A stretch of DNA of 64,000 nucleotides from assembly GCA_964435575.1 (NCBI GenBank), contig CAYSZS010000001.1, positions 43,206 through 107,205 on the forward strand, given 5' to 3'. The notes under the pieces were generated by a model. The model did no database searches, was not told where the DNA came from, and worked only from the letters and a program-made list of their open reading frames with translations. Made by a program: the position numbers and the translations under genes. This DNA is from an uncultured Gammaproteobacteria bacterium. GTDB taxonomy: Bacteria > Patescibacteriota > Microgenomatia > UBA8517. Below, piece by piece: positions 1 through 64,000 of the stretch (position 1 is the first letter of the stretch; every line of letters starts with the position of its first letter).

Positions 1-695
1 TTAAAGTTAAGGATGATAAAGGGAATGAGCTTACATTAAGTGGGATTTTAGCTGGAGGTGGTTTTAAATCGTTTGACTGGAGTAATAGATTGAATAACGC
101 TGGCGATGTTGTGTGGTTGGTTAAAGTTTCAGATGATTCCGTAATCGAGGAATTAAAGTATGGAGAGAAGGGAGGAGTTTGTGTACCAAGTAACGAAAGT
201 GGTTCTATAGGAAAATTGACAGATGGGGCAAGTGGTTCAGAAAGGTTGGAAAGGTTTTCAAAAGACTCAAAAGGATCATCTAATAATAACGGTGTGATAG
301 ATCCATGTCCAACGCCTACGCCTGAGCCAACCGATTCTCCCACTCCAACCACAAAGCCTACAAATACGCCAATACCTAAGCCTACGAGTACGAGTGTGCC
401 TACGTCTAAACCTAAAGCCACAACTACTTTTACTGTTGTTCCCACGATAAAGCAGGAAGATGGTCAGGAAACGGGTGAAGGGCAGACACTTAAATTGGGG
501 GGTGACACTACCAACGAAGTTCTTGGCATAAAAGATGTCGGCGAAAAAGAGTCAGAAACTGCCAATGAAGAAGCGGATAAAAAATTTCCATTTTTAGCCT
601 TAATTCCTATCATATTAGGCGTCACATTAATGGGTAGTTCTTTTTACTATTTTCTAAGAAAGAGAAAAAAAGATTATAATTCTGATGGTGAATAG
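1..695 (+). CDS. Partial (5'-truncated) secreted or surface protein. It has a Pro/Thr-rich linker and a C-terminal hydrophobic anchor followed by a basic tail (RKRKKD).
   Basis: The reading frame is open from the window edge (frame 3) through the ORF called at 90. A PTPTPEPTDSPTPTTKPTNTPIPKPT linker precedes the C-terminal TM segment FLALIPIILGVTLMGSSFYYFL plus RKRKKD. Confidence 0.6.
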   Translation, partial: KVKDDKGNELTLSGILAGGGFKSFDWSNRLNNAGDVVWLVKVSDDSVIEELKYGEKGGVCVPSNESGSIGKLTDGASGSERLERFSKDSKGSSNNNGVIDPCPTPTPEPTDSPTPTTKPTNTPIPKPTSTSVPTSKPKATTTFTVVPTIKQEDGQETGEGQTLKLGGDTTNEVLGIKDVGEKESETANEEADKKFPFLALIPIILGVTLMGSSFYYFLRKRKKDYNSDGE

Positions 696-1122
696 TAATT
701 TGAAAAATAAAATTTTTCGGTTTATTAAATATTGGCTACCTGTATTTATATGGCTCATCATCATTTTTGCTTTTTCAAATAATCCGACGGTAAGGGCTTC
801 CGAAATTCATTGGCGGGATTTTAGTGTCAAGAAGTCGGCTCATGTTATTATCTACGCCATTCTTTCCACTCTGATCTATCGAGCTCTAAAGTCGAATAAT
901 GTTGAGATGAAAAAAACAGGTTATATTTCAGTATTTCTGGCGTCATTTTATGGTATTACAGACGAATTTCACCAATCCTTTACTCCAGGACGTGATCCGA
1001 CTTTTAGAGACATAATTTTTGATACGATTGGTGCCACTTTAGCAATTTATTTTATTTGGAAATTATTGCCTAAGATGCCGGAAAAAGTTAGGCTTTGGGC
1101 AAAAAAACTTGAAATTACATAA
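685..1122 (+). CDS. VanZ-like family membrane protein
   Basis: Small polytopic protein carrying the VanZ-type motif GITDEFHQSFTPGRDPTFRDIIFDTIGA. Confidence 0.7.
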   Translation: MVNSNLKNKIFRFIKYWLPVFIWLIIIFAFSNNPTVRASEIHWRDFSVKKSAHVIIYAILSTLIYRALKSNNVEMKKTGYISVFLASFYGITDEFHQSFTPGRDPTFRDIIFDTIGATLAIYFIWKLLPKMPEKVRLWAKKLEIT

Positions 1123-2128
1123 TATGAAAAAGATATTAGTAACAGGGGGTGGGGGTTACATTGGATCTGTTGCAACCCACCTGCTTCTTCAAGAGGGATA
1201 CGAAGTTGTGGTTATCGACAACTTTTCTACGGGATATAGGCAGCCACTGAAAATGCTTAAGTCCAAGTATAAGTCTAAGTTGAGTTACTACGAAGCTGAT
1301 TTAAGAGACGATTTAACTCGCGTTTTTTATAAGGAAAAGGGGATTGGAGCAGTACTTCATTACGCCGCGTCATGCAGTGTGAACGAATCTATGGAGAACC
1401 CCGAAAAATATTTCCTTAACAATGTTTGCGGATCACAAAATTTGCTTTCGACGATGCTTAAATACAGGGTAAAAAAAATAGTTTTTTCTTCAACATGCGC
1501 TGTTTATGGAGAGGCTAGATATGTGCCAATAGACGAGAACCATCCAACCAGTCCATCAAATCCGTATGGTGAAAGCAAATTGATGATTGAGAAAATGCTT
1601 CGGTGGTATGGGAAGCTCAAGGGTTTAAATTATGTAATCTTAAGATATTTTAATGTTTGTGGAGCAAGCGATGATGCTGAAGTTGGAGATTCTAAAAGTC
1701 CCTCCGTCCTTTTGGTACAAAACGCCGTAAAGGGGGCATTAGGAATAGAGTCGTTTTTTCTGACTTGTCCAAAAGTTGATACGCCTGATGGGACGCCAAT
1801 TAGAGACTATATAAATGTAGTTGATTTAAATGAGGCGCACATTTTAGCTTTGGAGCATCTCTTTAGAGGGGGAAAAAACGAAACTATCAACTTGGGGACG
1901 GGTAAAGGAAATTCTGTTTTGGAAATAGTCAATGTAGTTCAGAAAATAACGGGCGTGAGATTTGATTTACAAAAAGGCGTGGTGAGAAAAGGAGAGTATG
2001 CAAAAATGATCGCGGATATAAAAAAAGCAAAAAGGATTTTGGGTTGGAAACCGAAAAGAAGTCTGGAAGATTCTGTAAAATCTTTAATAAAATGGTATAA
2101 GAAATATCCTTATGGATGGAATAAATAG
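1109..2128 (+). CDS. galE: UDP-glucose 4-epimerase
   Basis: N-terminal Rossmann motif VTGGGGYIGS and the SDR YxxxK catalytic pair (YGESK). Length 339 aa. Classic GalE/NAD-dependent epimerase organisation. Confidence 0.85.
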   Translation: MKLHNMKKILVTGGGGYIGSVATHLLLQEGYEVVVIDNFSTGYRQPLKMLKSKYKSKLSYYEADLRDDLTRVFYKEKGIGAVLHYAASCSVNESMENPEKYFLNNVCGSQNLLSTMLKYRVKKIVFSSTCAVYGEARYVPIDENHPTSPSNPYGESKLMIEKMLRWYGKLKGLNYVILRYFNVCGASDDAEVGDSKSPSVLLVQNAVKGALGIESFFLTCPKVDTPDGTPIRDYINVVDLNEAHILALEHLFRGGKNETINLGTGKGNSVLEIVNVVQKITGVRFDLQKGVVRKGEYAKMIADIKKAKRILGWKPKRSLEDSVKSLIKWYKKYPYGWNK

Positions 2129-2192
2129 CTACACGGTTATATGGATATAAGGCTCTTTTGACAAATCGTCAAGAATTGTATATTTTTAGGCA

Positions 2193-3590
2193 ATGAAGAA
2201 AGTAATACTTTTGGTTTTATTAATCTTTTTTGCTTTAACCATTTTCAAAACAACTTCATTTAAAGAAACTATCTATGCTTCAAAGAGCGTTGATATAGAA
2301 TCTGAAAGGCTTATTGTTAAGTTCAGACGCTTTACCCCGAATATTTTTAGAGAGAAAGCTCTTGAAAGTGCGAAAGCGAACTATTCCGAAGACCTAAGGC
2401 TAAGTGACACGAAAGTGATCCAAGTTCCAAAGGGAGAGTTTTCAAACGCAGCAAAAACCCTTAAAAAGAATATTTTTGTTGAGTATGTTGAGCAAGACTT
2501 TATTGCTGAGACTCAAGAAATGCCCAATGACCCTTATTTCCCGAACCAATGGGGTTTGGAGAAGATAAATGCAAAGGGCGGTTGGGATAAAAGCCATGGA
2601 TTAAATTCAATTGATGTCGCAATTGTTGACACCGGTGTTAACAATTCACATCCTGACTTAGCCGGCAAAATTTCAGCTTCAGTAAATTGCATTTATTCTT
2701 CCTGTCCTGGTTTTACTACAAACGATCCCGACGGACACGGAACGCACGTTGCTGGAATTGCAGCCGGAATAACCAATAATAGTCAGGGAATAGCAGGACT
2801 TTTGTGGGAGGGGAGAATTATGTCTGTAAAAGCTCTGGATGATACAGGAAATGGTTACTACTCCTGGATTGCCAATGGAATAGTTTGGGCGGCCGATAAT
2901 GGAGCAGAAGTCATTAATCTTTCACTCGGAGGAAATTCCAATTCATCAACACTGGCAAATGCGGTTACCTATGCCTGGAATAAAGGGTCTGTCTTGGTTG
3001 CCGCAGCGGGAAACAGTTCTAGCACTTCGCCGAAATACCCTGCTTATTTCTCTAATGTGATTGCAGTTTCCGCAACTGATCAAAACGACGCAAAAGCGTA
3101 CTTTTCGAACTATGGCTCTTGGGTTGAACTAGCGGCACCGGGAGTTTCTATTCTTTCGACATACGAAAATGGTTATGAATATCTTTCGGGGACATCTATG
3201 GCGACGCCTTTTGTTTCAGGACTTGCTGCGCTTATCTTTGCCCAAAATCCTCTCTGGGATAACAAAGACGTAAGAACTCAAATTGAGTCAACAGCAGATA
3301 AAATCGATGGCACGGAGAGCTTTTGGCAATTTGGAAGAATTAATGTCTGCAAGGCACTTGGTTGCATTATTTCAGGATTGACTCCTACACCGACGCCGGG
3401 GGTTTTGCCAACTGCTACATTGACGCCTACATCTAACCCTACACCGATACCAAGTCTGACTCCTACGCTTACTTCAACGCCTACATTAACGCCAACGCCC
3501 TCCCCAACTCCGTCAGTTACTCCTACTCCTACACCGCAAAACCTTCCCTGGTGGTGTAAATATGTCCCCTGGCACTACACTTGTCAATAA
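2193..3590 (+). CDS. Secreted subtilisin-like serine protease (peptidase S8) with a C-terminal Pro/Thr linker and a Trp/Cys-rich tail
   Basis: Signal peptide present. The catalytic triad motifs are VAIVDTGV (Asp), [11 protein letters not shown] (His) and [15 protein letters not shown] (Ser). The C-terminus carries (PT)n repeats and then [13 protein letters not shown]. Confidence 0.9.
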
Positions 3591-3619
3591 TTTTCCCTGT
3601 CTTGCAAATGTAGTGTAGA

Positions 3620-4108
3620 ATGTTTTTTACGATGCACATTTTTGCAGTAATTTTGGCGGTTTGTATTTTGACCGTTGGTTTGATAGTAGCTAGAATTCAA
3701 AACCCATCGTTGAGTAATATTTATCGACAAAAAGAAGTTTTATCCGAGAAAGTATTACCAACACAAACTCCGACATATATACCTACCCCATTTCCAACCT
3801 CAGTTCCCAAAGACACACAAATAGATAGTTATAAATATCCAAACTCTTCTGTCATTTCCTCTTCTGGTAATAGTTTGTCTTTACAAAGTGATGATATGAC
3901 AGATGTAATAACCGGTTGGTATAAAGAAAAAATTGAAAATGAAGGAATGAGTGTTACGACTTTTGTAAAAACCCGCGCAAACGACAAAGTTTTGAATAAG
4001 TTGGTTGGAGTAAAAGAGGACGAGCAAATAAATGTCGAGATAAGTCAGGAGGGAGCTGGACAAACAGTTGACATATCAGTTAGTTTTTTGAATGAAAGTG
4101 ACAACTGA
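3620..4108 (+). CDS. N-terminally membrane-anchored hypothetical protein with a Pro/Thr-rich linker
   Basis: An N-terminal TM helix is followed by PTQTPTYIPTPFPTSVP. I recognise no conserved domain. Confidence 0.45.
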   Translation: MFFTMHIFAVILAVCILTVGLIVARIQNPSLSNIYRQKEVLSEKVLPTQTPTYIPTPFPTSVPKDTQIDSYKYPNSSVISSSGNSLSLQSDDMTDVITGWYKEKIENEGMSVTTFVKTRANDKVLNKLVGVKEDEQINVEISQEGAGQTVDISVSFLNESDN

Positions 4109-4116
4109 ATTCCCGC

Positions 4117-4145
4117 TTGACAAGATCTGTGGGCTTGGGTAACAT
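4117..4145 (+). promoter_or_regulatory. Sigma70-like promoter (TTGACA-17-TAACAT)
   Basis: Read directly from the sequence. It lies upstream of the 4202 gene. Confidence 0.45.
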
Positions 4146-4201
4146 ACGTGCAAAGTTCCTTTCTGCCTTCTAGACCACTTTCATTGAATAAACAATTTAA
4201 T

Positions 4202-4969
4202 ATGGCAACCAGAGAAATTACTTTTCAAATACCAACTATTGATAGACTAGAAATCATTAATAGGTTGGCAGATTTTACAAATAAAATTACTTCATTAAAA
4301 AATAGAGTAGGGCATTATCTTAGTGATTTTTTAACAAAACTGAAAGAAAGAAGAAAAGGTAGAGACGAATTTCAGAGTACTTCTTTAGGCAATAAAAGAT
4401 TTGATTTTTCTTCTTCCAAATTAAGAAAACCCTTAAAAAATATACTATTACTAATAATTGCTTTGGCTATAATCTTCGGTATAGGGAAGGTGGTAAGTAG
4501 CATTTCACTACAAAACTCGTCCTCGGGTAAGTTAGAAGTAGAAAAAGCAAAAAAAAGCCAAGTATTAAATAGAGAATTTTCTTTCCCGCTTAAAGACTCA
4601 CAAGGCGAGCAAATCGGAGAAGTGAAATATATGGTGGAAAAAGCGGAGTTAATGGACGAGATTATCGTAGAAGGTAAACGCGCAAAAGCAGTCAAAGGTA
4701 GAATATTTCTTATTTTTACTATTAAAATTTCGAACGGATACACTCAAGCCATAGAGATGAACACGAAAGACTATGCACGCTTATCTGTTAACGGTAATTT
4801 TGATGAATGGCTTGCTCCGGACATTCACAACGACCCAGTTGAAGTACAGGCGATTTCTACAAAGTACACCAGGCTTGGCTTCCCCATTAATGAAAACGAC
4901 AAAAACTTAGTACTTCGAATAGGCGAAATAGAAGGCGAGAAACAAGAAATTCCTCTTGAACTAAAGTAA
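4202..4969 (+). CDS. Hypothetical single-pass membrane protein
   Basis: The ORF track starts at a GTG at 4148. However, a good sigma70-like promoter (TTGACA-17-TAACAT at 4117-4145) ends 3 nt before that GTG. The ATG at 4202 (MATREITF...) is therefore the more plausible start. An internal TM segment is LLLIIALAIIFGI. Confidence 0.5.
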   Translation: MATREITFQIPTIDRLEIINRLADFTNKITSLKNRVGHYLSDFLTKLKERRKGRDEFQSTSLGNKRFDFSSSKLRKPLKNILLLIIALAIIFGIGKVVSSISLQNSSSGKLEVEKAKKSQVLNREFSFPLKDSQGEQIGEVKYMVEKAELMDEIIVEGKRAKAVKGRIFLIFTIKISNGYTQAIEMNTKDYARLSVNGNFDEWLAPDIHNDPVEVQAISTKYTRLGFPINENDKNLVLRIGEIEGEKQEIPLELK

Positions 4970-4975
4970 AGATTC

Positions 4976-5155
4976 ATGGCGCTTGATTTATCAAATCAAA
5001 AAATATCCGAAGCTTTGATACTAGAGATTAAGGACGCTTTGAAAAGCGTTAAATCTCATGGAAGCGTGGAAATCTATATCCAAGGAGGGCTGGTAACTCA
5101 GATTACTGTGCGTAACATCAAAAAAACTAACAGTAAATTCGGCCAAAAATCCTAA
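4976..5155 (+). CDS. Small DUF2292 (YezD)-like protein, 59 aa
   Basis: Not in the supplied ORF track because it is under 60 aa. The translation is MALDLSNQKISEALILEIKDALKSVKSHGSVEIYIQGGLVTQITVRNIKK..., which matches the YezD/DUF2292 signature (YGSVEIxIQxGKVVQI). Confidence 0.5.
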   Translation: MALDLSNQKISEALILEIKDALKSVKSHGSVEIYIQGGLVTQITVRNIKKTNSKFGQKS

Positions 5156-5261
5156 TCCTCATAACTCAAGCAAAAAGGACATAATCCCATCGACGCTTAC
5201 TATACATAACAGAAAATCTATAGAACAGTGGGAACGATTATATCTTTGCAATATTGGCCTA

Positions 5262-5290
5262 TTGACAAAACAAAATGAGCTTGTTATATA
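5262..5290 (+). promoter_or_regulatory. Sigma70-like promoter with an extended -10 (TTGACA-17-TGtTATATA). It drives a roughly 260-nt structured leader ahead of repeat-protein gene A.
   Basis: Read directly from the sequence. The -35 is at 5262-5267 and the -10 at 5285-5290. Confidence 0.5.
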
Positions 5291-5555
5291 TAAATATCCA
5301 GTCCATAGATATTAACCTATATCTATAATAAAACTGAGTAAAATGTATCTCTGCCCAAATGACATGTAATTTTTTGAGAGCTGGCCGCAAACGGAGGCTT
5401 TCCGGTTTGACTTCGTCCAACGGACGATTTTAGTCGAATCGGGGAGTCTCCGTTTTCGTTTGAAAGCGGGGTGTTTAGGGTGAAGTGCCTAGCCCCGTTA
5501 GATGCGTAAGCTATCTAACTGGGGTGACCAAAAAGAAAGGGGGTGAAAATAAATA

Positions 5556-6863
5556 ATGACTAAACTACAGAAGAAAATTGCAACAGCTATTGCAACAGGT
5601 GCACTATTGTTTCAGACTGTTATTCCAGTTTTGGCACAAAGCACAACTTTAGTTATTTCTGGAAACGGTGCAGAGACTGATAACGACATCAATCTTAGTC
5701 AGACAACTACAACAACCGTTGTTCAGAATAACGTGGCAAATATAAGTAACAATGTAGACGCCGACGCTGAAACCGGTGAAAATGATCAAAATTACAATAC
5801 AGGTGGACCTGTATCTCTTACTACGGGCGACGCAACAACAGGAGTTGCTATATCAAATACTGCAAACTCAAACGTTGCCGAGGTAAGTGGTTGTTGCGAT
5901 GTTGATGTTGATGTAGAGATTAGCGATAACGGTTACAAAAGTGATAACACCGCTAATTTGAAACTGGATAATTCGACTGCTTTATTCCAGAACAATTATG
6001 CCTACATCAAGAATGAGGTCGACGCCGAATCTGAAACCGGTGAAAATGATCAAAATTACAACACAGGTGGACCTGTTAGCATGGAAACCGGAGATGCGGA
6101 TACCACTGTTCTTATAGCAAATAAAGCCAATTCCAATTGGGCTAAAATCGGCGACGGAAGTGGTGGTGCATCAGTTAGCTTAAAGATTATTGGTAATGGT
6201 GCAGAAACCGATAACGACATTAATTTGTTGTTCGATCGTTCTTTGTTACTAACCCAGGATAATTACGCTAACATCAAAAATAAAGTAGATGCCGATGCTG
6301 AAACCGGTGAAAATGATCAAAATTACAACACAGGTGGACCTGTTAGCCTGGAAACAGGCGACGCAACTACCGTAGTTGGAATTGATAATTTGGCTAACTT
6401 CAACTTCGCAGATCTTAATTGCGGTTGTCTTTTGGATGTCGTTGCAAAAATAGCCGGTAACGGCTATAACGCAGATAGCGACATAAGCGCAGCTCTTTTA
6501 GATACTAAAGCTGCTTTCCAAACCAACAGCTACGTTTGCGGATATGGTTACCAATTCCCATGGGGTGGAGGAGGTGATTTATCCTTCCCATGGTACGGTT
6601 ATCAGAAGAAAGCCTGTAATGATGTCGACGCAGAAGCTGAAACCGGTGAAAATGATCAAAATAAAAATACCGGTCACAGTGCTGATCCGTCTATGGAAAC
6701 CGGTGACGCTACGACATGGGTCGATATTGAAAACACGGCCAACTCTAACGTTTTGATTGAAGGCGGTTTGGGTTTACCAGAACTTCCAGATTTCGATTTC
6801 GAATTTGATCTTGGATTCAACTGGCTCCTTTGGTGGGGTCTGTTGTCTGGAAATTCAAGCTAA
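5556..6863 (+). CDS. Secreted N/T/G-rich repeat protein, paralog A
   Basis: Signal peptide present. There are four copies of a roughly 90-aa module (GNGAETDNDINL ... NxxNxDA(E/D)TGENDQNYNTGGPVS(L/M)(T/E)TGDA(T/D)T ... N(S/F)N). The CC/CxC motifs are GCCDVDVDV and NCGCLLDV. A strong RBS (AAAGGGGGTGA) lies upstream. Confidence 0.85.
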   Translation: MTKLQKKIATAIATGALLFQTVIPVLAQSTTLVISGNGAETDNDINLSQTTTTTVVQNNVANISNNVDADAETGENDQNYNTGGPVSLTTGDATTGVAISNTANSNVAEVSGCCDVDVDVEISDNGYKSDNTANLKLDNSTALFQNNYAYIKNEVDAESETGENDQNYNTGGPVSMETGDADTTVLIANKANSNWAKIGDGSGGASVSLKIIGNGAETDNDINLLFDRSLLLTQDNYANIKNKVDADAETGENDQNYNTGGPVSLETGDATTVVGIDNLANFNFADLNCGCLLDVVAKIAGNGYNADSDISAALLDTKAAFQTNSYVCGYGYQFPWGGGGDLSFPWYGYQKKACNDVDAEAETGENDQNKNTGHSADPSMETGDATTWVDIENTANSNVLIEGGLGLPELPDFDFEFDLGFNWLLWWGLLSGNSS

Positions 6864-6925
6864 GTAGACTTTGGGAACTCGGGGTTGGTCTTCCCGCACT
6901 TCGGAGGACCACCCTGAAGCCCAGA

Positions 6926-6949
6926 GACAGGTACCGTACGGTACCTGTC
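6926..6949 (+). terminator. Perfect 24-nt GC-rich palindrome (GACAGGTACCGTACGGTACCTGTC). Hairpin and likely terminator after repeat-protein gene A.
   Basis: Read directly. It lies 63 nt after the stop at 6863, inside a GC-rich patch (6864-6960) of an AT-rich genome. It is not followed by a clean U-tract. Confidence 0.4.
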
Positions 6950-7151
6950 CAGAGTTACGGATTAAACGGATTTTATACGGGTTTCACAGATTACAAAATT
7001 AACTAATTAACAGATCACAATATATAAAAAATCTGCCCAAATGAAAATTATTTTTGAAAATATAGAAATTAGGCTGATAAACCAAACTAAAGGGAATGAA
7101 TTCGGACAAGATTTGAGATTTTTACGAAAAATAAAAGATAGGCTAGCAAAT

Positions 7152-9452
7152 ATGGTAAGAAGAAAAGTTAAAGTAAAGAAATTACTGGCTACATTTATGA
7201 TGGCTTTAGTATTGTTGGTGCAAAATCCGTTAGCTTTGGTAGCACAGGAAGCACCAACCCCTCCCCCATCACCAACCGCACCCGCTGAGCCGACGCCTCT
7301 ACCAGATGCTACGGAACTAACTCCGCCGGAAACACAAACTCCTCCAACTGAACCGACCCCGCCGCCTCAACCCACTGCACCGACTGCTCCAACCGCACCT
7401 ACTTCGCCGACTGCTCCTTCCTATGAGACGTATGTGACACCTACCCCCATTCCTTTACCGACGACATATTCAAGCTCATCGTCGAACCAGAGTGCGGGTT
7501 CTACGGCATCAACAAGTGGAGATTCAGGGAGCAGTACTACGCTATCCTCTCCGACCTCCGGAGCAGGGAGTCAGAATCAAAACGGACAAGCCGGGTCAAC
7601 TACGATAGCAACCGGGGACGCAACGAATGTCGGAAACATTTCAACTACAGCAAACAACAATCTTACGTCATCCCCGCAGGTTTCGGGGTCGGGAAGCGGA
7701 GCTCAGGTGGTCAATTCGGGTAATGGGACAAGCTCGACCAATTCAGGGTCAGTTGGAGTAACAAGCGATACAAATACCATTCAGAATAATTCTGCCATCG
7801 TAGGAAATGATTTGAATCAGGAAACGACAACTGGCGATAATTCAGCCTCTATGAATACTGGAGGAGATAACGTAATAACAACGGGGGATGCAAATACAAC
7901 TGGAACTATAGTTACCGGTGTGAATACGAATCTTGATGCCGTGACCGTTTATGAATTCAATATTTCTGACGATCATCTGGGTGACTATGTTTTGGACCTT
8001 GCTAATGCAACCTGTATATCTGGTTGCACTCCCGCTGACGTAACTGTAAAAAATGACGGGAATGGTGAAGGTTCAACTAATACCGGAGATGTCGATATTG
8101 ACCTAACTGATAATACTTTCCAGACAAACGATGCCTTGATAGAAAACAATATGAATTTAATATCAGATACTGGTGACAACAAGACGAGTATGAATACTGG
8201 TGGTGATAACACGATAACAACTGGTGATGCAAATGTGTCGGGAAGTGTAGTTAATATGGTTAATACCAATATAGTTGGTAATGTCGTCTATGCGGTTGTT
8301 AACATTTTTGGCGATTTGGTAGGAGACATAATTTTACCTGACGGATCCATACTTGCCTGCTGCGTCGGTTCGGTAACTGCCACAAATGTGGCTAATGGAT
8401 CGGATTCGACTAACACAGTTAATATAGATCAAAGTAGTAGCACAACTTCCTCACAGTTTAATAATGTGGATATTCAAAATAATTTGGTTCTAGATGCCAC
8501 AACAGGAGAAAACGACGTTAACAAAAATACAAACGGTGCATCATCTGTTACAACCGGGGATGCAAACTTGGTTGCACAAGTTCTGAATGTTGCCAATACC
8601 AATCTTGTCGGAGGCAATTGGTGGCTTGTTCTGGTAAACGAAGCAGGACGCTGGATCGGAAGGATAATCGGCGCAGACGGACAAAATTATGGAGGGTCCG
8701 GAGGGTTTGAATTTATAGTTAGTGAGTCCGGAGAAATAACTGCAGTAAATTCAGGAAACGGAGCGGATTCAACAAACACAGCCAATGTCAGCCAAAGTAC
8801 AAATACCACTACCTCGCAGACAAACAATGCCACAATTGTAAACAATGTTAACTTGAGTTCAAATACTGGAGGCAATAATGCTAATATGAATACAGGTGGT
8901 AATAATTCAATAGCAACCGGCGATGCAAACGTCATTGCAAGTATTGTTAACTTTGTAAACAATAATATTACCGGTGGTGGTAAACTCTTCGTGACAGTCA
9001 TTAATGTATTCGGTAGCTGGTTGGGAGATTTTGTTGGGCCAGGACAGACAAAAGAAAATAACGATTCAGGAAATTCTGGAGGTGGCTTGGGGGGAGTAGG
9101 AGGTAATGCTTCACAAGGAGATAGTCAGGAAAGTGGTAGTGCTCAACAAAGTGGGAATTCTGAGGTAAGTAGTTCTTCAATAGCCACCAGTGTTTTAGGG
9201 TTGTTTATAAATAGTACGGGTAATGGTTCGGGAAGTATAAGTTTTGGAAATGACCAAGAGTCAGTCCAGGCAGTAATGGGTGTAAGTGATGATGGTCAGG
9301 GTGGTAATCCAACCGCCGGAAATAAAGTGGTACGCATAAATCTGGCTTGGCTTACACCTCTTATTCCTCTCGGAATATTAGTCTTATTGAGAAAAAGAAG
9401 AAAAGTGACCAAAGTTGGTGCTTCTGCCGGGACAATTAAAGCATATCAGTAG
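7152..9452 (+). CDS. Secreted N/T/G-rich repeat protein, paralog B. It has a Pro/Thr-rich N-terminal linker and a C-terminal TM anchor plus RKRRK tail.
   Basis: The ORF is open from 7041, but the signal peptide starts at the ATG at 7152 (MVRRKVKVKKLLATFMMALVLLV). The repeated module is (TGDNxxSMNTGGDNxITTGDANxxGxxVxxVNTNxxG). The CC motif is ACCVGS. The C-terminus is LTPLIPLGILVLLRKRRK. Confidence 0.85.
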   Translation: MVRRKVKVKKLLATFMMALVLLVQNPLALVAQEAPTPPPSPTAPAEPTPLPDATELTPPETQTPPTEPTPPPQPTAPTAPTAPTSPTAPSYETYVTPTPIPLPTTYSSSSSNQSAGSTASTSGDSGSSTTLSSPTSGAGSQNQNGQAGSTTIATGDATNVGNISTTANNNLTSSPQVSGSGSGAQVVNSGNGTSSTNSGSVGVTSDTNTIQNNSAIVGNDLNQETTTGDNSASMNTGGDNVITTGDANTTGTIVTGVNTNLDAVTVYEFNISDDHLGDYVLDLANATCISGCTPADVTVKNDGNGEGSTNTGDVDIDLTDNTFQTNDALIENNMNLISDTGDNKTSMNTGGDNTITTGDANVSGSVVNMVNTNIVGNVVYAVVNIFGDLVGDIILPDGSILACCVGSVTATNVANGSDSTNTVNIDQSSSTTSSQFNNVDIQNNLVLDATTGENDVNKNTNGASSVTTGDANLVAQVLNVANTNLVGGNWWLVLVNEAGRWIGRIIGADGQNYGGSGGFEFIVSESGEITAVNSGNGADSTNTANVSQSTNTTTSQTNNATIVNNVNLSSNTGGNNANMNTGGNNSIATGDANVIASIVNFVNNNITGGGKLFVTVINVFGSWLGDFVGPGQTKENNDSGNSGGGLGGVGGNASQGDSQESGSAQQSGNSEVSSSSIATSVLGLFINSTGNGSGSISFGNDQESVQAVMGVSDDGQGGNPTAGNKVVRINLAWLTPLIPLGILVLLRKRRKVTKVGASAGTIKAYQ

Positions 9453-9473
9453 ACCTTACTGCCCGTTGAGCAA

Positions 9474-10673
9474 ATGCTTACAAAATTAAGACGGGTTATC
9501 GCGATAATATTAGTTTTAACTCTACTTTGGGGTAGGGGAATTTCGTTTGTCAAAGCAGAAGAGTTTGTGATAACCGATAACGGCTCCGGTTCTTCAAATG
9601 AAGTAAATATTACGCAAGAAAGTCAGACGACGATAACACAAACTAATGCCGGCGAGACTTCTAACAGTGTTGATACAAATACAAATACGGGCGGTAATTC
9701 AGTTTCTGAAAATACAAATGGGGATACCTCGATTACAACAGGAGAGGCAGCCAGTCAGGTAGAGATAGAAAATAGTGGAAACACTTCGACTGTAAATGTA
9801 GGTTGTTGTCCCTCTCCTACAGATGCAACAATTTCGGGAAACGGAAGCGATTCGGCAAATGCTATTAATGTTGCCTCTTCAAATAGTACAACTATTACCT
9901 CGAATCAGACTGCAGTAGTTATGAATAATATCAACGGAACAGCTTCGACAGGTTCAAATTCGGCTAATTGGAATACTAGCGGAAGCGTATCAATCACAAC
10001 GGGAAATATTTATGCCAGTGTAAACCTCATAAATGATCCGATAAATACGAGTTCCGTTAGTGTAAGGAGCGGCGATCCAACTTTAATAGCGAAAATTTCA
10101 GGAAACGGCAGTGAATCGATAAACGATATCAATGCTGATTTTACAAATGATCTAAATGTTTATACCAATTTCTCCGCAGATATTAAGAATTATCTATTGT
10201 GGGACCTGGAAACAGGAGGAAATCAAGCTAATGGAAATTCTGGTGGGAGCGTGACAATAAAAACAGGGGACATTGACTTAGAAGTTTTTATTAAAAACTT
10301 TGTAAATTTAGGTAATGTTGAAGTAGATTGTTGTTTTGATCCTGGAAAACCAAAGGACGAAGAGCCTAAAGAGGAACCGAAAGATGAAGATGGCGGTAAC
10401 GGCGGGAATGGCGGCGGCGGCGGTGGGGGCGGCGGCGGCGGAGGAGGAGGACAGATATTACCCGAAGCGGCCGCAACTCAGGCGGGGGGTCCTGGAATAA
10501 TTGGTTTATCCGATACTTCAAGTGAAGGTGCTCAAGCTCTATTTTTCTTCATTGCCCTTACCATGATTTCTTTGGGGGGTAAGATAGTTGTTGATGAATT
10601 ATTCCCTCAAAAAAACTTTGCTTCTTTAAAAAAAAGTTTCCGACTAGTAGAGTCTCCGACTCGGAGAGAGTAA
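9474..10673 (+). CDS. Secreted N/T/G-rich repeat protein, paralog C. It has a poly-Gly tract and a C-terminal hydrophobic anchor.
   Basis: Signal peptide present. It carries GNGS(D/E)S(A/I)N(A/D)IN modules and CC motifs (VGCCPSPT, VDCCFDPG). A GGNGGNGGGGGGGGGGGGGG run is followed by ILPEAAAT and then the TM segment ALFFFIALTMISLGG. Confidence 0.85.
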   Translation: MLTKLRRVIAIILVLTLLWGRGISFVKAEEFVITDNGSGSSNEVNITQESQTTITQTNAGETSNSVDTNTNTGGNSVSENTNGDTSITTGEAASQVEIENSGNTSTVNVGCCPSPTDATISGNGSDSANAINVASSNSTTITSNQTAVVMNNINGTASTGSNSANWNTSGSVSITTGNIYASVNLINDPINTSSVSVRSGDPTLIAKISGNGSESINDINADFTNDLNVYTNFSADIKNYLLWDLETGGNQANGNSGGSVTIKTGDIDLEVFIKNFVNLGNVEVDCCFDPGKPKDEEPKEEPKDEDGGNGGNGGGGGGGGGGGGGGQILPEAAATQAGGPGIIGLSDTSSEGAQALFFFIALTMISLGGKIVVDELFPQKNFASLKKSFRLVESPTRRE

Positions 10674-10685
10674 AATAAGCTTCTT

Positions 10686-11240
10686 ATGAAGAATGTAACT
10701 TCGGTACCTAAGATTACACTGGGTATTTCACTTTTATTTTTGGGCATGTTACTTTTTTTGGGAGGAAAAGTATCGCCAAGTTCTCAAAGCATAAGTTTTG
10801 AGAGCGAACCTGTAAAGGTAGAAAAACTTTCAAGCGATGAAGTTGATGATGCTAAAATTCCCAAAAGAATTATTATTCCACGATTGAGCTTAGACTTGGA
10901 AGTTAAAAAAGCAGATATTGTCAACGGATATTGGGAGGTGTTTCCCGATACCGCAGCCTGGGGATCGGGATCTGGAATTCCAGGAGAAAAAGGAAATCAA
11001 ATTATATTTGCTCATGCGAGAGAGGGACTCTTTTTACCACTTCAATCAATTAAAGTAGGTGTGAAATTATATATCTTAAGCGATTTGGGATGGTTCCAAT
11101 ATGAGGTTAGGGAGATAAAAGAAGTATATCCTAATCAGATTGAGGTGATTGCGCCGACCGAAGATGAAACACTCACTCTTTACACCTGTAGCGGGTTCTC
11201 TGACTCAAAAAGGCTAATAGTCATTGCAAAAAGAGTTTAG
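10686..11240 (+). CDS. Sortase family transpeptidase
   Basis: N-terminal TM anchor. The active-site motifs are the His (IIFAHAR), the Cys (TLTLYTCSG, matching the sortase TLxTC signature) and a downstream Arg (SKRLIVIAKRV). The overall arrangement parallels SrtA. Confidence 0.85.
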   Translation: MKNVTSVPKITLGISLLFLGMLLFLGGKVSPSSQSISFESEPVKVEKLSSDEVDDAKIPKRIIIPRLSLDLEVKKADIVNGYWEVFPDTAAWGSGSGIPGEKGNQIIFAHAREGLFLPLQSIKVGVKLYILSDLGWFQYEVREIKEVYPNQIEVIAPTEDETLTLYTCSGFSDSKRLIVIAKRV

Positions 11241-11284
11241 AATTCTCTTGAAAGAGTGCCTTCGAAAGTTTAAGATAAGAGGAA

Positions 11285-12244
11285 ATGAATACTGTTGCAG
11301 TTACGCTATCCCATTTTCTTTTTCCAAGGCATAGTAATAATCACAAGGCAAAACTACTACACTCGACCTCTTTAATGCTCTTGGCTCTTTTTTTGATCTT
11401 CTATCAGGTAATCTTGCATGCTCTTCCTTTGACTGGTATCAGAATTTTGGGATATGCCGCCAATATTCCTACAAGCGAGGTAATTAATCTGACAAATCAA
11501 AAAAGGGCCGAAAATGGTGTAGCCAGCCTATCTACGAGTGTGCTTTTAACCGAAGCGGCTAGACTCAAAGGTGAGCATATGCTTGTCAATGATTATTGGG
11601 CTCATACGGCTCCTGATGGAACTGAACCCTGGACATTTTTTACCGATGTTGGATATAAATATAGGTACGCCGGAGAGAATTTGGCTCGTGACTTCTCTAA
11701 TCCCAATTCGGCAATAGAGGCTTGGTTGGCCTCTCCTTCTCATCGGGAAAATATGCTATCAGGTAAATATAAAGAAATAGGCGTTGCTGTTGTTGAGGGA
11801 GATTTAGGAGGAGTGGATACTACAATAATTGTTTCGTTTTTCGGTACAAATATTTCCGATACCACCTCACAGGTTCCTGTAGTTGCTGCTAAACCCCAAA
11901 TCGAGGTAACTCCGACGCCGCAATCATTAGCGACATTTACTCCAACCCCGCCGTATCTTGCTGGGGTTGTCACTCCAACCCAAGGCATTGAGAAGATAAT
12001 AACATTGGAAGAACCAGTTCAGGAAAGGGCAGGTAGATATCAAATTCTATTTTCTCCTTTTGAATCCACAAAAGAAGTAGCCGTGGCTACCACGGTTTTA
12101 CTTCTTGTTGTGTTAATTATTGACGGAATAATAGTTACCAGGAGAAATATCACAAGAATTGGAGGAAGAACATTTGCTCATATTGCTTTTTTGGGAATGA
12201 TTTTGGCCATACTTTTAATTGCGAAAGTGGGAGAAATACTTTAA
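11285..12244 (+). CDS. Secreted CAP/SCP/PR-1-like domain protein with a Pro/Thr linker and C-terminal TM segments
   Basis: The CAP-domain motifs are GEHMLVNDYWAH, HRENMLSGKYKEIGVAVVEG and GENLA. A PT-rich linker (TPTPQSLATFTPTPP) and C-terminal hydrophobic helices follow. Confidence 0.8.
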   Translation: MNTVAVTLSHFLFPRHSNNHKAKLLHSTSLMLLALFLIFYQVILHALPLTGIRILGYAANIPTSEVINLTNQKRAENGVASLSTSVLLTEAARLKGEHMLVNDYWAHTAPDGTEPWTFFTDVGYKYRYAGENLARDFSNPNSAIEAWLASPSHRENMLSGKYKEIGVAVVEGDLGGVDTTIIVSFFGTNISDTTSQVPVVAAKPQIEVTPTPQSLATFTPTPPYLAGVVTPTQGIEKIITLEEPVQERAGRYQILFSPFESTKEVAVATTVLLLVVLIIDGIIVTRRNITRIGGRTFAHIAFLGMILAILLIAKVGEIL

Positions 12245-12515
12245 ATACAATATTATGAGGGAGATTACGCATCACTTACGACATTACCTTCCCCTTTTGG
12301 GCATACTTATTGCGGCAATTTCCGGTTTCATGATTTTCTCATGGGATCGGGTATTTCAATTTGTTGTTGTCGTTGCTGCTAGCCTGGGTTACTTTGTCTG
12401 GGGTTTGGTACATCACCATATTCACAAAGATTTACATCCCAGTGTGGTTGTGGAATACTTTGCAATTGCAATTTTAGGAATTGTAATTGTTTTTAGTTTA
12501 CTTTTCAGAGTTTGA
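12219..12515 (+). CDS. Small two-TM hypothetical membrane protein with a His-rich motif
   Basis: Contains LVHHHIHKDLH between two hydrophobic helices. No known family. Confidence 0.35.
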   Translation: MRKWEKYFKYNIMREITHHLRHYLPLLGILIAAISGFMIFSWDRVFQFVVVVAASLGYFVWGLVHHHIHKDLHPSVVVEYFAIAILGIVIVFSLLFRV

Positions 12516-13482
12516 GGGTTTTCAAAAAGTGAGCGAACTCGCGTCCGATGTCCTTACGCTTAAGCGCAAATTTCACTTGTGTTTGCATGTAGGTTAGGGG
12601 GTCTCCTGTTGTCATCCACTCACCGACTATTGGTTGAGCGATTACCCTTTCTCCTTTTGCTACAAGTCTATTGAGTATATCGATAATCCAAAGTTCATTT
12701 CCCTTTCCCAGAGGCGTTTTTTTTGCCTCACGGATAACATCGTAAGTGAATATAAATCTTCCGAATTGGGCCATATTTGACGGAGCCTCATTGGGAGGAA
12801 GTTTTTCGTGGCCCATCTTCATATCATATTTGTACTTAGCATGTTCTTTGTACTCGATACTTGCGTATTTTCCAATTTGATTCCAGTCTACCTCTTGTAC
12901 TGCCAAAACTGCAGAAGGCTTTTCTTTTTCGTAGACATCGATTAACTGCTTGACTACGGGTATTTTTGACAAAGTTAGATCGTCGCCAAACATATATACA
13001 AAAGCTTCGTCGTCGTCAATAAGGTGGGAAACTGTTAATAGCGGAGTTCCATTCCCATACGGCAGGTGTTTGTTTTGTCTGACGTAGGCAAAGTTAGCTA
13101 TTTCCGGAAGATGTTTTATCTGTTCCAATAAAGCTCTTTTGCCGTTTTTTTCCAAGATGTGCTCGAGCTCGACGTGTGTGTCAAAATGATCTTCCATTAT
13201 GCCGTGGCCTGCTTGGGTTACTATTATTATGTCCTCGATGCCAGAATTAACACACTCGTCGACGACATGATGAATTATAGGCTTATCAATTATAGGAAAC
13301 ATCTGTTTGGGAACGTTTTTGCTTGCTGGAAGAAAGCGTGTGCCATAACCGGCGACAGCAATCACGGCCTTTTTAATTTTGGGGAAGTTCTTTTTCACAA
13401 GTTGTAAAATTATACCAAATGCGACACGAATATATAAGATTAATTCGAAAGGGCGCATTCGGGCAGCAATTGCCAAAGGCAA
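12505..13482 (-). CDS. galU: UTP--glucose-1-phosphate uridylyltransferase
   Basis: GalU N-terminal signature AVIAVAGYGTRFLPASKNVPKQMFPIIDKP. The true start is probably the GTG near 13398 (VKKNFPKIKKAVIA...), not the far-upstream ATG. Confidence 0.85.
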   Translation of the reverse strand: MPLAIAARMRPFELILYIRVAFGIILQLVKKNFPKIKKAVIAVAGYGTRFLPASKNVPKQMFPIIDKPIIHHVVDECVNSGIEDIIIVTQAGHGIMEDHFDTHVELEHILEKNGKRALLEQIKHLPEIANFAYVRQNKHLPYGNGTPLLTVSHLIDDDEAFVYMFGDDLTLSKIPVVKQLIDVYEKEKPSAVLAVQEVDWNQIGKYASIEYKEHAKYKYDMKMGHEKLPPNEAPSNMAQFGRFIFTYDVIREAKKTPLGKGNELWIIDILNRLVAKGERVIAQPIVGEWMTTGDPLTYMQTQVKFALKRKDIGREFAHFLKTLKL

Positions 13483-13509
13483 CTTTTTTCGCTATTCGTA
13501 TGCTATAAT

Positions 13510-14019
13510 TTGAGCATGAATAAGCAAAATGGAGAGTTTCATAGCCCAACTAAGGGAGTAGTGACCAACTCGGACATGGTGTCACTGATATCTTCGTTTG
13601 TAGATGAAGAGCCTCACAGTTTCTATCGATTAGTTATAGGGACTGATAGCCAGACTAGGAAAAGTAACGGCGAAACCGAAATAGATTTTGTGACCGCTGT
13701 AATTGTCCATAGAATAGGAAGAGGAGCACGCTACTTTTGGAGAAAAGAAAAGCGAAATGGCCACCCCCCGGTTTTAAGAGATAAAATTTACACAGAGACT
13801 TTAATGAGCTTACAGACTGCTCAGGTAATTGTTCCTGAAATTAGAAAAGTTGTTTCTCCGGCAAAATACGACTTGGAAATCCACATTGATGTAGGACCAT
13901 TGGGGCCTACAAGAGACATGATTAGAGAGGTTGTCGGAATGGTTAATGGGAATGGTTATGTGGCAAAGACAAAACCGGATTCTTGGGGTGCTTCGAGTGT
14001 GGCAGACAAACACACTTAA
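13510..14019 (+). CDS. YkuK/DUF458 family RNase H-like protein
   Basis: FHSPTKGVV ... YRLVIGTDSQ matches the DUF458 IGTDSQ core. Confidence 0.6.
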   Translation: MSMNKQNGEFHSPTKGVVTNSDMVSLISSFVDEEPHSFYRLVIGTDSQTRKSNGETEIDFVTAVIVHRIGRGARYFWRKEKRNGHPPVLRDKIYTETLMSLQTAQVIVPEIRKVVSPAKYDLEIHIDVGPLGPTRDMIREVVGMVNGNGYVAKTKPDSWGASSVADKHT

Positions 14020-14115
14020 CCAATTTCTATAAAGTTGGAATAACTAAATTCCAAATGACAAGTTCCAAACAAATTTTAAAAATTTAGATTTAGAACTTCA
14101 TTTGATATTTGATTT

Positions 14116-14571
14116 TTGAAATTTGGACTTTATCTCATGAAATATAGATTTCTTCCAAATATCGCTACTGCTGATCTTGCTTTTGAAGCCTTCGGACGGG
14201 ACTACAACGAACTTTTTGAAAATGCCGGACTTGCTCTGGAGTCTGCGATGGTTGATTTGATATCCTTAAAGGCTCGGGAAGTCAAGGAAATAAAGCTAGA
14301 AGGCGAAAATTTAGAGGCCCTACTCTCCTCATTTCTAGAAGAGCTTGTATTTATAAAAGATTCGGAACAGCTTTTGTTTAATAATATATTATGCGATGTA
14401 AAACAGATGGGTGGTGGAAGGTGGAGAGTGGACGCTAAGTTGGGTGGAGAGAAGATTGATAGAAAGAAACACAAATTAGGAGTTGATGTCAAAGCGGTCA
14501 CAAAGCACCTTTTCAAAATCGAAGTACGTCCAGACAAGACCTATCATTGCCAAGTTATTTTAGACGTTTAG
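14116..14571 (+). CDS. Archease (RtcB activator / RNA-processing chaperone)
   Basis: MKYRFLPNIATADLAFEAFGRDYNELFENAGLALESAMVD matches the archease N-terminus (ExxxHTADxxxxAxGxxLEExFxxAA). It sits immediately upstream of rtcB. Confidence 0.8.
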   Translation: MKFGLYLMKYRFLPNIATADLAFEAFGRDYNELFENAGLALESAMVDLISLKAREVKEIKLEGENLEALLSSFLEELVFIKDSEQLLFNNILCDVKQMGGGRWRVDAKLGGEKIDRKKHKLGVDVKAVTKHLFKIEVRPDKTYHCQVILDV

Positions 14572-14651
14572 TTAATTCTATATTGCTATGTAGCGATGTA
14601 TCAAATTGAACCTAAAAACCTGACGATTTATTGATGGTAAAATAGATTATT

Positions 14652-16112
14652 GTGGATGCAAAATTTCTTTCCGAGTTTAAGGAAATAGAAAAGGGGATTT
14701 GGGATCTTCCGAAAAGTTATAAGTTAGGCATGCGGGTTCCTCTTCGAATCGTTGCCACCGAAAAACTTCTGAAAGAAATGGATGACGGAGCCGTCCAGCA
14801 GGGTATAAACGTATCCCAGCTCCCCGGGATAGTTGGTGCTTCTTTAATGATGCCTGATGCCCACTGGGGTTACGGCTTCCCAATCGGAGGCGTTGCCGCA
14901 TTTGACCTTAAAACCGGAATTTTGTCACCGGGTGGAATTGGTTTCGACATAAATTGTGGAATGAGATTACTGACGACGAATTTAACTGAAGAGGAAGTTC
15001 GGCCAAGGATTGTACAAATTGTAAATGAGCTTTTTGACGCAGTCCCGACCGGCGTGGGCGGTAGCGGAATTATAAGGTTGTCCAAAAAAGAGTTTAAAGA
15101 TGTGATGGTTAAGGGAGCGGCGTGGGCAGTTGAAAAAGGGCTTGGCTGGAAAGAAGACGTGCTACATATTGAGGAGGAAGGTAGTATCAAGGAAGCAGAT
15201 CCGGAAGCTGTATCCGACCGCGCAATAGCACGGGGTATAAATCAATTGGGAACTCTCGGAAGCGGTAATCATTATTTAGAAGTACAGAAAGTTGAAACAA
15301 TATTTGACCAGAATTTAGCTGATGAGCTGGGTATCTTACAAAGAGGCCAAGTCGTTGTCATGATTCATTGTGGGAGTCGTGGATTCGGACACCAGGTTGG
15401 GACAGATTATCTAAACACTTTTGAGCCTGCTATGAAAAAGTACGCAATCATAGTACCCGATAGACAACTTGCTTGTATGCCAATTAGTTCCCCCGAAGGC
15501 AAAGAGTATTTTGCTGCAATGGCAGCTGCTGCTAATAATGCTTTTTGCAATCGCCAAGTAATCGCCCATAAAGTCCGCGAAGTTTTTGCCCATGTTTTTG
15601 GAAAATCCGCCGAAGACTTGGAAATGGATTTGGTCTATGATGTAGCACATAATATAGCCAAAGTGGAAAAATTCCAAATCCCGAATTCCAAATCCCAAAT
15701 AAATTCAATATCTAAAAAATCAAAAACGAAAACGGTGGAGGTAATGGTGCACCGTAAAGGTGCTTCTAGAAGCTACCCAAACCAGCCTGTGATATTGGGT
15801 GGTTCGATGGAAACAGGGTCGTATCTTTTAATGGGCACAGAGGGCGCAATGCAGAAAACATTTGGTTCGACAGCGCACGGTTCGGGTCGTACAATGAGTA
15901 GAACACAAGCCAAGAGAGAGGTGCGAGGGGAGGATCTGCAAAAGAAGATGAAAAAACATGGGATTTATGTCAAATCAGCCTCATTTTCGGGACTTGCTGA
16001 AGAAGCGGGCTTTGCATATAAAGACATCAACGAAGTCGTAACCGCACTCTCTACAGCCGACACCTCCCAACCGGTTGCTTCTTTTAAACCCTTGGGGAAT
16101 ATAAAAGGTTGA
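14652..16112 (+). CDS. rtcB: RNA-splicing ligase RtcB (3'-phosphate/5'-hydroxyl RNA ligase)
   Basis: GTG start. The motifs are HWGYGFPIGGVAAFD, GGIGFDINCGMRLL, GSGNHYLEVQ, HCGSRGFGHQV and HRKGASR. It contains a low-complexity insertion (FQIPNSKSQINSISKKSKTKT) relative to canonical RtcB. Confidence 0.9.
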   Translation: MDAKFLSEFKEIEKGIWDLPKSYKLGMRVPLRIVATEKLLKEMDDGAVQQGINVSQLPGIVGASLMMPDAHWGYGFPIGGVAAFDLKTGILSPGGIGFDINCGMRLLTTNLTEEEVRPRIVQIVNELFDAVPTGVGGSGIIRLSKKEFKDVMVKGAAWAVEKGLGWKEDVLHIEEEGSIKEADPEAVSDRAIARGINQLGTLGSGNHYLEVQKVETIFDQNLADELGILQRGQVVVMIHCGSRGFGHQVGTDYLNTFEPAMKKYAIIVPDRQLACMPISSPEGKEYFAAMAAAANNAFCNRQVIAHKVREVFAHVFGKSAEDLEMDLVYDVAHNIAKVEKFQIPNSKSQINSISKKSKTKTVEVMVHRKGASRSYPNQPVILGGSMETGSYLLMGTEGAMQKTFGSTAHGSGRTMSRTQAKREVRGEDLQKKMKKHGIYVKSASFSGLAEEAGFAYKDINEVVTALSTADTSQPVASFKPLGNIKG

Positions 16113-16138
16113 TTAATTAGAATCGCGCATATTTAAGG

Positions 16139-16357
16139 TTAACTGTCGGCCTGATTGGTTATTTCTAAAGTCGAATCTGCCGGAGTACTCGCACGAGGAT
16201 ATATGTCTAGAGTTTCTTCGGTTGCTGGGTTGTTCGGATCGCCCGGTAATCCCATTTCCTTCCACATCCTTTCGCGGAGTGTTAACTCCGGTGGCTTATT
16301 GCTTAGTATTACCGGCCTGTAATCGTTTCCCGGATTATCGTGTTCAGACAATTTCAT
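16139..16357 (-). CDS. Hypothetical small protein (72 aa) in the rtcB-rmlA intergenic region
   Basis: Only ORF-level evidence. It lies on the minority strand and has no recognisable motifs. Confidence 0.25.
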   Translation of the reverse strand: MKLSEHDNPGNDYRPVILSNKPPELTLRERMWKEMGLPGDPNNPATEETLDIYPRASTPADSTLEITNQADS

Positions 16358-16388
16358 AGTAGATGTATAATATTACAAATGTAGGGTT

Positions 16389-16418
16389 TTGACTATAGTT
16401 TGGGGAATTTGCTATCAT
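16389..16418 (+). promoter_or_regulatory. Candidate promoter (TTGACT-18-TATCAT) for the rml operon
   Basis: Read directly from the sequence. It ends about 9 nt before the rmlA ATG, implying a very short leader. Confidence 0.35.
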
Positions 16419-16427
16419 GCAAACATA

Positions 16428-17204
16428 ATGAAAGGAGTTGTTCTTGCGGGGGGCTTGGGGACTCGGATGTATCCCCTGACTTATGCTACTAACAAACATC
16501 TTCTACCAGTCTTCGATAAGCCGATGATTTTTTTTCCAATTCTGACGCTTGTACAGGCTGGAGTTAAAGAGATTTTAGTTGTCACTTCTGGTCCTCACTC
16601 CGGACACTTCATAAGCGTTTTAAAAAATGGCAAAGAGCTTGGCGTAAAACATATAGAGTACGCATATCAGGAAAATCCTTCTGGCGGAATTGCAGATGCA
16701 CTTTCCTTGGCCGAGGACTTCGCAGACGGGGGGCCGGTAACTGTTATATTGGGCGATAATACGACTGATTCAGATATACGTTCTTCTGTTTCAAAATTTA
16801 AAAAGGGTGCACTTATTTTTTTGAAAAAAGTTCCTTACCCCGAAAGATTCGGGGTTCCCCGTTTTGACAAGAGCGATGTTAGAAAGATTGTAGAGATAAT
16901 TGAGAAGCCTCAAAAGCCTCCCTCACAGTATGCAGTCACGGGCCTCTATATTTATGACAACAAGGTTTTCGACTACATTAAAAAACTGAAACCTTCAGGA
17001 AGAGGAGAATTAGAGATAACTGATGTAAATAACCGCTATTTGAATGAAGGTGAGTTAGAATGGGCCGAACTTAAGGGATACTGGCTAGACGCGGGTACTT
17101 TCGAATCTTTATTATTGGCAAACCTTTTTTGGGCCAAGAAATCTGGTAATAGCAAGTTGGAAGAATTGTTGAAGTACATAAAGAAAAAAAGGATGGAATT
17201 ATGA
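16428..17204 (+). CDS. rmlA: Glucose-1-phosphate thymidylyltransferase (short-form sugar nucleotidyltransferase)
   Basis: MKGVVLAGGLGTRMYPLTYATNKHLLPV carries the nucleotidyltransferase G-loop. It is the first gene of an rmlABCD-type operon. The upstream part of the called ORF (from the TTG at 16389) overlaps a promoter-like TTGACT-18-TATCAT. Confidence 0.75.
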   Translation: MKGVVLAGGLGTRMYPLTYATNKHLLPVFDKPMIFFPILTLVQAGVKEILVVTSGPHSGHFISVLKNGKELGVKHIEYAYQENPSGGIADALSLAEDFADGGPVTVILGDNTTDSDIRSSVSKFKKGALIFLKKVPYPERFGVPRFDKSDVRKIVEIIEKPQKPPSQYAVTGLYIYDNKVFDYIKKLKPSGRGELEITDVNNRYLNEGELEWAELKGYWLDAGTFESLLLANLFWAKKSGNSKLEELLKYIKKKRMEL

Positions 17205-18208
17205 AGCTTCTTGTAACTGGGGGAGCAGGATTTATAGGTAGTAATTTTATAAGATATTGGTTAAAGAAATACCTTAAGGATAAAATTGTAAATCTGGATA
17301 AGTTAACATACGCAGGCCATCTTTCTTCGACCAAAGATTTTGCAGACAATCCTAACTATACATTTATTAAAGGTGATATTTGTGATGTAAAGGTGGTCGA
17401 GGGGGCCATGAAAGGCGTTGACTATGTAGTTCATTTTGCCGCAGAGAGCCATGTCGATCGTTCGATAATCGATCCTACAGTTTTTGTAAGAACAAATGTA
17501 TTAGGGACGAATGTATTACTCGAAGTTGCGCTGAAGAAAAACGTCAAAAGATTTCATTTAGTATCGACTGATGAAGTTTTCGGATCTCTTCTTCTGAATA
17601 GCAAGGAAAAGTTTAGCGAAAAGACGATTTATTCACCCAGAAGCGCTTACGCAGCCTCGAAAGCAGCGGCAGACCACCTAGTTAGAGCTTACTTTATAAC
17701 ATACGGTCTTCCAGGAACCATCACAAATACCTCTAATAATTTTGGTCCCTTTCAGGATCCTGAAAAATTCCTACCACGGATGATCACTAATCTAGTTGAC
17801 AACAAAAAGCTTCCGATTTATGGCGATGGAAAGAACGTCAGGGATTGGATTTATGTTGAGGATCATGTAAGGGCAATTGATATGGTTTTAAAAAAAGGCA
17901 AAATTGGCGAAACATATATAGTCGGTGGCATGACTAACGACATAAATAACTTGGAAGTAGCGAGAAAACTATTGAAAATATTTGGCAAGGATAAAACTTA
18001 TTTAAAATTTGTTAAGGATAGGTCCGGCCATGATAGAAGATATACTATAGATTGGAGTAAAATAAGGCGAGAATTAGACTGGAAGCCAAAGTACGATTTT
18101 GATATATGGCTTGCAAAAACTGTAGAATGGTATAGAGAGAACGATTGGTGGTGGAGACCGTTCAAGAAAAAGGCGGAAGAATTATATGAAAAAACTGGAC
18201 AAAAATAG
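17201..18208 (+). CDS. rmlB: dTDP-glucose 4,6-dehydratase
   Basis: MKLLVTGGAGFIGSNF, the SDR catalytic YAASKAA and 335 aa. This is the typical RmlB arrangement. Confidence 0.9.
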   Translation: MKLLVTGGAGFIGSNFIRYWLKKYLKDKIVNLDKLTYAGHLSSTKDFADNPNYTFIKGDICDVKVVEGAMKGVDYVVHFAAESHVDRSIIDPTVFVRTNVLGTNVLLEVALKKNVKRFHLVSTDEVFGSLLLNSKEKFSEKTIYSPRSAYAASKAAADHLVRAYFITYGLPGTITNTSNNFGPFQDPEKFLPRMITNLVDNKKLPIYGDGKNVRDWIYVEDHVRAIDMVLKKGKIGETYIVGGMTNDINNLEVARKLLKIFGKDKTYLKFVKDRSGHDRRYTIDWSKIRRELDWKPKYDFDIWLAKTVEWYRENDWWWRPFKKKAEELYEKTGQK

Positions 18209-18233
18209 ACGGTGATATAGTAATAATTTTATT

Positions 18234-18794
18234 ATGAAAACATTTAAAAAAGGGAAAGATGTGCAAGACGTTTCTTATGTTTCCGTTGAATGGCTTAAAA
18301 GACAAAAATTTCAAATTCAGAACATATATAAACCACCCACAATAAAGGGAGTTATTTTGAGGGAGTTAAATCCAATACCGGACGGAAGAGGAGACATAAT
18401 TGAACTTTGGAGTGAACCGTGGATTGAGAGTAATGATCTTGTTTATCCCACACATTGTTATCAGAGTGCAACGGATTATGGAGTTACTAAGTGTTGGCAT
18501 TTACACTCGATCCATACGGATCAAATGACTGTGACAAGGGGCAAAATACAAATAGTAATGGTTGATATACGAAAAAATTCGGAAACCTTTGGCCACGTAA
18601 ACTCGGTTTTTATCGGCTTCGAGAAGCCGCGCCTTCTTAAAATTCCACCTGGAATCATGCATGGATGGAAATGCTTATCAATACCAGAAGTATTAGTAGT
18701 AAATTTCCAGTCTCATATATTTGACGCAAGAGATGAGTACAAATTTCCGTGGAACTGTGTGTTAGAGGAAGTTTGGGAACCGAAAAATGGGTAG
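18234..18794 (+). CDS. rmlC: dTDP-4-dehydrorhamnose 3,5-epimerase-like cupin
   Basis: RmlC-like motifs: DGRGDIIELW, HCYQSxxxxGV, VDIRKNSETFG, IPPGIMHG and EYKFPWN. Confidence 0.75.
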   Translation: MKTFKKGKDVQDVSYVSVEWLKRQKFQIQNIYKPPTIKGVILRELNPIPDGRGDIIELWSEPWIESNDLVYPTHCYQSATDYGVTKCWHLHSIHTDQMTVTRGKIQIVMVDIRKNSETFGHVNSVFIGFEKPRLLKIPPGIMHGWKCLSIPEVLVVNFQSHIFDARDEYKFPWNCVLEEVWEPKNG

Positions 18795-18797
18795 GTT

Positions 18798-19715
18798 ATG
18801 AAAAATTTAATATTAGTTACGGGTTCGGAAGGGTTAGTTGGCTCGAGATTTGTGGAGATTTCACAGAGGAAAAACTTTTTACATCTGCCGAAAGAGGTTG
18901 AACTTGATATTACAGATAAATCCGAGATAAAGGCGGTAATAGAAAGTTATAATTTCAGTGCCGTTGTTAATTTTGCCGCCTTCACAAATGTGGGAAAAGC
19001 CGAGGAAGAGAAAGATGACAAAGAGGGAGATTGTTGGCAGGTTAACGTTGAAGGAGTAAGAAATTTCACTGAAGCTATAAAACCCCACAAAGAGCGTATA
19101 CATTTTATTCAGATTTCAACAGATATGGTTTTTCCGGGAAGCTTGGAGGATCCCGGAGCTTATGAAGAAACCCACCCTCCTGAATCCGATTCCTCAAAAC
19201 TGAATTGGTACGGTTTCACAAAGAGCGAGGCAGAAAGGGTTGTGGGTGATGTTTTGGGTAATTCAGGAACGATCCTACGAATAATTTATCCGGTCAGGGC
19301 TCGTTTTGAAGCTAAATTGGATTATTTGAGAAAGTTCCTTAAGCTATATGATGCGGGAAAACTTTATCCGGTGTTTTCCGATCAGCAAATTTCCATAACT
19401 TACATCGACGAGGCTTGCCATGCGATAGACAAAATTATTATTGAGGGACATAAGGGAATATTCCACGCCAGCTCATCGGATATAACTACTCCGTATGAGC
19501 TAGTTACTTATTTACTTGATAAAACTCGCGGGGTGAAAGATGCCCCGAAGGCTATTTCTTTAGAGGAACATTTGACTAAGACAGGTAGTTCTTTATATCG
19601 TTATCCTAAGTTTGGTGGATTAAAAGTTGATATAACAGAGGCTAAATTAGGAATTAAATTTAGCACCTGGAAAGAGATCGTTGATAAGCTCATTTCGCAG
19701 GGAATTGGGAAATGA
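18798..19715 (+). CDS. rmlD: dTDP-4-dehydrorhamnose reductase-like NAD(P)-dependent reductase
   Basis: N-terminal ILVTGSEGLVGSRF Rossmann motif. RmlD-like length and position after rmlABC. Confidence 0.75.
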   Translation: MKNLILVTGSEGLVGSRFVEISQRKNFLHLPKEVELDITDKSEIKAVIESYNFSAVVNFAAFTNVGKAEEEKDDKEGDCWQVNVEGVRNFTEAIKPHKERIHFIQISTDMVFPGSLEDPGAYEETHPPESDSSKLNWYGFTKSEAERVVGDVLGNSGTILRIIYPVRARFEAKLDYLRKFLKLYDAGKLYPVFSDQQISITYIDEACHAIDKIIIEGHKGIFHASSSDITTPYELVTYLLDKTRGVKDAPKAISLEEHLTKTGSSLYRYPKFGGLKVDITEAKLGIKFSTWKEIVDKLISQGIGK

Positions 19716-19788
19716 CACTTCAAAAAATAGTAGTTTTGAGCCTCGATTAGTCTTATAGTATAATACTTCAATCTAAAGAATTTTCTGT

Positions 19789-19861
19789 CCAGCCTGCCGG
19801 AGACCATACGGTACCCGACTTGCCAGATACCGTTTGGTATCTGGCTTGCCACCAAGGCTGG
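19789..19861 (+). terminator. GC-rich compound hairpin followed by a T-run. Probable intrinsic terminator of the rml operon.
   Basis: The outer 7-bp inverted repeat is CCAGCCT...AGGCTGG. It encloses the inner hairpin CCAGATACC-GTTT-GGTATCTGG (19823-19844) and is followed by ATTTTTGG. Confidence 0.5.
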
Positions 19862-19892
19862 ATTTTTGGTTGTAAAGAACTTACTGAAATTA

Positions 19893-22670
19893 ATGGAAGA
19901 AAAACAAGAAATCGTTTCTGATATCAGTATTAATTCGCCTATAGGCCTGGGCTTTGTTCGTAAAGGGAAAAAATACGTCACTCATACGCGCCTCCCTCTT
20001 TCCGAATCCGCTTTCCAGACTCTTGTCCTTTGGCAGAAAGTACTCCTTGTAGGAGTGTGTCTTTCGTTTCTGATGGGAATAATAATCAATATAAAACTTT
20101 CAATAATAAGCGTAATTGCGTTTTTAACGTTCCTATATTCGCAAGATCTGATTTTTAGTTTATACATTCTTCTCAGAAGTCTAAATAATCCACCCGAAAT
20201 TAAATTTAGCCAGAAAACTATCTCAAAAATAGATGAGCAGACTCTTCCCATCTATTCAATTCTCTGTCCCTTATATAAAGAAGCCAAGGTGCTGCCGCAA
20301 TTTGTAGGGGCAATTAAGGAATTGGATTGGCCTAAAGATAAACTTGACGTACTTTTGTTATTGGAGGAGGACGATCATGAAACCATTAATTGTGCTTATG
20401 AACTCAACCTTCCCCCCTTCTTTAAAATACTTGTCGTTCCTGATTCCTTGCCTAAGACGAAACCCAAAGCCTGTAATTATGGCTTGGCTAATGCAGTGGG
20501 AGAGTATGTCGTAGTTTATGACGCTGAAGATAAGCCAGATCCTCTTCAATTGAAAAAAGCACACCTAGCTTTCCAAAAACTTCCGAATAATGTTGTCTGT
20601 TTGCAATCCAAATTAAATTATTATAACGCAAACCAGAATTTATTAACTCGTCTTTTTACGTCGGAATATTCTTTATGGTTTGATGTAATTTTACCGGGAT
20701 TTCAATCAATAAACACAATTATTCCTCTCGGTGGAACAAGTAACCATTTCAAAAAGAATTTTTTAACTAAGTTAAATGGCTGGGATCCTTTTAACGTTAC
20801 AGAAGATTGTGATTTAGGTGTGAGGATTTTCAAAAAAGGATATAAAACAGCAATAATCGACTCAACAACATACGAGGAGGCAAATAGTAAAATTAAAAGT
20901 TGGATTCGGCAGCGCTCGCGTTGGTTAAAAGGTTATATTCAAACATATTTAGTTCATACAAGGGACCCGATTGGCTTTGTTCGAAGTCACGGAATTCACG
21001 CCTTGATTTTCCATTTAATAATAGGAATAAGGACAATTTTTATACTTATTAATCCTTTACTCTGGGTAACAACTTTATCTTACTTTTTATTTAACTCGTA
21101 CCTTGGTCCCACAATCGAGGCTTTGTACCCAGTCCCAATTTATTACGTAGCGGTTTCCTGTTTAGTTTTTGGAAACTTTATGTACTTTTACATTTATATG
21201 ATAGGTTGTGCAAAGCGAAAGAGGTGGGAGTTAGTCAAATACGTGTTCTTTGTTCCGGCCTACTGGGTTTTTGCAAGCATATCTGCGGTAATTGCTTTTC
21301 AGCAGTTGGTCGTTAAGCCACACTTTTGGGAAAAAACCGAACACGGTTTCCATTTAAGTAAAGCAAGGATTGGCTACCCACTTAAGATAGACTGGAGATT
21401 TATATTCCAATCCTTTCAACTCGTAAATAAAGTATATTTTGTATTCTCAAGGACGCTAAGTGATCTATTGGGACTTCTCGAGGAAATAAAAATAGACAAT
21501 AGTGTCGAAAATGGAAATTTAAGAATTTTAGTATTTAATTGGCGAGACACCAAACATGTTTGGAACGGTGGGGCTGAGGTATACATACACGAGTTAGCCA
21601 GAAGGTGGGTGGCGGTCGGGTATAAGGTAACTTTTTTTTGCGGGTGGGATAGATTGGCTAGAAGAAACGAAACAGTTGACGGGATCAGGGTTATAAGGCG
21701 CGGTGGATTTTATACAGTTTATCCATTGGCCATTTTGTATTACCTTTTTAAATTAAGAGGTAAGTTTGATATCGTAGTTGATTGCGAAAATGGTATTCCT
21801 TTCTTTACTCCGCTTTTTGTGGAAGTCCCAAAAATTCTTTTGATCCATCACGTTCACCAAGAGGTTTTCAGAAAACATTTGCCTTTTCCGCTATCCAAAA
21901 TAGCAATAGCCATGGAATCAAAACTCATGCCTAATGTATACAAAAACCAACCGGTAATTACTATTTCTAATTCTTCAAAGGCTGACTTGGTTGATAGGGG
22001 CTGGGTTAATCCCGAGAAAATAGAAGTAATATCTCCTGGAGTTGATTTAGCTCTATATAAAAAAATGCCAAAAACATTCTTTCCTTCCTTTATCTATTTA
22101 GGAAGACTTATGGCTTGGAAAAATTTGGATACGTTACTCTATGCTTTTTCAGATCTTATTGACAAGGTTCCCGTGGCAGAACTTACCATTGCTGGTTTTG
22201 GAGAAGATTTGGTTCGACTTCAAAAAATCGCTCAGAAATTGGGAATCGAGAAAAAAGTTCATTTTCCGGGTAGAGTTACGGAGGAAGAGAGGTCGCGTTT
22301 ATTTGGCGTAAGCTGGGCAGCTATACAACCCTCTTCATTTGAGGGCTGGGGTATTACTGTGATCGAAGCGAATGCTTGTGGGACTCCTGTTATTGCATCA
22401 GACATTAATGGTCTTAGAGACTCGGTTCTTGACGGACGAACCGGTTTACTTTTTCCGGCGAGAAACGCAAAAGTTCTTAGCCAGAAAATGCTTATACTGG
22501 CCACTAACCAGAGATTTAGAAGTTATTTATCTGACGAAGCGTTTTTTTGGGCAAGGTGTTTCAACTGGGATCACTCAGCAAAAACTTTCGAACGAGTAAT
22601 TGTCGGTTATTTGGGCGGAAGACAAGTTATACCGTCCTACCAATACGTCCGGAATTCCGTAGAAGAATGA
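19893..22670 (+). CDS. Bifunctional membrane glycosyltransferase. An N-terminal processive GT2 (cellulose/chitin-synthase-like) is fused to a C-terminal GT4.
   Basis: GT2 part: the DxD motif is VVYDAEDKPD and the Q(R/Q)xRW motif is QRSRWLKG, flanked by TM helices. GT4 part: EGWGITVIEANACGTPVIASDINGLRDSV (the E-x7-E motif). The ORF is open from 19866, but the first ATG (MEEKQE) is at 19893, after the terminator-like hairpin. Confidence 0.85.
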   Translation: MEEKQEIVSDISINSPIGLGFVRKGKKYVTHTRLPLSESAFQTLVLWQKVLLVGVCLSFLMGIIINIKLSIISVIAFLTFLYSQDLIFSLYILLRSLNNPPEIKFSQKTISKIDEQTLPIYSILCPLYKEAKVLPQFVGAIKELDWPKDKLDVLLLLEEDDHETINCAYELNLPPFFKILVVPDSLPKTKPKACNYGLANAVGEYVVVYDAEDKPDPLQLKKAHLAFQKLPNNVVCLQSKLNYYNANQNLLTRLFTSEYSLWFDVILPGFQSINTIIPLGGTSNHFKKNFLTKLNGWDPFNVTEDCDLGVRIFKKGYKTAIIDSTTYEEANSKIKSWIRQRSRWLKGYIQTYLVHTRDPIGFVRSHGIHALIFHLIIGIRTIFILINPLLWVTTLSYFLFNSYLGPTIEALYPVPIYYVAVSCLVFGNFMYFYIYMIGCAKRKRWELVKYVFFVPAYWVFASISAVIAFQQLVVKPHFWEKTEHGFHLSKARIGYPLKIDWRFIFQSFQLVNKVYFVFSRTLSDLLGLLEEIKIDNSVENGNLRILVFNWRDTKHVWNGGAEVYIHELARRWVAVGYKVTFFCGWDRLARRNETVDGIRVIRRGGFYTVYPLAILYYLFKLRGKFDIVVDCENGIPFFTPLFVEVPKILLIHHVHQEVFRKHLPFPLSKIAIAMESKLMPNVYKNQPVITISNSSKADLVDRGWVNPEKIEVISPGVDLALYKKMPKTFFPSFIYLGRLMAWKNLDTLLYAFSDLIDKVPVAELTIAGFGEDLVRLQKIAQKLGIEKKVHFPGRVTEEERSRLFGVSWAAIQPSSFEGWGITVIEANACGTPVIASDINGLRDSVLDGRTGLLFPARNAKVLSQKMLILATNQRFRSYLSDEAFFWARCFNWDHSAKTFERVIVGYLGGRQVIPSYQYVRNSVEE

Positions 22671-23752
22671 AAATAGTATTTTCAAATTATGACGATATTA
22701 AAAACCCTTTTTATGGAGGCGGCGGTGCATATGCCATACATGAAATAGCAAGGAGGTTTAGTAAAAAAGGACACAAAGTTGTCGTCATAACCGGAAAATA
22801 CAAGGGTTCAAAAGATGTATTTGTCGAAAAAGTTAAATATAAAAGGATTGGTTTTAGTTGGACGGGTCCAAAACTATCTCAGTTAATTTATCATCTTATT
22901 CTTCCCATTTTTGTAAAAATTACCAATTTTGATATTTGGATAGAAAGTTTTACCCCACCACACTCAACTAGTTTTTTACCCCTTTTTACTAAAAAAAATG
23001 TTGTTGGTTTAGTACACATGTTGGCAAGTGAAGATATGAGGAGAAAATATAAACTCCCCTTTCATTTGGTTGAGAAAATAGGCTTAAGATTTTACAAACA
23101 CTTTATTGTATTAAATGACATAACTGAAATAAATATAAGAAAGGTAAATGAGTCTGCCAATATAAAAATAATTCCTAACGGAATAGATATCCCACAATAC
23201 ATTTCTAAGAAAAGAAGAACAAACATACTTTTTCTAGGTAGAATTGAGATAAACCAAAAAGGGTTAGACCTACTTTTGAAAGCATATAAAAAGGTGGACA
23301 GTAAAAAACTTGTAAAACTGGTAATCGCCGGAGGCGGAACCGAAAGCGAAGTTGAGAGTCTAAAATCGCTAATCATAAAGTTTGGCTTAAAAAATAATGT
23401 TGAATATGTCGGAAAGGTTATTGGAAGAAAGAAAAATAATTTATTTAACAAGGCTTTATTTATGGTAATTCCCTCCAGGTATGAAACATTTTCTATTGTC
23501 TCTTTGGAAGCAGCAGCTTGGGGATTACCAATTATATGTTTTGATATCGAAGGTTTAAGATGGCTACCGAAAAATTGTGCTCTTAAGATTAAACCTTTCA
23601 GTGTTGATTTATTTGCCAAAGAAATGGAAAGGCTGGAATCGGACAGTCGCCTGAGAGAAAGTTTAGGAAACAGTGCCAGGGTTTACGTTAGAAGATATAG
23701 TTGGAATGATATTTTCCGAAAGTACGAGAAATTCATTACACAATTAGTATGA
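22667..23752 (+). CDS. Glycosyltransferase family 4 (GT-B, retaining)
   Basis: The ATG overlaps the upstream stop (ATGA). The N-terminus is MKIVFSNYDDIKNPFYGGGGAYAIHEIARRF, and the C-terminus carries a GT4-type ETFSIVSLEAAAWGLPII. Confidence 0.8.
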   Translation: MKIVFSNYDDIKNPFYGGGGAYAIHEIARRFSKKGHKVVVITGKYKGSKDVFVEKVKYKRIGFSWTGPKLSQLIYHLILPIFVKITNFDIWIESFTPPHSTSFLPLFTKKNVVGLVHMLASEDMRRKYKLPFHLVEKIGLRFYKHFIVLNDITEINIRKVNESANIKIIPNGIDIPQYISKKRRTNILFLGRIEINQKGLDLLLKAYKKVDSKKLVKLVIAGGGTESEVESLKSLIIKFGLKNNVEYVGKVIGRKKNNLFNKALFMVIPSRYETFSIVSLEAAAWGLPIICFDIEGLRWLPKNCALKIKPFSVDLFAKEMERLESDSRLRESLGNSARVYVRRYSWNDIFRKYEKFITQLV

Positions 23753-24555
23753 ACAAAAGTTTCGATTTAATCGCCAAAAAGATTATTGATAAAAAGATTC
23801 GTTGTTTATTTATTTCTCCTCATCTTGATGATGCGATACTGTCTTGCGGAGGTCTAATTTTTTATTTAAACGAGAGAAAAGTGCCTGTAACTATCATGAA
23901 CGTTTTTTCCGAGGGAGCGACGAAACCTTATACACTTTCCGCAAGGGTTCATCTGTATTTGACAAACCATAAAAGTGCAAAAGATTTATATAGAGAAAGA
24001 AGAAAAGAAGATAAATTTGTACTAGGAAAATTGGGACTCAAGTCTATTAATTTAGGATTTATAGAGGCTCTATATCGCAAGAGAAAGGTTGGGCGAGTAA
24101 GACTAATGCTTGGAAGAATTTTACCTGAGATTATTCACGTTTACAGAACTTACCACTTTGGCATTCTAAGTGGCGATATCTCTAAAGAAAAGCTTTTAGA
24201 AGAAAAGATATCAGGAAAACTTAAGACTCAAATAGGGGGTCATAAGAACACTTTAATTTTCTGTCCGCTTGGCCTGGGAGTACACGTAGATCATATTTTG
24301 GTAAGACAAGCATGCTCTAATAATTTTGAAAAACTAATTTATTGGTATGATTTTCCTTACAAAGATAAGAAAGCTGAAACTGAAAATTTTAAGAATGTTC
24401 ATAGATTAGAAAAATATTTGTTTGATAAAAATATTAAAGAGAAAAAGGGTTTAATTTCAGGTTACCAAAGTCAAATAAGAACTTTATTTAAAAAAGGTAT
24501 TAAATTGAATTCTGAAAAGTATTTTGTGAACAGCAAAGTAATTCTAAATGAATGA
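23749..24555 (+). CDS. PIG-L/LmbE family N-acetylglucosaminyl deacetylase
   Basis: LFISPHLDDAILSCGG matches the PIG-L SPHxDD metal-binding motif. A downstream HxxH is present. Confidence 0.8.
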   Translation: MNKSFDLIAKKIIDKKIRCLFISPHLDDAILSCGGLIFYLNERKVPVTIMNVFSEGATKPYTLSARVHLYLTNHKSAKDLYRERRKEDKFVLGKLGLKSINLGFIEALYRKRKVGRVRLMLGRILPEIIHVYRTYHFGILSGDISKEKLLEEKISGKLKTQIGGHKNTLIFCPLGLGVHVDHILVRQACSNNFEKLIYWYDFPYKDKKAETENFKNVHRLEKYLFDKNIKEKKGLISGYQSQIRTLFKKGIKLNSEKYFVNSKVILNE

Positions 24556-25646
24556 AAGCAAAAGAAAACATGACAAAAATAGAAGTTATTAGGGAAGTTA
24601 ATGATAAATTTATTCTAGCCTGGGATATCTTATGGCGAGATTCTTATAATCCGCATCTCTTTAATTCATCGAAGTGGTTTTTGTCGTATGTTAATTCTTT
24701 CAATCCGACGGATTATCACATAGTTGTTTTAAGTGAGGGTGAGAAGATAGTTGCAATATTACCCTTAATTAAGGATAAGCACTATGCGATAAACGTATTG
24801 AGAAATTCTGGAGGCAAGTATTTGGATAGATCAAGTTTGTTGACAGAAGAAAATGATACAGGCGTGATAACTGATATTTTTAAAGAAATTTCAAAATATC
24901 AAAATTTATATCTGGCAGAGGTGGATAGAGAAACCTCAGAAGTTTTTAGAAATAAAAAGAATATTCTTGTTCTCCCTTCCTCAGTAAATCCATATCTCAC
25001 GTTAGATGGCGAGAGTTGCTTCAGATTTTTGTCGAAAAAGAATGAAAGCAAGATCTTAAATAGCTTTAAAAAATATAAAAGGTTCATAAAAATAAGACAT
25101 ATTGTAAAACCTACTTTAAGAGATGCTAAAACCATTTTTGAAATTGACAAATATAGTTCAAAAGCCCAAAAGGGGAAGGAAAGTTTTTCTCGCCCAGAGG
25201 CAAAAATCTTAATTAAAACGCTGGTTAAAAGAGCCGCTAATTTTATCGTCATTGACATTCTGTATTTTAACAAAATACCCGTTGCTTATACTTTCGGCAC
25301 AGCCTTTAGAAAAATTTATCACGGCATGTATACGGCTTACAGAAAGGAATATAAAAATATAATTCCTGGAAAAATGCTGATTTATATGTTGATTCAAAAA
25401 TTAAAAGAGGATGGTTATAAAATCATTGATTTTGGAAGAGGTGGAGGCGGGTTGAAAAGCGATTTTACGCCAAATAAGAAAATTCAATACGATATCTATT
25501 ACTCGCCGAGTCCTGTGGTTAGGTTATGGTGGTATAGTTTGTATTTACTTAAAAATTTTGTCTTAAATAGAAACCGTTTTTACCAATTTCTTTGCAGTTC
25601 AAAAAGACTTTTAAATATTACGAGATACAGAATTTTAGAAATATGA
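24552..25646 (+). CDS. FemAB/CelD-like (Acetyltransf_6-type) acyl/aminoacyl-transferase domain protein
   Basis: A C-terminal GNAT-like region (KMLIYMLIQKLKEDGYKIIDFGRGGGG) and its context in a polysaccharide cluster. The assignment is by family resemblance only. Confidence 0.4.
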   Translation: MKAKENMTKIEVIREVNDKFILAWDILWRDSYNPHLFNSSKWFLSYVNSFNPTDYHIVVLSEGEKIVAILPLIKDKHYAINVLRNSGGKYLDRSSLLTEENDTGVITDIFKEISKYQNLYLAEVDRETSEVFRNKKNILVLPSSVNPYLTLDGESCFRFLSKKNESKILNSFKKYKRFIKIRHIVKPTLRDAKTIFEIDKYSSKAQKGKESFSRPEAKILIKTLVKRAANFIVIDILYFNKIPVAYTFGTAFRKIYHGMYTAYRKEYKNIIPGKMLIYMLIQKLKEDGYKIIDFGRGGGGLKSDFTPNKKIQYDIYYSPSPVVRLWWYSLYLLKNFVLNRNRFYQFLCSSKRLLNITRYRILEI

Positions 25647-27289
25647 AGTGGCTTAGTAAAAATATCGGTATAATAATTTTTTGTATAGCTATTCTAGTAT
25701 TATCTGTTAGGGGACTGTCTGGAAATCCAGATAGTACTCAACTTAATACGGATAAATGGACTAGCGAAGGTCCTTTTGAGTTATCGCCTGAGCGGGGAAG
25801 ATTTGCCTTAACCTACTCTTTGGTAGAGGATAAATCTATTTATTTTTCCAAAGAAATTGCTCGTTTCACTATACCTGACCTCGGCTATATCAACGGTAAA
25901 TATGTGTCGCTTTTTGCACCCGGTGTCTCTTTTATTGTTGTTCCCGGCTATTTGCTAGGAAAAGTGTATGGGGTGTCGCAAGTCGGCTCTTTCTTTGTGA
26001 TAATAATCTTTGCGGTTTTAAATGCTTTAATTATTCAAAAGCTGGCTAAGTTTTTTGGTGCTGGGAATCTTACGTCTACACTTTCTTCACTAGCTTTCCT
26101 TTTTGCAACTCCTTCTTTTTCCTATGCGGTTAACTTATATCAACATCATATTTCAACCTTTTTACTTCTTGTCAGTACTTTTTTACTACTTACCAGAAGA
26201 GGTTTTGTTAAATATTTATTAATTTGGTTTTTGTTTGGGTTAAGTTTACTGGTCGACTACCCGAATTTCTTTCTTTTTTTACCGATAATTATCTATTCCC
26301 TAGTTGAAGCCATTATTCTCAGAATGCGTAGTTCCGGACTAACAGTAAAAGTAGATCTTTGGAAATATTTCGGAATTTTAGGAATTATCTTACCCTTGGT
26401 AATATTTTTTTGGTATAACAAAAGTGCTTACGGCTCCCCCCTTCAACTCGCGGGCACCGTCCAGAACGTTCGCGAGATGGACAGTAAAGGGAATCCAGTT
26501 AGAAGTATTACTCCGGATGATAATGAGGGGGATTCAATTGAAGAAAGTGGTAATACACAAAATGCAGCAACCTTTTTTAAGACCAGAAATCTGGCCAACG
26601 GTTTATATGTACATTTATTAAGTCCGGATCGCGGAATAATATATTATGCCCCAGTAACTCTTTTCGGGATTCTGGGTATCGTAGAGTTAACAAAAAAGAA
26701 AAAACAGACTTCTCTTCTTATTTCTGTTATCGGAGTTAACTTAATTCTTTACTCGATGTGGGGAGATCCCTGGGGCGGATGGGGGTTCGGTTCGCGATAT
26801 CTAGTTCCTTCATACGCATTTACCGCACCTTTTGTCGGGTTAGCTATTTCAAAGTTCAGGAAAAATACAATGTTTATGATTATGATTACTCTCACGTTCT
26901 TTTATTCGCTTTCTGTGAATACTTTGGGAGCAATAACAACAAGTTCTAATCCTCCGGAAGTAGAGGTTGAGTATTTATCTTCCCAGTCCCATAAGGTGGA
27001 AAAATATACTTATGAAAGAAATATTGATTTTCTGAGTAGTCATGGCTCTAAATCCTATTTTTATAATGAATTTCTTAGCGATTGGCTTAGTCCTTGGCAA
27101 TTCTATTTGGTAATGGTCGCGATACTCATGTCTTTGGTAACCACTTTCATTTTACGCATGAATAGTTTCAGGTATGGTTCAGAGATAGAGTTTGTTCTCA
27201 AGGGGGGCAAAGAAGGAAAAAACCTGAAGGTTTACTTGGAAATCATGGATAAGTTAAAAACCCTTCCAAGAGGGATTAAGTTTTGGTGA
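25643..27289 (+). CDS. Polytopic membrane protein, GT-C-like glycosyltransferase candidate
   Basis: More than 10 predicted TM helices with periplasmic loops. It lies in the GT island. The start is taken at MKWLSKN to avoid overlap with the upstream gene. Confidence 0.55.
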   Translation: MKWLSKNIGIIIFCIAILVLSVRGLSGNPDSTQLNTDKWTSEGPFELSPERGRFALTYSLVEDKSIYFSKEIARFTIPDLGYINGKYVSLFAPGVSFIVVPGYLLGKVYGVSQVGSFFVIIIFAVLNALIIQKLAKFFGAGNLTSTLSSLAFLFATPSFSYAVNLYQHHISTFLLLVSTFLLLTRRGFVKYLLIWFLFGLSLLVDYPNFFLFLPIIIYSLVEAIILRMRSSGLTVKVDLWKYFGILGIILPLVIFFWYNKSAYGSPLQLAGTVQNVREMDSKGNPVRSITPDDNEGDSIEESGNTQNAATFFKTRNLANGLYVHLLSPDRGIIYYAPVTLFGILGIVELTKKKKQTSLLISVIGVNLILYSMWGDPWGGWGFGSRYLVPSYAFTAPFVGLAISKFRKNTMFMIMITLTFFYSLSVNTLGAITTSSNPPEVEVEYLSSQSHKVEKYTYERNIDFLSSHGSKSYFYNEFLSDWLSPWQFYLVMVAILMSLVTTFILRMNSFRYGSEIEFVLKGGKEGKNLKVYLEIMDKLKTLPRGIKFW

Positions 27290-28914
27290 CGAAAATGGAC
27301 AAGTTTACATTACAGTTTACATTATCAAAGTCTTTAATTATTAAGTTACAGAAATTTTTTGATAAAAATATTCTGTCGATTCTTATTTTAACTTTAAGTT
27401 TAATAAGTGTTTTTGCTTTTTTGTTTTATTACGAAAACAAGCTTGGTCTTTCTTATAACGATGCGAGATCTCATTTGGATATGGGTAGGCGTGTTGTCGA
27501 AAATTTAAAACCCGGCCTTGCTCAACTTGGTTCTGTTTGGCTTCCGCTTCCTCATATTTTAATGATTCCGACAATTTGGAGTGACTTTATGTGGCACTCA
27601 GGACTATCCGGTGCAATCCAATCAATGTTTTCATTTGTAGCAACAGGATGCCTTATTTATCTTTTCTTGAAAAATTTGAAAATAGGGCTTTTTGAGAGGA
27701 TTTTCGGTGTATTTATTTTTGTTGCCAATATAAACGTTTTATATCTTCAGTCAACCGCCATGACTGAGCTTTTACTTTTGGCAACAATGACCGCTGGGGT
27801 TTACTTTCTCGCCCGTTGGGTTAACGACGATAATATTTTCAACTTGATTAAAGGAGCACTATTCGTAATGTCGTCTACTCTTATAAGATACGATGGGTGG
27901 TTTCTTTTTATATTCGCTAGTCTACTTGTCGCATTTATTAGCATAAGGAAGAGGGGTTTACGCGAGGCCGAGGGGAATTTTATTTTTTATTCGACTTTGG
28001 CGGGTTTTGGTATAGTAATGTGGCTTGTCTGGAATTTATTAATTTTCAAAGATCCTTTATATTTTGCATATGGCCCTTATTCTGCACAGTCGCAACAAAA
28101 AATGCTTGAAGAAGCCGGAGAATTGTCAACAAAGGGGGATTTTCTGATGTCGGCGAAAGCATATTTTTATTCCATTTTTTATAATAGTTATACATTTTCG
28201 GCGATGTTAGGTTTTGCTGGAGCAGTTACCTTTTTTTTAGATAAAAAAATTAAATTTTTGGTTAGAGTTATCTCGTTTTCTCTTCTTGCTCCACTTTTTT
28301 TTAATATCATTGCACTTTATTTGGGGCATTCTGTTCTTTTTTTACCGGGTATCATCGGGAGGACTTGGTTTAATATTCGATATGGTGCTTTGATGCTTCC
28401 CTCAATTGCAATATTTTCAGCATATCTTATCAATAAGCTTGGAGTTCTAAAGTGGGTTTTTGTAGGAATCTTTTGTCTGGTAATTTTTTTCGCTTTTGTA
28501 AATAACGACGCGGCGACAATCGAAGACGCTGTTTACGGCGAAAGTGCAAGAAATGTGTCAGAGGTAAGCACTTGGCTTCAGAATAATGCTAAAGATAAAG
28601 AAGGACTTGTTTTAATGTCGGTAGCTTCCCACGATGCAATTATATTTTCATCTGGCTTGCCTATGAAAAAATTCATCCATGAGGGGACAGGTGCTTACTG
28701 GGATTATGCCATCGAAAATCCCGATAGATGGGCAACATGGATAGTGACAAGAACACATGACTTGAATGATGCGGTGTTCAGAGAAGTGAGAGATTCCGAT
28801 GGTTTTAAGAAGTATGAATTGGTGGATCATTATCCCTTTGCGGATATTTACCAACTTAAGCCTGAATACAGAAGTGAATTTTTAGCGAAACCTGTTCTTG
28901 GTAAGCAGAACTAA
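27283..28914 (+). CDS. Polytopic membrane protein with a C-terminal soluble domain, GT-C-like glycosyltransferase candidate
   Basis: Many TM helices. The first loop carries YNDARSHLDMGRRV (an Asp/Arg-containing loop of the kind found in ArnT/PMT-type enzymes). There is a roughly 150-aa C-terminal extracytoplasmic domain. Confidence 0.55.
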   Translation: MVTKMDKFTLQFTLSKSLIIKLQKFFDKNILSILILTLSLISVFAFLFYYENKLGLSYNDARSHLDMGRRVVENLKPGLAQLGSVWLPLPHILMIPTIWSDFMWHSGLSGAIQSMFSFVATGCLIYLFLKNLKIGLFERIFGVFIFVANINVLYLQSTAMTELLLLATMTAGVYFLARWVNDDNIFNLIKGALFVMSSTLIRYDGWFLFIFASLLVAFISIRKRGLREAEGNFIFYSTLAGFGIVMWLVWNLLIFKDPLYFAYGPYSAQSQQKMLEEAGELSTKGDFLMSAKAYFYSIFYNSYTFSAMLGFAGAVTFFLDKKIKFLVRVISFSLLAPLFFNIIALYLGHSVLFLPGIIGRTWFNIRYGALMLPSIAIFSAYLINKLGVLKWVFVGIFCLVIFFAFVNNDAATIEDAVYGESARNVSEVSTWLQNNAKDKEGLVLMSVASHDAIIFSSGLPMKKFIHEGTGAYWDYAIENPDRWATWIVTRTHDLNDAVFREVRDSDGFKKYELVDHYPFADIYQLKPEYRSEFLAKPVLGKQN

Positions 28915-28925
28915 CTTATGTTTTT

Positions 28926-30167
28926 ATGAGAGTAACTTTCTTAATTTTATTAACCTTATTTAACTTAATAAACCCAAAGACTATTTATGCAAGAAACGAA
29001 GATCCTTATTGGCAGATTCAGTCGGTCGATACAATGAAGCTATCGCGCGATCTTGCGAGAGAGAAGATGGATGATTCGGAATTTGAAAAAATTATCTCCC
29101 GAGAAGTTAAAAATATTTCCGGAGTTGGAGCAACCCATGTTGCAATCGCGACGCCTTACGATGATGAGTTTATCCCTTTTATGAAAAAGTGGATAAAAGA
29201 AGCTCGTAAAGACGGTTTAAATGTTTGGTTTAGAGGAAATTTTTCCGGTTGGGAAGGGTGGTTTGGCTACCATCGAATATCTCCGGAAGAACATACTAAT
29301 AAAATAGAGGACTTTATTCTATTGAATCGGGACTTATTTGAAGATGGTGACATTTTTACTCCCTGCACGGAATGCGAGAACGGAGGTTCTGGCGACCCCA
29401 GGGATACAGGAAATATCCAAGGATTCCGCGACTTTTTAATTTCGGAGTACGAAATTTCTAATAGGTCGTTTCAGATGATAGGTAAGGACGTAAAGGGAGG
29501 CTATTTTTCAATGAACGCCGATGTTGCAAAACTTATTATGGATAAAGATACAACAAAAGCACTTGGTGAAATAGTTGTAATAGATCACTATGTTGAAGAT
29601 CCTGAGCAATTGTCGAAGGATGTTGCGGAAATTGCAGAAAAAAGTGATGGTAAAGTCATTTTAGGCGAAATAGGTGTTCCTATACCCGATATTCACGGTT
29701 ATATGACCGCGTCTCAGCAGGCCGATTGGGTACAAAAAGCGCTTTCGCTTTTATCAAGTAAACAGGTACTATTGGGAATTAACTACTGGGTAGCAAGTGG
29801 CGGCACGACTTCGTTATGGTACGATGACGCTTCCGAAAAACCGTCCGTAGAAGTCATTCGGAACTACTTTATCCCGAACGAGTTAAGTGGGAAAGTCGTG
29901 GACGAATTAGGTAAATCTATAAAAGAAGCTGAAGTTATTGCTGGCGCGAAAAACGTAAACACCAACTCGGAAGGGGTATTTAGGATTGACGTAGTTCCTT
30001 CAATCGAAAAATTGCTAATAAAAAATGATGATTATGAGGAAAAGAGTGTTTGGTTAACGGACGCTTTGCCTGACAAAATAATATTAAAAAGGTCCGACGG
30101 AAATGTTTTCTTTAAAATTAAGCTATCAATATATCAGGCTATAAATAAAATAAAAGAGTTACTTTAG
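28926..30167 (+). CDS. Secreted glycoside-hydrolase-like protein (TIM-barrel/GH5-113-like, tentative)
   Basis: Signal peptide present. The segments HVAIATPYDDEFIPFMKKWIKEARKDGLNVWFRGNFSGWEGWFGY and CTECENGG resemble clan GH-A barrels. Weak. Confidence 0.4.
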   Translation: MRVTFLILLTLFNLINPKTIYARNEDPYWQIQSVDTMKLSRDLAREKMDDSEFEKIISREVKNISGVGATHVAIATPYDDEFIPFMKKWIKEARKDGLNVWFRGNFSGWEGWFGYHRISPEEHTNKIEDFILLNRDLFEDGDIFTPCTECENGGSGDPRDTGNIQGFRDFLISEYEISNRSFQMIGKDVKGGYFSMNADVAKLIMDKDTTKALGEIVVIDHYVEDPEQLSKDVAEIAEKSDGKVILGEIGVPIPDIHGYMTASQQADWVQKALSLLSSKQVLLGINYWVASGGTTSLWYDDASEKPSVEVIRNYFIPNELSGKVVDELGKSIKEAEVIAGAKNVNTNSEGVFRIDVVPSIEKLLIKNDDYEEKSVWLTDALPDKIILKRSDGNVFFKIKLSIYQAINKIKELL

Positions 30168-30932
30168 TAAATCCGGCCTTTTTTGTTTTGTTTTTTCGAA
30201 AGCTTTTTCCTTTCTCCATTTTTCGATTTCTTTGTGATTTCCGGAAAGTAATACTTCGGGGACTTTCCAATCATTATAATTTTCGGGTCTGGTGTATTGT
30301 GGAAAGCCTAAAAGCCTTGGTACTCCCGGGCTATCAAAGTCTGAAAAAGATTCTTTTTTAAGAGACTCTTCTTTTCCGATTACTCCGGGGACTAATCGGA
30401 CTATCGCATCAGTTATGACCATTGCTGGAAGTTCTCCGCCGGTTAGTACATAATCGCCAATTGAGATTTCTTCGTCAACCAAGTGTACCCTTACCCTCTC
30501 GTCAATGCCCTTATAATGTCCGGAAATTAAAATAAGATGTTCGTATTTTGCCAATCTTTCTGCTTCCTTCTGATTAAAAGTTTTCCCGGCAGCGTCGAGG
30601 AGGATGACTTTAGGTAATTGATAATTAGTAATCAGTAATTTGGTTTTTTTGCTTGACTCTCGAAGCTTTAGCGAAGTGGGGTTCTTTAGTTCTTTAGTTC
30701 TTTCGTTCTTCAGTTCGTGCAGAGCACGGTCAATCGGTTCTACCATCAAAACCATTCCGGGTCCTCCACCAAAGGGCCTGTCGTCAACCATTTTGTGTTT
30801 ATCTTGCGCCCAATCTCTAATATTATGGGTATTAACTTCGACTAAGCCTTTCTCACGAGCCCTTTTGATAATACTTTCATCAAACGGTCCCTTAAACATT
30901 TCAGGGAAAAGTGTCAAAATATCAATTTTCAT
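30159..30932 (-). CDS. trmD: tRNA (guanine37-N1)-methyltransferase
   Basis: MKIDILTLFPEMFKGPFDESIIKRAREKGL ... DDRPFGGGPGMVLMVEPIDRAL is the canonical TrmD sequence. It contains a low-complexity insertion encoded by an 8-bp tandem repeat. Confidence 0.9.
   Translation of the reverse strand: MKIDILTLFPEMFKGPFDESIIKRAREKGLVEVNTHNIRDWAQDKHKMVDDRPFGGGPGMVLMVEPIDRALHELKNERTKELKNPTSLKLRESSKKTKLLITNYQLPKVILLDAAGKTFNQKEAERLAKYEHLILISGHYKGIDERVRVHLVDEEISIGDYVLTGGELPAMVITDAIVRLVPGVIGKEESLKKESFSDFDSPGVPRLLGFPQYTRPENYNDWKVPEVLLSGNHKEIEKWRKEKAFEKTKQKRPDLLK
30681..30717 (+). repeat. 8-bp tandem repeat (GTTCTTTA-like x4.5) inside trmD, read on the + strand
   Basis: gttcttta gttcttta gttctttc gttcttca gttcg. 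It encodes the insertion ELKNERTKELKN on the minus strand. Confidence 0.75.
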
Positions 30933-31738
30933 TGCAATGGACTTTTTATATTTTTAAGTTTTGGATTAGTTACTTTAGTATACACTTGGGTGGTTCTGAT
31001 GTTTGCATGACCTAGAAGTTCTTGGACATAGCGAACATCAACACCATTTTCCAAAAGGTGGGTAGCAAAACTATGCCGCAGCGAATGAAAAGTTGCGGGT
31101 TTAGTGATGACCGCCTTTTTTAATGCATTAGAAAAAACTTTTTGTGCGGTACGGACATTTAATTTTCCTCCGCGTTCACTTTCAAATACCAAATCATTTT
31201 TTTTCTTACCCGCAAGCAGATTTTTCAAATCATTCACCAAGGTGGAGGGCATGACCGTGATCCTGTCCTTATTACCCTTTGCTGATTTGAGATGTATGAT
31301 TAACTCTTCCAGATCAACATCTTTCACCTTAAGATTTATAACCTCGCTCACTCTTAATCCCGCACCATAGGATAGTGAAATAAGGAGTTTGTGCTTATTA
31401 TTTTTTATCGAGTTAATGAGTTTGCGTATTTCTGTTCTTGGTAAAACAACGGGTAATCTTTTATGTCTTTTGGCATAAGGAAATGGGAAAGAAATCGGCT
31501 TTTTATATATTTTTGTTATGACAAACTTAAATGCGGCGTGATACTGATTTACGGTAAAAGCAGATTTTCTTTTTTTTATTAAATTATCCAAGAAATGACC
31601 GAATTCATCGGAGGATATTGTACTGAGGGGTCTTTTGAAATGATTGTAGATTTTTCTGACGCAGGAGGTGTATGCTTTGATTGTCTTTGGACTATATCCT
31701 GAAATACGCATGTATTCTTGAAGTCTTTGGATCAGCAT
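30929..31738 (-). CDS. Tyrosine recombinase (XerC/XerD-like, phage-integrase family)
   Basis: The C-terminal catalytic motifs are HSLRHSFATHLLENGVDVRYVQELLGHANIRTTQVYTKV (R...HxxR...Y). It overlaps trmD by 4 nt. Confidence 0.8.
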   Translation of the reverse strand: MLIQRLQEYMRISGYSPKTIKAYTSCVRKIYNHFKRPLSTISSDEFGHFLDNLIKKRKSAFTVNQYHAAFKFVITKIYKKPISFPFPYAKRHKRLPVVLPRTEIRKLINSIKNNKHKLLISLSYGAGLRVSEVINLKVKDVDLEELIIHLKSAKGNKDRITVMPSTLVNDLKNLLAGKKKNDLVFESERGGKLNVRTAQKVFSNALKKAVITKPATFHSLRHSFATHLLENGVDVRYVQELLGHANIRTTQVYTKVTNPKLKNIKSPLQ

Positions 31739-31864
31739 GATAGTATATTATCATAGTTAAGACGTTTATACGACCTCTAAATCGTATAAACACTAGTTAG
31801 CCAAAATTGAGAGCCCGCCTTAACAAGAGAAGCTTTTATCAATCACTGGATTGCTATAAATATT

Positions 31865-32413
31865 ATGAAGAAGCCTGTTTTAATTGTATTATTCCTAACG
31901 CTCATCTTTGTTGGTTTATACTTATTTTTGACAGAGAATAATGAAAGAGGCAAGGGTAACGACGAGAAATTGTTGAGGTCTCACTATGCTGGAGTAGATT
32001 GTAGTAAGTTATTTGGTAACACTATACGACCTAATAACGATGTTGTAGAAACCCGCAAATCAGTTTGTGCAGCCGAAAGGGCTTGGTTTGAAAATGATTC
32101 TGACTTTTGTAAGCTTCACGATGATCCTGACCACTGTTATGGATGGATGACAATTAAAACAGGCGATTTAAATTTGTGTCGTTCTAAGAATAAAAAGACA
32201 GGATACTTTTGGATAGAAGATAAATTGATAGACGGTGAAAAATCCAACTCTTGGTTATATGATTGCTACAGAGCAACTGCTAACTGGAGAAATGATCTTA
32301 GTATATGTGGACAGATTCCTTATAAAAGTAGTGATTTACTACAGGAGTGCAAGAGTACTTCTTCTGGTTGGAACAATCATTATTCTAAATATTCAGATTT
32401 TTCACCGATATGA
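31865..32413 (+). CDS. Secreted Cys-rich hypothetical protein
   Basis: Signal peptide or N-terminal TM segment, and at least 8 Cys residues. No recognised family. Confidence 0.4.
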   Translation: MKKPVLIVLFLTLIFVGLYLFLTENNERGKGNDEKLLRSHYAGVDCSKLFGNTIRPNNDVVETRKSVCAAERAWFENDSDFCKLHDDPDHCYGWMTIKTGDLNLCRSKNKKTGYFWIEDKLIDGEKSNSWLYDCYRATANWRNDLSICGQIPYKSSDLLQECKSTSSGWNNHYSKYSDFSPI

Positions 32414-32582
32414 TTAAGATGGGCTCTCAACTCAAGGGGGTGCTGCGCTTTGCTTCCGCTAAGCTCCAGCAACCCTCGCCTAACACAGTATATGCGGTTC
32501 GCTCATTGCACCCTGCCTACCGGCAGGCAGGTTCGCTCTCCCAAATTTGCCTTATTTTTTATTATTTAGTACAATAGTGCTT

Positions 32583-32846
32583 ATGAACTACAAAGATATA
32601 ATTAGTATCGAACCGGGTAAACGTGGTGGACAACCTACTATCCGCGGTATGCGTATTACGGTTTATGATGTTTTAAAGATGCTTGCCTCAGGCATGAGCG
32701 AAAAGGAAATTTTAAGTGATTTTCCTGAGTTAACCAAAGAGGATATTAGGGCGGTTTTGTCTTATGCCTCGGAAAGAGAGCATTCTCTAACTACCGCAAG
32801 CCATGAAGTTACTTTTGGATCAAAACATCTCGCACAAGCTGGTTAA
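32583..32846 (+). CDS. DUF433 domain protein (antitoxin-like)
   Basis: PGKRGGQPTIRGMRITVYDVLKMLASGMSEKEILSDFPELTKEDIRAVLSYA fits the DUF433 signature. The start is taken at the second ATG (MNYKD). The 3' end overlaps the next gene. Confidence 0.65.
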   Translation: MNYKDIISIEPGKRGGQPTIRGMRITVYDVLKMLASGMSEKEILSDFPELTKEDIRAVLSYASEREHSLTTASHEVTFGSKHLAQAG

Positions 32847-33135
32847 AGAGCTTGAAGATTTATTTCCAAGATCAAACCACGTTTACCTTCTTGATTTACC
32901 GAAGGCTTCTGATGAGGAAATATGGAATTACGCTCGTGATAATGGCTTTACCATTGTAACTCAAGACTCTGATTTCAACGAAAGAAGCCTTATTTACGGA
33001 TATCCGCCTAAAGTAATTTGGCTTCGGACCAGTAACGTTTCCACTCAAAATACCAAACGTTTATTGAAGGAACACAGTCAAGATATTTTATTGTTTGAAA
33101 AAGATAAAACCTTGGGCTGTCTGCAGATTTACTAG
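32803..33135 (+). CDS. DUF5615-like PIN-type protein (toxin-like partner of DUF433)
   Basis: MKLLLDQNISHKLVKELEDLFP...DEEIWNYARDNGFTIVTQDSDF. This is the typical DUF433/DUF5615 gene-pair arrangement. Confidence 0.6.
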   Translation: MKLLLDQNISHKLVKELEDLFPRSNHVYLLDLPKASDEEIWNYARDNGFTIVTQDSDFNERSLIYGYPPKVIWLRTSNVSTQNTKRLLKEHSQDILLFEKDKTLGCLQIY

Positions 33136-33350
33136 TTTCAAAGAGGGAAAAATAAGGCAAACTTCCCATATACCGATACATTAGCCAAAGTGGCTCGCTC
33201 AACTTACTATAGTTTATTGCATTCCTCTGCGAAAACCTCCGAGTCTGACTCGTGGAATGAAGCAAGAATCCTCTCTTGGCGATAAGAAACTACGGACTTT
33301 AGTCCGTGGAGTTTCCTTAGGTGAACGAAAGGGAGTAAAATCGTATATAA

Positions 33351-33767
33351 ATGAATAAAAATTTGGGATTAAGTAAAAAATATTTGGTATTGTCAGCTTT
33401 TTTTCTGACTGGCGTTGCTCTTTGTCTTCTTTCATCGGTCATAGTAATGAGCGTAGGCTGTGGGTTTATAAAAATTTTAGATTGTGGTTACTATGCAGGT
33501 TTTCCGGTTCCATATGCTAAGTTTGATGAAAAAGCAATTAAGTTAGAAAATAATCGTCTCCTGATAAGCCCGACCTTATACTATAAATACAAATTTTCCC
33601 CCATAAAAAACGACCAAATTTTTGCCAGAGAGTTTTTGTCGGACGGAATTCTAATACCAATTTTTCTATTAGATCTAACCCTCTATAAAGTTAATATTTT
33701 ACTTTTTGTTTTAAATATTTTGTTGTGGTTAGTACCTTCCGGGTTTTTGATTGGGGTTTTTTTCTGA
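33351..33767 (+). CDS. Hypothetical membrane protein
   Basis: Two hydrophobic segments (N-terminal and C-terminal). No motifs. Confidence 0.35.
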   Translation: MNKNLGLSKKYLVLSAFFLTGVALCLLSSVIVMSVGCGFIKILDCGYYAGFPVPYAKFDEKAIKLENNRLLISPTLYYKYKFSPIKNDQIFAREFLSDGILIPIFLLDLTLYKVNILLFVLNILLWLVPSGFLIGVFF

Positions 33768-33877
33768 AAAAAGGACTGGAAGTTGAAGGATGGTTTGCCT
33801 TTTTTTGGCTGCACCTAATATATTTTTACTATAAGATTATTAGTGATAGAACGTAAATACACCAATAAGGTGTTTTT

Positions 33878-34921
33878 TTGTGCCTGAATATGAAAGAGAA
33901 ACAGGGAAAAAGTTTGATTAAGAAATTATTAGTTTATAGGAAAAGATTGATAATACTTGCAATTGTTTTGTCGGCAGGATTTTTAATCTGGAAGTTTGCT
34001 TTAGGTAAGAAAGAAGAAATTGAAACAACGAAAATCGAAAGAGGAACTGTTTCCGAAGAGCTTGTACTTTCGGGAGAAATTTCCGCTGATGAATACGCAA
34101 AACTTACCTTTCCTACTTCAGGGAAAATTTCTTGGGTAGGAGTTTCTGAAGGAAACGAAGTGAAGCGCGGGCAAGCTTTGGCTAAACTTGATACGACTGT
34201 TCTAAACGCAGCTTTTCAACAAGCAAGAGCAGCTTTACGTGCAGCTGAGGCAACCGTCGAGAAAGTTCACGACCAAGTGAAAGATCACGCAGGTGATGAA
34301 ACATTTACTCAAAAGGATACTCGTACAGCCGCAGAAGCAGCCAAAGACGAAGCCTATGACGCTTATATTGCTGCAGAATACAACTTAAGAAATTCCACCC
34401 TAACATCACCCTTTGCAGGAATTGTGACTTTTTTGGCACACCCCTTTTCGGGTGTCAATGTTTTGGTAACCGAAACTCAAGTTGAAGTGATAAATCCTGA
34501 TACAATTTATTTTGACGTTTCTGCAGATCAAACAGAAGTGGGTGATTTATCCATTGATCAGAAAGTGAAAATTATTTTAGATTCCATGCCTGATGAAGAG
34601 CTTTCTGGCTACGTTGATTTTATAAGTTATACGCCTCGTTCTGGCGAAGTGGGAACGGTTTATAAAGTAAAAGTGAAATTTGACGGAAAACTAGATGTTA
34701 AAAAGTACAGGATAGGAATGAGTGGAGACGCAAGTTTTATTCTGTCAGAAAAAGAGAGTATTTTGTATCTTCCGCCAAAATTTGTCAAAAGCGATTCTCA
34801 AGGAAAGTATGTGAAACTTGGAAAGAAAAATAATAAAACGTATATTGAGGTGGGGATAGAAGGAGAGGATAAGATCGAGATAAAAGGAGATATTAAAGAG
34901 GGAGATATAGTTTTTGATTAA
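33878..34921 (+). CDS. Efflux transporter periplasmic adaptor subunit (MacA/HlyD family)
   Basis: N-terminal TM segment, a coiled-coil region (LAKLDTTVLNAAFQQARAALRAAEATVEK) and C-terminal beta-barrel motifs. It lies upstream of the MacB-type ABC genes. Confidence 0.8.
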   Translation: MCLNMKEKQGKSLIKKLLVYRKRLIILAIVLSAGFLIWKFALGKKEEIETTKIERGTVSEELVLSGEISADEYAKLTFPTSGKISWVGVSEGNEVKRGQALAKLDTTVLNAAFQQARAALRAAEATVEKVHDQVKDHAGDETFTQKDTRTAAEAAKDEAYDAYIAAEYNLRNSTLTSPFAGIVTFLAHPFSGVNVLVTETQVEVINPDTIYFDVSADQTEVGDLSIDQKVKIILDSMPDEELSGYVDFISYTPRSGEVGTVYKVKVKFDGKLDVKKYRIGMSGDASFILSEKESILYLPPKFVKSDSQGKYVKLGKKNNKTYIEVGIEGEDKIEIKGDIKEGDIVFD

Positions 34922-34995
34922 CTCGACCCGAATCCACTAATAAACGCCCGAATGACCCTAATAAAAATAATATTCGGATATTTGAGTCGCTTATT

Positions 34996-35673
34996 ATGAT
35001 TAAGCTTCAAAATGTCTGTAAATCGTATTTTTTGGGAGATACCGAAGTAAAGGCGGTCTGCGATATTAATTTAGAGATTAAAGATAAAGAATTTATCGGA
35101 ATTTTGGGATCTTCAGGAAGCGGTAAGTCTACTTTAATGTATCTTATCGGACTTTTGGAGCACCCCACTTCTGGAAAAATATTCTTGGATGGAAATGACG
35201 TGTCAAAGCTTACTGATAGCGAGCTTTCGAAGATTAGAAATAAGACAGTCGGCTTTGTTTTTCAATCTTTTAATTTGATAAATAAGTACACGGTTTTCGA
35301 GAATGTTCTGCTTCCGACGAAGTATGCGAGGGAAATTCTCGATTTTAATGTAAGGGAAAGGGTTGAGGAACTTTTGAAAAAATTCGGGATTTGGGACAGA
35401 CGAGACTTTTTTCCGAATAAAATTTCAGGCGGTCAACAGCAGAGGGTAGCGATAGTGAGAGCTCTTATGATGAAACCCAAAATTATCATGGCCGACGAGC
35501 CGACTGGAAATTTAGACAGTAAAACTGGAGATGAAATTTTGAATATTTTGGAAAGTTTGAATAAGGATTTCGGAGTTACGGTCATTTTGGTTACTCACGA
35601 GAAGGAAGTGGCGGCAAGAACCAAAAGAGAGATTTATATCAGGGACGGGAAAATTGTGAAGAAATATTTATAG
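34996..35673 (+). CDS. ABC transporter ATP-binding protein (MacB/LolD/FtsE type)
   Basis: Walker A GILGSSGSGKST, signature LSGGQQQRVAIVRAL and Walker B IIMADEPTGNLD. Confidence 0.9.
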   Translation: MIKLQNVCKSYFLGDTEVKAVCDINLEIKDKEFIGILGSSGSGKSTLMYLIGLLEHPTSGKIFLDGNDVSKLTDSELSKIRNKTVGFVFQSFNLINKYTVFENVLLPTKYAREILDFNVRERVEELLKKFGIWDRRDFFPNKISGGQQQRVAIVRALMMKPKIIMADEPTGNLDSKTGDEILNILESLNKDFGVTVILVTHEKEVAARTKREIYIRDGKIVKKYL

Positions 35674-35676
35674 GGT

Positions 35677-36894
35677 ATGAAAATACAAAACGGCTACCTC
35701 GATTTATTTAAAGCGGCTATGGCTGACTTTAAAAGGAGTAAAATCAGAACTTTTCTAACTTCACTTGGAATAATGATCGGGGTTTTGTCGGTCGTACTTT
35801 TAATTGCTTTGGGACTTGGACTTAAAAATTATTTGGCACAACAATTCGAGAGCTTGGGAGCCAACTTAATAATTATTTTCCCGGGAAATATCTCGTCAAG
35901 CGAAGAGGGTGGGGGTTTGGGTAATTTCGGAGCCGGTTTTGCCGGAGGAGCAAATTTTGATGAAAAAGACTACACCAACTTAACTCGCATTCAGGAGGCT
36001 GATTATGTAGTTCCTCTTTTTATGAAGAGTAGCGTTATAGAGAGCGAGGGTGAGCGAAAGTTGGGTTATTTGATGGGCAGTAGCGAGGATTCTTTTAAAA
36101 TTTTAAATTTGGAGATTTTGGAAGGTGAATTCTTTACAAAGGGCGATGTTTTGGGAAGGGCAAAAAAAGCGGTTTTGGGAGAATCATTGGCTACCAATCT
36201 TTACGAGGCACCTCAAGATGCAGTTGGAAAAACCATAAGAGTTTCAGACCAAAGGTTTAAAGTAATGGGAGTCTATAAGAAAAAGGGTGACAGAGAGCAG
36301 GATAATGCGGCAGTTGTTCCTTATCGAACTACGTTTGGTACATTAAACCCCGATGAAACTTTTTTTACGATATATTTGGGAACAAGGGATGAGGGAGATA
36401 TTGAAGTTGTAAAAGAGAAGGCTAAGGAGATTCTACTCAAGCGTTATGAGACAGACGATTTCACTGTTACGGAGCAGTCGGAACTTTTATCAACAATTAA
36501 CCAGATATTTAATATTGTAAACGGCGTTTTGATTGCCATTGGTTCAATATCTTTACTGGTTGGAGGAATTGGAATCATGAACATTATGTATGCAACGGTT
36601 ACGGAGCGGACGAAAGAAGTTGGAATAAGGCGCGCGGTTGGGGCAACAGAAAGGGATATATTAAGCCAATTTTTAGCCGAGGCGGTTTTACTTTCAGTTT
36701 TTGGAGGTCTTCTGGGACTTATTCTGGCATCTTTTATTGTTCTTGGAGTCAGGCAGTTTTTCCCGGCGTCCATTAATTTATTAGCAGTTCTTATATCTCT
36801 TTTTGTTTCTTCAGGAATAGGAATATTTTTCGGCGTTTTTCCCGCCCGCCGCGCCGCCAAACTCCCACCTATTGAGGCAATAAGATATGAATAA
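35677..36894 (+). CDS. ABC transporter permease (MacB/FtsX family with a periplasmic domain)
   Basis: N-terminal TM segment, a large periplasmic domain and three C-terminal TM helices (FtsX-like). Length 405 aa. Confidence 0.85.
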   Translation: MKIQNGYLDLFKAAMADFKRSKIRTFLTSLGIMIGVLSVVLLIALGLGLKNYLAQQFESLGANLIIIFPGNISSSEEGGGLGNFGAGFAGGANFDEKDYTNLTRIQEADYVVPLFMKSSVIESEGERKLGYLMGSSEDSFKILNLEILEGEFFTKGDVLGRAKKAVLGESLATNLYEAPQDAVGKTIRVSDQRFKVMGVYKKKGDREQDNAAVVPYRTTFGTLNPDETFFTIYLGTRDEGDIEVVKEKAKEILLKRYETDDFTVTEQSELLSTINQIFNIVNGVLIAIGSISLLVGGIGIMNIMYATVTERTKEVGIRRAVGATERDILSQFLAEAVLLSVFGGLLGLILASFIVLGVRQFFPASINLLAVLISLFVSSGIGIFFGVFPARRAAKLPPIEAIRYE

Positions 36895-36936
36895 CCCCCT
36901 TGTTTTTCGTTTTCACAATCTGTTACGATTGAGAAG

Positions 36937-38151
36937 ATGGAAAAAATAGTAGTTGTAATGCCGGCTTGGAATGAGGAGGATAACATCAGCAAAATGATTA
37001 GGGAGTTGGTTGATGGTGAATTTCCGAAAATTAATGCCGAGATGCATCTTCTGGTTGTAGATAACCATTCTAAGGACAGAACCGAAGAGATTGTAAAAGA
37101 AGCTTCGAAAACGCGTAATAATGTCCACGTAATCCAGCAGGGTGACAGATCGGGGTTGGGCTGGGCGTATATTAATGGATTTAAGTATGCGATGAAAGAG
37201 TTGGGTGCAGACGCTGTAATGGAAATGGATGCGGATTTTCAGCATCCGCCGAGATTTGTTAAACCGATGGTCGAAGCGTATCTTCAAGGAGCAGATTACG
37301 TTATAGGCTCCCGTTATATTCAGGGCGGTTCAATTCCTAAAGAGTGGGCTTTATTTCGAAAAGCAATAAGTTATTTTGGCAATTTATTTATAAGGATCGT
37401 ACTTCTTAAGCCGAAAATTCATGATTTGACTACGGGTTTCAGATTGACAAGAGTTAAAGGCGTTTTAGAAAATATGGATTTGGATAACTTGATGGAACCT
37501 GGTAGATTTGCACACAAAGTTGACTTACTTTATCAGGCTATTAAAAACTCCAAAAAGACGGTTGAAGTTCCATTGGAGTTTGCTTCAAGAACTCAAGAAA
37601 AATCTAAATTCAATACCAAAGAAATGATCGCGACGTTTAAAGTCGCGATCATTTTAGGAATAAAAGATAAACAAAGGTTTATAAAGTTTGGCACGGTTGG
37701 GTTTGTCGGGTACCTGGTTAATGCGATAGCACTGGAGTTATTTGCGGGCACTAGTGTCACGTTAAGTCTGGCGAATGTTTTTATAGGTTTGAGAAACACA
37801 CCCTTAGCGTTTATAGCCGAATCTTCAGCATGGGCAGCCGCTTTTGCGGCTGAGCTCGCGATTATTAATAATTTTATATTTAACAACATCTGGACATTCA
37901 AAGAAAAGAAAATTACAGGGTTCTTCGCAATAATCAAAAAATTTTTAGCGTTTAACTTATCAACTGTTGGTGCCATAGTCATACAATTTATTGTAATTGG
38001 TATAATGGTTTTAGTTCTTGGAGATACAAGACTAATAAGACAGCTGGGAATTTTGGTAGCAATGCCGTTGGTACTTTCGTACAATTACGTGATGTATAAT
38101 CTCTTCATTTGGAAAACATGGAATTTAGCGAAAATATTCAGGAAGAAGTAG
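36937..38151 (+). CDS. Fusion protein. A GT2 polyprenyl-phosphate sugar synthase (DPM1/GtrB-like) is joined to a C-terminal GtrA-like 4-TM flippase module.
   Basis: GT2 part: VVMPAWNEEDNI, VVDNHSKDRT and EMDADFQHPP. C-terminal part: FIKFGTVGFVGYLVNAIALELF ... NNIWTFKEK, which carries the GtrA-family NxxWTF hallmark. Confidence 0.8.
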   Translation: MEKIVVVMPAWNEEDNISKMIRELVDGEFPKINAEMHLLVVDNHSKDRTEEIVKEASKTRNNVHVIQQGDRSGLGWAYINGFKYAMKELGADAVMEMDADFQHPPRFVKPMVEAYLQGADYVIGSRYIQGGSIPKEWALFRKAISYFGNLFIRIVLLKPKIHDLTTGFRLTRVKGVLENMDLDNLMEPGRFAHKVDLLYQAIKNSKKTVEVPLEFASRTQEKSKFNTKEMIATFKVAIILGIKDKQRFIKFGTVGFVGYLVNAIALELFAGTSVTLSLANVFIGLRNTPLAFIAESSAWAAAFAAELAIINNFIFNNIWTFKEKKITGFFAIIKKFLAFNLSTVGAIVIQFIVIGIMVLVLGDTRLIRQLGILVAMPLVLSYNYVMYNLFIWKTWNLAKIFRKK

Positions 38152-38350
38152 TTTGACTATCAAACGCTGGCGAAGATGCTTCATATATAATTTCTGATTG
38201 ACCTAGCGCGTTTCTTGGCGGGCAGTTTGGTTCTGGACATTTTGGTCTTGGGGGAAGATGTAACGTGTTACAGTGTTGACAATTGGTCCCTTCCAAACGC
38301 AATAACGGTCCTTTTAACCTCCACCACCGGGCAGGCGAATATTCAGACAT
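38138..38350 (-). CDS. Small Zn-ribbon ORF (DUF35_N/rubredoxin-like C-x2-C ... PPR-x2-C-x4-C), 70 aa
   Basis: TNCQHCNTLHLPPRPKCPEPNC. It lies in a locally GC-rich spacer. It may be a spurious ORF over a structured intergenic region. Confidence 0.3.
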   Translation of the reverse strand: MSEYSPARWWRLKGPLLRLEGTNCQHCNTLHLPPRPKCPEPNCPPRNALGQSEIIYEASSPAFDSQTTSS

Positions 38351-38399
38351 TTAATTATTAGTCGTGAAGCGATTGGAAAACACTCGTTAACAGATTAAC

Positions 38400-39608
38400 T
38401 TATAAAAGCGGTGACCAGTCGGAGATTGGCATTACGTTTTGGGAAATATAAGCAAGAGAAAAAAGATAAATTGGGATTATTAAGATCAACATCACATATT
38501 TGAATTCTTTTTTGATGATTGTATCCGAAAAAGCCATCAATAAAAATGGGACTATCGGAAGGGAATATCGGATAAGATCCCGATGCGAAACGAAAAGAAT
38601 GGACGCAAAGAATAAACCCACAAACCATGCAAGTTCCCGCTCTTTCATTTCGATAAGTTTTATTAGTCCCAGTAGCCCGAAAAGATAGACAAAAATAATT
38701 TCTTCTAACCAGAATGTACCTACCCAAGGTTGACTATAGTCAAAAATTTGAAAAGGGGGAAAGAAAAGGTGGATGTTATCTCCCGAATGGAAATAGGCGA
38801 GAAAGTCATTTAATCTTACTTTATAAAGTATAAAAACACCCAAAAGTGCGAAAGGAATTAGTGTTATAGAGCTAATTTTTTTGAAATCAAAAGATGATGA
38901 AACTTTTGAAATTGTAGAGATTGCTGCAAGCTTGAATTTTGGTAAGAAGATAAATGCCGCATAGGCAAGAACAAGAATTATTGCCGGAGATTTTGTCAGC
39001 TGTGCAACTAGCCCCCAAATCCCAGCTAATAGATACTTTCTTTGTTTAAAGTAGTACATCGAAGCAATTATTCCTGCAAGAAATAAAGGTTCAGATGAGC
39101 CAACGGACCGAACTATTAAAAAACGCGCAGGGAAAACCGCAAAAACAGCAGTTAACCATAAGGTATTCTTTTTTTCGACATAGTCTTGGATGAATAGATA
39201 AAAAAAGTAGATTGCGAGAATGGAGATTGTTACGGTTAGAAATAGCATAGAATAAACATATCCAATAAGTGGTGAAAATAATTTTATTAAAGCTGGAAAT
39301 AGAGGAAAGTGAGCCGCGTAGTATTGGGCAGGAAGTCCAAATTCAAAGTTACCCATAAGCTCAGGATTATAAAAAGTTTTTGCGACGACCAAAAATAAAG
39401 GGCCGTCGTAGTTGGCAACGATTGTTGCCATACCCTCGCGCGGTAATGGAATCCCCAAAACCCTTGGTATTCTCAAAAAGAAAGGAAGCCAAATTAATAA
39501 AGTAGGGATAACCGAGATTAAAGCAATTGCGATAATAGTCTTAATTTTGGATGCCATTTGACAAAATGATATAACGTTTAAAGTTCTTAAACAAGATTGA
39601 TAACTCAA
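38400..39608 (-). CDS. Polytopic membrane protein, GT-C-like glycosyltransferase candidate (only large minus-strand gene in the island)
   Basis: About 11 TM helices. The loop motif is ANYDGPLFLVVAKTFYNP. The likely start is MASKIKT (39555). Confidence 0.55.
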   Translation of the reverse strand: MSYQSCLRTLNVISFCQMASKIKTIIAIALISVIPTLLIWLPFFLRIPRVLGIPLPREGMATIVANYDGPLFLVVAKTFYNPELMGNFEFGLPAQYYAAHFPLFPALIKLFSPLIGYVYSMLFLTVTISILAIYFFYLFIQDYVEKKNTLWLTAVFAVFPARFLIVRSVGSSEPLFLAGIIASMYYFKQRKYLLAGIWGLVAQLTKSPAIILVLAYAAFIFLPKFKLAAISTISKVSSSFDFKKISSITLIPFALLGVFILYKVRLNDFLAYFHSGDNIHLFFPPFQIFDYSQPWVGTFWLEEIIFVYLFGLLGLIKLIEMKERELAWFVGLFFASILFVSHRDLIRYSLPIVPFLLMAFSDTIIKKEFKYVMLILIIPIYLFSLAYISQNVMPISDWSPLL

Positions 39609-39638
39609 ATGGATAGTCTATGACCATTGGTGTAGAAT

Positions 39639-40355
39639 TTGATCATGAAATACTTGATTAAAGAAATTTCGGTGTTTTTTCCGACTTATAACTTGGAGTC
39701 TAAAATTGAAAAGACTGTAAGGGATGCTTTTAGAATAGTTCCCAAGCTTGCAGAAAAATACGAAATAATTGTTATTAATGACGGAAGTAGGGATAAAACG
39801 GGTGAAGTTTTAAAAAAGCTTAAGCCTAAGTATAAAAACTTAAGAATAATTACACATCAACTAAATAAAGGTTACGGAGGAGCCCTAAAATCAGGATTTT
39901 ACAGCTCTAAATATTCTTGGATTGCTTTTACCGATGCTGATGGACAGTTTGATATCTCTGAACTTCCAAAGCTAATAAAAAAGCAAAAATCTTCAAGCGC
40001 TGACATTGTCGCCGGTTTTTATTTAAAGAGAGCAGTTTCTTTGTTGCGCAAGCTAAACACATGGTTATGGCAGTTGGTTGTCCGAATACTATTTAGATTA
40101 AAAGTAAAAGACATTGACTGTGGATTTAAATTAATTAGGAAAAAGGTTATCGATACTGTTCCTAAACTTGAATCCGAAAGAGGAGCATTTATATCAAGTG
40201 AATTTTTAATTAAAGCCCAAAAGTACGGTTTTAAAATTGTTGAGATTGGTGTTCATCATTATCCTCATACGGGAGGAAAAGGAACGGGTGCAGATTTGAA
40301 TGTAATAATTAACAGCTTCGTTGATCTTTTTAAATTGTGGCGAAAACTTCGATGA
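39639..40355 (+). CDS. GT2 polyprenyl-phosphate sugar synthase (DPM1/GtrB-like)
   Basis: VFFPTYNLESKI, IIVINDGSRDKT, GYGGALKSG and FTDADGQFD. Confidence 0.85.
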   Translation: MIMKYLIKEISVFFPTYNLESKIEKTVRDAFRIVPKLAEKYEIIVINDGSRDKTGEVLKKLKPKYKNLRIITHQLNKGYGGALKSGFYSSKYSWIAFTDADGQFDISELPKLIKKQKSSSADIVAGFYLKRAVSLLRKLNTWLWQLVVRILFRLKVKDIDCGFKLIRKKVIDTVPKLESERGAFISSEFLIKAQKYGFKIVEIGVHHYPHTGGKGTGADLNVIINSFVDLFKLWRKLR

Positions 40356-42016
40356 TAGATCTAATTACAAATTACAAATCACAAATTACAAAATGGGTTA
40401 AAGAAAATCGTCTCGAAGCATTTTGGTTGGCAGTAATTCTTATAATTGGGGCATTTTTCAGGCTTTACAGAATTGATGAGTATATGACATTCTTGGGAGA
40501 CGAAGGAAGAGACGCGATTATTGTCCGACGACTTCTTGTCAATTTTGATCCTATTTTAATTGGCCCAGGAACTTCGATCGGAAATATGTATTTAGGGCCA
40601 ATTTATTACTACATGATGGCACCCGCGCTTCTTCTGGCGGGTTTCAATCCCGCTGGACCTAGCGTTATGATTGCGTTATTGGGAGTATTTACAATGTGGT
40701 TTGTTTGGTTTGTAGTTCGAGGTTGGTTTCCCACTTCGCCAAGGTTTCGCGGGACGAGTCCATTTTCGATTAACGTAGCAGCACTTGGTTCAGCTGCCTT
40801 ATATGCTGTTTCCCCCGTAGTAATTAATTTTTCCAAATCTTCCTGGAATCCCAACATCATGCCATTTTTCTCGCTTTTGACTATTTATTCAATTTGGAAA
40901 TGGTGGATGGAAGGCAAATTTAAATGGATAGTAGTCACAGCGGTATCGATTGCATTTGTTTTACAGTCTCACTATTTAGGACTACTATTAGTTCCGGTAG
41001 TTGGACTTTTCTGTTTATTAACTTTTTTAAAAATTAACAGATTACAAATCACTGATCACCGATCATTGAAACGGAATTTTCTCAAATATTCAACATTTGG
41101 AATAGGTGCACTTACTATCCTAATGTTACCTCTTTTAATATTCGACCTTCGTCACAATTTCATGAACTTTAATGCGGTTAAGCAGTTTTTTACCCAAAGA
41201 CAAACAACTGTTTCCGCACTTCCTTGGAAGTCTATTCCAAAATTATCCGAGGTTATGAATGATTCCACTTCCTCGCTTCTGGGAGCAAAAAATGTGGATT
41301 TGACTTGGCTATTCACCTACGGAATTCTATTTTTTACTTTATGGATTTTAATTCGCGAACTTTTCTCAAAAAGAAAAATAAATATTAAAGATAAAAAATA
41401 TTGGAATTATCTTTGGGAAAAAATTGAAAATGCCAATTTATCACCTTATTTTTTACTGATAATCTGGTTATTAACGGCGTATGTCGGCTTAGGTCTTTAT
41501 AAACAACACATATATGATCACTATTATGGATTTTTCTTTACAGCTCCTTTTATATTGGTCGGGGGAATAACGCAATATATTTTGGATAATTTTAAATCGT
41601 ACTGGAAAATTATCATAACAATCTTTTTCATTTATGCAATAACTACCAATTTGGTCGGAAACCCATTAAAATATCCGCCAAATAGGCAAATGCAAAGAGC
41701 AATAGAGGTTGCCGAAAAAATTAAAGGAGAAGCCCGTGGTCAAAAATTTAATTTGGCAGTAATAGCCGAGAGAAATTACGAAGACGGTTACCAATATTTC
41801 TTAGAGAAATGGGGAGAGCCGGTTTACGACATCGACGCTTTAAATTACGAAAAAACTCTTGCTGATAATCTTTTTGTAGTTTGTGAAATGCCAAAGGAAA
41901 AATGTGACCCTGTTCATAATCCGAAAACCGAAGTAGCCAATTTCGGCTGGAGTAAGGTAGAAGGGGAATGGGAAGTCGGCGGAATTACTTTATATAAACT
42001 AATTCACACACAATGA
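40337..42016 (+). CDS. ArnT/PMT-like GT-C membrane glycosyltransferase
   Basis: The first periplasmic loop carries FLGDEGRDAIIV (an ArnT/PMT-type DE motif). There are many TM helices and a C-terminal soluble domain. A 7-bp tandem repeat (AATTACA x4) sits at codons 9-18. Confidence 0.7.
   Translation: MAKTSMIDLITNYKSQITKWVKENRLEAFWLAVILIIGAFFRLYRIDEYMTFLGDEGRDAIIVRRLLVNFDPILIGPGTSIGNMYLGPIYYYMMAPALLLAGFNPAGPSVMIALLGVFTMWFVWFVVRGWFPTSPRFRGTSPFSINVAALGSAALYAVSPVVINFSKSSWNPNIMPFFSLLTIYSIWKWWMEGKFKWIVVTAVSIAFVLQSHYLGLLLVPVVGLFCLLTFLKINRLQITDHRSLKRNFLKYSTFGIGALTILMLPLLIFDLRHNFMNFNAVKQFFTQRQTTVSALPWKSIPKLSEVMNDSTSSLLGAKNVDLTWLFTYGILFFTLWILIRELFSKRKINIKDKKYWNYLWEKIENANLSPYFLLIIWLLTAYVGLGLYKQHIYDHYYGFFFTAPFILVGGITQYILDNFKSYWKIIITIFFIYAITTNLVGNPLKYPPNRQMQRAIEVAEKIKGEARGQKFNLAVIAERNYEDGYQYFLEKWGEPVYDIDALNYEKTLADNLFVVCEMPKEKCDPVHNPKTEVANFGWSKVEGEWEVGGITLYKLIHTQ
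40363..40390 (+). repeat. Heptanucleotide tandem repeat (AATTACA x4) in the 5' coding region of a GT-C gene
   Basis: Read directly: aattaca aattaca aatcaca aattaca. Confidence 0.8.
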
Positions 42017-43020
42017 AAAGATATCAAACACTCCATTGTCACACAAAAACATCTGATGGTTTTCTTACGCATAGACAAGTATTAGATATATGTGGAGAAA
42101 ATAATATAGGTGTTGTGGCGTTTACGGATCACGATAGTTTACCGAAAGATAAAGTAATTAAAGAGTTATTAGAAAATAAAAAACATCCAGCGAAGTGGAT
42201 TGTTGGAATAGAAATATCTGCAGATAAGCCAACCGACTTTAAGGATAAATTTAGTCCTCATATAGTGGGTTTATTTGTTGACCCCTTCAATAGAGATTTA
42301 ATTAAGCACTGTGAAATGGCGCAGGAAGCAAGGCGGGAGAGAATGAGTCATATGGTCAAAAAACTTAACGGGTTAGGATTTAATCTAATAGAAGAGGATT
42401 GTTTAAAAGCTTCAAAGGGGGAAGCAGTTGGAAGGCCACATATTGTTCAAGCAATTAAGTCAAAGGAGGAAAATCTTGAACTAATTGAAAAATTAAGAAA
42501 GAAGATGGAACAGGATGCTGATAAAAATGAGGAGTTAAGAATTAAATATGATCTGATGATGCAGAGAGGAGAGAGCCAATATCCTTATGTACTTTTCTTA
42601 AGCGACGACTCTTATATTAAGGGTGTATATGTTGACTATCTTTATCGGATAAATCTGGACGATTGTGTAAAGCTTATCAGAAAGGCGGGTGGTTTGGCTT
42701 TCTTTGCCCACTGGTTTACGGAAATCAGTAAGTGCGATGAAACTTCAATGGAGAAATTATTAAGAGAGGATAGAATTGATGGAGCTGAAACAGTCTATGG
42801 ATTTTATGACGATATAAAAGATGAATTTATGAGACAAAGAGCAATATTGCAAAAAATAATTAATAGATATCATAAACTAGAAAGCGGTGGAGCTGATGCC
42901 CACACGGAGGAACAATTGAAGGATTTTGCCAAAGATAGTTGGTATGCTGGTTTGACGATAGATATGGCGGAAAATATTTTATCAAGCGGGAAAGTTGATG
43001 GAAAGTGGAGCTCGTTGTAA
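42013..43020 (+). CDS. PHP-domain metal-dependent phosphoesterase
   Basis: LHCHTKTSDG ... FTDHDS matches the PHP motif I/II histidines. Confidence 0.75.
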   Translation: MKRYQTLHCHTKTSDGFLTHRQVLDICGENNIGVVAFTDHDSLPKDKVIKELLENKKHPAKWIVGIEISADKPTDFKDKFSPHIVGLFVDPFNRDLIKHCEMAQEARRERMSHMVKKLNGLGFNLIEEDCLKASKGEAVGRPHIVQAIKSKEENLELIEKLRKKMEQDADKNEELRIKYDLMMQRGESQYPYVLFLSDDSYIKGVYVDYLYRINLDDCVKLIRKAGGLAFFAHWFTEISKCDETSMEKLLREDRIDGAETVYGFYDDIKDEFMRQRAILQKIINRYHKLESGGADAHTEEQLKDFAKDSWYAGLTIDMAENILSSGKVDGKWSSL

Positions 43021-43023
43021 GTT

Positions 43024-43539
43024 TTGGTTAGTCTTTCGATATATCTATCAAGAAAGTTCTTCAAGTTGCGAGAAAGTTTGCTAAAGAAAATGCAAAATAA
43101 AAAACAAAAGGAAAAAGATATTCATACACACGTAATTCTAGTCGCAGGATTTGTACAAAAGGGAGATAAATATTTAATTGCGCGACGAAAAAGCGATGAT
43201 CCTCAAGCGGGTGGTAAATGGTCATTACCAGGTGGAAAAGTTGATTTTGATATTGGAGGACAGATAATAGAGAAAACTCTTCAAAGAGAAATTAACGAGG
43301 AAGTTGGGGTTAAAATTACAGGTGAAATTGAATTTCTAGGAAATAATGCTTTTATTCGGTCGAGTGGGCATCATGTGGTAGCCCTTGTTTTTTTATGTTA
43401 TTGGAAAAGTGGCATTGCAAAACCTCTTGAGGGGCATGATAAGATTCTATGGTTAACTTTGGAAGAACTAAGGAATTTCAAAGACGCCGACCCCTTTTTT
43501 ATAGAAACTATTGACTTGCTTGTCAGACATCTTTCCTAA
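43024..43539 (+). CDS. NUDIX hydrolase
   Basis: The Nudix box is GGKVDFDIGGQIIEKTLQREINEEVGV (Gx5Ex7REUxEExGU). Confidence 0.85.
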   Translation: MVSLSIYLSRKFFKLRESLLKKMQNKKQKEKDIHTHVILVAGFVQKGDKYLIARRKSDDPQAGGKWSLPGGKVDFDIGGQIIEKTLQREINEEVGVKITGEIEFLGNNAFIRSSGHHVVALVFLCYWKSGIAKPLEGHDKILWLTLEELRNFKDADPFFIETIDLLVRHLS

Positions 43540-43650
43540 TTCTTCAATTTAAATTATTTTTCCCAGATTTTGTGGTAACATCTCCAACATTGGCTCTGAA
43601 TTCATTTCAACCGACAATGGATTGTCGGAATCTTGAAATCATAGTAAAAT

Positions 43651-45207
43651 TTGAGTGTGAAGACGCTTAAAAAGTTATTTACCGGTTGGTTTACCCACAC
43701 TTTACTTTTTTGGATTCTTGCGTTAGCCTTTTTTGTTCGGGTTTATAGAACCGGAGATTTACTGCAATTTTATTACGATCAGGGGAGAGACGCACTCGTC
43801 ATTTGGGACCTTTGGCATAAGGGGAAATTTTTTTTAATAGGCCCGATTACCGGCCTCAAGGGAATATTTTTGGGACCTTTTTACTATTATTTAATAGCTC
43901 CTTTTTACCTTCTTGGGGGTGGAAATCCGGTTTATCCTGCTGTCTTTTTGGGTAGCTTGGGAACTTTGGCGGTTTTGATGCTTTACGTATTGGGATCCAA
44001 AATGCACTCAAGACTGGCAGGAATAATTGCCGCAACAATTGGAGGCTTTTCTTACTACATTGCAACTTTTAACCGTTGGCTATCAAATCCCAACCCTATT
44101 CTTTTAACAAGCATTATCTTTTTATGGAGTTTGTGGGAAATAGCCATTTCAAGTCACAAGTCACAAGTCACAAGTCACAAGTTTAACTGGTGGTGGATAG
44201 TGGCAGCGTTAATGGTTGGAGTATCTTTACAGTTCGAAAGCGCGAGTGCAATTTTTTATATTCCCCTTTTTATCATTTTTACATTCTGGATAGTATTAAG
44301 AAATGGAATTTATAAGTGGAGGGATAACATACCGAACACAAAAACTGTTCTTTTATGTGTTTTGGCGCTTTTAATTACTCTTTTACCTCAATTAGCATTC
44401 AATATTAAGCATGAAAATATACTTCTGAATAACTTCAGGGAATTATTTTTAGAGGAAAAGGCCTTTCGACCGTTTACGAAATTTATTTTAGAAGAAAGAG
44501 GTAAATATTTTTGGAATGTTTTTTCATCCAAATTTCTTTTTGAAGAAAATATTTTTGCAATTCTTTTTGTAACCATTGCGGGTGCAATTTTTGTCTCCGA
44601 ATATAAGAAATTTAAGAAGACCACCTTGCCGCTTTTTCTGATTTTTCTTGTTACTCCGATGGTTGGATATATTCTTTTTCAGGGTAACTACGGCAATATT
44701 TATGATTACTACATGAGCGGTTACTTTTTGCCTTTTATCCTTTTATTTTCAATTGCAATGGGGGAACTGTGGAATAAAAAACTTGGATTTATATTGGTAA
44801 TATTTTTTTTCATTAAATTTTTCCCTCCGAACTATAAAGCTTTGAGGAATTATCTAACTTCAAGCATTCTAACTCGCCCAATTTCTCTGGAAGAACAGAT
44901 TCCTGTCGTCAATTGGGTATATGATGATGCTGAAGGAAGGGGGCAGTTTAATGTAGACGTTTATGTTCCTCCGGTGATTCCGTATGCCTACGATTATCTT
45001 TTTTTATGGCAAGGCTATAAGCGCTGCGGGGAGAGTATGTGCGGAATGACGAAAGAAAGAGTTCCGCTTCTATACACTTTATACGAGCCTGACGACGACC
45101 ACCCTGAAAGAATTGAGGCCTGGTTTAAAAGACAGGAAGGAATAGGGATTGTTGAACAAGAATTTAAATACGGACGTCTAACGGTCCAAAGAAGGAAAAG
45201 GTTATGA
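43651..45207 (+). CDS. ArnT/PMT-like GT-C membrane glycosyltransferase (paralog of 40337)
   Basis: YYDQGRDALVIWDL loop motif. GPITGLKGIFLGPFYYYLIAPFYLLGGGNP parallels 40337. It contains the AAGTCAC x4-5 tandem repeat at 44151-44185. Confidence 0.7.
   Translation: MSVKTLKKLFTGWFTHTLLFWILALAFFVRVYRTGDLLQFYYDQGRDALVIWDLWHKGKFFLIGPITGLKGIFLGPFYYYLIAPFYLLGGGNPVYPAVFLGSLGTLAVLMLYVLGSKMHSRLAGIIAATIGGFSYYIATFNRWLSNPNPILLTSIIFLWSLWEIAISSHKSQVTSHKFNWWWIVAALMVGVSLQFESASAIFYIPLFIIFTFWIVLRNGIYKWRDNIPNTKTVLLCVLALLITLLPQLAFNIKHENILLNNFRELFLEEKAFRPFTKFILEERGKYFWNVFSSKFLFEENIFAILFVTIAGAIFVSEYKKFKKTTLPLFLIFLVTPMVGYILFQGNYGNIYDYYMSGYFLPFILLFSIAMGELWNKKLGFILVIFFFIKFFPPNYKALRNYLTSSILTRPISLEEQIPVVNWVYDDAEGRGQFNVDVYVPPVIPYAYDYLFLWQGYKRCGESMCGMTKERVPLLYTLYEPDDDHPERIEAWFKRQEGIGIVEQEFKYGRLTVQRRKRL
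44151..44185 (+). repeat. Heptanucleotide tandem repeat (AAGTCAC x4 plus a degenerate 5th copy) inside a GT-C gene
   Basis: Read directly: aagtcac aagtcac aagtcac aagtcac aagttta. Confidence 0.8.
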
Positions 45208-46697
45208 GATTAAAAATTAAAAATTTACTTTACCAAAATTACTTAATTTTGCTAGCTATCATCTTGGTTGGCCTTTTCTTGAGAACATATCAACTTAGAG
45301 AAAGATTTTTGTACAGCCATGATCAGGATTTGGCCGGTTGGTTTATAAAAGATGTGGTAATTGATAAGCACCTGCGTTTAGTTGGTCAAGAAACTTCTAC
45401 TCAGGGGATATTCATTGGCCCGTTTTTTTATTATTTGCAGATACCTTTTTACCTTTTTTCACATATGGATCCCATCGGAGGAACATATTTAGTAACTTTC
45501 CTTGGTATTTTAACGATGGTAAGTATCTATTTTGTATTCTCACAAATTTTCGATAAAAAGGTTGGTTTGATTGGAGCTTTTATTTATGCCGTTTCTTTCT
45601 ACACGGTAAATAACGATCGTGAAGTTGTGCCCACCATGCCTGTAATTTTATGGAGCGTATGGTTTTTATACGGACTTAGCCTTCTTTTAAAAAACGAGCA
45701 AAAAAAAGCATCTTTAGTTTTTGGAATTCTTATGGGGCTTATTTGGCATATCAACTTTGCACTTATTTTACCGGTTATTTTAATTCCGATAGCATATTAT
45801 TTTTCAAGAAAAAGATTTGAATATAAAAACTTGGCTCCTGGGTTGATTGCATTATTCGTTACTTCGCTACCACTTTTATTATTTGAAGTGCGTCATGGGT
45901 TTCAGCAAACAAAAGCAATGTTTTATTCATTAACTACACCACAATCCGACACGGTTTTTACTGGTTATGAGAAATTCCAAAGGGTATGGTATTTAATGAG
46001 CAAAAATATTCACGGACTTTTTATGGGAACTTTTCCCTGGCTTAGTTTTGAAAGTGTTTCTTTTATCTTTGTAGTCATTTTAATATTTTTAATAGTTAAA
46101 AAAATAATCGATAGGAGGTTGTTATTTTTAGTAGTTATTTGGATTTTGATATATATTTTCTTTTTTTCGTCTTATTCAAAAATCGTATCGGAGTATTACT
46201 TAAACGGAATTACCATTATTTGGATTTTAACTTTTTCGGTGTGTATTTGGCAACTTTTGAAAAGGAGCGATATAAAACATTTTGGCGTTATGATTCTATC
46301 TTTCTTTTTTGTCTTTAACTTAAACAAATTTTTTTCGTATGATATAAATGCAAGTGGTTATGTTCAAAGAAAAGATATTGTTTCAGAAATAAAAAGAAAC
46401 TCGAACGATCGAGGATACCCTTGTGTTTCGGTATCTTACATAACAGATCCGGGTTATAATTTGGGCTACAGATACTTTTTCTGGTTATTAAACGTCAAGA
46501 CTGCCCCAATAGGAAACGATGTACCAGTTTATACAATTGTTTTTCCATTAAAACCTATTTTTGTAACAGACGTTAATAAGGGAGCCATCGGATTAATATA
46601 TCCGAACCATGAAAGTTATGCTAAAGAGAGAATTGAAAAAGGTTGTTCGGGAGAAAATTCAAATTTAACAGATCCCTTGTTCGGATTTACGAGATAA
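45204..46697 (+). CDS. ArnT/PMT-like GT-C membrane glycosyltransferase (paralog)
   Basis: SHDQDLAGWFIKDV and GQETSTQGIFIGPFFYYLQIPFYLF match the same loop architecture. It overlaps the upstream gene by 4 nt. Confidence 0.65.
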   Translation: MRLKIKNLLYQNYLILLAIILVGLFLRTYQLRERFLYSHDQDLAGWFIKDVVIDKHLRLVGQETSTQGIFIGPFFYYLQIPFYLFSHMDPIGGTYLVTFLGILTMVSIYFVFSQIFDKKVGLIGAFIYAVSFYTVNNDREVVPTMPVILWSVWFLYGLSLLLKNEQKKASLVFGILMGLIWHINFALILPVILIPIAYYFSRKRFEYKNLAPGLIALFVTSLPLLLFEVRHGFQQTKAMFYSLTTPQSDTVFTGYEKFQRVWYLMSKNIHGLFMGTFPWLSFESVSFIFVVILIFLIVKKIIDRRLLFLVVIWILIYIFFFSSYSKIVSEYYLNGITIIWILTFSVCIWQLLKRSDIKHFGVMILSFFFVFNLNKFFSYDINASGYVQRKDIVSEIKRNSNDRGYPCVSVSYITDPGYNLGYRYFFWLLNVKTAPIGNDVPVYTIVFPLKPIFVTDVNKGAIGLIYPNHESYAKERIEKGCSGENSNLTDPLFGFTR

Positions 46698-46777
46698 TAA
46701 GATAAGAACAGCTAAATGGTAATATCGCTGAATAGTTGGTAGTAAAGTAAACGATAAACAAATTCAACTATTTAGCT

Positions 46778-47551
46778 ATGCAACCATCTATCTATTTATC
46801 AATAATCATTCCTTGTTACAACGAGGAGGAAAATTTGAAAAGAGGCGTTCTTGATGAGGTTTATAAATTCATGAAGGCCAAAGATTTTCAATGGGAGGTA
46901 ATAGTTTCTGATGATGGAAGCACTGACGGGAGTAAAAAGCTGGTAAGGGGGCAGATTGAAGATTGGGACGGATTCAGGCTTTTGGAGAATCCGCATGGAG
47001 GAAAACCCTCTGCTTTGTGGCATGGAATAAAAGAGTCTAAAGGTGAATACGTTCTTTTTACAGACATGGATCAGTCAACTCCAATTGACCAACTTGATAA
47101 ATTGCTTCCTTTTATCGAAAAAAAAGTGGGTGCGGTAATAGGTTCTCGTGGGTTACTTAGGAAAAACTTTCCACTTTATCGTAGATTGGGGTCAATAGTA
47201 TTTATGGCAGTGAGAAAACTGTTTATACTTCCTGAGATAGGTGATACTCAATGCGGTTTTAAATTATTTCAAAGGAAAGTTATTGAAAAGGCATTTCCGA
47301 AGCTACAGTTTTTCAGGAAAGAGGTTATTACTAAGGGATGGAAAGTGACCTCCTACGACGTTGAGTTACTGCATATTATCAAAAAGATGGGATACGAAAT
47401 TGAAGAGGTGCCTGTGGAATGGCAAGATATAGATATTAGTAAAAGCAAAGGGGGTGTGTTGAAAAGGTATATAAATGAGTCGAAAGAAATGTTTACACAA
47501 ATCCTACGGGTCAAATTAAATGATTTGAGAGGTTTATATAAAGATTTTTAG
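46778..47551 (+). CDS. GT2 polyprenyl-phosphate sugar synthase (DPM1-like)
   Basis: SIIIPCYNEEENL, VIVSDDGSTDGS and FTDMDQSTP. Confidence 0.8.
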   Translation: MQPSIYLSIIIPCYNEEENLKRGVLDEVYKFMKAKDFQWEVIVSDDGSTDGSKKLVRGQIEDWDGFRLLENPHGGKPSALWHGIKESKGEYVLFTDMDQSTPIDQLDKLLPFIEKKVGAVIGSRGLLRKNFPLYRRLGSIVFMAVRKLFILPEIGDTQCGFKLFQRKVIEKAFPKLQFFRKEVITKGWKVTSYDVELLHIIKKMGYEIEEVPVEWQDIDISKSKGGVLKRYINESKEMFTQILRVKLNDLRGLYKDF

Positions 47552-47579
47552 TCGGTTTAAGTTTAAGAATAAGTCTAAG

Positions 47580-49187
47580 ATGTCAGAACTTAAAGATGTG
47601 CTCAAAAAAAATAGAGGAACTTTTTTCCTATTTATTGGTATTATTTTATTAGGTCTAATACTTAGACTTTATAACTTAGATTTAATTCCTATTTTTGGTG
47701 ACGAAGCCATTTATATTCGCTGGGCACAAGTAATGAGGGTAGAGCCCGGTCTCCGTTTTGTTCCCTTAAGCGACGGGAAACAGCCTCTTTTTATGTGGCT
47801 AACTATTCCCTTTTTAAAAATCCTTTCAGATCCTTTAGTTGCCGGACGAATGGTGTCAGTATTATCGGGTCTAGGATCCTTAATAGGAGTATATGTACTG
47901 AGTCGAGTATTGTTTAAATCACATAAAGCCTCACTTATCGCAAGTTTATTTTATGCTATTTCTCCTTTTTCGGTTTTTTTTGACAGGATGGCATTAGCTG
48001 ATTCACTTCTCACCATGTTTGGCATATGGACACTAGTTTTCTCTATTATTACCGTACAAAAGATACGATTGGATACCGCTATGCTTGCCGGTTTTTCTTT
48101 GGGTGGTGGGCTCTTAACCAAATCTCCGGCTACTTTTTTTGCGGCCCTCATTCCTTTTACGCTTATCTTATCAGACTGGCCGAAAACATTTAAAAAATGC
48201 TTCAATCGCCTAAGCGTATACGTATTTTTATTTAGCTTTACTTATGCAATAGGTTTTCTTATGTATAACATTTTACGGCTTGGAACTAATTTCCACATGA
48301 TTGCAATTAGAAATAAGGATTACGTTTTTCCTCTTTCGCATATTTTCCAAAACACTCTCGATCCTTCTGTAGGTCATCTAAAGGACACTGTCGACTACTT
48401 TTGGCTTATGGGCCCTTCGGTTCTTGTCTTGTTTATTTTGACGGGAATATATATTGGTTGGAAACTGTTTAGAAGAGAAACAATAATTCTTCTTGCCTGG
48501 GGAATTTTGCCGATATTGGCAGTTGCGGAACTTTCGAAAACAATGACCGCCCGCTATGTATATTTTGCCGTACCGTATCTTTTGATTATTTCTTCTTTGT
48601 CGCTTAGCTTCGCAGTTAAGAAAAAAGTGATGGGTGCCAAGCTAATTCACCCGTCGGGTGGATTCCTATTGTCTCCACTTGTACGGATATTATTTGTAGC
48701 CTTTGTTGTTCATGCTTTTGTATTGGATTATCAACTTTTGACTAACCCACAATCCGCAAACTTGCCCAGAAGCGAGAGGTCTGGTTATTTGGAGGAATGG
48801 ACTTCCGGATATGGAATAAAGGAGGTATCGGAATACTTAAGAGAGCAACCAAAAAACCTGCCTGCCGGCCGGCAGGTTATTGTGGGAACCGAAGGATACT
48901 TTGGAACCTTACCCGATGGCCTTCAGATTTATTTAAACGACGTACAAGGATTAACGGTAGTCGGAGTGGGAATAGATATAAAAGAACTGCCGAAAAGTCT
49001 TATCGAGTCTCGTGATGCAGGAAACAAGACCTACCTAGTTATAAACAATTCACGTCTACTTGCTGATCCCGAGGACTTGAATTTAGAGCTTGTTGCAGTT
49101 TATCCTAAAGCCTTTCGTAAGCCGGGTACCCGGGAGTATAATACTCTCGGCCCCCGCGAATCTCTTTATTTATTTGAAGTTAAATAA
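47580..49187 (+). CDS. ArnT/PMT_2-like GT-C membrane glycosyltransferase
   Basis: The first-loop motif is IFGDEAIYIRWAQVM (the ArnT DExxY motif). There are about 12 TM helices and a C-terminal soluble domain. Confidence 0.75.
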   Translation: MSELKDVLKKNRGTFFLFIGIILLGLILRLYNLDLIPIFGDEAIYIRWAQVMRVEPGLRFVPLSDGKQPLFMWLTIPFLKILSDPLVAGRMVSVLSGLGSLIGVYVLSRVLFKSHKASLIASLFYAISPFSVFFDRMALADSLLTMFGIWTLVFSIITVQKIRLDTAMLAGFSLGGGLLTKSPATFFAALIPFTLILSDWPKTFKKCFNRLSVYVFLFSFTYAIGFLMYNILRLGTNFHMIAIRNKDYVFPLSHIFQNTLDPSVGHLKDTVDYFWLMGPSVLVLFILTGIYIGWKLFRRETIILLAWGILPILAVAELSKTMTARYVYFAVPYLLIISSLSLSFAVKKKVMGAKLIHPSGGFLLSPLVRILFVAFVVHAFVLDYQLLTNPQSANLPRSERSGYLEEWTSGYGIKEVSEYLREQPKNLPAGRQVIVGTEGYFGTLPDGLQIYLNDVQGLTVVGVGIDIKELPKSLIESRDAGNKTYLVINNSRLLADPEDLNLELVAVYPKAFRKPGTREYNTLGPRESLYLFEVK

Positions 49188-49219
49188 ATTTTAAGATTTT
49201 AATATTCTTTAGAAATAAG

Positions 49220-50236
49220 TTGAAAATGGATAAAGATTTACCCTATTACGAAATAGAAGGTAACTATGAGAAAGTAGGAGGATTTTTAGGTAAAACTTTT
49301 AGAAAAAATATCAAGGAAGCAATTGATAAAAGGAAAAAAGAAATTGTCAATTATGGAACTTATCTTCCGAAGTCCCAGGAATGCTTCGAAATTACAAAAA
49401 AATATTTTCCTAAATTGATTATCGAAACGGAAGCAATTGCAAGAGGAGCAGGAGTGTCGGTAATTGATTATTTCTTTATTAACAACCGTGAAGTGTATGA
49501 TCCCGCTGAAGAACGGGATAAAAAGAATGCAGTAAAGGCAGATCATTGTACTGTGGTTGTAGGTTTTGACGAGAACAAACTAGTTATTGGTCACAATGAA
49601 GATTGGTCATTAGAAGCAATAGATGAGCTTTATATTCTTAAAGCGACGATTAATAAAACCACATTTATTGGTCTTAATTACAATATTACAGTAGCTGGTA
49701 ATTCGGCGTCTATGAATAACTATGGTCTTACACAGTGTATAAATGATATTTATCAAACGAACAAAATAGGAGTACCGAAAAATTATGTTGCAAGAGCGGT
49801 ACTTGAAGCAAGGAATTTAGATGAAGCAGAAAATATGATTCGTTACGTTCAACGAGGGTCGGGATTTAATCATGTACTTGCTCAAGGAACGGAGATAAGA
49901 AATATTGAGATTGCTGGAGATAGAGTCAGTGTTCAGAAAGTTAAGAACAAACCGTACGTTCACACGAATCATTACCTTACAGAAGAACTGAAAGCTTTTG
50001 AGAAATTTCACACTAAAAGTTCTGAAGAGCGTTATAAGCGTGCTAATGAATTATTGAAAAAGAAAATGACGAAGGATACCGTAATAAGTGTTCTTTCCGA
50101 TACGGAAAACAGGGATTATCCTATTTGTAGGGTGGATGAAACTATTGGTTCGGTCGTGTTTATTCCAGATCAATTAGAAGCATATTTTTGTTATGGCCAC
50201 CCTTGTGAAGGAAAATTTAGAAAGTTTAGTCTGTAA
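49220..50236 (+). CDS. Peptidase C45 / acyl-CoA:6-APA acyltransferase-like Ntn-hydrolase (tentative)
   Basis: DHCTVVVGF (a candidate N-terminal nucleophile Cys after self-processing) and GHNEDWS. Family-level resemblance only. Confidence 0.4.
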   Translation: MKMDKDLPYYEIEGNYEKVGGFLGKTFRKNIKEAIDKRKKEIVNYGTYLPKSQECFEITKKYFPKLIIETEAIARGAGVSVIDYFFINNREVYDPAEERDKKNAVKADHCTVVVGFDENKLVIGHNEDWSLEAIDELYILKATINKTTFIGLNYNITVAGNSASMNNYGLTQCINDIYQTNKIGVPKNYVARAVLEARNLDEAENMIRYVQRGSGFNHVLAQGTEIRNIEIAGDRVSVQKVKNKPYVHTNHYLTEELKAFEKFHTKSSEERYKRANELLKKKMTKDTVISVLSDTENRDYPICRVDETIGSVVFIPDQLEAYFCYGHPCEGKFRKFSL

Positions 50237-50288
50237 GATTGCTAGCGCAGGAAATTACTTCCCTTTAGCTTTGTGATATCATCAATTA

Positions 50289-51551
50289 GTGTTAACAAGT
50301 TTAACTAACAAGTGGTGGTTTTGGTGGCTGGTTGTTGGGATTGTTCTTCGGTTAATCTTGATACCGATTACATTTCATCCCGATTTATGGGGACATTCGT
50401 CAGTTGCCTACTTTTTCGCTTACGAAGGAAGACTGAATATTTATGACCACCTTGCAAGTTTATCGACAACTCATCCACTCGTCCGCTCAATGGGAGTAGG
50501 GGATATCTTTATTTATCCTCCTTTAACCTATTTTACTCTGGGAATATTTAGATTCTTGGTTAGGCCATTCGCTGATCCTAATTTTATGCCTATGATTTGG
50601 TCAGAAGTTCCAAAGGCATTGTCCTTTCCTACTCTTCATTGGCATCTTTTTTTATTTAAATTTCCATATCTTTTTATAGATATCGCTATAGCATTTATTT
50701 TCGCCAAATTTTTTGGTCAAGAAAAACGAAAACTTGCTTTTGCCTTGTGGATTATAAACCCATTAACTCTTTACGCAACCTTCATGCTAGGGCAGATTGA
50801 TATATTGCCGACTTTTTTTGTAATTCTTTCTTTATATTTTCTTAAACAAAAAAAATATCGGGCTTCGTTAATAAGTCTTGGAATTGGCGGAGCATATAAA
50901 AGTTTTCCTCTTCTTTTTATTCTTCCGGCAGCCTTTATCTTGGGAAGAACTTTTAAAGAAAAAATTAAATATATTCTTTGGGGTCTTATCCCATATTTCC
51001 TTACGGTTGCTCCTTATTTGGCGTCAAGTACATTTAGACAGATGGTTTTATTCAGCCCGAAATCGACAAAAATGCTTTTTATGGGCTGGAATGTCTCGGG
51101 CGCGGAAGTAATCTTTCCCTTTATAATTCTATTAAGTTTTTTATACCTTCATTCATATTATGCCCAAAATAAGCTCTCAGTTTTCTCGTACGAATTTTTA
51201 ATAATGCTCCTTACCCTTTCCATTACTCATTATCACCCCCAGTGGTTTCTCTGGCTAACGCCCTTTTTGCTAATTTATTTAATTAAATCGAATTTCAAAT
51301 ATTCGTTACTAATAATTTCAATGTTTTTAACGTGGTTAATTATAACTTTATTTTTCGAAGCCTCTCTTTCATACGGACTATTTAGTCCAATATTTCCATC
51401 TCTTTCTCAAGCCACTTCTTTGTCTGATGTGGTCAATAACTACACAAACGTATTTCAGATAAAAAGTGTTGTTAGGAGCTTCTTTGCTGGTGGGAGTATA
51501 TATTTATCCTACCTTTTTTTTAGAAACAACTCAATTGATAAAGATATATGA
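50289..51551 (+). CDS. Polytopic membrane protein, GT-C-like (GT87/DUF2029-like, tentative)
   Basis: More than 10 TM helices. The loop motifs NIYDHL and IYPPLTYF parallel those of 57271. Confidence 0.5.
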   Translation: MLTSLTNKWWFWWLVVGIVLRLILIPITFHPDLWGHSSVAYFFAYEGRLNIYDHLASLSTTHPLVRSMGVGDIFIYPPLTYFTLGIFRFLVRPFADPNFMPMIWSEVPKALSFPTLHWHLFLFKFPYLFIDIAIAFIFAKFFGQEKRKLAFALWIINPLTLYATFMLGQIDILPTFFVILSLYFLKQKKYRASLISLGIGGAYKSFPLLFILPAAFILGRTFKEKIKYILWGLIPYFLTVAPYLASSTFRQMVLFSPKSTKMLFMGWNVSGAEVIFPFIILLSFLYLHSYYAQNKLSVFSYEFLIMLLTLSITHYHPQWFLWLTPFLLIYLIKSNFKYSLLIISMFLTWLIITLFFEASLSYGLFSPIFPSLSQATSLSDVVNNYTNVFQIKSVVRSFFAGGSIYLSYLFFRNNSIDKDI

Positions 51552-52276
51552 AAAAGTTAACTTTAAGCATAGTTATTCCCGCATATAACGAGGAAAAAAT
51601 TATTAAAATGAGCCTTGGGAAAATAATAGATTACCTTAAAGTTAAAAGGTATGATTGGGAGATAGTTGTTGCCGATGACGGCTCCGTGGATAAAACGAAA
51701 GACTTAATCAAAAATTTAACTCATAAAAACAAGAGAATTAAGCTCGTTAGACTTCCTCAAAATAAAGGTAAAGGTGGAGCACTTAAAAAAGGAATCCTGG
51801 CCGCTAAAGGGAAATACATAATTTTTATGGATGCTGATCTCTCAGTGGACTTAGGGAACATTGACATTTTTTTGAAACAACTTAAAAAGGAATCTCCTGT
51901 TGTGATCGCTTCAAGGAGGGTGAAAGGTGCGGAAATTGAGGTTCATCAGCCTTGGCACAGGGAGGTAATGGGGAGAGTTTTTACTTTTTTGACACGTATT
52001 TTGATGCAGGTAAATGTAGCTGATTTCACCTGTGGGTTTAAAGGTTTTACAAACGAAGCCGCAAAAAAAATATTTTCCAAGTCCTTGATTAACCGTTGGG
52101 CCTACGACGCGGAGATAATGTTTCTGTCAAACAAGTTCGGTTATAAGATAAGACAAATGCCGATTGTTTGGAAAAATAGAGGAGATACGAGGGTTAGGCT
52201 AAAAAATGTTATCTTTGAATCTTTTATGGATTTACTAAAGATTAGATTAAACGACTTAAGAGGAGTGTATGACTAA
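51548..52276 (+). CDS. GT2 polyprenyl-phosphate sugar synthase (DPM1-like)
   Basis: SIVIPAYNEEKII, VVADDGSVDKT, NKGKGGALKKG and FMDADLSVD. Confidence 0.85.
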   Translation: MKKLTLSIVIPAYNEEKIIKMSLGKIIDYLKVKRYDWEIVVADDGSVDKTKDLIKNLTHKNKRIKLVRLPQNKGKGGALKKGILAAKGKYIIFMDADLSVDLGNIDIFLKQLKKESPVVIASRRVKGAEIEVHQPWHREVMGRVFTFLTRILMQVNVADFTCGFKGFTNEAAKKIFSKSLINRWAYDAEIMFLSNKFGYKIRQMPIVWKNRGDTRVRLKNVIFESFMDLLKIRLNDLRGVYD

Positions 52277-53957
52277 AATTAAAATTTTTTTTAAAAAGAA
52301 TTTTTTATTTGTTTTACTTCTTATTTTAATTATTCCCACATTCCAGGCCCTAATTCGACCGGGATACTTTCCAATGCACGATGATATGCAGGCAATGCGG
52401 CTCTTGCAGATGGATAAGTGTGTAAAAGACCGGCAGATTCCCTGCAGGTGGGTTCCTGACATGGGGTTTGGATACGGCTATCCTCAATTTAACTACTATG
52501 CACCACTGCCTTATTACATTATGGAAATTATCCATCTTTTAGGATTTGGTTTTTTGGATAGCGTAAAAGCGGGGTTTATTTTGAGCATGATTACGGGTGC
52601 GATGGGAATGTACCTTCTTGGGAGCTCTTTATGGGGAAAAGCGGGAGGATTTATAAGTGCGCTAATTTATACTTATGCACCGTATAGAGCAGTTGACGTT
52701 TTCGTTAGGGGAGCGATGGGGGAGGTTTGGGCTTTTGCCCTTTTGCCTTTTGTATTTTGGTCGGTGGGAAAGGTTTTTAAAGGAAAAAAAATAAGCGTTT
52801 TGTATCTTGCTCTTTCCTTCTCTGCCCTACTTACGTCGCACAATATTAGTGCAATTTTAATAATACCCTTTCTCTTGGCTTGGATTTTACTAATCTCCTT
52901 TCGAAATTTTAAAGAATCCCCGACTCAATTTATGCAAAGAATTTATCGAATTTCGATCGGATTTGTTTGGGGAATAGGTATCGCTTCCTTTTTTATATTA
53001 CCTGCTTGGTTTGAAAAAAACTTGGTTCATGTAGAAACCCTTCTTTCCGGGTATTTTAATTATATAAATCACTTCGTAAGCCTGAATCAGCTCCTTTTCC
53101 AAACTCAATGGGGATATGGAACTTCAGAAGTTGGACCTTATGATGACTTGTTGTTATCGGTAGGGCTAATTCTTTGGGTATTGCCACTTATATCCCTAGT
53201 TCTAAATCTATATTTAAAGAAAAAACCTTCTAGTCTATTTGTTTTTCTATTGATACTTTTTGGATGGTTTAGCCTTTTTATGGCTCATTCAAAGTCCTCT
53301 TTCTTTTGGAATAATATAAAAATTCTTTCATTTGTGCAGTTTCCTTGGAGATTTTTACTTTTTTCGACCTTTTTCTTTTCATTGGCAGCAGGATCTATTG
53401 CTTTGGCCTTCAAAAAGGGTAATAAGTTAGGGGGCGTTTGGATGAGCTTCTTAATTATTTTATTATTTTTTCTGTACAGAAATTATTTCATACCGCGAAT
53501 TTGGATAAATACTACGGATCAGGAAAAATTTTCCGGTGAATCCTGGCAAAGACAACAGACAATAAGCATTTTTGACTACTTGCCAGTTTATGCAAAAATG
53601 CCGCCTGCCGCCAAAGCTTCTGACGAACCTGTTTTTATAAGTGGTGAGGGCGATATAAAAAGTGGCCAGGGAGGTTCAAATTGGCAGAATTGGGAGGTGG
53701 AAGTTTTGACAGAAAAGGCAACTTTACAATTTGGAATATTTTATTTTCCTCTGTGGACTGTGCGGGTGGGCGATAAATTAATTCCGATTAACTACGACGA
53801 CGATCTTGGGGCAATAAAAGTAGATTTAAATAGGGGTGGACAGAAAGTTATGCTAAGACTTACTAACACCCCCGTTAGGAGTTTTTCAAACATTGTAACA
53901 TTGGTATCTATATTTTTTATTCCAATCTTTTTAAGAAAGAAGGAACTGATTAAATGA
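52269..53957 (+). CDS. GT-C-like membrane glycosyltransferase, tandem paralog 1 of 3
   Basis: Shares MHDDMQAMRLLQMDKCVKDRQIPCRWVPDMGFGYGYPQFNYY with the next two genes. It has about 12 TM helices and a C-terminal domain containing FPLWTVRV ... LTNTPVR. Confidence 0.65.
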   Translation: MTKIKIFFKKNFLFVLLLILIIPTFQALIRPGYFPMHDDMQAMRLLQMDKCVKDRQIPCRWVPDMGFGYGYPQFNYYAPLPYYIMEIIHLLGFGFLDSVKAGFILSMITGAMGMYLLGSSLWGKAGGFISALIYTYAPYRAVDVFVRGAMGEVWAFALLPFVFWSVGKVFKGKKISVLYLALSFSALLTSHNISAILIIPFLLAWILLISFRNFKESPTQFMQRIYRISIGFVWGIGIASFFILPAWFEKNLVHVETLLSGYFNYINHFVSLNQLLFQTQWGYGTSEVGPYDDLLLSVGLILWVLPLISLVLNLYLKKKPSSLFVFLLILFGWFSLFMAHSKSSFFWNNIKILSFVQFPWRFLLFSTFFFSLAAGSIALAFKKGNKLGGVWMSFLIILLFFLYRNYFIPRIWINTTDQEKFSGESWQRQQTISIFDYLPVYAKMPPAAKASDEPVFISGEGDIKSGQGGSNWQNWEVEVLTEKATLQFGIFYFPLWTVRVGDKLIPINYDDDLGAIKVDLNRGGQKVMLRLTNTPVRSFSNIVTLVSIFFIPIFLRKKELIK

Positions 53958-55627
53958 TAAGAAAAATTTATCCCTTTATTATTATTTTTATTATATGTAT
54001 TCCTGCTAGTTGGTATCTTTTTGGAAGGGGATATTTCAATATGCATGATGATCTTCAGGTAATGAGAGTTTACGAGATGGAGAGGTGTTTTAGTGACGGC
54101 CAAATCCCCTGTCGGTGGTCGCCCGATATGGCATATGGATATGGTCAGGCCATGTTTAATTATTATTCCGCATTCCCCTATTACCTTGGTCAATTTGTGA
54201 GAATGGTTACTGGTTTAAGTATTCTGGCGACCGTAAAGACCCTTTTTTTTATTTCTTTAGTTGGATCCGCATTTGGGATGTACATATTGGCAAAAGAGTT
54301 TTGGGGAAAAATGGGTGGAATTTTAGCATCTGCCCTATACATTTATACTCCCTACCACGCTCTTGATATTTTTGTCAGAGGCGCGCTTTCCGAGAGCTTC
54401 TCTCTTGCAATATTACCCTTTCTTTGGTTTTACCTTTACACCCTAGTTAAAAATCCATCGGTTAAAAGTGCGTTGTTGACGTCTATCTCCCTATTCTTTC
54501 TTCTGACCACCCACAATATTTCAAGCATGATTTACGCGCCGTTTACGCTCATCTGGACGACATTTTGGATAATCTATCTCAAAAATTGGAAAAGCATAAA
54601 GTATGTTTTTATTTCAGGAATATTGGGAGTGGGTTTATCAAGTTTTTTCCTTATTCCCGCCATTTTTGAACAATCGCTAATCAATGTACAATATCTGACT
54701 TCTGAATATTCGGACTTCCATGCGCACTTCGTTTCATTAAAGCAGTTATTCGTTGAAAGAAAGTGGGGATACGGACCCTCAATTTTTGGACCATACGATG
54801 ATCTGTCTTTTCAGGTCGGCTGGCCGCATTGGTTTTTAGGATTTTTAGTAATAGGACTTTCTATTTATTGGTGGGTTAAAAAAAGAAACAAAGAAGCAAT
54901 TCTAAGTATTTCACTAATTTCACTATTTTTGTTGACGACCTTTTTGGCACATCAGAGATCTTTATTTCTTTGGGAATCACTCCCACTTATCAAATTTGTC
55001 CAATTTCCGTGGAGGTTTTTAGGTCTTTCTATGTTTTTCTTGTCATTTGCATTAGGAGCGATGGGAAATGTGCGGTTTACCTTAAAGACTTTATTCGTAT
55101 ATCTGATTCTTGGTATTACAATAGTTCTTAATATTAGCTACTTCAAGCCCTTTAATTTTTCAAGAAAAGTTAAAGACGAAGATAAATTGATGGGAGAAGC
55201 CTGGGAATTACAACAGAAAGCGGCAATTCTCGACTACCTGCCAAAAACTGCCGATATTGCACCCCCAGCATCTGCGTTCGATACACCTAAAGTTATTTCA
55301 GGCGAAGGGGTAATAGAAAACTTTACAAACGATTCCAATAGATTTAGTTTTGACGCCGATATTTTCTCGCTCTCAGAAGTGGTAGTTCCCGTCATGTATT
55401 TTCCGAACTGGATAGTGATTGTTGATAATCAAAAGGTAACAAGCGGGATTAATGGTGCCCATGGAGTCATAAGCCTAGAACTCCCCGTAGGTAAACATAT
55501 CGTTCGAGGTAGGTTTACGAATACTTTAGTAAGGACAGTCGCTAATTCAGTCTCGGTTCTATCTTTAATAATACTTTTTTCTGTTTCAGCAGTCTCTGAG
55601 AACAAAAAGTATGATGAAAAGAAATAA
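53954..55627 (+). CDS. GT-C-like membrane glycosyltransferase, tandem paralog 2 of 3
   Basis: The motifs are MHDDLQVMRVYEMERCFSDGQIPCRWSPDMAYGYGQAMFNYY, FPNWIVIV and FTNTLVR. Confidence 0.65.
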   Translation: MIRKIYPFIIIFIICIPASWYLFGRGYFNMHDDLQVMRVYEMERCFSDGQIPCRWSPDMAYGYGQAMFNYYSAFPYYLGQFVRMVTGLSILATVKTLFFISLVGSAFGMYILAKEFWGKMGGILASALYIYTPYHALDIFVRGALSESFSLAILPFLWFYLYTLVKNPSVKSALLTSISLFFLLTTHNISSMIYAPFTLIWTTFWIIYLKNWKSIKYVFISGILGVGLSSFFLIPAIFEQSLINVQYLTSEYSDFHAHFVSLKQLFVERKWGYGPSIFGPYDDLSFQVGWPHWFLGFLVIGLSIYWWVKKRNKEAILSISLISLFLLTTFLAHQRSLFLWESLPLIKFVQFPWRFLGLSMFFLSFALGAMGNVRFTLKTLFVYLILGITIVLNISYFKPFNFSRKVKDEDKLMGEAWELQQKAAILDYLPKTADIAPPASAFDTPKVISGEGVIENFTNDSNRFSFDADIFSLSEVVVPVMYFPNWIVIVDNQKVTSGINGAHGVISLELPVGKHIVRGRFTNTLVRTVANSVSVLSLIILFSVSAVSENKKYDEKK

Positions 55628-57299
55628 ATTTGTTTATCTATTACTGACACTTTTGCTAATACCAGCAGCTTTTTTCCTTTTAATTCCAGGGTTTTACGAA
55701 CCTCATGACCTCCACCATTTTGCAGATATTTACGAAATGTATCGGGCAATTTCTTCAGGTCAAATTCCACCTCGGTTAGGACCTGATTTTATTTTCGGCT
55801 ATGGATATCCCCTTTTTAATTTTTATTATGTTTTGCCTTTTTATATAGGAAGTTTTTTTTATGCTGTTTTGGGAAGTTTGCAAATTAGTTTCAAATTAGT
55901 TTTTGTTGCAAGCATAATTTTATCAGTTTTTGGAATGTTTTTTTTCCTGAGAGAGTTTTTCGGGAAGTGGGCCGCATTTACCGGATCCGTTTTATTTTTA
56001 TATACTCCCTATCGCGCAGTCCAAATATATGTACGAGGAGCGATGGGGGAGGCACTTGCATTATCTCTTTTACCTTTTGTTTTGTGGTCGGCGGTTCGAT
56101 TGATCAAACAACCCGGAAAGCGAGTTTTGGTTGCGATCTTGTCATTTATCTCGGCCCTTTTTATACTTTCACACAATTATTTTTGGGTAATCAGCCTTCC
56201 TTTCATTCTTGTTTTGCTTACTTTATTGATTGATAAAGAGAATTTGGCCCTTACTATTCGTTCTCTATTAACAACTTTTCTTCTTTCTATAGGTTTAACC
56301 TCCTATTGGTGGTTACCAGCTTTAATAGAACAAGGTACGGTTTCTTCGACCACCCCTTTTCCACTAATTGATCATTTCCCTTTCATCAAACAGTTAATAA
56401 TCCCTTCTTGGGGATATGGAAGTTCAGTTTGGGGATCGGGAGATGGAATGTCGTTCCAGGTAGGCGTCATTAACTGGTTTGTGTTTTTAATTCTTATTGG
56501 GATGATTTTGTTTAAAAGACTTGTAAGTAATAAACAAATTTCAAAACTTGCTATCTGGTCGATTACGGGTTTTTTAGTAAGTCTTTTTATGATGAATATT
56601 CGCTCCTACCCCTTATGGAAAATTCTGCCGTTTCATGACTTTATTCAGTTTCCTTGGAGACTTTTATTTTTGACAACGCTTTTTACAAGTGTAATGGCAG
56701 CGGTTAGCGTTGAAGTGTTAAATAAGCGTGGAAAATATTTAGCATCGACTATAATACTAGGAAGCTTACTTTTGACTTTTCATTATTTTCAACCGAGTAA
56801 AATATTTTATCATACAGATGATGATTATTTATCAAGGTTCTTTGCAAACCGTACAACTCAAGGGGAAAAACGTGAGGTTTCTAAAGAATATTTGAATTAC
56901 AGCGAAGACTACCTCCTTTTACCCAAATGGGTTGACCAACGACCGAGAAGCTTACCTCATCAAAAAATAGAATCCGACGTAATTAGTGTTTTCGATATCG
57001 AGGAAATTACTCCAGTGAAGTGGGTTGTCTTTGTTGAGACAAAGGAAAATTCGAAAGTTACTTTTAATTCTTTATATTTTCCCGGATGGTTTGCAAAAAT
57101 TGACGGTAATCCTACTCTGATAACATTAGAGAAACCGCTCGGACTGATAGAAACACAGGTTCCATTAGGTAAGCATGAAATTTCTTTCTATTGGGCGGAA
57201 ACCCCATTGCGGAAAATGGCAGATCTCATAAGTTTATTTTCGTTAGGAATAAACGGGTTTTTATTTTGGAATGAAAAAAAAGAGCACAACCGAAAATAG
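55611..57299 (+). CDS. GT-C-like membrane glycosyltransferase, tandem paralog 3 of 3 (more diverged)
   Basis: A degenerate N-terminal motif (HDLHHFADIYEMYRAISSGQIPPRLGPDFIFGYGYPLFNFYY) without the Cys pair. It has the same TM architecture and C-terminal segment (FPGWFAKIDG). Confidence 0.6.
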   Translation: MMKRNKFVYLLLTLLLIPAAFFLLIPGFYEPHDLHHFADIYEMYRAISSGQIPPRLGPDFIFGYGYPLFNFYYVLPFYIGSFFYAVLGSLQISFKLVFVASIILSVFGMFFFLREFFGKWAAFTGSVLFLYTPYRAVQIYVRGAMGEALALSLLPFVLWSAVRLIKQPGKRVLVAILSFISALFILSHNYFWVISLPFILVLLTLLIDKENLALTIRSLLTTFLLSIGLTSYWWLPALIEQGTVSSTTPFPLIDHFPFIKQLIIPSWGYGSSVWGSGDGMSFQVGVINWFVFLILIGMILFKRLVSNKQISKLAIWSITGFLVSLFMMNIRSYPLWKILPFHDFIQFPWRLLFLTTLFTSVMAAVSVEVLNKRGKYLASTIILGSLLLTFHYFQPSKIFYHTDDDYLSRFFANRTTQGEKREVSKEYLNYSEDYLLLPKWVDQRPRSLPHQKIESDVISVFDIEEITPVKWVVFVETKENSKVTFNSLYFPGWFAKIDGNPTLITLEKPLGLIETQVPLGKHEISFYWAETPLRKMADLISLFSLGINGFLFWNEKKEHNRK

Positions 57300-58608
57300 T
57301 TTAGTTGATATAGTACTAAGAAATCGAAGGAGAATTTTTCTGGTGGCCCTCCTTCTTATCGGATTTTTTATAAGATTTTACTATGCAGATAAATTCGTTA
57401 AGGAAAGTGGCGACCTACGACTTTATGCGGATTGGGGAGAGAAATTCTGGGAATATGGATCAAAAAATTTTTATTTCGTAAAAGAATGGTATTACGCACC
57501 CCCGAATTATCCGCCGATACTTTCGCTTATCTATGCAGGATCCTATTGGTTATTTGACCATAAATACGTTTTGGCACAAATTCATAATGCGACACGCTTA
57601 GTTCCGGCTGTTTTCATTATCTACTTTTACGATCACGGTTATTATCTCCTTCTTAAATTACCCGGGATTATGGCTGATTTGGGATTGGCATATTTAATAT
57701 ATAAAGTTGTTTTTGAGTTAACAAAGAATACAAAACGTTCGCTTATCGCTTTTTCTTTTTATCTATTTAATCCTATCTCTATTTTTTTGAGCGGAGCATG
57801 GGGGCAAACAGACAGTTTGGTATCGCTTTTTGGAATACTTTCATTTTTAGTTCTTTTTTCGAGGTATATCTGGCTTTCAATCCCTCTTTTATTTATCAGT
57901 TTTTATATAAAACCAAATTGGGGGTTATTTATTCCACTGTATTTATTTATTCTGTTTGGTAAAAAACCCAAATTTAAATATGTAGGATTCGGAATTATAA
58001 TGTCGGTTATAATTTTTATAGTTACTACACTTCCTTTTAGTCAAGGAAGTGTTTTATCTTTTTCTAAATATTTACTGGAATCCAGGATTTTGCCAACCGC
58101 CAGCATTACACACAAAGCATCGGTTTCCGCTTTCAATTTCCATACAATTTTTTTTGAAATAGATAGGACTTCGGATGAAGAACCTGTTTTGGGAATTCCT
58201 GCGAATATTTTCGGGATAATAATTTTTATCTTAGTTAATGTTGTTTCCTTTTGGTACTCGAGGAAACAAAAATACAACATTAAATCGCTAATGGTTGCAC
58301 TTTTTTTAATCGGATTTTCAGGGTACCTTTTTTTGACAAATATGTTAGAGAGGTATTTTTTCGCAGGCTTCGTTCCTCTGATTATTATTGGTTTTACCAA
58401 TACCAGGTTATTAGTTTATCTATTACTTATCAACCTGGCAACTTTTTTAAACCTGGTTTATGCGTTTTTTCGTCGATCGGTCGGTGAAATTGCAGACCTT
58501 TTCACTGAAAATGATTTCTTGGCTATAAGGGTGCTATCAACCCTTAATTTGTTTGGCTTTGTTATTTTGTTGAAAAAATTCAATCCGATTTCTTTCAAGA
58601 AAAGTTAA
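57271..58608 (+). CDS. Polytopic membrane protein, GT-C-like (GT87/DUF2029-like, tentative)
   Basis: About 11 TM helices. The first loop carries LRLYADWGEKFWEY ... YYAPPNYPP. Confidence 0.5.
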   Translation: MKKKSTTENSLVDIVLRNRRRIFLVALLLIGFFIRFYYADKFVKESGDLRLYADWGEKFWEYGSKNFYFVKEWYYAPPNYPPILSLIYAGSYWLFDHKYVLAQIHNATRLVPAVFIIYFYDHGYYLLLKLPGIMADLGLAYLIYKVVFELTKNTKRSLIAFSFYLFNPISIFLSGAWGQTDSLVSLFGILSFLVLFSRYIWLSIPLLFISFYIKPNWGLFIPLYLFILFGKKPKFKYVGFGIIMSVIIFIVTTLPFSQGSVLSFSKYLLESRILPTASITHKASVSAFNFHTIFFEIDRTSDEEPVLGIPANIFGIIIFILVNVVSFWYSRKQKYNIKSLMVALFLIGFSGYLFLTNMLERYFFAGFVPLIIIGFTNTRLLVYLLLINLATFLNLVYAFFRRSVGEIADLFTENDFLAIRVLSTLNLFGFVILLKKFNPISFKKS

Positions 58609-58624
58609 GTGATAAAATTTTAAA

Positions 58625-60121
58625 ATGTCTGATATAACAAAAACACAGGACCATTTGGATCCCACCGGCGAAATTAGTTTGGAAGCGGTAAAATCGAGGG
58701 CGGTTAAAGGTGTTGTTGTTTTAACGGGTCGGACCTTTATCCTTCAAATAGTATCATTTTCCGCCTGGTTTTTTCTTTCGGTCTTTTTAGATGCCCGGGA
58801 AATCGGGGTTTTCTTTATAGTATCTGCAGTAGTAAATTTCCTGCGCTATTTTTCCGACATCGGTTTGGCCGCTGCCTTAATTCAAAAAAAGGAGAAAGTT
58901 GACGAAGCCGATCTTAAAACAACCTTCACTATCCAGCAGGGGCTGGTAATACTGCTTTTGCTGTTTTTATATATTTCGGCTCCTTTTTTCCAGCGATATT
59001 ATTCATTGAGCTATGAGGGATTACTGCTTTTTTATGCGCTGGGCGTATCTTTTCTTTTTTCATCTTTAAAAACCATTCCCTCGGTTTTATTGGAACGCGA
59101 GCTGAAGTTCGGGAAATTGGTTATTCCCGATGTTTTGGAGAACCTTGTTTACAATTTAACCGCGGTATATTTCGCCTGGCAGGGAATGGGGATAACAAGC
59201 TTTACTTATGCAGTATTGCTGCGCGGTATAGTCGGGTTAATCGCGATTTATATAATTCGTCCCTGGCTTCCCGGACTGGCCTTCGCCGGAAAATCTTTGA
59301 GAAAACTTTTGACTTTCGGAGTTCCGTACCAACTGAATACTTTTTTGGCGACAGTAAAAGACGACGGAATGACGGCATTTTTGGGAGGAATTCTCGGAGC
59401 AACCGGTATTGGCTATCTCGGCTGGGCGCAAAAATGGGCGCAGACGCCTCTCCGGCTATTTTTGGATAATGTTACAAAAGTCACCTTTCCGGCATTTTCA
59501 CGCATGCAGGACGATAAAAAACATCTCGAAAGCAGTGTCACAAGATCAATATATTTTGTTGCCTTTTTAGTTTTTCCGTCGATTGTCAGCCTTTTGGTTT
59601 TGGCACCCGTTTTGGTAGAAATAATTCCAAGGTATGATAAATGGCAGCCGGCGCTTCTACCTTTGGCACTGGTCAGCGTCAATGTGATTATGGCTGTTTC
59701 AACGACCCAGATTACCAATCTATTCAACGCGATAGGTAAAATTAAAATAACTTTTAAACTGATGTTAATGTGGACGATTCTCACCTGGTTATTTGTTCCC
59801 TTTTTCGGATTAAGATTCGGTGTCAATGGCGCGGCATTCGGCTATGCTCTCGTAGGCGCGAGTTCGGTGATTGCGATTTATATCGGGAAAAGACATGTCA
59901 ACTTTTCTCTTAAATACAGCTTGCTGAATCCGGCAATCGCTTCGGTTATTATGGCCATTGTAATGCTTTTGGTAAGAAATATATTGCCTGTTAATATTTT
60001 CGGACTTTCGTTAATCGCTTTGGTCGGTCTTGCAGCCTATTTTGCGGCATCTTTTGCAATTGTCGGCAGGTCTCTTCTGGAAGATGGTAAAAAATCTCTT
60101 TCAACTCTTTTCAGTCGCTAA
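58625..60121 (+). CDS. Wzx-like oligosaccharide/polysaccharide flippase (MOP superfamily)
   Basis: About 12-14 TM helices. The N-terminal architecture is typical of polysaccharide biosynthesis proteins (charged residues in TM1/TM2). It sits in a GT island. Confidence 0.7.
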   Translation: MSDITKTQDHLDPTGEISLEAVKSRAVKGVVVLTGRTFILQIVSFSAWFFLSVFLDAREIGVFFIVSAVVNFLRYFSDIGLAAALIQKKEKVDEADLKTTFTIQQGLVILLLLFLYISAPFFQRYYSLSYEGLLLFYALGVSFLFSSLKTIPSVLLERELKFGKLVIPDVLENLVYNLTAVYFAWQGMGITSFTYAVLLRGIVGLIAIYIIRPWLPGLAFAGKSLRKLLTFGVPYQLNTFLATVKDDGMTAFLGGILGATGIGYLGWAQKWAQTPLRLFLDNVTKVTFPAFSRMQDDKKHLESSVTRSIYFVAFLVFPSIVSLLVLAPVLVEIIPRYDKWQPALLPLALVSVNVIMAVSTTQITNLFNAIGKIKITFKLMLMWTILTWLFVPFFGLRFGVNGAAFGYALVGASSVIAIYIGKRHVNFSLKYSLLNPAIASVIMAIVMLLVRNILPVNIFGLSLIALVGLAAYFAASFAIVGRSLLEDGKKSLSTLFSR

Positions 60122-60179
60122 GATAAATAGAGCAGGCCGGTTTTTGATTTTAGCCGGTTCGCTGGTCTGGTCTTTGACT

Positions 60180-61832
60180 ATGGTAAAAAGTGGATTGGTT
60201 TACAATTATGGAATGGGATTTTGGGGTCCGAACGGACATGACGGAATTTGGCACATAAGTTTGGCAAATTCATTAGCAAGAGGATTGTGGCAGATGCCGA
60301 TTTTCGCGGGAGAAACTATTAAGAACTATCACATAGGATTTGATTTGGTACTTGCCATACTTCATAAACTGACTTTTATTCCAATTCATACTTTGTATTT
60401 TCAAATACTTCCCCCAATCTTTGCATTCTTAATTGGCTTATTTGCTTATTTGTTTACTCTGTCTTGGAAAAATTCCACGAAATCGGCTTTTTGGGCGACT
60501 TTTTTTGTGTATTTCGGTGGAAACTGGGGTTGGCTAGTAACTTTAATAAGAGGGAAAGAGTTGGGTGGAGAGAGTCTGTTTTGGTCACAACAGGCAATAT
60601 CGACGCTTATCAACCCACCCTTCGCCCTGTCACTTATCTTGATATTTTCCGGATTGTGGGTACTTGTAAAAGGACTACAGACTAAAGATAAAAGACTTTT
60701 TATTATTGCTACATTTTTATTCGGAGTTTTGGTGCAGGTCAAGGTTTATGCTGGAATTTTGGTTTTAGCAGGACTTTTTATGGCGGGATTTTGGAGAATG
60801 GTTAAAAAGCAGGGAATTGACTTAATCAAAGTTTTTACAGGTTCCTTGCTAATTTCTTTTTTGATTTTTTCTCCGTTAATAGGAAGCGTTGGGCAAACGG
60901 TAATTTTTCAGCCCTTTTGGTTTTTGGAAAGCATAGTTTCTTCACCTGACCGCTTTTATTGGCCAAAAATGGCAAGCGCAATTGCAAACTATAAATTGGC
61001 GGGAAATTGGCCAAGATTAATTCTTGCCTATGGAGTGACATTTGCTATTTTTTGGTTTGGAAACTTGGGTACAAGAATTTTAAAAGAGCCGCTGTTTTTT
61101 GTACACCTTAAAAATCTCAAGAAACTTTCATTCATTGAAGTATTTTTGTATAGCATTATAGGGCTAGGGGTTTTACTTCCGACTCTATTTATCCAAAAAG
61201 GAAATTCCTGGAACACAATTCAATTTATGTATTATTCTTTGGTGTTTTCTGGAATTCTAGCTGGGGTTTGTTTGGGAAAGTATTTAGATAAAAATGCGGA
61301 CGAGAAGCACAGCACTATGATACATCATAGTAAGCGAGTGGGTCTAATTTTATTAATAATAGCGATGACGGTACCAACTAGCGTTGGGACTTTGAAACAC
61401 TACTTACCCCAAAGACCTCCAGCGATGATTTCAAATCAAGAACTTGAAGCACTTGATTTTCTTGCAAATCAGCCAGATGGAACTGTCCTAACTCAGCCTT
61501 TTGGCAGAGAAAAAGCCCTTGCAGCTCAATCAAATCCGCCAAGACCTCTTTACCTTTACGAGTCAACTGCCTATGTTTCGGCTTTTTCCGGGAAACAGAC
61601 GTATTTGGAAGATGAAGTTAACTTAGAAATAACGGGATATGACTGGAGAAAAAGGAGAAAAGAAGTTGAACCATTTTTTGGCGAGAACTGTAAAATAGAC
61701 GTAAATTTCTTTACTGACAAAGAGGTCTCATATATTTATTTAGTAAAGCAAAATTTATGTAAAAGGGAATTTGAGACAATTGCAGATAAAATATTTGAAA
61801 ATCTGGAGGTTGTGGTATTTAAGGTTAATTAG
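60180..61832 (+). CDS. Large polytopic membrane protein with a C-terminal soluble domain (GT-C-like or polymerase/ligase-like)
   Basis: The ORF is open from 60030 but overlaps wzx up to 60121. The start is probably the TTG near 60148 or the ATG at 60180. There is a GPNGHDGIWHISLANS periplasmic motif, more than 10 TM helices and a roughly 180-aa C-terminal domain. Confidence 0.5.
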   Translation: MVKSGLVYNYGMGFWGPNGHDGIWHISLANSLARGLWQMPIFAGETIKNYHIGFDLVLAILHKLTFIPIHTLYFQILPPIFAFLIGLFAYLFTLSWKNSTKSAFWATFFVYFGGNWGWLVTLIRGKELGGESLFWSQQAISTLINPPFALSLILIFSGLWVLVKGLQTKDKRLFIIATFLFGVLVQVKVYAGILVLAGLFMAGFWRMVKKQGIDLIKVFTGSLLISFLIFSPLIGSVGQTVIFQPFWFLESIVSSPDRFYWPKMASAIANYKLAGNWPRLILAYGVTFAIFWFGNLGTRILKEPLFFVHLKNLKKLSFIEVFLYSIIGLGVLLPTLFIQKGNSWNTIQFMYYSLVFSGILAGVCLGKYLDKNADEKHSTMIHHSKRVGLILLIIAMTVPTSVGTLKHYLPQRPPAMISNQELEALDFLANQPDGTVLTQPFGREKALAAQSNPPRPLYLYESTAYVSAFSGKQTYLEDEVNLEITGYDWRKRRKEVEPFFGENCKIDVNFFTDKEVSYIYLVKQNLCKREFETIADKIFENLEVVVFKVN

Positions 61833-61868
61833 ATGTGTTTCTTCTTTGCTTCATGCTAAAATTAGCTT

Positions 61869-62768
61869 GTGGGAAAGATTTCGGTTGTTGTTAATACTCT
61901 GAACGAGGAAAAGAACTTGCCTCGAGCTTTATCTTCTGTTAAAGATTTTGCCGACGAGACTGTGGTTGTTGATATGCACTCCGATGATAAAACCCAGGAT
62001 ATTGCCAAAAAGTTTGGTGCAAAAGTTTTTGAACATGACCGAACCGGGTATGTAGAGCCTGCCAGAAATTATGCAATTTCAAAAACAACCGGTGATTGGA
62101 TTTTGGTTTTGGACGCGGATGAAGAAATTGCAAAGTTTCTCGCGGATAAATTGAGACAGATTTCCACGGATTCCGATTCGGCAGATTATTATAGATTGCC
62201 TCGTAAAAATATCATCTTCGGCAAGTGGATTAAGCACTCTCGCTGGTGGCCTGACCTAAATATCCGATTTTTCAAAAAGGGAAAGGTTAGCTGGAATGAA
62301 ATCATTCATTCTGTCCCTACAACTAGGGGCAAAGGACTTGATCTGGAACCAAAAGTGGAAAATTCAATAATTCATTATCATTATGAGACTGTCGAACAAT
62401 ATATTGAGAGATTAAATAGGTATACGGGAGAGCACGCAAAAAATTTAATTAAAGATGGATATAAGTTTGACTGGAGTGATTTACTGAGAAAGCCTGTAAA
62501 TGAGTTTTTAAGTCGTTATTTTCAGGGCGAAGGTTATAAAGACGGGCTACATGGTTTCGCGTTGGCTGAATTGCAAGCATTTTCAGAGTTTGTTATGTAT
62601 CTTAAAACTTGGCAGTTGGAGAAGTTCATAGGCAATCACATCGAGATAGAAGAGGTTGTAAATGAAATGAAGGAGGCAGAAAACGATCTTCATTATTGGG
62701 AGAGCGACGCACTCCTTAAAGAGGTTGGAGGCTTAAAACACAGAATAAAAAGAAAACTTAAATTATAA
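61869..62768 (+). CDS. GT2 family glycosyltransferase (soluble, GT-A fold)
   Basis: GTG start. The motifs are ISVVVNTLNEEKNL, VVVDMHSDDKT and ILVLDADEE (DxD). Confidence 0.7.
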   Translation: MGKISVVVNTLNEEKNLPRALSSVKDFADETVVVDMHSDDKTQDIAKKFGAKVFEHDRTGYVEPARNYAISKTTGDWILVLDADEEIAKFLADKLRQISTDSDSADYYRLPRKNIIFGKWIKHSRWWPDLNIRFFKKGKVSWNEIIHSVPTTRGKGLDLEPKVENSIIHYHYETVEQYIERLNRYTGEHAKNLIKDGYKFDWSDLLRKPVNEFLSRYFQGEGYKDGLHGFALAELQAFSEFVMYLKTWQLEKFIGNHIEIEEVVNEMKEAENDLHYWESDALLKEVGGLKHRIKRKLKL

Positions 62769-62865
62769 TGCCAATCTACGAATTTATGCGAATGTTACGA
62801 ATAGATACGGATTATGTAGATTAAGACTCTATTATCTAAATCCCAAATCATTTGTATTTATTAGT

Positions 62866-63834
62866 ATGCATTGGCATTATTCGAACTTATTCGCATCATT
62901 ATCTATGAAAATCTTCATCATAATTCTAAACTGGAATCGTGCTGATGATACTCTTGATTGTCTAAAATCCGTCGAGAAATTACAAATTACAAATTACAAA
63001 TTGCAAATTATTATAGTAGATAATGCTTCTACAGACGATTCGATTAAAAAAATTAAAAAAGGTATCAAAAGTACCACAAGTACCAAAGGTATCATAAGTA
63101 AAATAATCGGGAACCGAACTAACTTGGGATTTGCAGCAGGGAATAATGTTGGGGTTAAATATGCATTAGATCAGGGTGCTGATTATATAATGGTTTTAAA
63201 TAACGATACCGTTGTTGATAAAAATTTGTTAATAGAGTTTTTGAAAGCATTGAAGAAATATCCAAAAGCCGGTATTCTTTCTCCGAAAATATATTTTGCT
63301 TCTGGTTTTGAGTTTCATAAAGACAGATATAAAAAGTCAGAATTAGGAAAAGTAATTTGGTACTCGGGGGGAAAAATAGATTGGAATAATGTTTACGGTT
63401 TTGGTAGGGGTGTTGATGAGGTAGATAATGGTCAATACGACGAAGTTACAGAAACCGATTTTGCAACAGGAACCTGCATGTTTTTAAGTCGTAATGCTTT
63501 GGAAAAAGTTGGTTTATTTGATGAAAAGTATTTTATGTATTTCGAAGATACGGACCTTTCCATGAGATTAAAACGCGTCGGTTTTAGAGTATTTTATGTT
63601 CCACGGGCAGTTTTATGGCACAAAGTTGCCCAAAGCTCAGGAATTGGAAGTGATTTGAATGACTACTTTATTACAAGAAATAGACTGTTGTTTGGTATGA
63701 GATATGCAAAATTAAGAACAAGGTTTGCATTGTATCGTGAGAGTTTGCGTTTTTTACTATCAGGAAGAGTTTGGCAAAGAAAAGGCGTATTGGATTTTTA
63801 CCTGGGAAGATTAGGAAAGGGGTCATGGCATTGA
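62866..63834 (+). CDS. GT2 family glycosyltransferase (WbbL/rhamnosyltransferase-like)
   Basis: IFIIILNWNRADDTLDCLKSV, IIVDNASTDDS and MVLNNDTVV. It contains an AAATTAC x4-5 heptanucleotide tandem repeat at 62978-63012. The likely start is MKIFII at 62908. Confidence 0.7.
   Translation: MHWHYSNLFASLSMKIFIIILNWNRADDTLDCLKSVEKLQITNYKLQIIIVDNASTDDSIKKIKKGIKSTTSTKGIISKIIGNRTNLGFAAGNNVGVKYALDQGADYIMVLNNDTVVDKNLLIEFLKALKKYPKAGILSPKIYFASGFEFHKDRYKKSELGKVIWYSGGKIDWNNVYGFGRGVDEVDNGQYDEVTETDFATGTCMFLSRNALEKVGLFDEKYFMYFEDTDLSMRLKRVGFRVFYVPRAVLWHKVAQSSGIGSDLNDYFITRNRLLFGMRYAKLRTRFALYRESLRFLLSGRVWQRKGVLDFYLGRLGKGSWH
62978..63012 (+). repeat. Heptanucleotide tandem repeat (AAATTAC x3, then AAATTGC and AAATTAT) in the 5' coding region of a GT2 gene
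   Basis: Read directly. The unit is the same as in the 40363 repeat (a rotation of TTACAAA). Confidence 0.8.
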
Positions 63835-64000
63835 AAATTTCTGCAATTATTATCGCCAAAAATGAGGAGAAGAAAATCGGTGACTCTTTGAAATCCGTTA
63901 AATGGGTAGATGAGATTATAGTTATCGATAATGATTCGATAGATAAAACCGCGCAAATAGCAAGAAGATACGGAGCCAGAGTAATACCGTTTAAAGATGG
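63825..64000 (+). CDS. GT2 family glycosyltransferase, partial (3'-truncated by the window edge)
   Basis: MALKISAIIIAKNEEKKIGDSLKSVKWVDEIIVIDNDSIDKT. The ATG overlaps the upstream stop. Confidence 0.65.
   Translation, partial: MALKISAIIIAKNEEKKIGDSLKSVKWVDEIIVIDNDSIDKTAQIARRYGARVIPFKD

Follow-up and report, generated by a model that had tools for sequence, protein, structure and literature searches.

More than 40 kb of the window, which is the whole 64,000-nucleotide stretch of DNA analyzed here, is given to glycan synthesis, and within it three related membrane-protein genes stand in series. What do these genes encode, and why are there three of them? The source genome is that of a Candidatus Woesebacteria member (Microgenomates, CPR). 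CPR bacteria, including Woesebacteria, are uncultured, have tiny genomes, rely on hosts or partners, and possess a cell envelope that is poorly understood. We regard it as quite probable that the genes encode three non-redundant extracytoplasmic glycosyltransferases of the PF10131 family, which use polyprenyl-phosphate sugars. They represent an ordinary kind of enzyme from an uncharacterized family, most likely engaged in the glycosylation of a cell-surface glycan outside the membrane.

Three co-directional overlapping open reading frames were located on the + strand, exactly at the coordinates given in the first-pass annotation. These are copy 1 (c1; 52269..53957, 562 aa), copy 2 (c2; 53954..55627, 557 aa), and copy 3 (c3; 55611..57299, 562 aa). 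The first two overlap by 4 nt (ATGA) and the last two by 17 nt, and a GAGGAG Shine-Dalgarno sequence lies just 5' of the c1 ATG. Pairwise protein comparison gave identities of 38% for c1/c2 (E 2e-120), 30% for c1/c3 (E 1e-63), and 31% for c2/c3 (E 2e-79). The reading frames and E-values thus agree with the initial description of three tandem overlapping paralogous genes starting at 52269, 53954, and 55611; the copies are paralogous far beyond chance.

Membership of the Pfam family PF10131 (PTPS_related) was defined by a score at or above the gathering cut-off of 26.4 bits, which was exceeded by c1 (30.4 bits), c2 (41.0 bits), and c3 (41.1 bits). These modest scores of 30–41 bits arise from an alignment spanning model positions 1 to approximately 200–320 of 621, outside which fall both the first extracytoplasmic loop (EL1), containing the Asp and Cys pair described below, and a C-terminal β-sandwich. 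The same model was matched by 68 of 75 homologues at E of 0.01 or better, and approximately 22,700 clusters at 50% identity match it at E of 1e-3 or better. The first-pass annotation had found no named family and suggested a YfhO-type resemblance. PF10131 supplies the missing name, and YfhO (PF09586) proved to be a clan-level relative: it was matched by only 7 of the 75 homologues, each time with a stronger score for PF10131, and had no match among c1, c2, and c3 at E ≤0.1. Public records name some close homologues “6-pyruvoyl-tetrahydropterin synthase-related protein”, and the family name is a misnomer. In 2021 PF10131 was placed in the GT-C clan CL0111, with its function listed as unknown (PMC7801869). 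Our literature search returned a sole paper on the family and no characterized member, for which reason we infer activity, donor, and acceptor alike.

The GT-C-like character proposed at first reading is borne out by the Pfam clan and fold searches together, so that the family found is one of related function. AF2 models of c1 (pLDDT 95.8, pTM 0.94) and c3 (pLDDT 93.6, pTM 0.93) were obtained, which provide experimenters with a confident structural model. Foldseek matches to them at E <1e-3 were exclusively GT-C enzymes; at the sequence level, the copies had no PDB match. The modeled structures belong to the GT-C fold of clan CL0111, with the multi-span membrane core present. Each protein is predicted to have approximately 11 transmembrane (TM) helices and two long outward loops, EL1 between TM1 and TM2 and EL4 between TM7 and TM8. 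In c1, the extracytoplasmic β-sandwich (53631..53861, + strand; residues 455–531) is followed by a final TM helix (residues 535–561). The N-terminus is rich in K/R, the short inner loops contain KGKK, LKK, and FKKGN, and the C-terminus reads RKKELIK. This charge pattern fits a topology in which the N-terminus is cytoplasmic and the final TM helix brings the C-terminus back to the cytoplasm, with the conserved polar residues all outside. Profile alignment with the PMT_2-type GT-C of the window covered TM2–TM7 only, at a probability of 37%, and the comparison of HDD with GDE lies outside that span.

The catalytic Asp of GT-C enzymes sits in the first extracytoplasmic loop just past TM1, and the first Asp of a DD/DE motif in EL1 is shared by all GT-C enzymes found in that study (PMC7801869). 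The motif recognized in the first-pass annotation is located there, right after TM1. In c1 it spans 52362..52517 (+ strand; residues 32–83, GYFPMHDDMQAMRLLQMDKCVKDRQIPCRWVPDMGFGYGYPQFNYYAPLPYY), with codons for Asp38 at 52380-52382, Cys51 at 52419-52421, and Cys59 at 52443-52445. In c2 it spans 54029-54184 (+ strand), with Asp32 at 54047-54049, Cys45 at 54086-54088, and Cys53 at 54110-54112. Both carry HDD(M/L)Q(A/V)MR, D(R/G)QIPCRW(V/S)PDM, GYG, FNYY, FP(L/N)W, and TNT(P/L)VR as first quoted, except for one letter of the reported EM(D/E)(K/R)C, since c1 reads QMDKC instead of EMDKC. The corresponding loop of c3 (55689-55844, + strand; GFYEPHDLHHFADIYEMYRAISSGQIPPRLGPDFIFGYGYPLFNFYYVLPFY) has Asp33 at 55707-55709 and holds Ala46 and Pro54 at the Cys-pair positions. 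This confirms the reported loss of both Cys residues, but not that of HDD, which reads HDL; the His and first Asp are kept and the second Asp alone is altered. Likewise, the supposed invariance of Asp-Asp holds nearly throughout for the first residue, whereas the second position is Asp, Glu, Leu, Asn, or others in Cys-less copies. Asp38, approximately 9 residues past TM1, is near-invariant across the family, being present in 100% of 354 orthologues and 139 of 142 diverse representatives. The motif is kept in hundreds of homologues and is not lineage-specific noise. Other near-invariant residues (copy 1 numbering) are Arg60, Asp64, Arg147, Glu152, His191, Glu249, His268, and Arg361, which together with Asp38 offer experimenters a set of candidate catalytic residues. 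Arg361 was found in 136 of 142 representatives and directly precedes the helix 359–380; it closes the universally conserved QFPWR motif (53337..53351, + strand; residues 357–361), directly ahead of TM10. An Arg before TM10 binds the donor phosphate and is common to the GT-C enzymes found (PMC7801869). By analogy with this residue in STT3, AglB, and PglB, Arg361 is a candidate ligand for the donor phosphate.

The cysteines total two in c1 (51 and 59), the pair plus one in TM1 in c2, and none in c3. Among all homologues counted, 194 have both residues of the pair, 97 have neither, and 0 have a single one; the corresponding numbers were 115 both and 34 neither in the loci, and 79 both and 63 neither among representatives with <50% mutual identity (n = 142). 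Such both-or-none behavior resembles that of a coupled pair and fits the loop disulfide considered at the outset. The i/i+8 pair of c1 and c2 probably staples EL1 through a disulfide bond; alternatively, it could bind a metal. In GT-C enzymes, EL1 helps to form both substrate sites. EL1 of c3 is remodeled as a block, in a lineage that swapped the Cys pair for Ala/Pro. Every universal polar residue is kept, so c3 looks catalytically competent, and the three copies probably catalyze different steps, distinguished by linkage or acceptor.

The surrounding genes follow a conserved order: GT2, PMT_2-type GT-C, one to four PF10131 genes, Wzx-type flippase, a membrane protein without family, GT2, and GT2. 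In the window, all on the + strand, Pfam assigned the upstream module to a GT2 (46778-47551) and a PMT_2/ArnT-like GT-C (47580-49187). In 48 of 70 loci this pair lies no more than 6 kb upstream of the PF10131 block, and in 41 of 70 a PMT_2-type gene directly precedes the block. Synteny places a GT87-family GT-C between the PMT_2 gene and the block in the present lineage (50289..51551, 420 aa; Pfam GT87, 25.8 bits, cut-off 25). It is followed by a GT2 resembling the polyprenyl-phosphate-sugar synthase type (51548..52276, 242 aa; Pfam Glycos_transf_2, 9.3e-37), which overlaps c1 by 8 nt. This GT2 aligned over nearly its full length only with the Dol-P-Man synthase 5mlz (residues 4–226, E 1.2e-16), PgfS, PpgS, ArnC, and Dol-P-hexose transferase, all below equivalog cut-offs. 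In 54 of 70 loci a GT2 of this type lies upstream at a distance of up to 6 kb; in 5 of 70, which are close relatives, it directly precedes c1. Six divergent members of the family are GT2–PF10131 fusion proteins, of which five have a GT2 domain resembling the GT2 at 62866 and not the polyprenyl-phosphate-sugar synthase type. The infrequent adjacency and the GT2 type of these fusions suggest that the link to the donor is at the pathway level and not specific. Downstream of c3 lies a multi-TM protein without Cys or family match (57271..58608; public start approximately 57343, 421 aa), which gave a sub-threshold VKOR match only and has orthologues in only a few loci. Next are a MOP/Wzx-type flippase (58625..60121, 498 aa; Pfam Polysacc_synt_3, 1.4e-49; NCBIfam MOP flippase, 124.7 bits, below cut-off) and a conserved membrane protein of approximately 590 aa (60030..61832), for which Pfam, PDB, and profile searches returned no match. 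The flippase is directly downstream of the block in 41 of 59 loci, and both genes are downstream in 47 of 59. No GtrA-domain gene adjoins the three copies; the sole GtrA domain in the window belongs to a GT2–GtrA fusion (36937-38151) located 15 kb upstream of them.

These neighbors suggest a pathway along the general scheme of GT-A enzyme, flippase, and GT-C enzyme (PMC8035078). A small cytoplasmic GT2 of the cluster would load a sugar onto polyprenyl phosphate, and the lipid-linked sugar would then be flipped across the membrane, on whose outer face each paralogue would move it to an acceptor. Where EL1 begins, the invariant Asp (Asp38 of c1) may serve as the catalytic or acceptor-activating residue, with Arg361 of QFPWR gripping the donor phosphate ahead of TM10. 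Against this scheme, Wzx-type flippases move Und-PP-oligosaccharides, not Pren-P-monosaccharides. The likely acceptor would be a cell-surface glycan assembled on a lipid carrier, which the neighboring Wzx-type flippase would export and which would be completed outside the membrane. Alternatively, the copies may be protein glycosyltransferases, PMT- or OST-like, which act on Ser/Thr or Asn of surface or secreted proteins such as pilins or the S-layer and differ in substrate or add successive sugars, rather than extending a glycopolymer. We consider this reading unlikely, though the foremost among the rivals.

Another reading makes the copies subunits of a single obligate hetero-oligomeric GT-C complex, comparable to Pmt1–Pmt2 or EmbA–EmbB, with Cys-less c3 as a specialized or regulatory subunit rather than an enzyme in its own right. 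Of 80 Microgenomates loci, 23 have the order c1-c2-c3, and they span Woese-, Davies-, Collierbacteria, and others; together with the overlapping frames, this fixed order suggests co-translation in a fixed proportion. Cys-less copies never occur alone, the Cys form being the one present in all 42 loci with a single copy, and public proteins with at least two family copies in one chain exist (P0361 and P0362), although miscalled genes or frameshifts where frames overlap could have produced these. However, some genomes depart from the order (c1-c3-c2, c2-c1, or four copies), the single-copy genomes show the Cys form to work by itself, and c3 looks competent. Such a complex is hence rather improbable. 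Slightly more doubtful still is a broader proposal, in which the Cys-stapled and Cys-less paralogues make up a fixed assembly line, or a hetero-oligomer, that builds a Microgenomates-specific surface glycopolymer outside the cytoplasm, with a redox-sensitive EL1 disulfide and a Cys-less copy taking a redox-independent or differently specific step. If true, it would give PF10131, and part of the CPR cell envelope, a first functional role. It is very improbable that these GT-C-fold proteins are not glycosyltransferases and act instead as a glycan polymerase, ligase, or scaffold, comparable to PIG-U/GAB1, which has the fold without transferase activity.

Besides the recurring c1-c2-c3 order, several observations favor the non-redundancy of the three copies. 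At least 120 orthologues were found for each of them, at 47–76% identity; those of c3, at 50–71%, share their own tightly conserved motif, and the c3 class is monophyletic (25/25). Substitution rates were evaluated against the orthologues of locus L001 and gave dN/dS of 0.10 (c1), 0.08 (c2), and 0.11 (c3), values that are approximate because dS (1.9–2.8) is near saturation. All three copies are under purifying selection, c3 like c1 and c2. Rather than being recent, the duplication is old and has been kept in synteny. The earlier suggestion that c3 is a decaying or redundant duplicate, to which the loss of the Cys pair and of the second HDD Asp and a slightly higher orthologue patristic divergence (1.18 versus 0.97 and 1.06) might point, is effectively refuted by its intact frame of 562 aa, its own subfamily motif, its retention of all 53 universally conserved positions, its low dN/dS, and its confident model with GT-C fold matches. 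Cys-pair and Cys-less paralogues adjoining in a conserved operon constitute a clean natural experiment. Knowledge of GT-C enzymes at large is unchanged: in this superfamily, series of paralogues are commonplace, and so are disulfides in loops.

Among known systems, CsbB/GtcA/YfhO (lipoteichoic acid), GtrA/GtrB/Gtr-type (O-antigen), and ArnC/ArnT have a small polyprenyl-phosphate-sugar synthase-type GT2, which the GT2 at 51548 resembles, and likewise a multi-span GT-C that bears an acidic motif in one of its extracytoplasmic loops (scheme of PMC8035078). Unlike these systems, the present locus contains three serial paralogous GT-C genes instead of one and no adjoining GtrA/GtcA-type flippase, and its cluster contains a Wzx-type flippase and several more GT-C genes, which points to the assembly of a glycan rather than to one decorating step. 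Pmt1/2/4, STT3/AglB/PglB, AftD, AftA, ArnT, and ALG12 have the same transmembrane core, long EL1 and EL4, Asp at the EL1 start, and an Arg before TM10 to which Arg361 may correspond. Identity to these solved enzymes is only 8–15% with no single closest one, and the PF10131 copies differ in having a small β-sandwich as the soluble domain and, after it, one more TM helix at the C-terminus. The luminal ALG3/9/12 and ALG6/8/10 of eukaryotic N-glycan assembly and the mycobacterial EmbA/B/C are series of paralogous GT-Cs, each responsible for a single step on a lipid-linked glycan that has been flipped; the Pren-P or Dol-P sugars that they use come from a GT2. Their likeness to the present copies is one of analogy only; the PF10131 paralogues arose independently and stand in tandem in one operon.

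The three open reading frames of the triplet, c1 (52269–53957, 562 aa), c2 (53954–55627, 557 aa) and c3 (55611–57299, 562 aa), were located on the + strand with exactly the coordinates and lengths of the first-pass annotation, and the motifs it quoted were found in c1 and c2. The start of c1 is preceded by a GAGGAG Shine-Dalgarno sequence and overlaps the upstream GT2 gene (51548–52276) by 8 nt, the c1/c2 junction is an ATGA with a 4-nt overlap, and c2 and c3 overlap by 17 nt. Pairwise comparison gave 38% identity for c1/c2 (E 2e-120), 30% for c1/c3 (E 1e-63) and 31% for c2/c3 (E 2e-79); judged by sequence, the three are clear paralogues. The c1 protein matches "hypothetical protein A2865_03330" of Candidatus Woesebacteria bacterium RIFCSPHIGHO2_01_FULL_39_17 at 100% identity, and the c1–c3 locus was present in many separate assemblies across ENA, JGI and NCBI data. 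All three proteins scored above the Pfam gathering cut-off (26.4 bits) of PF10131 (PTPS_related), with 30.4, 41.0 and 41.1 bits for c1, c2 and c3, so that they do belong to a named family, which the first-pass annotation had been unable to give. A Pfam scan of 75 homologues detected PF10131 in 68, PMT_2 in 15 and YfhO in only 7 of them. The family is a large one, for which, out of 1.84 billion cluster representatives searched with a profile, 22,729 were matched at E ≤ 1e-3 and 8,258 at E ≤ 1e-30. It is a member of the GT-C clan CL0111 and is listed as "function unknown" (PMC7801869); a literature search on PF10131, PTPS_related and the long name returned that paper and otherwise incidental Clostridium mentions, and one combining CPR with GT-C found nothing. 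An NCBIfam scan of c1–c3 gave no match, there being no NCBIfam model for the family, and a search of PDB sequences with a three-copy profile gave chance matches only (E > 0.2), with no solved structure detectable. Structure models were obtained for c1 (mean pLDDT 95.8, pTM 0.94) and c3 (mean pLDDT 93.6, pTM 0.93), and their Foldseek matches in the PDB at E < 1e-3 were exclusively GT-C enzymes (STT3, AglB, AftD, AftA and ArnT), which bears out the GT-C fold suggested earlier. The helix pattern and Lys/Arg distribution would fit an N-in/C-in topology, in which the long loops EL1 (residues 30–94, c1 numbering throughout) and EL4 (239–299) and a β-sandwich (455–531), followed by the final TM helix, are predicted to face outward.

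For each copy at least 120 orthologues with 47–76% identity were found, and conservation within each lineage was evaluated on a 354-sequence alignment of c1, c2 and c3 orthologues. Asp38 in EL1 was conserved in 100%, 99% and 100% of the c1, c2 and c3 lineages, respectively. The adjacent Asp39 was found in 100% of the c1 and 99% of the c2 lineage, and is replaced by Leu in 100% of the close c3 orthologues. The HDD motif formerly taken as lost from c3 is an HDL that retains the His and the first Asp, as against HDD in the others; position 39 of more distant c3-type proteins is mostly Asp or Glu, so the Leu is a local change in the clade of the window. The c3 lineage has a tight motif of its own, GFYEP(H/Q/S)DLHHxADIYxM...SGQxPPRxGPDFxFGYGYPLFNFYY. 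The three lineages share 53 positions, including D38, Q56, P58, R60, D64, R147, E152, H191, N192, E249, H268, D292, QFPWR at 357–361, D417 and D436. The loop motif also held among homologues at large, as had been proposed for a check: in a diverse set of 142 domains from representatives with less than 50% mutual identity, Asp38 was present in 139, R60 in 141, R147, E152 and H191 in 139 each, and R361 in 136. For all the GT-C enzymes that it found, PMC7801869 describes two shared residues, the first Asp of the DD/DE motif in EL1 and, in front of TM10, an Arg to which the donor phosphate is bound. As far as the alignments tell, Asp38 and Arg361 fit these two positions, and the loop Asp thus keeps its earlier standing as a candidate catalytic residue. 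A profile alignment to the PMT_2-type GT-C of the window (HDD versus GDE) covered only TM2–TM7 with a probability of 37%, leaving EL1 outside.

The Cys residues follow an all-or-none pattern. The c1 protein has exactly 2 Cys among its 562 residues (51 and 59), c2 has the pair and one more in TM1, and c3 has none, both being replaced (Ala46 and Pro54, c3 numbering). Cys51 and Cys59 were each conserved in 100% of the c1 and c2 lineages, while the c3 lineage has Ala (94%) and Pro (98%) there. The pair, spaced i, i+8 where the EL1 helix ends, was complete in 115 and wholly absent in 34 copies of the related loci, as tallied by hmmalign column extraction, and complete in 79 and absent in 63 domains of the diverse set, with a single Cys in none of either. 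The coupling noted for two copies extends to every sequence of both sets, and such perfect co-occurrence is the pattern expected of a disulfide, though the two residues may instead be a metal-binding pair.

The age of the triplet was examined in a locus survey with one genome per GTDB species, in which more than 500 relatives were found and the best 80 loci analysed, almost all of them from Microgenomates (Woese-, Davies-, Ames-, Collier-, Shapiro- and Blackburnbacteria). The order c1-c2-c3 was observed in 23 of these 80, four of them with an extra c1-type copy, and c1-c3-c2 and c2-c1 were rarer. Single-copy loci (42/80) were all of the Cys-Cys type and nearly all HDD; Cys-less copies, consisting of the c3 "Ala-Pro" class and a smaller "Ala-Val" clade, were seen only next to a Cys-containing copy. 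From these patterns we infer as the simplest history an ancestral single gene with HDD and the Cys pair that underwent old duplications, EL1 being remodelled in one of the lineages. Among the Cys-less copies, between which the midpoint root lies, clean monophyly was seen for the c3 class alone. Many MAG records with the cluster (L002, L003, L005–L007 and other loci) bear the titles "uncultured Gammaproteobacteria bacterium" or "Pseudomonadales", which look like placeholder or wrong taxonomy in view of their gene content and similarity to Woesebacteria and Daviesbacteria loci. Public gene calls also include chains with two to several PF10131 copies (P0361, P0362, P0364 of 3329 aa, and P0375, listed together with P0405 and P0504), and PF10131 + PMT/PMT_2 fusions are among these; either tandem genes may truly be fused in them, or they may be gene-calling artefacts that stem from overlapping frames, from frameshifts or from use of the wrong genetic code.

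The triplet lies in a glycan-synthesis region spanning 19.8–64 kb of the window, in which a tRNA scan detected no tRNA. This region begins with a GT2/GT4 fusion (19866), a GT4 (22547), a PIG-L deacetylase (23749), a GNAT acetyltransferase (24552), a GT2-GtrA fusion (36937) and a GT2 followed by a GT-C (39639, then 40337). These are followed by a tandem PMT_2-like GT-C pair (43651–45207 and 45204–46697), a GT2 and a PMT_2-type GT-C (46778, then 47580), an AAT/peptidase C45-type gene (49220–50236; Pfam PF03417, E 1.1e-34), a GT87 (50289) and the GT2 at 51548. Beyond c3 there are a membrane protein (57271–58608), a MOP/Wzx flippase (58625), an unknown membrane protein of ~590 aa (60030–61832) and two GT2 genes (61869 and 62866). 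Synteny was counted across the best 80 loci, with denominators of 70 upstream and 59 downstream, and revealed a conserved core. Directly upstream of the PF10131 block a PMT_2-type gene was found in 41/70 loci, and a GT2 + PMT_2 pair within 6 kb in 48/70; directly downstream the MOP flippase was found in 41/59, and MOP plus the unknown membrane protein were located downstream in 47/59. For the GT2 at 51548, the sole near-full-length matches were to polyprenyl-phosphate-sugar synthases (DPMS 5mlz, residues 4–226; PgfS, PpgS, ArnC and Dol-P-hexose transferase), all below equivalog cut-offs, and its orthologue directly precedes c1 in 5/70 loci, close relatives only. Six mutually divergent GT2-PF10131 fusions of ~820–830 aa were observed in public metagenomes (P0363, P0367, P0383, P0391, P0428 and P0052), in which the cytoplasmic GT2 domain joins straight to TM1 of the PF10131 domain. 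Among their GT2 domains, five are similar to the 62866 type and one to the 46778/51548 type, in support of a shared pathway though not of a specific donor.

The GT-C pair at 43651 and 45204 is likewise paralogous (24% identity, E 1e-21, 4-nt overlap), each member having a first-loop (Y/H)DQ motif, and as a second such pair makes tandem GT-C duplication a recurring theme of the locus; the ORFs at 25592 and 27283, considered as a further pair, were unrelated to each other. The AAT/C45-type gene sits between the PMT_2-type and GT87 genes within the glycan cluster, and had no counterpart in the 80 related loci, so that it appears to be a lineage-specific insertion. The 57271 protein, directly after c3, is multi-TM and Cys-free, has no family match, and has orthologues only in a few of the related loci; in public gene calls its start is at ~57343, and its apparent 29-nt overlap with c3 is thus possibly not real. 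Its assignment as a VKOR, which would suit the disulfide, was rejected, the match lying below threshold (15 bits) and the 57271 protein containing no Cys. The 60030 protein (575 aa from ~60104 in public gene calls) is also multi-TM, follows the Wzx-type flippase in those 47/59 Microgenomates loci, and shows very strong conservation of the motifs GFWGPNGHDGVWH (after TM1), GGESxFWSQQxISTLxNPP, WNTIQFxYY and PPRPLYLYESTAYVSAFS. It had no match in Pfam, PDB sequences or to the PF10131 profile, some orthologues have an additional N-terminal domain of ~550 aa, and the protein is a candidate for the polymerase, the ligase or another transferase of the same glycan. In a sister assembly whose c3 is identical to that of the window (L083; GCA_000993305.1, LBVW01000004.1, 10015–13041), flippase and membrane protein form one 1008-aa call, which points to a differing frame where the two overlap or to an artefact of assembly or gene calling there.

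When the scheme of multi-component systems for transmembrane glycosylation (PMC8035078) is adopted, a polyprenyl-phosphate sugar would be made by a cytoplasmic GT2 and flipped to the other side of the membrane, where each PF10131 enzyme would move the sugar onto an outside acceptor via the EL1 Asp. This acceptor would most likely be a glycan that the neighbouring Wzx flippase exports; that c1–c3 glycosylate proteins instead is rather unlikely, that they work only as an obligate hetero-oligomer is more doubtful still, and a role other than transfer is improbable. Least credible is decay of c3 after duplication, one of two readings in the first-pass annotation: the c3 class formed a monophyletic group (25/25) when 146 family members were placed in a neighbour-joining tree, its orthologue divergence (1.18) only slightly exceeds that of c1 (0.97) and c2 (1.06), its dN/dS against the closest orthologous locus (L001) is ~0.11 beside ~0.10 for c1 and ~0.08 for c2 (rough values, as dS of 1.9–2.8 is near saturation), every universal residue is kept, and it models confidently. 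Orthologues were used here because dN/dS among c1–c3 themselves, as formerly proposed, is meaningless at 30–38% identity. The initial interpretation thus stands for the GT-C fold, the loop Asp and the coupled Cys, but not for the missing family, the lost HDD and the decay. The c1–c3 proteins are of an enzyme kind already known, in a family catalogued yet unstudied, and would be a useful way into CPR envelope biology while being no surprise to a specialist. That the three paralogues are each conserved in their own right, c3 with a remodelled EL1, suggests that c1, c2 and c3 perform three different steps, to which the ALG3/9/12 and ALG6/8/10 series or EmbA/B/C offer an analogy.
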